NCBI GenBank assembly: GCA_964035545.1
Contig: OZ037770.1
Span: 12,948,642 to 13,012,641, forward strand
DNA length: 64,000 nt
Source: Bugula neritina
Lineage: Eukaryota > Animalia > Bryozoa
Direction: 5' to 3'
The notes below the pieces were generated by a model. It was not told where the DNA came from. It saw only the letters and a list, made by a program, of their open reading frames with translations, and ran no database searches. Below are positions 1-64,000 of the stretch, in pieces. The stretch's first letter is position 1. Each line of letters begins with the position of its first letter. The translations under genes were made by a program, and so were the position numbers.

Positions 1-1204
1 TATATGCTACGCAATGGTTTGGGCACATATATCCTAGAGTTGTATAATAGCAACCCTTTACAGAGTGACAAGTTGTCCCTGACAGCGTATAGTTTAGCGG
101 CTTCCTTTGACATATCGGCTTTTCTAATAGGCCATCCGCATTATACAACTGCTATGTAAAAGTTATTCGTATTAGTAGGACTGGTGTAAGTTGAAAGAAA
201 CAAATACTATTGATAGCTGATTAGGTCTACAATATTTTTACTTTCTTTTACTTTTTAAAAAAAACAAGTAAGCAATCTAATCGTCACGTGCTGGTAATCT
301 GCAAGTTGGCCTGCTGCAACAAGCCACTATGATCAATAAAATTAGGGTCAAAGCCCCCAATAGCAGCCCAAATACTAGGCCAGTTCTTCCTAAAAAATAG
401 ACGTGTGTGTTGGTATGAGCTAAGTAGAGTACATCTCAAGTATTTTTTTTTCTGTCTGTTAATTGACAGCTGACTGCTGCATAATAACTTAAACTACCCA
501 AAGAACAACACTATGACCATCATTAAGCTAATGGTAAAAAGTGCAACAACCCAGTGGTGTTTGTAACAGAGGCCATATTAAATCTCTGTTTGATGATTTT
601 CACCACCTTTCCTTTTTCTGACGATGCATTGTTCCGGTACTCTCTGTGCTCTAGCAAGGGCTTGTTGCCTTGTCTTAGGAGGCATTGTCAAGTCGATACT
701 AAATGGAATGTATATATGTATTAGATGAACTTGGATCATTGCTTAGTAGAATGAAAGCTTCCTTTCGGAAAGCTTAGTCATAGGTCTGCTTGTAGGGTGG
801 CTTGAGCAGCATTTAGCTTCAAAAACAAGTTATTCAAAATGTGTTTGTTTTTCTTCTTTTTTTTGTAAATTTGTATAAATAAGTTGCCATTCTCCTTGCC
901 TATGTAAGCATGATTTAATAAAGTATTTCGGTGTAAAGAGATTCAAAAATCAAGGATAGGTTAGTCTGCAGGACCAATAGCTTTTACTTAAAGAATTTAC
1001 ACATTCAGTAATAATTTAAGTAGCAGATATAAATGAATTTGGTTTTTAGTCATCGGAATTGTTTCGCTATACAATTCATCTTATTTATTTTGAGTTGCAG
1101 AAGGTCACAGGCTCCTCCCCGCTGGACTCATTCCTAGAAGAATGGTTCTGTAGTTGTGACATGACAAGCACACATCTTCCTATACGAGTCTTCAATGGTA
1201 AATA

Positions 1205-1440
1205 TATTCTGTTATACTATTCCATCTATCTAATAATTACTGTCTAAATAAATTAACCATTTTGCTATGCTGATCTTTGCTTATATGGTAAACCCTATAC
1301 TGTTTTACTATTGCATCTATATAATAATTATTGTCTAGCTAAATTAATAACCATTTTGCTATGTGTCAATAGTAAGCCCTATTGCTAGTTCATCTATCTA
1401 ATGGATATTGTCCCAATAAATTCATTACCATTGATGTTAG
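1205..1440. repeat. Degenerate tandem repeat, about 2.5-3 units of 80-95 bp
   Basis: Recurrent CATCTAT(C/A)TAATAATTA.TGTCTA...AAATTAA..CCATTTTGCTATG. Confidence 0.65.
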
Positions 1441-2656
1441 ATTTTTCGATTATGATTTTCACGTTAAATAAGCAATTCACAGAGCTCTTGCTTTCTCATT
1501 GATTCTCACAAGATGAGACACCAACAAATCTTCATTGCATTTGGCATATTTGCTGATACATGATGCCTCATAAAATCTATTACACTGGAAATATGTTAAA
1601 TATTTGCAGGAAACCCTCGGATCAAAGTCCAAATGAACTAGAGACTAGGACTAGAGGGGACCAGGGAGGCATTACATTTCTAGCTTTTCCCATAGCCTAC
1701 TTGTAAGCGCTACCCTAAATGTTACACAAGTAGACAACTTTGACGTTCATCACCTATTGGTTTATAATTTGTTGTATCGTGGGAATTATATGCTGATCAT
1801 TTAACATATATATGCTTTATTATTTTAAATTTATTATGTAATTTGTTTTCATCGAGCCAGCTTGCGAAGAAATATAACATTTATTTGGTATAACCCAGCA
1901 ATCAAAACTGTTGAAATACAATAAGGGTAATCAAACAATATATTACCTATAATTTATAATAAATATACAAAAAATACTCTAAACTAACATAATTCAATAA
2001 CCTGCAAATGCTACATCAGTTTATACAAAGTAATGATGAATAAGTGTAAATTAATAAATATATAAAATGGATGTTTGAATAGAGGTTAGGTCATTGATCG
2101 AAAGAGATCAATGCTCCGAACCATCTGCATTATCTTGGCCCTAAGCTAAGGTCAAGGAAATTTGTAAAATACTTCCAAAATTTTTCATTTCTGTATATTT
2201 GTTAGCCTAAATGTTGGACGGAATATAATCGGAGATTCGCATAGGAAACCTTGCATGATAACCCACATTTCCCAACATGTGTAGGTGGAAATTTCACAGC
2301 AGATAGCTAAAGATACTCAGATGTGTAGTGTAGAGAGATGGAATAGGTGAGGCTTTTAAACACAAAAACGGTACTTTGCTCCAACCTTGGTGTATGTGCA
2401 AAATGAAACTATAACAAAACATGTACATAAAGCGCCTAATTTACTTAAATAAAACAAGTTATCCATAACTGATGGTAGATTTAAATTAAAAGTGGTGTCT
2501 CTGTATTCTGTGATCTAGCAAATATATTAATTTATTAGGGTCAAGGAGTTAGTTCATGAACACAATATACATTCCAAGTGCAGCTAATCCACATTGAGAA
2601 GTTGGAATGATATGATTGGCTAATATCTGGCTCCTGCTTAGCTGATTGGCTACATC

Positions 2657-31993
<29,337 letters not shown>

Positions 31994-34900
31994 TTCAACT
32001 GTCAGCGGTTCCCTTCTACACAATACAAACCGCAATATGCTGCCTCGAGCTAGCTGACGATGCCGAGTGATAAGACAAGAGCCGTACCTGTCACTAGCGC
32101 AGGTTTGATGCTATTGGTCGGATGGTGCACTGTTATACTACCTCCGTTACTTCATCAACTCGTTTGTAGTCCAAGACCTTTCACTGTCATTAAACATTCA
32201 TAGGCTGAATGATAGAAATATTACCTATACACTCGGAAAGCTATTTCTTTGTATTGTCATGTTTACAATTGTACAGCAAAGTTGATTACACATAAAAGAC
32301 ACATAACAATATCACCGTAATACAAACAGTGTGCAACCTTTCAGCTTCATTTGCCTCAATCATGTTATACACCTTATGCTTGTCAATTTTAAATTAAAGC
32401 ACTCAAAAAGTTTATTTAACCAGTTGTTTTAACGCTAGATACAGGGAACGTAGACAAAACATCAATCACTTTGCAGCTCATCTTTAGCGTGTGCATCTCA
32501 GTACAGTTTTGTTATTTTTACTACTGTCCGTGTTTTTCATGAATGGATAATAATTTGCATATTGTATTCAGAAGTCTGTAAATGCTGTAGCTTTGATAAT
32601 GCAACACGAAAATAGCATCATTTGCATGACAGCTTCACTATTTGTTCTTCAAGTTAGCAAAATATGGCTAGAAATGAGATTGAAGGACATACTATAGACT
32701 ATACACATTTTATACAATAAAATTTCAAGTTTATAATTAAAGTTAGCGCAAAGTGAAAGTGCATATTATAATACTGTTAGTGTAAGTGTGGTGTATAATG
32801 TGTAAGTGTAGTGTATAATGGGTATACTGTATAAGTGTAGTGTGATGTAGTATATTATAGTACATTGTGGCATTGTAGAGTACGGTGTGGTGCAGCATGG
32901 TCTAGCTAAACGTAGCACCATATAATATAGTGTAGTGTCCAATTGTTTTGCCATGAACATAAATGTATACAACTTGTCAAATATAGTTTAGTGGACTGAT
33001 CATAAATTGCTGCCATTTTTATAAAATAGCTGAATCTGAGTCGTAGGAGTAAACTCTGTCTTGCAACGTCAACCTTGACCTTTTGGACTCTTATTTTATT
33101 TAATCAATTATATTTGCAAAAAACATTAGTTTAGATAAAATATTGTTTTATGATGGAGATTTATCAATATGCCAAATCGAATTAAAATGTTTAGCGAATA
33201 TCATATAAGATTGTCTTTGCATAAATAAACTGCAGCATAAAAGAATATTATATCTGAAAGACAAATTGCATAAACAGAGCTGTTCAAACGTGAATTTCTG
33301 TCATTTATGTTTAAATGAAAGGTTAGAACGTCTGCAGTTTTATTTGGTTATGTGGCAGTGAGTAAAGATATTTTGGAGTTTCACTAAAACCTAGCCTAAA
33401 TTTTTAAATCACAACACCAAAAATATAGAGATTTAGCAATTTTGCGTCAAGACTATATAACATAATTCATACTTAAGAATAATATTCTTAAATATAAATT
33501 ATGTTATGCTGGCCCAGGTGATCCTGGCCTAATGTGTCACTGTAATTTCTAATAAACCACTATATATAAGCAAATTGTAGGGCTTTGCTGTTCAGTCAAA
33601 CTTTGAATTTATCTTTTTATACGGCACCATTCTAGTTTCTCAAGGCATTTTCCTATAGTTTAATTTATGTCTTTTACAAGGCATCTTGCTCAAAGTAGTG
33701 TTGTTGGCTGCAATCCATGTTCCATATTTGCCAACTATAGTAATATTATTATTCCGTAATTCAAAAGCTGTTATGACATATTATGTAGAGTGGCTTCTAA
33801 CTGCGTATTGACCCCTTTTTTACCCTATGGGTAAACAACTCCCATTAAACAAATTTTGAATAATTATAAATATTATTAAGTTAGAAACCCAAAAATTAAT
33901 GCGATTTTATTTTCTTGGTAGAAAAAACAAACCGTGCAAAAAATTATTTTTAGCTTTGTTTTCTGTTGTTTTCTAAAAATTTGTCAATTTGTTAGTTATA
34001 TAGATGCTGTGAAACACATATTTAGAGAGGCAACTCCAAAATAGCAAGATACTGCAAATGAGTTGTGTAGAATAATACCATATTATGTAACTACACTCCA
34101 TCATAAACACTATATTATTATTGTCCTGTAAATATATAAATTTATCACTAGTTTTAAATATGCAACTAAACTAGAAATCGAGGTGGGTAATTGATTTCAC
34201 AGCTAATCGTGCATTATATTACAATAAGGACTGCTATGATACCCGTAATATATTTTATGATAGCAATTGAGAAAATGCAATTATATTATTATGCCAAAGT
34301 TATAATATACAGTTCTATAATTTTAGCCTGTTATTTGTCATCAATGTTTGTGTAGAACATTCTATATTTTATAGAAATATAAAACTTACCTTGAAAGTTT
34401 TTCCTAGCAAGGAATTATAAACTATCAGTTGATCATACTATTGCATCTGTAATAATTTCTTTACAATAGACAAAACGAAGCACCGCTTGGAAACATCTTT
34501 AATGCATTTTCAGCTTTATGCTCATTATAACTGCTTTTGGGAAAGCTTTTTAGGATCTGTATATGGGAATGGCAATTAAGAAAAAAAATGTATAGTAGTT
34601 TTAATCTGCACTAAAAAAACAGGTATTTGTTCTAATTGTGGGCTATGATTTTATAGTATTTTTCAACAATTAATGGCCACATATTCAAGGTGTTGGTTTG
34701 TTGTGGTTTTGTTAGATAACTTGTAAAATAAGCTGAAATAGGCTCCATGGTTGTGGCAAGGATTTCTCTTTAGTTTCACTTGCTTGACGATATCAAGAAA
34801 CTGCTTTTACATGTCAGGTTTATATAAGTAGGCTGCCATAGTGAATGAATCTTACACACTGTGGAGATACAATATTCTATGGTGGGATAACTCTAAATAC

Positions 34901-35125
34901 ACAATAGACTTGTCATGAATAAAATAAGTATTATATTTTCTCATACTTAATCAAAAACATAGAGTATCACACCTTAATTTCTGCAGTAACACACATTTAT
35001 AATTGAAAACTTTAACAATACAATATAATGTCTATGAAAATATATTACAAGTTATATAGAGTTGGATATTTAAATACGAAGTAACAATACATAAGATTAA
35101 TTATGCAATAATGCACTATGAATCA

Positions 35126-37081
35126 CTACTCTCTGGACGCCTGAGGAATCTGGGGGAGTCCAAACTCGTCCACAGGGATGCCGGATGATGACTCAGCTCC
35201 AGGTACAGTGGTCGGCACGCTGGGTGCAGCTGCTTCATCCAGATATGACGTGTCGTCATCAAGAGCTGTGGTATAGAATATTCCAGAACATACATAACAG
35301 TTGACTATGGGTATTATATGACTATAAGTACTAAATAACTGTGTACTATATGACTATGTACTATATGGCTGTGTATCATATGACTCTAAGTATTAAATAA
35401 CTGTGTACTATAGGACTATGTACTATAAGTACAATATGACTATGTACTATAAGTACTATATGACTATGTACTATATAACTAATTGCTTAAACATTGATTA
35501 TAATACATGCTAGAGTCTAGACTAATAAAATACGCATAATATATTATCAGCAAGTGAAAAACTGTGATCAAATTATAAGAATGAAAATATTAATAAAAAC
35601 TACATTTTCTGGAAGTTTTCTTCCGACTAGAACTTTGTTCAAACTCTAGGTTCACCAGTTCTAGAGCACAGTAGTATATCATACCAGGCAAACACACATA
35701 TCCTCTATAATATCCTATAATTTAGTCTTGCATAGCACACTTATCCTACTGAATCATGAGATGTACAACACATCTGTCTGAAGCTAGCCTCAGAGTTTCT
35801 TTGACACATAAATACTAGGTGGTAGTCAAAAGCATGAGAATTGAGAGAATTTAATGTGACTTGAATTATTATAATGTGACTTAAGTTAATATGATATGAC
35901 TTGAGAGAGAATATCGTGTGACTTGAGTTATTATCATGTGACTTGAGCCAATACCATGTTAATAGCATTGATCTATGTGACTTCAGTCACTGTTCAAGTG
36001 ATTTGAATTAAATGTATTCATTGCCCACTGAAAGAAAACAATAAACACAGCAGTTTCTTGTATCTCACCAATTTCATCTCCCAATGCGTCTAGCTCAGCT
36101 GCAAGATCATCTTCATCTACTTCTGGAGTGCCATAGCTTCTTCCCATTACTTCATTTATTTCATCTGCCTAAAATACATATAAATTTATAACTAACATAC
36201 AGTGACTAGTTGGTGATTAATCCAATAGACGAAGAGGTAAAACGGTGAATGTACTTCAATAATTTACAACAGAATAGCAAAACTATTTGCACAAGCCCAG
36301 AATTGTGGTTTTGTAATGTAAAATAAGAACTACAGTGGCTATCGAGCCTGTGAAATCTGTGAATCATAATCATATTGAATAGCCTAAAACTGAGTTAGAA
36401 CATTAAGATCAACTAGAGCTCAAACTAATCAGAGCCTATTCTTGTTATGTAAAATTTTATTACATTTTGTAAGATTTCGTACTGAGTGAGTCTTTAAAAA
36501 ACAGAGTTTAGAATGAGAGCTAAAAATTTAAACAGAATTTAGTATAAGGAAATGTTGGCGTCACTGGATAGACTCTGATAGTCAAAGCGAACTTCTTTTT
36601 AACTCATAGTTCTTCAGATTTAGCTCAATTTAAAAAATGATATCGATCTTATCCATACCTGTTCCATCATGTCCTCCATTTGATCATGAAGGTCATCAAT
36701 CTTATCAATATTAACGTTTTTGTAAGCCTTCTTGAACTCTTTAACCCCCACTTTCATAGCATCTACTGTTGTCTTTGTGTCTTTTAGTGACTGTATGCTA
36801 AAGTTCGTTTGTTCCATATTGAATGCCTGATTCATTAGTTGGTCACGTTGACCTTCGTACATTTTCTTTTGTTTCAAGACTCTCATAGCTTTTTGCTTCA
36901 CCAAATTTTTGCTAGGACCTTCTCTCATTCTTTTCATTTGATCCTTGTATTTTACCAGTTCAGCATCTAGTCTAGCAATCTTTTTGTCTACTGACTCGCC
37001 TCGACTTTCCAAATTATTAACACAGTCGTTAAGATCTGGAGGAGGTGCTTTAGGTTTTCCTTTTCCAAATATTCTATCCAT
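35126..37081 (-). CDS. CHMP5: Charged multivesicular body protein 5 (ESCRT-III, Vps60), 3 exons, 220 aa
   Basis: join(complement): 36659-37081, 36069-36168, 35126-35265 = 663 nt. [17 protein letters not shown]...[15 protein letters not shown]; [32 protein letters not shown]; C-terminal [10 protein letters not shown]. Introns GT-AG, phases 0 and 1. Confidence 0.96.
35302..35478. repeat. Low-complexity minisatellite (TGACTATGTACTATA..) in CHMP5 intron 2
   Basis: Direct observation. Confidence 0.75.
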
Positions 37082-37430
37082 TTTTAAAAAACTAGTACGT
37101 TGAATTGTCCTGTACTAACTTCAATACACTTCAGCGGAATCCTAGTCATTAACAAGTGACTCAGAAACCTATTATTTCCTGTACGACAACCGTTCCAGCT
37201 CAGCTACTTCTGAATTGTTATAACTATTATTATTTAGAAAAATAGTGAAATACGATTGGTCGACGAGAATGTGACGCCTTTATTTATTGGCTTTTGGTAA
37301 GCGTTTATTGAAACGGAACCGCGTGAACTTGAACAAAAGTAGTTGAAGTGACTGTGATTGAAGTGAGACTACTGGCGAGCCTGTAAATTGTAAATTGTAA
37401 AACCTTTGTAACTTACTCTCACTCGTAAGT
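37082..37430. promoter_or_regulatory. Probable bidirectional promoter (CHMP5 / divergent + strand gene)
   Basis: Locally CpG-containing; two ATTGG (CCAAT) boxes near 37255 and 37286; ETS-like TTTCCTG near 37176; + strand donor-like CTC|GTAAGT near 37424. Confidence 0.45.
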
Positions 37431-39172
37431 CAGTAAATTAAAATTGACAAATTTTATGCTAACTAAATTATTATTCTATTATCACTATTTCAATGACTTG
37501 ACAATACTGAATACACATATAACATCTATTATATTTGCTAACACTAACAGTAACTGTAGCTGTTCTACTGAAACTGAAAGTGAAAGTCTTCCAGACTTAA
37601 GTTTGCCTTTAACTCATTACTATAACTATAAGTATAAGTTTTATAACTATCTAAATTGCAATTAATAAATCTCTTATAGTTATGACTTAATCTTATCACA
37701 ATCAATATCAAAATGAATTTCATTTTGAACTTGACATTTGGGTGAGTGATGGTGGTGATAATCATTATCATGATCATGTTCATTGTCGTAAGGCTTTTTC
37801 ATACTCATAGTAGTATTAATATTGCTAATTGATAGTCATAATGATAACCTGTAAAATGTAATCACTATCAGTAAATATAATCACCAACCACCATTACTTC
37901 TATTAAATTAAGACTTAGTGAGTAACTTAGTCTTACTCTTAGTAGTACTAATAGTATTATGGTAAATACTAATACTAGTAATACTAATAGTAAAAGTAAT
38001 GCTCATAGTCATACTGATAATAATATTAATTTTGAATAATATTAATATATCCATTATATGAATATTTATTGTTACTATAAGTATCACTATAACTATAAGT
38101 ATAAGTATTAGTATAGCTATATTAGGATAAGTATTAGTTTATTATTATGATAATCTAGTTATCAGTATGATTATGAATCATGATCATCAGTGCCACTTCA
38201 TGGTAATGATCATGTTAAATAAAGGTTTATAGTAAATAAATGACTATAGATATAATTTTATAATAATTATAAATTTATAATGCCTAATGTAATGATAATA
38301 CTCATAGACTAAAGTTATACTATTGTCTATTAGTATTACTATAAGACTTAGTAAATCACGTAATATTACTATAATATGTATACTTTTTCTCTAATTTATC
38401 TTCACGGAGTTTTGCTTTACTTATGGTTATGCTATTACTAAGTCTAATAGACAGCAGTCACAGTAATACTGGTAAGTTATAGTTATACTAATATTAGTAA
38501 TATTAATAATAATATTAACAGAATAGTCTGATAGTAATACTGACTCAATAGGTAGAGTCTATAAGTATAAGTAATTCAGTAATTAAATTAGTTGTACTAC
38601 TTTTTAATTACTATTTCAGTATTCAGTAATACCTTATTTTATTTGTAAATAACAACTAGAAATACTAGTGCGGATGTGAGTTGTCAAGTAAATATTTATA
38701 AGATTAGCTAAACTACATCGAAGGAGGGTGTAATTATAACACAGATCAATAGTCATTAATCAATCATCCACCACTTGCTGCAGCACAAAAAAGCTTGGCA
38801 TTTACTTATTTTACCAAAGGTCCATAAAGAAAATAATTGTAGTAAGAAGGTCCCATAAATAAATTGTGTAAATTTGCATATTTATGATATGGTGTTGGAC
38901 ATTTTAGGTGTCCTGTTTTGTAAAATAATATATATTTGCAAGGTATTGGTTCAACTCGCAATTCCTCTAGCTGTACAGTGTCTACTCAATATTTTTACAC
39001 TGATCTCTGCGATGATTAAAGTGGCCATGACTTTATATTTATCCATAATATAATTTTATCCAAAGGCATTCCCTGCCCTATATTTTAATTTTAAGCTTTC
39101 GTACTGCATACTATTCTAAGTTGATATTCACACAGTTTGTGATTTACATAGCAGTACAGATAAAATCTTTTA

Positions 39173-40183
39173 ATGGACGAGCTAGACAGTTCAGCAAAAA
39201 CTGAAGTAGAAGAAAGATCGGAAGATGATGAGAGAACTGGTAGCGAAGCTCCTGCTAATAAAAAGTCAAAACATTCGTACAATTCTCAAATGTATAATTA
39301 TGAGATGATAGAAGATATGAAAATAGAACTGACATTAGAGGTATTTCATTTTGCTTGATATCATGTAGCTAAATGTGTTTTGATAATCAGTTGGCCTTAA
39401 AATGGTCCTCCTTATTTGGGCTAAAATATCAGTAAAATATTTTGAATTGTTTTTTTGTAAATACTGCTATTAGACTGAGAGTAGATACTATTAGACTGAG
39501 AGTAGATACTATTAGACTGAGAGTAGATACTATTAGACTGAGAGTAGATACTATTAGACTGAGAGTAGATACTATTAGACTGAGAGTAGATACTATTAGA
39601 CTGAGAGTAGATACTATTAGACTGAGAGTAGATACTATTAGACTGAGAGTAGATACTATTAGACTGAGAGTAGATACTATTAGACTGAGAGTAGACACTA
39701 TTAGACTGAGAGTAGATACTATTAGACTGAGAGTAGATACTATTAGACTGAGAGTAGATACTATTAGACTGAGAGTAGATACTATTAGACTGAGAGTAGA
39801 CACTATTAGACTGAGAGTAGATACTATTAGACTGAGAGTAGATACTATTAGACTGAGAGTAGATACTATTAGACTGAGAGTAAATACTATTAGACTGAGA
39901 GTAGATACTATTAGACTGAGAGTAAATACTATTAGACTGAGAGTAAATATCTGTTATTCAGATTGAGAATTGCAAGAATCAGATCGGAGTCCTGACCAGC
40001 GCTCTGAGAGATAAAATAGTCCGACTGTCACGGACTGAGAACAAGACTGAGGTTAATTTAGGTGCCGTGTGTAGTTTAGAGATGCAGTGCTCTTCTATAG
40101 CGTATGCCAGAGCCATGTACATTATCAAACTCAGAGAAAAAGAGCAGCAGTTACTGGGGCTGAGGTCATACGTGCTGACCTAG
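39173..40183 (+). CDS. Putative small unrecognised protein, 2 coding exons (39173-39340, 39962-40183), about 129 aa, acidic N-terminus plus probable coiled coil
   Basis: ATG 39173 downstream of an acceptor-like ttacatag; donor TTAGAG|gtattt (phase 0); acceptor ttattcag|ATT followed by 73 open codons (IENCKNQIGVLTSALRDKIVRL...YIIKLREKEQQLLGLRSYVLT*). Both exons are less AT-rich than their flanks. Confidence 0.6.
39467..39949. repeat. 21-bp minisatellite x23 (CTATTAGACTGAGAGTAGATA)
   Basis: Nearly perfect units; explains ORFs 39429-39803 and 39442-39966. Confidence 0.97.
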
Positions 40184-42513
40184 CAAGGACATCCATATTT
40201 AACTGATCGTGTAGCATAGTTTCTCAAAATTTTCAAATCAATTGTAAATATGTTCTTCTTTAATTTACGTTTCATTTATATTAGGTTTATTTATACATAT
40301 TCTATTCAAATTGTCTGCGTTGAGTTATGCAATATTCGTGGAAAAAACCGAAATGGATTTTATTTGTAAATTTTGTAATTAGCTTAATTTATATTTTATT
40401 TCAGAATTTTCTTTAAAGGTGTAATAGAGGGCACATATTACTTCCAATTTTTCACCAGACAATAAACTTTTGTTCATGAACTGAAATTGTCAAATTTTCA
40501 CTTAGCCTAGCATACAAAGTTATACAAGTTTTACTGTAAATGATACACATGCAACTTAGTTTTGGGAAAAAGTTGAGCTGCTCCTAATCTTCTATGAGGA
40601 GTTGTCTGTCCCTGGTTACTGCTGTAGTCTCTCTCTGGTCAGAAGGTCCGAAGCGTTTTGGTGACTCACAGAGGTGCTGGTAAGGCTGTTGGTAAACTGT
40701 TGGATATTTTCAGCTGAAAAATTACCCATAGCTAAATGTTGTAATATGCTGAAACACCATTGGTTAGCAAAGGGCTGATAAGTCCCAATAAATTTGGTGC
40801 TGATCAAAATTATGGCATTTGGTGATAGCGCATTGGTCTATTGGGTAAGCTTGACATTAAATATTTTGAATTGTAATTTATTTTATTTTTGGCTTCTTGT
40901 TGAACCCACACTCGGCTGCCAAATAATTTGCTGACTAGTATTTTATATTGCCTGAATCTTGAATTGTGTTTTTGCAACCAGTGGAATATAAATGCTGTCA
41001 TTTTACCGCGTAGCAAAACAGCCACACAGAGAGAGGCTCTGAACAGCCATATGTTCTTCAGGGAGTCTAATCTTAACAGCATCAACATCTGAGGAACATT
41101 CTGCAGTTTATCCTAGTTAAACTTGTTAACTAGGGGAAGTCTTGTCGCAGAAGTATAAAAACTTGGAAAAATCATCAATTATCAACATCCCTACCTTTCA
41201 CAGCTATACTTTCGTAATAACTGTTTAATTTGCAAACTCTCAAGTTTTATCGGTGATATATTTCAGCAATATACCAGTATCCTGAGAGTTGTGTCCTCCT
41301 GCTTCTGCAGCAGCTGTTCTCAGCGTACTATACACCAAGCTATGTTGGAAACACCTAGCATATTCAATGCAGGTATGATTTGTCCCCCCTTTGAACTACT
41401 AATCAAGTCTGCTGCAACTGATAGGCATTTAGTTTGGCTTTAGTATTGGTATTAGTTTGTGTGTGTACGTGTGTGTTATATGATATTTTGAAATAAGTTG
41501 AATTGTTGAGTGGATGTATTTGTAAAATTAAAAATAAGTTAGTTCAAATAAACGACTATACTATTCTTACATATGAGCATTATTTTAATGATATATGCAC
41601 CTAATTTCAGTAGATTACATGCCTTATATTGAGATATGCCAACTTTTCAGGTCATGCCATGTTATTCTATTTATAACTGCTGTTAGGACAATGAAAGAGA
41701 ATAATTAAAATTTCAGCCCTGTTTGTCAGCTTTCTCACAGCCCTCTAAACTGGTTGACGTGTATCTCTGACCTAGAAGAGTTATTTGTGGTTCTCATTTG
41801 TTTTGCAGTCTTTCACTGGTATGATCTCCCACACAGTTTTTATTGTATTATATATTGACATATTATTAGCAATGAATTAGGCTATACTCCTGTGCTCAAT
41901 CACTAAGTTTCCATTGCTTATTGCATGCGATTTGATGTTTATAAACAGCTACATCGAATGAAACCACAACCGTAAGTTCATGCAAACAGCAACCACAAAT
42001 TCATCCTATGAGCATCCAAGGACCCATTCGAAGCAATGGAAACGCTGTATATTTGTCTTTTAATCCCACATTATTATAACATGTTCTGGTACATATAGTG
42101 TTGCAGTTTAACACATTACTAGTTATTAAAAATTACTGAGCAACCACAAAACACCAACCCACAGCTCTGTGCATAACAGTCTAGATTTGAGTTAGAAAGT
42201 CAATAGTGGAAGTTTTAACACAGTATATAGCTTATTTCTTGCTTGCATTGAAGTTTCTACACCAATGAGATGGAGGGATCTTGATGACTTCTTAATCAAA
42301 TAGTCCCCAGCAGACAAGGGTTTGTAACTTGCTATAAGTCTACGCTTTATCAACTACTCCGTAATAAACAAGGTGAATATGTTTCATGAAACAGTTATAC
42401 CAGTAGTCATATATTTTGGTTCCCATTTTAATTATACAAAAAATATACATAAAAAACCCCATTCAGAAAAGGTATAATTATCAATATGCAGCAGGATCTA
42501 TCAAAAGGACAAC

Positions 42514-43557
42514 TTAACTTTCGCTTGAAACTGAAAGGCTCACTGTCTTTAGGCTGGGAATTTCAGTAGAGGAGCTATATACTTGGATACTGGGGTCTGC
42601 CAGTCGGTTTGCTGGTTGGCAACTTCGACAGCATTTGAAGATCTTCCAACCAAATAAAGCACGTCTGAACTTTGACCCAGAAATACAATATATTAGGAAT
42701 GTGCTGGCAACTCCTAAGTATTGTATCGCATAGCATACTGATCGGAATAGCTTCGATTTTGGGTCATTGTTGCCTACTAGTTGTACGATGGACACTGGCA
42801 GTGTTGTCACTACAAATTGTATGTTAACGGCTGTTAGCATTAGTGTCATGGATCTTCTCGTGTTCACAAGGGTTCTGTTTTTGTGTTCAGACTTGGTTCT
42901 GGTCAAAGAGTGGCGAGTTGCAATGATAAGCACAACATTGCTGATTATTATGATAAAGGCTGGCAGTATGGAGAAACTGATCAGATCAAATACAGACCAG
43001 ATAGACCAGGCTGGTGAAGCTTCCAATTCGCGGCATCCGTGCTTAAAGTCCAAGATAAGCACAACAGAACTATTTAGTCCCAAACATACTAACAGCTCTA
43101 CACTCACTATAATCAGCCCCTTCTTCCAATTCAGATTATTTGAACCACAACATTCAGTGTTCCAAACATGTTTGGCTATTTGACAAGTACGGTCCAAAGC
43201 TATAGTGGCTTGGATCCATGCTACGTATTGTAAAGCGGTATATTTTAGTATGACTAGAAGGGCACAGCTCGGTTCTAAGTACCCCGGGAGCTTCCATATT
43301 GGAACACCAGTGTACAGTGTGAGTAGACCGGCTAGTGATAGTGCTACTATATACACTCCAAATGTCTGAATTCGGAAAGACTTTTTAGTGAGTATAACTA
43401 ACAAAGAGAGAATATGGCCTATTGTCCCAGTTAACAAAATAAATGCACCGCCATACATCCGAAAGTCTCTTGAAATGCATTCTTGGTCTGTAGGATCGTA
43501 GTCGGGGTGGTGTTTGTCACAAATGTTAGCGTAGTTGGGTGGATCCGTAACATTCAT
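42514..43557 (-). CDS. Class A (rhodopsin-like) GPCR, paralog 1, about 347 aa; peptide-receptor-like (FMRFamide/GPR139-like) orphan
   Basis: 7 hydrophobic segments, ALDR at end of TM3, FVVTTLP in TM6, FLIYCISGSKFR at TM7/helix 8, N-terminal NVT sequon. Start placed at MNVT because paralog homology begins there and an acceptor (atttag) lies at 43565-43566. Confidence 0.9.
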   Translation of the reverse strand: MNVTDPPNYANICDKHHPDYDPTDQECISRDFRMYGGAFILLTGTIGHILSLLVILTKKSFRIQTFGVYIVALSLAGLLTLYTGVPIWKLPGYLEPSCALLVILKYTALQYVAWIQATIALDRTCQIAKHVWNTECCGSNNLNWKKGLIIVSVELLVCLGLNSSVVLILDFKHGCRELEASPAWSIWSVFDLISFSILPAFIIIISNVVLIIATRHSLTRTKSEHKNRTLVNTRRSMTLMLTAVNIQFVVTTLPVSIVQLVGNNDPKSKLFRSVCYAIQYLGVASTFLIYCISGSKFRRALFGWKIFKCCRSCQPANRLADPSIQVYSSSTEIPSLKTVSLSVSSES

Positions 43558-44596
43558 TCTGTCTCTAAATATACAAAAGAAATTACACACTAAATGTTCA
43601 TAATATGACAACTCTTCATGTCTATAGAACATGATGCAATATAATAATTTTTAGGCTCAACTATGCTGGATGTTAGTAAGTGGCAAGAATCAATTTCCAC
43701 TATAAAATCTTTATCTAAAGTAAGTTTAGACAAATGGACCACCTTCATTAAATTAATTTTATATTTTAAGTATACTACTAAATAGCCTATTTGTTACTTA
43801 GCAGTATGTATAGCCTGCGTTTCAAAGACTCAAGTTGATCAATATACGCATTGTTGGGACTAAGACTAACAAATGACAAAAGTTAGCATGAAGCAGTAGT
43901 AGTTCTAGATCAGCATGTAAGAATAAAAGATAAGCAATTATTATAATACCAAAATATCCATTAAAGAACAGTAAAGTCATTTAAAGAAAATACAACTAGT
44001 CACTTGAGTTTTACTTCTGTTGGCAACATATTGGTAACTTTACAGTTAATTTTTCATGCATACGGTTTTGCAAGAGAAATTGCACTTCATGTGGTCCTAA
44101 CTTGTCATTACTCTGTTTTTACATAGCTTTAATAATAAACAGAAATTGCAGACATAAATAAATTATAAATTACTGAAGATAAATCTACAAAGGAGCATCA
44201 AACAAATTGACTATTGACTATAGTAACTGAAAACTCTGAAATTCAAGGTTGTTTTAGAGTTTAGACAGATTATTCATAACAGTAAAAATCTAAATGAAAA
44301 TAACCGCCACATGGTTCATCATACAGTATAATGATATTACTCTCACTCTGATTCATTGACTTTATATTATTTATTGAGAATATATTGCCTTATTAGCTTG
44401 ATTTCTTGTGTCTTATTTATATAGTCATAATTTTTAATAATTTGTAGGCATTTATAAAGGTGGAGATCATTTACTGGTTTATTAAGTTGAATCCTTTATA
44501 ATATAAAACACAGTATTTATGTAGGTACAATAAGTGGACAGAGCTTACAATATAAACAACTATCGCATAATATTATGACATATATATAATTATATG

Positions 44597-44599
<3 letters not shown>

Positions 44600-44658
<59 letters not shown>
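44600..44658. repeat. (TA)n microsatellite
   Basis: Direct observation. Confidence 0.92.
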
Positions 44659-44661
<3 letters not shown>

Positions 44662-46742
44662 AAATATAAGTGTATTTATTCTCAGTGAGGATGTACTTAA
44701 GTTGTAAAAGTAATTAACTTATATATAATCAATATGTGTTTTGTTGTTGAACTCTTTATCATATCTTATACTCATAATTTATATTGCATGATTTAAATAG
44801 CAATCAATGTACCATTTGATATTAAGGTCAAAGTAATACTTAGTTCAATAAAGTTATCAACCTTACACGCTATACTATACCAGATATATAAAGTACTAAT
44901 AGCTCATATAAACTACTATATTAAATTGTGTTGATCTTACAATAAATACTTATCTATTATATTGCAAGCACATTGGCAAATTGCCAATTTTCTTAATTTA
45001 GCATTTGTGTATATTTGAAATATAAATTGTACTAGAGGATATGTGAGTTTTTCATTTTAATTAGAGTAAGGTGGATATAGTGATGGTGGGATATCTTAAG
45101 AGAAATGATTTCTCAACACGTTATTCTATGAACGTGAATGTATTGTTTTATAGTGTTATATAAATTTTATTAGTTTTGTTTCGGAAATCCTAAAGCAACT
45201 TTCATTTATGGAATTTTTATGAGTGCACTTATTTGAAAAAGTGCACAGTCAGTTTTTGCAAATTAGAAGTTTAAGTATAATTTAATCGATTTAACTCCAC
45301 AAAGGTGCAGACGCAAATTCTGAAATAGAATAATTAATGAATTTTTATGCAATATGTTCCCAGGAGATGCTTCAGTCCTCAATAACATGTTTGAAACATG
45401 ATTTATGTAATATTCCCTTGCTCAGAATAGTTAATATGTTATGCAATATTTTTCACATGCAATAAAACTCTTTGAAAAAATTATTGATTGGTTGCATAGA
45501 AAAGCAATTCTGTATAAGTAGTTCAGTGAGGTGTTTCAAAAAGATGAAAATACTAATTCATATTATTGAAGCATATTAATAACTTTCCATGCTTTCATTA
45601 TATGTATTAAGTCTGACGCTTTTTCTTAGCTGTTTTGTTATTACTATATCAAAGCTATTTCTTGGATAAATTCTATACGATGTATATAAGCAATCAGACA
45701 ATGTTTCATTCTTTAATCTCACTTGGACAATAAAAGTAAACTAACAGAGTCCATCTTGGCTTTTTGATGAATACAGCCATGCACTCAATGACTTTCTGAG
45801 TTAACATAAATAAGTACAGAAAACAACATGTGCCACACAAACGTAAACATAAACACAATGTAGTCAAACAACAACCTGGGCATTTAGTATTGACTCTCAC
45901 AAACGATTCTTTCAATATTTCACATACAATGTTGAAGAGTATTATTTAGTCCTTTATAATAGTTTATACAGTTGAGACAGATTGCAATGATGATGGTGTA
46001 GTTGAGATTATAATTTGATATTGAGTTTTCATAATGTAATAAATAAGCTCTCAACTTTTTGCAATACATCTTCACAAATACATAATCTATAAGGATTAAC
46101 TGAGTATGTATAAATTTATACATTATAATGTAAGGCAATAACCTCATAAATTCTCATTTGATTAAACCCGATATTTTTAGGTGATAATTTTTAAAAAAGA
46201 TGCCACGAGTCATAATAAATAACATATTAAAGTAAAGTATTTCAACCCACGTCCTCCTATTTCCTTTATAATAACAAGTAAAGTCATCTTAAAGCTGGAG
46301 ATATCATCAAAACAAAACATATATCATATTTTCACAAAATTAACTTAAAAAAGGAAAGGAAATGATATTGCAATGTGAATATTACAGCTGTTGAAAACAT
46401 GCAGTAAGTCTCTAAAATACTGAAGTATCCATCTTATAAATGTTGACAACAGTGGGTAGATATATTAGCAAATCACTACTACTTACGTTTCTTTCAACTT
46501 TCCAAGTAAATAAACTATTTCTCACCTTTCAACAAACAGTTGTAGTTCATGATGTCAATTATTTTTCCAGCATAAAGTCACATTTTTATTAAAACCAGTT
46601 GCAAAGTTGTTTTAAGCATATATCTTATCAAGATGGCTACACTAACTGAGAAGGTCTTGAATGGTTAATTTCCATATTTCATTGCAATTTATATAGACTA
46701 TGTCTAACATATCCTGCTCTTCTGGATCACATTAATAAATAG

Positions 46743-46765
46743 GTTACCATGGTTACCATGGAAAC
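46743..46765. promoter_or_regulatory. RFX X-box upstream of GPCR paralog 1 (GTTACCATGGAAAC, overlapped by GTTACCATGGTTAC)
   Basis: Matches consensus GTTNCCATGGNAAC; same homologous context as 56214 and 63297. Confidence 0.7.
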
Positions 46766-48098
46766 CCAGCTTAGTAAGTAACTATCTAATACCTGAAATT
46801 ATAGAAATGCTAATTAAAGTACTGCTAACCTCAAGTACTAGCTAGAATTGCTTTGGAACCACAAATCAACAATGCCTGCAACATTTGTCATGTTAGGCAA
46901 TACCACATGTTTATTCCACTAACAACTATCACACTGCAAACTTAGTAGAACTAGTAGCAATATATATTAATAAGTCATTAAGTTGAACAGCTGTATGGGC
47001 TTAATATTATAAATTTACTTTCTTGGCCATTATCAACATTATATAAAATTAACTATTTCATTAGCTATGATAAATTGTAAAAAACACAAGTTTAATAAAT
47101 ATTCCTTCACAGTAACTACAATTTTAATTAAAAGTGCCACAAACATTTAATTTGGTAACATGCATAAATCATTTCCAGTCTCCAAAATCATAAGCCTAAG
47201 AATTTCAATGCCAAATTAACTGTTTCTGATGACAATGATTTATTTTTGACATCTATTTTTGAAATGAGGGTTTAAGTCTAAGCTAATGATCTATCCAGTT
47301 GAATGTTATAGTTGTGGGAATGCAAAGTTTTAATTTGGCAAGCAGGTAAAACAAGCTGTCAAAGACTGCAATGCCATATGATATTATATTATAAATGTTC
47401 AAGTGGATAATTCTCAAAAATATCTTGACCAGCTGTTCACTATACTCACTGTGCCTTTTATAAACAAAACATATACATCTATTGTCAGCTAGACTTTGAA
47501 CACTTACACTGTGGTCAACAAGGAATTACATGAATAAATGCCAGTTAGTGGTGTATTCATGTGCCATCATGAATGACCTAGAAAAAGAGTTCGTCTGCAT
47601 GCACCATGAATTAGTGCTAAATTAATATTTTAGTGTATATTGGAATTCACAACAAAAATTTATTTCCTTGCTATATGTATGAAAAAACATGAATGATCAT
47701 TTGTCCAGAAATTAATGCAGCTTTTGATTCACATAAAGTTTGCATAATGAAACACAACTGCATGAGTACTAAATACTACTGCAGGTACTACTTGGCACTT
47801 ACTGCTGTGTATAACATCAATTGTACTATGTCTACTCAGTGCAACTATATATTGGTACTATTGAGTACGACTGTTGGTGTCACTGCTACTAGTCAATACT
47901 ACTATTGGTACTAGGGAGTATAACTACTATTGGTACTAGTGAATACTACTATTGGTACAAGATATTAGTGACTGCTATTGGTATAAAGCATGTTATTCAA
48001 ACAAACTCCAATCATAGATTATGATCTGGTGTTCCTTAAACCATGACTTTACTTCAACATTGAATTGTCTTTCACAAAAGTGTATAAGTCACACTCAC

Positions 48099-48240
48099 CT
48101 GGCATGTAGAAGTATGAGCTGTTAGACGTTATCAATTCTGTTGTATGAGAGATTATAACCACACTGCATATCTCTACAGTATGAGTGACTCCATACGTAA
48201 TATTAGCATCTATCATATTGAATGAGACGCTTCATCAACA
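48099..48240 (-). other. Putative 5'-UTR exon of GPCR paralog 1 (5' end approximate)
   Basis: Ends ATACTTCTACATGCCAG|gtgagt; homologous to 57274-57350; CCAAT motifs near 48301 and 48332. Confidence 0.5.
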
Positions 48241-51200
48241 CTGCATATCTCTACAGTAACTCTAATTGTAACACTTATATAAATTCTGAGGTATCAATGA
48301 CCAATCAAGTGCTAGAAAAGATTACCATTGGCCAATCAGCTACATCGATATGCATATTACAGAGAACACATTATAGGTGTAGTAGAATTGTGCAAATTAG
48401 CCATTAATTTTATGTGCAAATTAATTTATAAATTTACCAAAATAACATTTGAGTTGGGTAAACATTTTTGTCCTATAGATATGCATACTATATATAGAGC
48501 TGGCTGTACATTCATATATTCAAAGTGGTCATTATTTTTTAAATTCAATCGACTTTAAACCCTCCCTATACTCTGCGTATTCATTGCATTTACAAGTTGA
48601 TATTTGCTATAAGGGGTAGATTTCCCTGATCATCCGTAGCAAGCAAGATGGATGAAAACGAAAACAGCCTACTCTACTATATTGTATTTTATTTCTGTAC
48701 TTCTTATTTACATATTTAAGTCTCTCGCACTCTGACACTGCATTCTATTAATCCTGATTAATTGTTTATTTGACACACTTAAAGCTTCTGTCTTTGTCTA
48801 TTTTAATTCCCATGCACCACCATAGCAACAGCAATACCTCCCAATAAAAATATCTTATATTTTCCAATATTACTCCTGTAATATTTACACCAAAGATACT
48901 ATTTTTAGCATCTAATACTTAGCTCAAAGTTTTATTGTAACAATTTCTTATACTAGAATACTAAACTTTCTCTGAAGTTTTAAAAAGCAAACTTTTGGTC
49001 ACTTCATTTACTGAAATTCAAATGGTCGATTTAAGTTGAAATAGAAATCATAACTCTTTCTGATTAAGATAAATGATTATTGCCATATATTGCTCAGTGA
49101 TCTCTCTTATAAAATTTGTTAATTTATTTTAGGCTGATTCGGCAGAAGAATACAGATCTCAAATCAGATTTGGACAATTATCCAATCAACATCAGCGTGG
49201 CACTTTTGGTTTGAAAGGTTGTTGTTATTATAAACACTGGTCTTTTATTATTAAAAAATGCAGATTTCATAATAGGAGCTCTTTGCTAAACTGAACTATA
49301 TTATTGATCTCTAGGGAGTATTATAGTAGCAGACGGCACCAAGGTAACTGTAGAGCTCAGGGTGCATAAATTACAGCAATTTCTGCTGTTCTAGATCCAA
49401 TCATAGCGAGCAGTATATATATTAATTCCACTTGAGTGACTCAAAATAATGACGTTGAATTTTATTTCCCATTATTTTTGTCTGCCAGGTGTCATAAGTT
49501 TAAGCTATTAGCTTTCGTAATTTTTCACATTATTCCACGAATTAAGCTGTAACTACATTGCATTTAAAATTACTGAATCTAATTTGCAATCTACAGCTAG
49601 TATATAACTGTTATTAGTGAGTAGAGATATTGTAAAGGCTGTGATTGGCTTTTGAGTTCATAATGTTATTTTTTAATTTACAAATTCACAAATTAAATTT
49701 AGCTACCTGTGGTAAGAAACCAAATTATAATCTGACTCATCTTTTCTTTAGCACTAAACTGGATAAATATCATATAATTGATTTTGTTTGCAAATGCTTT
49801 TTAATTTAATTTTCTTTGGAGATGAGTAATTGCCCTTGCACCCATAGCAAGCTACAGAAGTTATCCTCTCACCAGTGAGACTTTGGTTGTAGATGAAATA
49901 TATGTAACATAAACCCATATAAATTCGAGAAATATAAACAGAAAATTTGTTTGTGTTTTAAATAATGATACACAAATAGGCAACTTGCCAAAAATCTTGC
50001 TGCCTAAATGATCTTGCTGTCATTCACTACAGGTTTAGTCAAATTACATGCTAATAGATGTCACTGCTTGTTAAGGTGGGAACGGTTCGGGAGGTATATA
50101 TATCTTGTTAGAAATTCTCTTATATTTGAATTTTATGTAGTTTTGAAATTTTCAAACCATAAGAAATTTCTTGCGATTATCAAAAATTAGGCCTAAATTT
50201 ACTCCAGAAAAATAATTTGTGAAACGGTATTAGCTACAGATATAGAAGTTGTGCTCTCCTTCAGTGAGATTATTTCTCCATAACTAGTCCATATATAGAA
50301 ATGGAGTGTAGGCTTTATTAAGTAGCACATGTATTTTGTAAGCAACCGAAAATTTTTAAATATTTACAGCTTGATATATTAACTTATTACAGACTAGTTT
50401 TTAGGCTACATTAGTCATATTCCCTGAACTCTGAGAGGCCTAAGGATCTACACCCTAAACAAGCAGTTTACTTAAACTGAAAAATTAAGCCAAATGTTGC
50501 TAAACATGTAAAATCTGCTAAATGGTTTTCTGCTGTCTCAGTGAAACTTTCCTCTTACTTTTTATAGAGAATCTAAGTCAAGTTTGTTCTGTTTGGAATT
50601 GACCCGCCTGCATGTTAGTTTCGGCAGTGAAACCACTTGAACAGCTTATTCTCTGACGCTCTAGCAAAGAGTAGAAGATCAGGCAGGTAAGAGTGCTCGC
50701 TCTAGCACTAAAAAGGTTTTTGATTGTAATATATAATCAAAATTCTACCTTCGTGCACCCTTGCAGCTCCATTAACTTTATTTGTTACTTCCTATGGCCA
50801 AATATGCTTACAGGAGAGTTTTTATTTAGAGGTCATTGACCCTGCTTGTAATTAATGTGAGTACTATAGCTAGAGATCAAGTTAGTGTGCTGCTAATGTA
50901 TGATTGTTGTTATCTGATATAAATAATATATTGATTATTAAGAGAATATCATTAACATTATAGTGTGCAATTTTGTGTACACATTCTAGCATGCATATAC
51001 ATGTTCTAGTATGTTCTATAACATATATTACGCAATTACTGTCAGTTAGTTATATAAGTGAAACACCCATTACAATTAGTGCAGTACTAATTATAGTTAA
51101 TTCTTTAGAAATCACAAATATGTACTCATAATGCTGAGCAGGCCTGTTAAGCTATTCCCCATATAATTATTAGAAGGTGTAATTTGTGTTTTAGTCCAAC

Positions 51201-52311
51201 ATTCTATTCTGAGCTATATGATGTGTTTACAACCTTCACTAAGTAGGTGAATAAACACTTGTATCATGTATCCTTTTACTTGATTTATTATATTGTAATT
51301 AGAAACATGTTAACCTACAAACTTCCCTTTCCATGATGCTAAATTTTATAGGTTAGTATGAATGTTAATAGTTATATATACTGCACATAGTAGCCATTGT
51401 TTTTACTAATGCACCATGTTTTTCTTATATCACATAGGTTTCATTCTAAAAATATTTATTATACTTTAAGCTCTACCCACTCAATAGAATTATATTATTG
51501 TTAAAAGTGCCATTTCAGCTTCTTCTGATAGAAAAAAAGTATCTAAAAGCTGGCGTATAGTTGGCCCATGCGTCACAAATTTGAATCAACTTCAGTTAAT
51601 AAAAGTAAGCAACAGGTTATAAACTCTCCTCTTGAATTTGTTTTTAGGAGGTAGATTTACGTCTTTTATTTCAATGCAAAGAAGAACAACCATTCCTTGA
51701 GTGGACTAATTACAGATTGTCTTTAGCTTTATTGTGGACACAACTTCTCTATACCTCATTTAAACATGCCTTGTTACTACTATGCCTTGTTTGTTTCAAA
51801 TGGAATATTTTTTTATTGAATATTAAGCGCAAGAAAAAAATACTATATTAATATCATAACTACAATGAACTAGTCATGGGTTGAAGTATAATTAATAGTA
51901 TTTTAGTTTGTTGATAACTAATGGCTTCAGCAAGTTTTCTCCTATTTATGCATCGCATATCTAAAAGAGAAGAGTTTCTTTGTAAATTGTCCATCTTTGG
52001 CCATCAGAAGACAATTTAGGAAAGCATTCTTTTATTACTTTATAATCACATGTCTGTAGTAATGAATTATACTTTTGTATGAGTGAACTCAGTCATTGAC
52101 CCTGTATTAATAATACAATGATTAAAGCTCAATTTTTATGGTTTGTTAGTAGCATGTTAGTGTAAACATAAACTGCATTTGACTATAGCTTTCACACACA
52201 TAATATTTATATGAATATATACAGGTGTATTTTGGCTAAAGAAACTACAAATCAAAATTTATGGAAAAGTGTTAATTTCACAACATCTAAGAAGTGAAAT
52301 ACTTTGAGCTG

Positions 52312-53412
52312 TTAAGTCTCAGAGCATATATCATTAGAAATCAAAGTTTTCATGACTGGAGTCTTGCTAGTTTTTCGGCAGTGCAAACCAGTTGGAGAGT
52401 TGTTTACTTTGGTTTTGGAATTTGTCCCTTGGGCTGTTAGCTGGCGTTTACGAAAGCATTTGAAGATCTTCCATTCAAATAAAGCACTTCTAAACTTTGA
52501 CCCAGAAATACAGTAGATCACAAATGTGTTAGCAACTCCTAAATATTGTATTGCATAGCATACTGAGCGGAACAATTTTGTTTTAGGATTATCATTGTCC
52601 AACAATTGTACAATAGACACTGGCAGTGTTGTCACTACGAATAGTATATTGACTGCTGTTAGCATTAAGGTCATTGATCTTCTAGTTTTCACAAGAGTTT
52701 TGTTTTGATGTTCAGACTTGATCCTGGTCAAAGAGTGGCGAGTTGTAATGATAAGCACAACATTGCTAATTATTATGATAACAGCTGGCAGTATGGAGAA
52801 ACTGATCAGATCAAATACAGACCAGATAGACCAGGCTGGTGATGCCTGTAGATAGATACATCCATTTGCATAGTCCAAGACAAGCACCACAGAACTATTT
52901 AGTCCCAGACATACTAGCAACTCTACACTCACTATAATCAGTCCCTTCTTCCAATTCAGATTATTTGAACCGCAATGTTCAGTGTTCCAAACATGTTTGG
53001 CCACTTGACAAGTGCGATCAAGGGCTATAGTAGCTTGGATCCACGCTACGTATTGTAAGGAGGCGTGTGTCAATATCACGTGAAAGATGCAACCCATCTT
53101 TAAGGATTTTCGAAGGTTGAACTGCCACAATGTAAATCCTGGAATAGTCCAATCTAGAACACCCGTGTACAGTGTTAGTAGACCGGCTAGTGATAGTGCT
53201 ACTATATACACTCCAAATGTCTGAATTCGAAAAGACTTGTTAGTAAGTATAACTAACAGAGAGAGAATATGACCTATTGTTCCAGTTACCAGAATAACCG
53301 CACCACCATACATCCGAAGGTCCAGAATTATGCATTCTTGGTCTGTAGGGTCGTAGTCCGGGTGGTATTTGTCACAAATGTTAGCATAGTTGGGTGGATC
53401 TGTAACATTCAT
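52312..53412 (-). CDS. Class A GPCR, paralog 2, about 366 aa
   Basis: Same motifs as paralog 1; ECL1 10 aa longer; different C-tail; acceptor tttatag at 53418-53419. Confidence 0.9.
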   Translation of the reverse strand: MNVTDPPNYANICDKYHPDYDPTDQECIILDLRMYGGAVILVTGTIGHILSLLVILTNKSFRIQTFGVYIVALSLAGLLTLYTGVLDWTIPGFTLWQFNLRKSLKMGCIFHVILTHASLQYVAWIQATIALDRTCQVAKHVWNTEHCGSNNLNWKKGLIIVSVELLVCLGLNSSVVLVLDYANGCIYLQASPAWSIWSVFDLISFSILPAVIIIISNVVLIITTRHSLTRIKSEHQNKTLVKTRRSMTLMLTAVNILFVVTTLPVSIVQLLDNDNPKTKLFRSVCYAIQYLGVANTFVIYCISGSKFRSALFEWKIFKCFRKRQLTAQGTNSKTKVNNSPTGLHCRKTSKTPVMKTLISNDICSET

Positions 53413-53608
53413 TCTGTCTATAAACATACAAAAGAGCTTGTAAATCAACCTTTCATGGTGTGACAACTCAGCATCTCTTCAAGATCTGGTATTTTAATAT
53501 AATAATCTGTAGGCTCAATTGCTGGATCTTGTTGGAAAAGATGGCAGGGCCAGTCCTAGCTATTAAATATTTGTCACAAGCAAATCTAGATTAACTATTA
53601 CTTCTACT

Positions 53609-55367
53609 CAGGGATGTAGTGGCAAAAATGTTCTAGGCCATACTCTCAGGCCGGGGGTCCAGGGGGCCGCCCAGGCCCCCGGCGGGGTCCGGGGCAGCGC
53701 CCCGGCCGCCGAAGCTCTCAGAGCTCTTCTGATGCAAATTTATGCAATTTAAAGCCATTGTGAATTCTAATTCTTCTGAAAAAATCTGTGTTTAAATGTG
53801 CACCTCACTATTATTTTCATACAATAGCAGCTACATGACGACTGGGCATTGCTGCAAACTATATAAATATTCAGTATTGTCCCATACTTGTTGACTGTAG
53901 TTTTAAATGTAAAGTCTTACTCAACTGCAGTTAGGTTTGTTCTGACATGCACCAATTACAAACTGTACAGAAAAATTGCTGAAGATCTCAAAAAGGATGG
54001 AAGGATAGAGACAGGTAACAAGTGCTCTCCAAATGCAACCTGATTATTTTATTAATAACTAATAGACTGACGTGCCCAGAAAAAGAATAATAGATCAGAA
54101 GAGAGGCAGATTGCAAATCAGAAAATGTGTGTTTGTTATTTATAAAGAGCAATTTGAATTGATAACTCATTGGCAAGCAGAAATTGGTTAAAAACCTAAT
54201 TGGAGTTTATTGGAGTACTAGTCTAATCCATAAGGAGATACCACCACACCTTCTAACACACAATAAAGCACGCACCCAAGAAAAGTATGTTAACTTGGTT
54301 TTAAAATAAAACCCCTGAACTTTCACTAGACACATCAAGGAAACATACCCCAAATGAAAAAAATTGACAGGCTTAATACGTGTTAACCTAGAAGATGATT
54401 AAATATAAAGCCAGATGTTAGTTAGTACAATCAAACATAAACGGTTACTTATGGTGGTGTACAGTTTGCAAAACCTTATTGCATTGATAATTAACATGCA
54501 ATAACGCTAGGTTTTTGAGCAAAATGTGGACATTATAGTACCTGTAGACCTCAGTGATAAATTTTTGGTAACCTCTCCTACACAACTGGTACTGTTTCTT
54601 GAAGACATTTTGATTTTATTTCTGGATTTCATGTTGGTTTTTTAAAATTCCATTGCTTATTGACAAAATACAAGTCCACACAAGATAGATAAGGGCAACC
54701 TTCTAGCTGTCACTGCCTAATTGTGCTAGAATAAAAATTTAAAAACTATGTTGTAGATCTTCCTGTTTCTCAGAGCACCTGCTTTTTCGAGTTTTCAATA
54801 TTTTTTTTGCAAAGTTATAGGCAAAACACTACTCATTTTGGCCAATTTTATCTGAAAGTTTATTTTTCAAAATGTGCCAAATATCTCAGCAGGAAAGTAT
54901 GGTATTGGAATAGAACAAACGCTGTTGGAAACCTGAGAAATTTATGCATAGCAAATTTTTTGATTCCTTTCAATAGCCTTCATAGATTTTCTACAAATTA
55001 GTGATTTACACACTGGAATGAAATATTTTTTCCTTAGCAATCACCAATGCACAGCACTTCGCGCTTCAGTGAACCCCTAAAGATGAGAAAACGGAATGTT
55101 GATAGCTCTCATTATTCATAGTGTAATCTCAGTCTAAACAATCACAAGTAGGCAACACGCATGCCACCCACATAGCATCAACATAACAAGAACTTAAACT
55201 AGATTGTGAGCGAAATTTATGATATTCTCAGTGAAGATGCCCCAACTATCCTGTGCACTAATCATCTTTCAAAAATATTATGCCCATACGGGCGTATGGC
55301 CTAGAGCAGTCTATTTTCTTCTAGGCCATACGGCGTATGGGACCGTATGGGTACCACTACATCCCTG
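53609..55367. mobile_element. Non-autonomous hAT element, 1759 bp
   Basis: Perfect 14-bp TIR CAGGGATGTAGTGG / CCACTACATCCCTG; perfect 8-bp TSD CTTCTACT (53601-53608, 55368-55375); subterminal CTAGGCCATAC repeats; GC-rich segment 53650-53712; no transposase ORF. Confidence 0.93.
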
Positions 55368-56213
55368 CTTCTACTAGAATAACATAATTATAATGGTATT
55401 GCTATGAAATGAAATTCAATTAACATAATATGCAACTGTTCACAAGATGTTTTAACTTCCTCATATTAAACATTTCAATATGCAGAACATAGGAATTTTT
55501 TTGTTTTCTCAATTAAAAATTTGAATTGAGCTTGTTTCACATTAGCTCACACTGTTCTATTGTGCAATAAATGTAGTATAGCAGCTACACGTGTTAAGTA
55601 ATACTTCTATCTAGCTACACTATTATCAACAGGTAAGAGTAAATGTCCAGGCTTTTTAAAAAAGCAGCTATAGTCTATTAAAACCAAATTTCCTGAGCTG
55701 TTAAATCTGAAACTGTATTTAACTGATATTTAAATAGATGTTGGATGCTTTAATGCTGCATAAACATAATCAGGCTTCCTTTTACTTTTCCTATTATTCT
55801 TCTAAGACACTTTAGAATTTTTTTTTGACCACCAGCAAGACATAAACTTACTATTAAACTTTGTTTTCATCTAAATATGTTGGTAGATCATTGGGGGCAA
55901 ACATTAATAATAGTGGGCTTATTTTGAGGGAGAAAGAAAGCCTAAAATAAAAACTGAAGTTATGCCCCTCCCCATTGCCTGCACACTCGGAGGTTAAGAA
56001 AATTCTTAAAGAGCCTAATCCAGAAAATCACTTGATGCCGCGCAAAGTTTGGAGTCACTGAGTACAGTAGCTTGAAGTTGAGTGTTGGTTTGTGCAAGTA
56101 TAAATAAATAATGCACTCGGTGACCCCAAACTTGGTGCTGCGTCTGGCGAATTCCTATGTATATCTAGAAAGTCCAGATCACTAGGTCTACGTAAGGTCA
56201 TATTAAAGGATCT

Positions 56214-56227
56214 GTTGCCATGGAAAC
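56214..56227. promoter_or_regulatory. RFX X-box upstream of GPCR paralog 2 (GTTGCCATGGAAAC)
   Basis: Consensus X-box in conserved paralogous context. Confidence 0.72.
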
Positions 56228-56750
56228 CCAATGTGAAAGTAGAACTAGGTAACGCCTGTGAAAGTAACTAACTAATCTCTACAACCCTAGTAATTAGTGA
56301 TGCACAAATTAGAGCATTAGTAAACTAGTTAGAGGCTATAATACATGGAATCTAGGTTATGTTAAGGCTTTAGAAGTGCAACGTGTTGAATACAATAACA
56401 ACTATTACAGTAAACTTGTTACAGCTATAAACATTATACTGATAGTAATTATGTATTTATTAGCTGAGCCTATAATTATATAAAATTACTTTCCCTGCCG
56501 ATGCAAATGTACAAATACAGAAAGTAATTTTTTATGACTTACATCCGCAATTATAACTGCAGTTCAAAGTGTCATCAAGGTTTATTTTTTAATTCAAAAA
56601 TTTGAATGTCAACTAAACTATTCATGATGGTAGTGATTCATTTTTCACACATCTATTTTTGGAGTAAAATTTTTAACCTAAGCTAAAAATCTATTTAGTC
56701 ACATACAGCTGTGAAAATGCAAAGTGTGAATTATAGTATATATAAGATGT

Positions 56751-56945
56751 GGCCCTTTAGTGTAATGGTAGGGCGCCTACGAACAAGTTGGAGGTCTCGG
56801 GTTCAAATCCCAGTCAGAGCAAAAGTTTTACATAAAACAGCCTACTTAATATCAACTTGTTTATTTTCAGCAGCGCTTCTTCACTAAAAGCCGGGCCTCA
56901 CACTCCTGAGAATCACACAAAACTCGTGTGACAATTTTTGTAGTT
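56751..56945 (+). mobile_element. tRNA-derived SINE, family B (or tRNA pseudogene)
   Basis: A box TAGTGTAATGG, B box GGTTCAAATCC with T-arm CGGGTTCAAATCCC; no proper acceptor stem; interrupts sequence homologous to the 47.3-kb region. 3' end approximate. Confidence 0.62.
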
Positions 56946-57273
56946 ATCTTCTCTACCAAGTACTACCGAGAGCTACTATTTCTACTATTAAGTGCTACTA
57001 TTAGTACTACTGAGTATGACTATTAATTGCTGCTGTAATTAAGTACTATACTATTGATACTGTTGATAATACAGAGTAGTATAGTAGGCTACTACGTATA
57101 CTATTATAGGATGAACATTCACTATCCATCAGCAAAATACTAAATTATAGCAACAGTTGTTAATATAAGGCTCAGTTAAAAACTATTGCTGCTGTTTTTA
57201 ACAAAGAAGATCTTCTTATCCGCTAAATTTGAAAATTAAATTTTCTCTTCTAAAAAGAAAGAATTACACTGAC

Positions 57274-57350
57274 CTGGTATGTAGAAGTATAGACTGTTGG
57301 ATATTATTATTTCTGTTGAACAAGACTCTTTAATAACACTTCGTATCTAT
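57274..57350 (-). other. Putative 5'-UTR exon of GPCR paralog 2 (5' end approximate)
   Basis: Ends ATACTTCTACATACCAG|gtcagt; homologous to the 48099 exon; CCAAT near 57420. Confidence 0.5.
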
Positions 57351-57957
57351 CAGCAACTCCATTTGTTGCACTGTTACATAGGAGGTCAGTGAAACTAATG
57401 ACCCATCAATATTCTGCAACCAATCAACAACCTCTAAAAGTTATTACTAGCAGCAGACACCATGAGAGTAGCTGTGGAGCTCAGAGTACACAAATTACAG
57501 TAAATTTGTTAACTTTTGCCAATTCCTCCTACCTATCCACCTTCCAATTGTACAAACGGAATAATAAATGATTCTGCTTTAGTGACACAAAAAATAAAAT
57601 TGCATTTATTTTTATTCAACCTTTATGCTGCAAACGTTTAGTTTTTTGTTTGGCATTCCATAAATTAAACTGCTACTACAATGTATTATATTTTACTTAT
57701 TCATGAGCCTATAACTAGTGTAGAAGTTTTATTAGTAATTGTTCAAGGTATCATTTAAGAATTCGATTAGTTTTTGAGTACTTATATTTTCTTTTCAGTG
57801 TCAAGTGTAACGCACTTCCCATGATGAGACAGTGTATGAGTTGTCCTTTCTATTTTATAGTGAGAAGATAACTAATAACACAAGTATAAAGTGCTTGATT
57901 TTGTATCAAGCGTTTCGGTTTCGATTAATAATTCCTGACATAAAGTGTATAATGACT

Positions 57958-58290
57958 GGTGTCCGGTGAAAATGGCACCGGTAAAAATGGCACAGGTAAT
58001 AATGGCACAGGTAATAATGGCACAAATGGCAAAGTAGGTAAAAATGGCACATTTTCAATATTAGGTTTTTGGGGTGAGAGGTTTGGGGTTTAGAATGAGG
58101 GGTTTAGGTTTGGGGATAGGGGTTTGAGTTTGGGGTTTCAAGTGGGGGTTTGGAGTTGGGCAAATTCAACATCAGTGTGCCATTTTTACGTACTTTGCCA
58201 CTTGTGCCATCATTACCTGTGCCATTAGTACCTGGGCTATTTTTACCGTGCCATCTTTACCTGTGCCAATTCTACCAGTGCATATTTTAC
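57958..58290. mobile_element. Foldback MITE with long, internally repetitive TIRs
   Basis: Left arm (GGTAA(A/T)AATGGCACA)n is mirrored by right arm (TGTGCCAT..TTACC)n; central GGGGTTT-like repeats. Confidence 0.82.
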
Positions 58291-58676
58291 CCAAAATTGT
58301 AATGATTATGTTAGAAGAATAACGCTCGACTTTTTATATAGATACTGTAATCGATCACTGTTTCCTATGATAAAACAACAATCGTAACTATTTTTAATTT
58401 TTGTGGGTGAAGAATTTGCACTATCAACCTAGGATCTTGTCAGCTTCCTTCATTCAACTTATCACGCAGAAAACAAGATTCAAATTTAGCCGCTCAACTA
58501 CTATGCGTCCAAGTTAGCATTATATTAATATATATGCGAAACACATTTATAAGTCAACAAAGGTTTAAGTCGGGTTTTATCAAATGTTATATAATGTATT
58601 AGTGAATTTATACATAAAAAAACCAAAAAATATTTTCAAGTGAAAAAATGTATAAATATTATCTGTCATGAAAAAT

Positions 58677-59708
58677 TCAACTTTGAGTTGAAACCAAAAT
58701 GCTCACCGTCTTTGCGTTATAAATTTCAGTGGAGGAATGGTAAGCCTTATTGCTGGAACCTGCACATATAGAGCTAAAAAAGCATTTGAAGATCTTCCAA
58801 CCAAATAAAGCTTGCCTAAACTTTGACCCAGAAATGCAATATATTACGAATGTGTTCGCAACTCCCAAGTATTGTATGGCGTAGCATACTGATCGGAGTA
58901 CTTTTGTTTTAGGGTTATCATTGTCAATCAACTGTACGACCGAGACTGGCAATGTTGTCACTACAAATTGTATATTGACTGCTGTTAACATTAAGGTCAT
59001 GGATCTTCTCGTCTTCACAAGAGTTTTATTTTTGTTCTCAGACTTGATCCTGGTCAAAGAGTGGCGAGTTGCGAAGATAAGCACAACATTGCTTATTATT
59101 ATGATAAAGGCTGGCAGTATGGAGAAACTGATCAGATCAAATACAGACCAGATAGACCAGGCTGGTGATGCTTGTAATTGTTTACACCCATTTTTATAAT
59201 CCAAGGCAAGAACTACAGAACTGTTTAGTCCCAGACATACTAACAGCTCTACACTCACTATAATCAGCCCCTTCTTCCAATTCAGATTATTTGAACCGCA
59301 ATGTTCAGTGTTCCAAACATGTTTGGCTATTTGAAAAGTACGATCTAAGGCTATAGTAGCTTGAATCCACGCTACGTATTGTAAAGCCGTAGATTTTAAT
59401 ATAACTAGAAGGACACAACCCGATTTGAAATATTCTGGAATGGTCCAGTGTAAAACACCTGTGTATAGTGTTAGTAAGCCGGCTAGTGATAGTGCTACTA
59501 TATACACTCCAAATGTCTGAATTCGAAATGACCTTTTCGTGAGTATAACTAACAGAGAGAGAAAGTGGCCTATTGTTCCAGTTGCGAGAATAACTGAACC
59601 ACCATACAATCGAAGGTTTTGTGTAACACATTCTTGATCTGTAGGGTCATAGTCCTGGTGGTGTTTGTCACAAATGTCAGCATAGTTGGGTGGATTCGTA
59701 ACATTCAT
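58677..59708 (-). CDS. Class A GPCR, paralog 3, about 343 aa
   Basis: Same motifs; acceptor catttag just upstream of the ATG. The ORF-track N-terminal extension runs through intron and MITE sequence. Confidence 0.9.
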   Translation of the reverse strand: MNVTNPPNYADICDKHHQDYDPTDQECVTQNLRLYGGSVILATGTIGHFLSLLVILTKRSFRIQTFGVYIVALSLAGLLTLYTGVLHWTIPEYFKSGCVLLVILKSTALQYVAWIQATIALDRTFQIAKHVWNTEHCGSNNLNWKKGLIIVSVELLVCLGLNSSVVLALDYKNGCKQLQASPAWSIWSVFDLISFSILPAFIIIISNVVLIFATRHSLTRIKSENKNKTLVKTRRSMTLMLTAVNIQFVVTTLPVSVVQLIDNDNPKTKVLRSVCYAIQYLGVANTFVIYCISGSKFRQALFGWKIFKCFFSSICAGSSNKAYHSSTEIYNAKTVSILVSTQS

Positions 59709-59757
59709 TCTGTCTCTAAATGTACAACAGAGTGTTAAGTTCATGGTATGATGACGT

Positions 59758-60047
59758 ACCCCCCTAGACACACTTTGCCGCACCGTAGGCCGCAATGTAA
59801 AATGTAGGATATTTTCAATGTGTCCAGGCCTAAGTTCTCAAAGTCCGCTATTGGGTACGATCTATGACATCTCATTGGACATTTATATCTAATGAGTTGG
59901 CGCGAACTCCTTTCCATCCAATAGGAGCCAGACAAAACCTTTTTTTAATCAAGCAGTGCTTGGTTCTGACGTACTTTCGTACCATTTGTAAAAATGGCTG
60001 ACGTTTTACGTTAGGGCCTATGATACGGCAAAGTGTGTCTAGGGGGT
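59758..60047. mobile_element. MITE inserted about 40 bp upstream of the GPCR paralog 3 splice acceptor
   Basis: TIR CCCCCTAGACACACTTTGCCG / CGGCAAAGTGTGTCTAGGGGG, imperfect extension to about 50 bp; absent from the homologous intron of paralogs 1 and 2. Confidence 0.85.
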
Positions 60048-60733
60048 CAAACATGACTACATGAGCTCATCCAGTAATTTAAATTAGAACTGTGATTCCA
60101 GCTGTACCACATAAGTTCAACTACTCTAGACATTTTTATATGAGATGGCAGGAACCAATCTCCGATATCAAATATTTATTAAAAATAAATCTAGTTTGAT
60201 ATACTATATAACTTTTATTAATTTTATTCTTTAAACAGTTTTTTGAAAGACATGTTGGACCTAATAAACTATGTTGAATTTAGAGAAAAAATTTGTTGTT
60301 TCTATTTTGTTATATGGTATAAACAATTGCAAAAATAGTATAATAAAGGCTACAGCTGACTTAAACTTAGAGCTTTTCCTCAAATTAGTGACTATAAGTG
60401 TGCAGCTGAAAAAAGCTGACAGAGTGTTGGGTTGTCTACTCTGTAAATGATGCTAACCAATATTAGTCCGAGTTATTTATTCTGCACGAGAGTCAAACAT
60501 GAGCTATATAGGCATACTGATGGCTGTAAAAAGCAAGTACTTCCTATACATTGCCGTAGTTATAGCAACATTTACAAATAAGTGATATTTATATAATGTT
60601 ACTTTAACGGCTGTTTACCAAGTAGCAGTAAATAGATTTATTTATTTTTCCCAGTTCATGTTTATTACCCATGCCTTTTTTATGTTCTTATGGAACTTTT
60701 GGTTATAAGTATCATAGCCTACTCAGTTAACAT

Positions 60734-61197
60734 CAGGGTTGGGGTCCATTACATATGAATGTAATTAATTGCAATTACAATTACATGGCAATGTAATTAA
60801 TTACAATTACAATTACTTTTGTTCTTACAAGAGACCAATAGAAGTTATATAATCTTCCTTCTGAGGTCCAATTATCAAAGGCAATTTTGACAACAGAAAA
60901 CCTTCTTTGTTCTCAACAGTAACCAATAAGGTGATAAATATGACATGGAATTATTCTAAACTTTTTATTGAACAGTAGGCAAGACAGGAAAGATATGAAT
61001 TTTATTATGATTTAAAAATTTGAAGTAATTATTATGTAATTATAAAGTAATTGTAAAATTCAATTACATAAACAATGTAATTAATTACAATTACAATTAA
61101 ATTTTTATATATCAATTACAAATCATATTCAATTACTTGAAAAAATGTAATTATTTACAACCAATTACAATTAAAATTTACAATTACCTCAACCCTA
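60734..61197. mobile_element. hAT-type MITE, 464 bp, with AATTAC subterminal repeats
   Basis: TIR CAGGGTTGGGGT / ACCTCAACCCTA; perfect 8-bp TSD GTTAACAT (60726-60733, 61198-61205). Confidence 0.9.
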
Positions 61198-61621
61198 GTT
61201 AACATATAATTATAATTCAATTTATGATTGTGATTAGACATTACAGTGATTATTAGCATTTATTATATATTTACAAGTTTATCACAAAATAATGAGTCTC
61301 TGCAAATTATAACATATTAGATAACAGAACTTTATAGGGTAATCTAAATTGAATGTGAATGGTTTGTTAATGATGCTACTAATCATTTTGAACTTTAATT
61401 TGAAATAAACATAGAAATTAAAGATAAAGCACATGCATCTAGTTTAGATGGTATGCTGCTAGCATAATTCAATAATAGCTATATGTGAATGTATGAGCAA
61501 TTTGAATCTGAAGCTGCACTGCTTATGCATGTTTGTGAATGGTAATCAGACTAATGGTGTAATATTAGTTTACAACGTCATGTCATATAGCAGTACTGTT
61601 CAACCTACTTGCTAGTTTGAA

Positions 61622-61790
61622 GTGAAGCAGGTGTAGTGGTTAAATTGAGACCGGCAGTTTGAATGGTTTAGTGATACTAGGAAGGCCACACAGTCATAAT
61701 TGCTCCTGTGACATGTCAGAAAAGACCTTAAAACAAACTTTTCTGTCAGATGCTCTCTCGAGATAGCATATGACTATAAACTTGTGTAAG
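61622..61790 (+). mobile_element. SINE family A-related, diverged copy
   Basis: GGTGTAGTGGTT head; CAGTCATAATTGCTCCTGTG is the exact reverse complement of 63583-63602; tail TGACTATAAACTTGTGTAAG. Confidence 0.6.
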
Positions 61791-62710
61791 ATTTTTATTT
61801 CTTAGCCTGATTTTACATCTTAAATTATCTTTATTGCATTTGAAAGCGGTTATTTTCATTTTCTCATAATTAATATTTCAATAGACAAAAAACTTCTCTC
61901 CTTTGGATAGTTTATAGTTGTATTTGTTTTCTTAATCCTCAGTGTATATAGCTTGTGCTTCAAAGTTTAAAACTGGGCTAGTGATTGGTTTGTGTATTGC
62001 AGGAGCAAGAAGAAATTACTGGCTGCCGCTGTTTTCATGTAAACTAATCATTAATTTGAGGTCATGCAGGTGTAGTAGCAGAGAAATTGAGATAGCATAA
62101 GTTCATAAATTTTCTTTTAAGACTTTGGTTGAAATCCTCATGAGAACATAGCTTTTTTGCTACATTTGTAATTTAGAACACAGGCTTTTCGAAGTTTCAC
62201 CATTACTGCACCTATAATCTCATATTATTTACTAGTAAACCTCTGCAGATAAGATGCAACACACAGCAGTCACAATCTAAATTCTATATCATATGCAGTA
62301 TATATTGTATAATAATAATATTAGTCTCAGTTTGTTACCTTTGGCTCTCCAGTTTGTTGATACAAGTCTTTAGAGATACAGAGAGATGTGTTTACAGTAG
62401 CTTCATATAAACATTCCTTGTGTCTTTCAATTCAGAGTAATCTGGCTTGTCACCTTTTGATCCTGTCAGTCTAAAAACAGTAGCAGTTTATAGCAAGTAT
62501 AAATTCTTCCTCATTAGTAGCCAAAAGGAAATATAAATCATTTAAATAAACTTAATGCATTATTTTACTATACTTACTGCATATTCTTAACTAAGAAATA
62601 CCAATGTTAAAGTAGCTTAAGCTTCCTATAAGAGACGATACATTTAAATATCAGTTTAAATACTTGCAAAGTTTTTTACTGATCTGACTCAATAAAGGAT
62701 GGAATAAAAA

Positions 62711-62840
62711 GCTAACGTGAGTTCACAGTTGCCATCCCTGCAGTGAGAATCTCTGGTAGAAAAAAATATTTTTAAACCGGCCAAGGACTTATTCTAACGG
62801 GAGGCATAAGCAATCATGACTAGATATATTGCTTGATATT
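62711..62840 (-). mobile_element. SINE family A, truncated diverged copy
   Basis: GGCCAAGGACTTATTC...AGCAATCATGACTAGAT colinear with the 15.5-kb and 63.5-kb copies. Confidence 0.55.
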
Positions 62841-63296
62841 ACATATTTTTTCTTAGAATATATGTTGCTGTGTTTTGAGTAGACTGAAAGAGGAGATTCA
62901 AAATGCTTCACTTGATTAAAGATGTTGAAAAGTTGGAGGTTTTTCTAAGAAAATGTTAGCAACATGCGGAACTGTTCAACTGCATCAAACCAGAACTTAT
63001 GAGCCGCAGAGAGACAAAAATTTACATCTCTGTACCTAACAGAATTAATGAGTTAATAATTTGATTAGAATGATTAATTAAAATTACTATTATGACAGTT
63101 CCATCACTAGATGACTACTTGCCTACCATGCAGTATAAGTTATTTATGAATTCATTAGTATTTTGGCTGAGCAAAGTAACACCAGTATAGGAATTGGTGA
63201 ATTGCTAATCTTTATAAAACTTTTTTGTAATTCACAGCAGCTACATCATAACATGTCTAGCTCACTGAGTTTCTACTGGGTCATATGAGCAGATCT

Positions 63297-63310
63297 GTTC
63301 CCATGGAAAC
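63297..63310. promoter_or_regulatory. RFX X-box upstream of GPCR paralog 3 (GTTCCCATGGAAAC)
   Basis: Consensus X-box in conserved paralogous context (GGTCATAT...GATCTGTT-CCATGGAAACC). Confidence 0.7.
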
Positions 63311-63492
63311 CATCAATAATATCTACTAACTCTAGCTTAACAATTAATGTATATTAGAAGATTATAACTTCAGATATCATTAAACTCAGAAGCTACAAAG
63401 CAATAATATATTATGTTGAGCAATAATGCATCTGTAATGTGCTAACAGCTATTATAAAAACCTATAGTTATAACTATAACGTAACAATATAC

Positions 63493-63704
63493 TCACGCAA
63501 GTTTACAGTCACTATCCCGTGAGAAACCCCTGATAGAAAGGGTTTTTGTTAAAGCGGGCTAAGGACTTATATTTAAATGAGGCACAGGAGCAATTATGAC
63601 TGAATGCTTTTCCTAACATCACCAATGGCCTTTGTCAGGGCTTGAACCCATGACCATCGTGTTTACTAGGCAAACGCTCTAACCCCTAGACCACGGCTGC
63701 TCCT
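63493..63704 (-). mobile_element. tRNA-derived SINE, family A, full-length young copy
   Basis: Minus strand begins GGAGCAGCCGTGGTCTAGGGGTTAGAGCG...GGGTTCAAGCCC (A and B boxes); perfect 18-bp TSD TATAACGTAACAATATAC (63475-63492, 63705-63722). Confidence 0.9.
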
Positions 63705-64000
63705 TATAACGTAACAATATACCAAGAAGTAATTATATAGCCATCAACTGCATCAGTAATTATACAATTACTTTCTTTGATATATTATGGTTAAGCTAGT
63801 ATTAAAGTATTACGTAGATCTGCACTGTTTTGTTGACTTGTGGAACTTAGCAAACTATGGTTTGATGCATTTTCCTTAAACGTTATCACTGCAGCTTTCA
63901 CAAGGTCACCAAGGTTTAATTTTGTAACATAAAATTTGGCATGCAAAAGGGAATACAAAAACTTCACTGTCAGATTGACTATTTATGATAGTTATAATGA

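Follow-up and report, generated by a model that had tools for sequence, protein, structure and literature searches.

X-box-type sites conserved in the inferred first introns of three tandem orphan receptor genes of Bugula

In nematodes and flies, the targets of the X-box, the site of DAF-19/RFX factors, are cilium-building genes. In the window analyzed here (the whole stretch of 64,000 nt), three such matches instead accompany three tandem GPCR genes, which raises the question of whether the sites are functional and, if so, in which cells they would act on the receptors. Taken overall, comparative sequence analysis makes a well-supported case for a conserved cis-element that is familiar in kind but found at a target unusual for it.

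Receptor genes and X-box matches

The three GPCR proteins are 77–78% identical to each other, and each is encoded by a single ORF on the minus strand, as follows.

42514..43557, minus strand: coding exon of GPCR 1, from a conserved ATG (MNVTDPP...) to the stop; open up to 43632, with conservation beginning at the splice acceptor
52312..53412, minus strand: coding exon of GPCR 2, from the conserved ATG to the stop (ORF 52312-53466)
58677..59708, minus strand: coding exon of GPCR 3, from the conserved ATG to the stop (ORF 58677-59795)

The ortholog of GPCR 1 is B. neritina EB796_000690 (93% amino acid identity). On sequence similarity, the three receptors are rhodopsin-class GPCRs and orphans: all three matched the Pfam 7tm_1 profile at 35.9–36.6 bits, just above the cut-off of 30.5, and their nearest Atlas clusters were all 7tm_1. 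In an alignment read by eye, TM3 ends in DRT and TM7 has N-T-F-V-I-Y where NPxxY is expected, as in a divergent family; the TM7 segment RSVCYAIQYLGVANTFVIY has no lysine for opsin-type retinal binding. A PDB sequence search with the receptor returned no relative at E < 0.01. The Srw (19.4 against a cut-off of 22.2) and Sru (21.3 against 26) profiles both remained below the gathering score; it is these sub-threshold Pfam matches that make a chemosensory role a candidate. Intron-poor coding exons, tandem arrangement and weak 7tm_1 similarity likewise characterize lineage-specific expansions of invertebrate GPCRs of the rhodopsin class, whether orphan or chemosensory, and, as in those expansions, the close relatives found belong to one lineage, Bugula alone, a lineage-specific status that derives from a word search with six matches. 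Unlike those expansions, the bryozoan array is small, with four genes in the cluster and a further three or four distant paralogs. The fourth gene of the cluster lies 5 kb beyond the end of the window.

Exact 14-mers fitting the X-box consensus GTTNCCATGGNAAC were found three times in the 64,000 nt, against 0.02 expected by chance, and none of 100 shuffled sequences gave three matches. Their positions are as follows.

46752..46765: X-box 1, GTTACCATGGAAAC, an exact GTTNCCATGGNAAC match in the inferred intron 1 of GPCR 1
56214..56227: X-box 2, GTTGCCATGGAAAC, an exact GTTNCCATGGNAAC match in the inferred intron 1 of GPCR 2
63297..63310: X-box 3, GTTCCCATGGAAAC, an exact GTTNCCATGGNAAC match in the inferred intron 1 of GPCR 3

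The exact matches at 46752, 56214 and 63297 had been reported by the initial annotation, as had a second, overlapping near-copy at X-box 1, which we located at 46743-46756 (GTTACCATGGTTAC, one mismatch) and traced to a 9-bp tandem duplication. As that annotation also held, the three 14-mers vary at position 4 alone, a degenerate position of the consensus. All three X-boxes lie 5' of the minus-strand ORFs, at distances of 3.1, 2.7 and 3.5 kb for GPCR 1, 2 and 3, respectively, and 2.8–3.6 kb from the ATG. The statement that all three tandem paralogs carry the site is correct within the window but does not extend to the cluster: the fourth paralog, intact in both genomes compared below, lacks the X-box and the entire 5' module in both. 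No X-box was found in the more distant C9 and C4 paralogs either.

Conservation of the sites

We compared the 5' regions of the three genes (5–9 kb each) with each other and with their orthologs in B. neritina GCA_010799875.2, treated as a related species. The flanks of the three X-boxes are collinear and ~60–73% alike in short patches alone, in agreement with the earlier description of them as homologous but strongly diverged. Within these regions, CCATGGAAACC is the sole 11-mer common to all three, and GTTNCCATGGAAACC is one of only two 15-mers with 14 of 15 three-way invariant positions, the second being the end of exon 1 with its donor (see below). Between the genomes, where aligned non-coding identity is ~85% and one unit shows a 2 kb difference in the spacing from X-box to coding exon, all three X-boxes are letter-identical, even at the N position, and the 9-bp duplication is shared. 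X-box 1 falls in a 39-bp identical run (the 7th longest of 586) and X-box 3 in one of 44 bp (the 3rd longest of 567); X-box 2 is unchanged in B. neritina, although a SINE and a TA repeat have reshaped its flanks there.

We then counted changes by parsimony over the six copies (three sites in two genomes). The 14 motif columns required 2 substitutions, where the flanks predict 19.4 (P ~8e-7); both fell at the degenerate position, all 12 specified positions were invariant, and the 14-column windows with the fewest changes all overlapped the motif. No other element in these 5' regions is as conserved as the X-box. These results lend good support to purifying selection on the site, as the initial annotation had proposed.

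The same comparison bears on whether the 14-mers could have no function, having persisted by chance, by gene conversion between paralogs or as a shared transposon fragment. Conversion is conceivable among tandem paralogs, and the introns are full of repeats. However, divergence in the flanks reaches the very edge of the motif, which leaves no tract of conversion, and the X-box flank, that of X-box 3 included, has a single genomic match and single-copy read depth, so the site is not transposon-borne; conversion and transposon origin were thus rejected. The low probability of so few changes, for a motif fixed in advance of the matching, also argues against this explanation, which we consider very improbable. 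To the whole reading in which the three 14-mers constitute a functional cis-regulatory site, derived from one ancestral gene, kept by purifying selection, probably bound by an RFX-family dimer and acting on the receptors in RFX-positive cells (see below), we assign an even chance.

Inferred gene structure and position of the site

The alignments also delimit a putative promoter, first exon and intron, the elements of which are as follows.

48298..48336, minus strand: putative promoter block of GPCR 1, in which ATTGGCCAAT and ATTGGTCA are paired CCAAT boxes; a weaker GPCR 2 version lies at ~57385-57424
48093..48111, minus strand: end of the inferred non-coding exon 1 and donor of GPCR 1, TTCTACATGCCAG followed by GTGAGT; X-box 1334 bp downstream
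57268..57286, minus strand: end of the inferred exon 1 and donor of GPCR 2, TTCTACATACCAG followed by GTCAGT; X-box 1047 bp downstream
43558..43580, minus strand: inferred 3' splice acceptor of GPCR 1, ttttgtatatttag followed by AGACAGA, 7 nt before the ATG; paralog conservation starts abruptly there
53413-53435 (GPCR 2) and 59709-59731 (GPCR 3), minus strand: equivalent inferred acceptor junctions, also present in the fourth paralog

The exon 1 counterpart of GPCR 3 is outside the window, and the counterpart of its CCAAT block is the longest identical run between the genomes in the GPCR 3 unit (65 bp). A consensus donor is kept in 6/6 genes (three units in both genomes), and the acceptor is present in 4/4 paralogs of the window genome. 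We infer from this a splice from exon 1 to exon 2, with the transcription start likewise an inferred position. Each gene would accordingly comprise a promoter with CCAAT boxes, a short exon 1 that is non-coding and has CAG just before a GTGAGT donor, a 5'-UTR intron of 3.9–5.4 kb and a single coding exon whose acceptor stands 7 nt before the start codon. Most likely, the X-box is inside this 5'-UTR intron, 1.0–1.8 kb downstream of the conserved non-coding exon 1 and away from the promoter. The initial annotation had placed the sites 2.8–3.6 kb upstream of the coding exons; the distance stands, but a location in intron 1 is more likely than one upstream of the gene.

Several other readings of the conserved blocks were discarded. 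The CCAGGTGAGT block was at first read as an E-box and was reassigned as a donor because unit 2 in both genomes has CAGGTC, which fits a donor but not an E-box. The conserved block at 47198-47391 / 56551-56732 was considered as a coding exon and rejected, as no frame is open in all copies, and immediately 3' of the X-box no alternative conserved donor common to all units was found. Scans for Rfam families and tRNAs in the window gave no matches. A run search with the locus returned no RNA run; the matches were a 'symbiont metagenome' run (short contigs ~92% identical) and a DNA run, which yielded repeat depth but no useful transcripts or junctions. The GPCR introns are rich in repeats.

The X-box would occupy the 5' third of intron 1, where a series of smaller conserved blocks ends; given this position, an intronic enhancer or an unannotated internal promoter appears most likely, and either would turn the three receptors on in RFX-positive cells. 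The palindrome might also be functional and unrelated to RFX, as the site of another dimeric factor or as the central part of a leader or internal promoter containing an ATG (CCATGG) and a conserved downstream TGA. Conservation does extend past the consensus, to GG on one side and to a semi-conserved block, ATRTGAYC, ~10 bp further, and in the alignment the motif ATG opens, on the gene strand, an ORF of 7–10 codons that ends at the TGA block in 3/3 units. However, the micro-ORF peptides are unconserved, no conserved splice donor occurs within ~100 bp after the motif, and the constraint is exactly X-box-like, the 12 specified positions being invariant and the sole variable column being the degenerate N. 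We therefore regard an RFX-unrelated palindrome as improbable.

RFX factors and the proposed link to cilia

The RFX DNA-binding domain (PF02257) scored above the cut-off at ~5 loci in the genome, and RFX factors are the putative binders of the X-boxes. Like the X-boxes of Drosophila ciliary genes and of the xbx genes, the DAF-19/RFX targets of C. elegans, the bryozoan sites are 14-bp imperfect palindromes fitting GTTNCCATGGNAAC and outdo their flanks in conservation between species, in a genome that encodes an RFX factor. Unlike the ciliary X-boxes of nematodes and flies, which sit close to the promoter, at most a few hundred bp from the start codon, the bryozoan sites are in an inferred 5'-UTR intron, kilobases from the ATG and >1 kb from the inferred exon 1, and their targets are receptors.

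Promoter proximity is, however, not a general requirement for RFX sites, since 28% of vertebrate Rfx3 ChIP peaks are intronic and such sites are functional, the Triobp intronic enhancer driving reporter expression (bioRxiv 10.1101/2024.09.24.614849). This Rfx3-bound Triobp +40 kb enhancer of hair cells combines an RFX motif, an intron of a non-ciliogenesis gene, a ciliated sensory cell and distance from the promoter. The bryozoan RFX-type motif is similarly intronic and distant from the promoter, although the vertebrate cases rest on ChIP and reporter assays and ours on comparative sequence. Ciliary chemoreceptor GPCRs of C. elegans mostly fall outside the X-box gene set and have E-boxes instead (PMC5145144).

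Genome-wide, GTTNCCATGGNAAC matched 251 times against 2 for the reversed pattern, a number inflated by coding paralogs and reportedly also by intronic arrays. ORFs adjoining five other X-box sites of the genome had no Pfam match. IFT57 and three B9 genes, taken as a ciliary sample, had no X-box at ≤1 mismatch within 6–7 kb of the first matched exon, the first exons being uncertain, and gave loose half-site matches alone; therefore, the link from motif to cilia is uncalibrated in this genome.

RFX factors and their paralogs have non-ciliary roles too. The motif could thus be a true RFX site used by a non-ciliogenic paralog (RFX1/4/6/7-like, activator or repressor), in which case it would be uninformative on cilia and the receptors would be regulated in non-ciliated neurons or another tissue, or kept silent in all but one cell type. 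The number of RFX loci, the atypical position for a ciliary promoter X-box and the ciliary genes sampled without strict X-boxes are all consistent with this possibility, as is the ability of RFX factors to activate or repress and to bind introns outside ciliary genes (bioRxiv 10.1101/2024.09.24.614849 for intronic sites). Against it, the palindromic 14-mer is, as far as is known, mainly associated with ciliary genes and ciliated sensory neurons in all invertebrates studied to date (CeNGEN preprint), and no feature of the locus indicates another tissue. We consider the use of the site by a non-ciliogenic paralog rather unlikely. The likeliest RFX-positive cells of a bryozoan would be the ciliated sensory ones of larva or lophophore, and the receptors may be expressed in ciliated cells. 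The full proposal, that a conserved intronic enhancer places a bryozoan-restricted subfamily of orphan GPCRs directly under the RFX programme that operates in ciliated sensory cells, is put forward tentatively, as a possibility that we hold with considerable doubt.

Bugula is a major fouling organism, the larvae of which pick surfaces using ciliated sensory organs, and, to our knowledge, hardly any molecular handles exist for the sensory biology of bryozoans. An RFX-type site on three orphan receptors offers a specific hypothesis for bryozoan ciliated sensory cells. Were the receptors not expressed in ciliated cells, the site would remain a clean ultra-conserved intronic element in otherwise saturated paralogous introns. 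If the RFX wiring is true, receptor genes, beyond cilium-building genes, would be direct RFX targets in a lophotrochozoan, in contrast to nematodes, where receptor genes are controlled apart from the cilium-building regulon. The X-box module would then be a ready marker for ciliated sensory cells, and the three genes would provide bryozoan larvae with their first molecular candidates for ciliary receptors, for example, for settlement cues.

Constraint on the X-box at three tandem receptor genes

A pattern search of the window with GTTNCCATGGNAAC returned exactly 3 matches against 0.02 expected, and 0 of 100 shuffles gave three. These RFX-type 14-mers have the sequences quoted in the initial annotation, and the near-copy overlapping X-box 1, at 46743, was confirmed too; it stems from a 9-bp tandem duplication (GTTACCATG GTTACCATG GAAAC). 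They lie 3.1, 2.7 and 3.5 kb 5΄ of the raw ORFs of GPCR genes 1, 2 and 3, respectively; each X-box and its gene form a unit.

46752, X-box 1
56214, X-box 2
63297, X-box 3
42514-43632, minus strand, long ORF of GPCR gene 1
52312-53466, minus strand, long ORF of GPCR gene 2
58677-59795, minus strand, long ORF of GPCR gene 3

The three proteins are 77-78% identical pairwise. In pairwise BLAST comparisons, the coding exons showed ~80% nucleotide identity, and similarity in the 5΄ regions was limited to short, collinear stretches (60-73% identity). When the 400 bp surrounding the site were aligned three ways, the X-box was the sole solid block. Among the 5΄ regions (5-9 kb each), the only 11-mer common to all three was CCATGGAAACC, no 12-mer was shared, and with one variable position allowed only two 15-mers had 14/15 three-way invariant positions, one being GTTNCCATGGAAACC. 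These tests agree with the earlier statement that the flanks are homologous but heavily diverged while the motif was kept. A transposon origin of the X-box was ruled out because the flank of site 3 matched only itself in the 216-Mb genome and has single-copy read depth; nearby intron segments are high-copy repeats.

A word-based protein search returned only six relatives of the receptors, the nearest being EB796_000690, 000691 and 000692 (sharing 93, 78 and 81% identity with gene 1) of the sequenced Bugula neritina, which we treat as close to, yet distinct from, the bugulid bryozoan that the window comes from. Its contig VXIV02000090.1 has the same layout, with four tandem receptors followed by a Snf7 gene, and contains exactly three X-boxes at orthologous places, each matching its window counterpart letter for letter; the degenerate N and the 9-bp duplication agree as well. 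Where non-coding sequence aligns, the two species are ~85% identical, with many indels. X-box 3 lies within a 44-bp identical run (third-longest of 567 in unit 3) and X-box 1 within a 39-bp identical run (seventh-longest of 586 in unit 1). In unit 2, a SINE insertion and a TA microsatellite have reshaped the flanks, and the stretch leading to the coding exon differs in length by 2 kb; the X-box and its immediate surroundings survived.

Changes were counted by parsimony across six sequences (three sites in two species) after removal of the 9-bp duplicate. Flank columns averaged 1.39 changes each, and the 14 motif columns had 2 in total, each of them at the degenerate N, compared with 19.4 expected (Poisson P about 8e-7); the lowest-scoring 14-column windows all overlap the X-box. 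The proposal that purifying selection has acted on the 14-mer is strongly supported by these comparisons, and we consider it very improbable that the motif has no function.

In all three units, a gene-strand ORF of 7-10 codons runs from an ATG within the X-box to a TGA that belongs to another semi-conserved block (ATRTGAYC). It is probably coincidental, since the peptides are unconserved.

46733-46765, gene strand, micro-ORF at X-box 1
56193-56227, gene strand, micro-ORF at X-box 2
63276-63310, gene strand, micro-ORF at X-box 3

Gene model and position of the site

The second of the top three-way conserved blocks was CACCTGGYATGTAGAA, at 48097, 57272 and 65081 (the last in extended coordinates). 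Its gene-strand sequence, TTCTACATRCCAG/GTGAGT, is that of a consensus 5΄ splice donor and is retained as a donor in all three B. neritina orthologs; unit 2 has GTCAGT, which remains a donor and does not form an E-box. A pair of CCAAT boxes (ATTGGCCAAT and ATTGGTCA) lies ~130-200 bp upstream of the donor, and in unit 3 no other run identical between the two species is as long as this block (65 bp). Conservation among paralogs begins abruptly at ttttgtatatttag/AGACAGA ATG AAT GTT, with a canonical acceptor 7 nt before the conserved ATG (MNVTDPP...) in 4/4 paralogs; the additional N-terminal residues of the raw ORFs are not conserved and reflect read-through. Given the conserved donor, CCAAT block and acceptor, the most economical model, which we regard as probable, would be a CCAAT promoter, a short non-coding exon 1, a 3.9-5.4 kb intron and the coding exon.

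Under this model the X-boxes are intronic, with 1334, 1047 and 1773 bp separating them from the exon 1 donor upstream. Smaller conserved blocks precede them in collinear order, and the X-box closes this series on its 3΄ side. From the X-box down to the acceptor, the intron is repeat-rich and no three-way conservation was found. Introns hold 28% of the Rfx3 ChIP peaks in mouse; an element bound by Rfx3 within a Triobp intron directs expression in hair cells, and a further peak, also intronic, seems to be repressive (10.1101/2024.09.24.614849). Thus, intronic position is no obstacle to RFX function.

The longest perfectly identical run between species in the unit 1 intron (89 bp, 45696-45784) is absent from units 2 and 3 and had no Rfam match. 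Contig depth in the unit 3 intron reaches about 5e5, compared with about 100 for single-copy sequence.

63460-63819, very high-copy repeat
62020-62199, very high-copy repeat
60580-61299, very high-copy repeat
59680-60039, very high-copy repeat

The first of these looks like a tRNA-derived SINE, with GGTTCGAACCC in loose ends, and a similar tRNA-like piece occurs near 56720-56800. ARAGORN called no tRNA. Elsewhere in the window, the ORF at 39442-39966 is a tandem repeat of 21-bp period, judging from staggered BLAST matches to B. neritina, with only low-complexity, coiled-coil-like noise in Pfam.

36620-37081, minus strand, Snf7/CHMP-family exon (E 3.5e-33) adjoining the receptor cluster; synteny shared with B. 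neritina
2657-2950, minus strand, C2H2 zinc-finger exon at the window start

X-boxes beyond the three genes

A genome search with the receptor found a fourth member of the tandem array 5 kb outside the window, beyond its end; this paralog is intact, with 76% identity and the same splice acceptor.

L001:5010-6077 (G000:C6:13017651-13018718), minus strand, fourth GPCR paralog

With two mismatches allowed, no X-box was found in 14 kb of its 5΄ sequence, nor was one present in 10 kb of 5΄ sequence of its B. neritina counterpart or in a second B. neritina haplotype contig. Its 5΄ region, like that of the B. neritina counterpart, has nothing in common with the module of promoter, exon 1 and X-box seen in genes 1-3; within the cluster, this module is therefore confined to those three genes. 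More distant paralogs (three at 37-43% identity, one at 26%) lacked an X-box with ≤1 mismatch. The earlier claim that all three tandem paralogs keep the X-box accordingly holds for the window, but does not extend to the fourth cluster gene or the distant paralogs.

RFX DNA-binding domains are encoded at ~5 genome loci. Strict X-box matches numbered 251 genome-wide, against 2 for the reversed pattern and ~6 expected from our own composition estimate. This count is inflated: among the first matches listed, seven fall within coding sequence of a ~690-aa paralog family, and any count of X-boxes across the genome would include such sites as false positives. In the family, GTTTCCATGGTAAC adjoins a P-loop-like GQTMSGKTS.

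L009-L015 (G000:C1:32.86-33.64 Mb), seven copies of the ~690-aa ORF, GTTTCCATGGTAAC in the coding sequence of each
L016-L018 (G000:C2:1.398-1.421 Mb), three strict X-boxes within 22 kb, two with near-identical flanks

One X-box of the latter group is followed by two further half-site pairs (GTTCCCATGGTAAC agtagtCCTTGGTAAC agttGTTATGGTGAC), and ORFs near the group had no Pfam match. Perfect matches to RFX half-site-pair spacer variants also occur in the window at 13059-13071 and 23371-23385 (GTAACCTAGCAAC, GTAGCCAGAAGTAAC). A non-RFX function of the conserved 14-mer seems improbable to us.

As positive controls we located IFT57 and three B9-domain genes. None had an X-box with ≤1 mismatch within 6-7 kb of the first matched exon; loose half-site pairs only were seen, at –389 (IFT57) and –484 (one B9 gene). 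The link from X-box to cilia in this organism would thus be drawn from knowledge of other animals. We consider use of the RFX site outside ciliated cells unlikely.

Receptor identity and the candidate regulatory element

The receptors are divergent class A GPCRs, with DRT for DRY and an NTFVIY variant of NPxxY in alignments read by eye. Each of the three ORFs narrowly passed Pfam 7tm_1, scoring about 36 bits where the cut-off is 30.5, with sub-threshold Srw and Sru matches. An opsin identity was ruled out because the TM7 lysine is absent in the same alignments. No PDB relative was found at E<0.01, and the Atlas neighbours are mixed 7tm_1 clusters (melatonin-, galanin-, prostaglandin- and LPA-like). 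"Orphan" is a fair description. "Lineage-specific" may apply, on the word search, and "chemosensory" was unsupported.

We give about an even chance to the reading that the conserved X-box is bound by RFX and would act as an intronic enhancer or an internal promoter, driving three of the four tandem receptors in RFX-positive cells, probably ciliated sensory ones. In C. elegans, chemoreceptor GPCRs that localise to cilia are mostly missing from the X-box-enriched ciliary set and have an E-box in common instead (PMC5145144), so an X-box-controlled receptor cluster would be atypical. The X-box here is an element of a known kind, and receptor genes are an unusual class of target for it.
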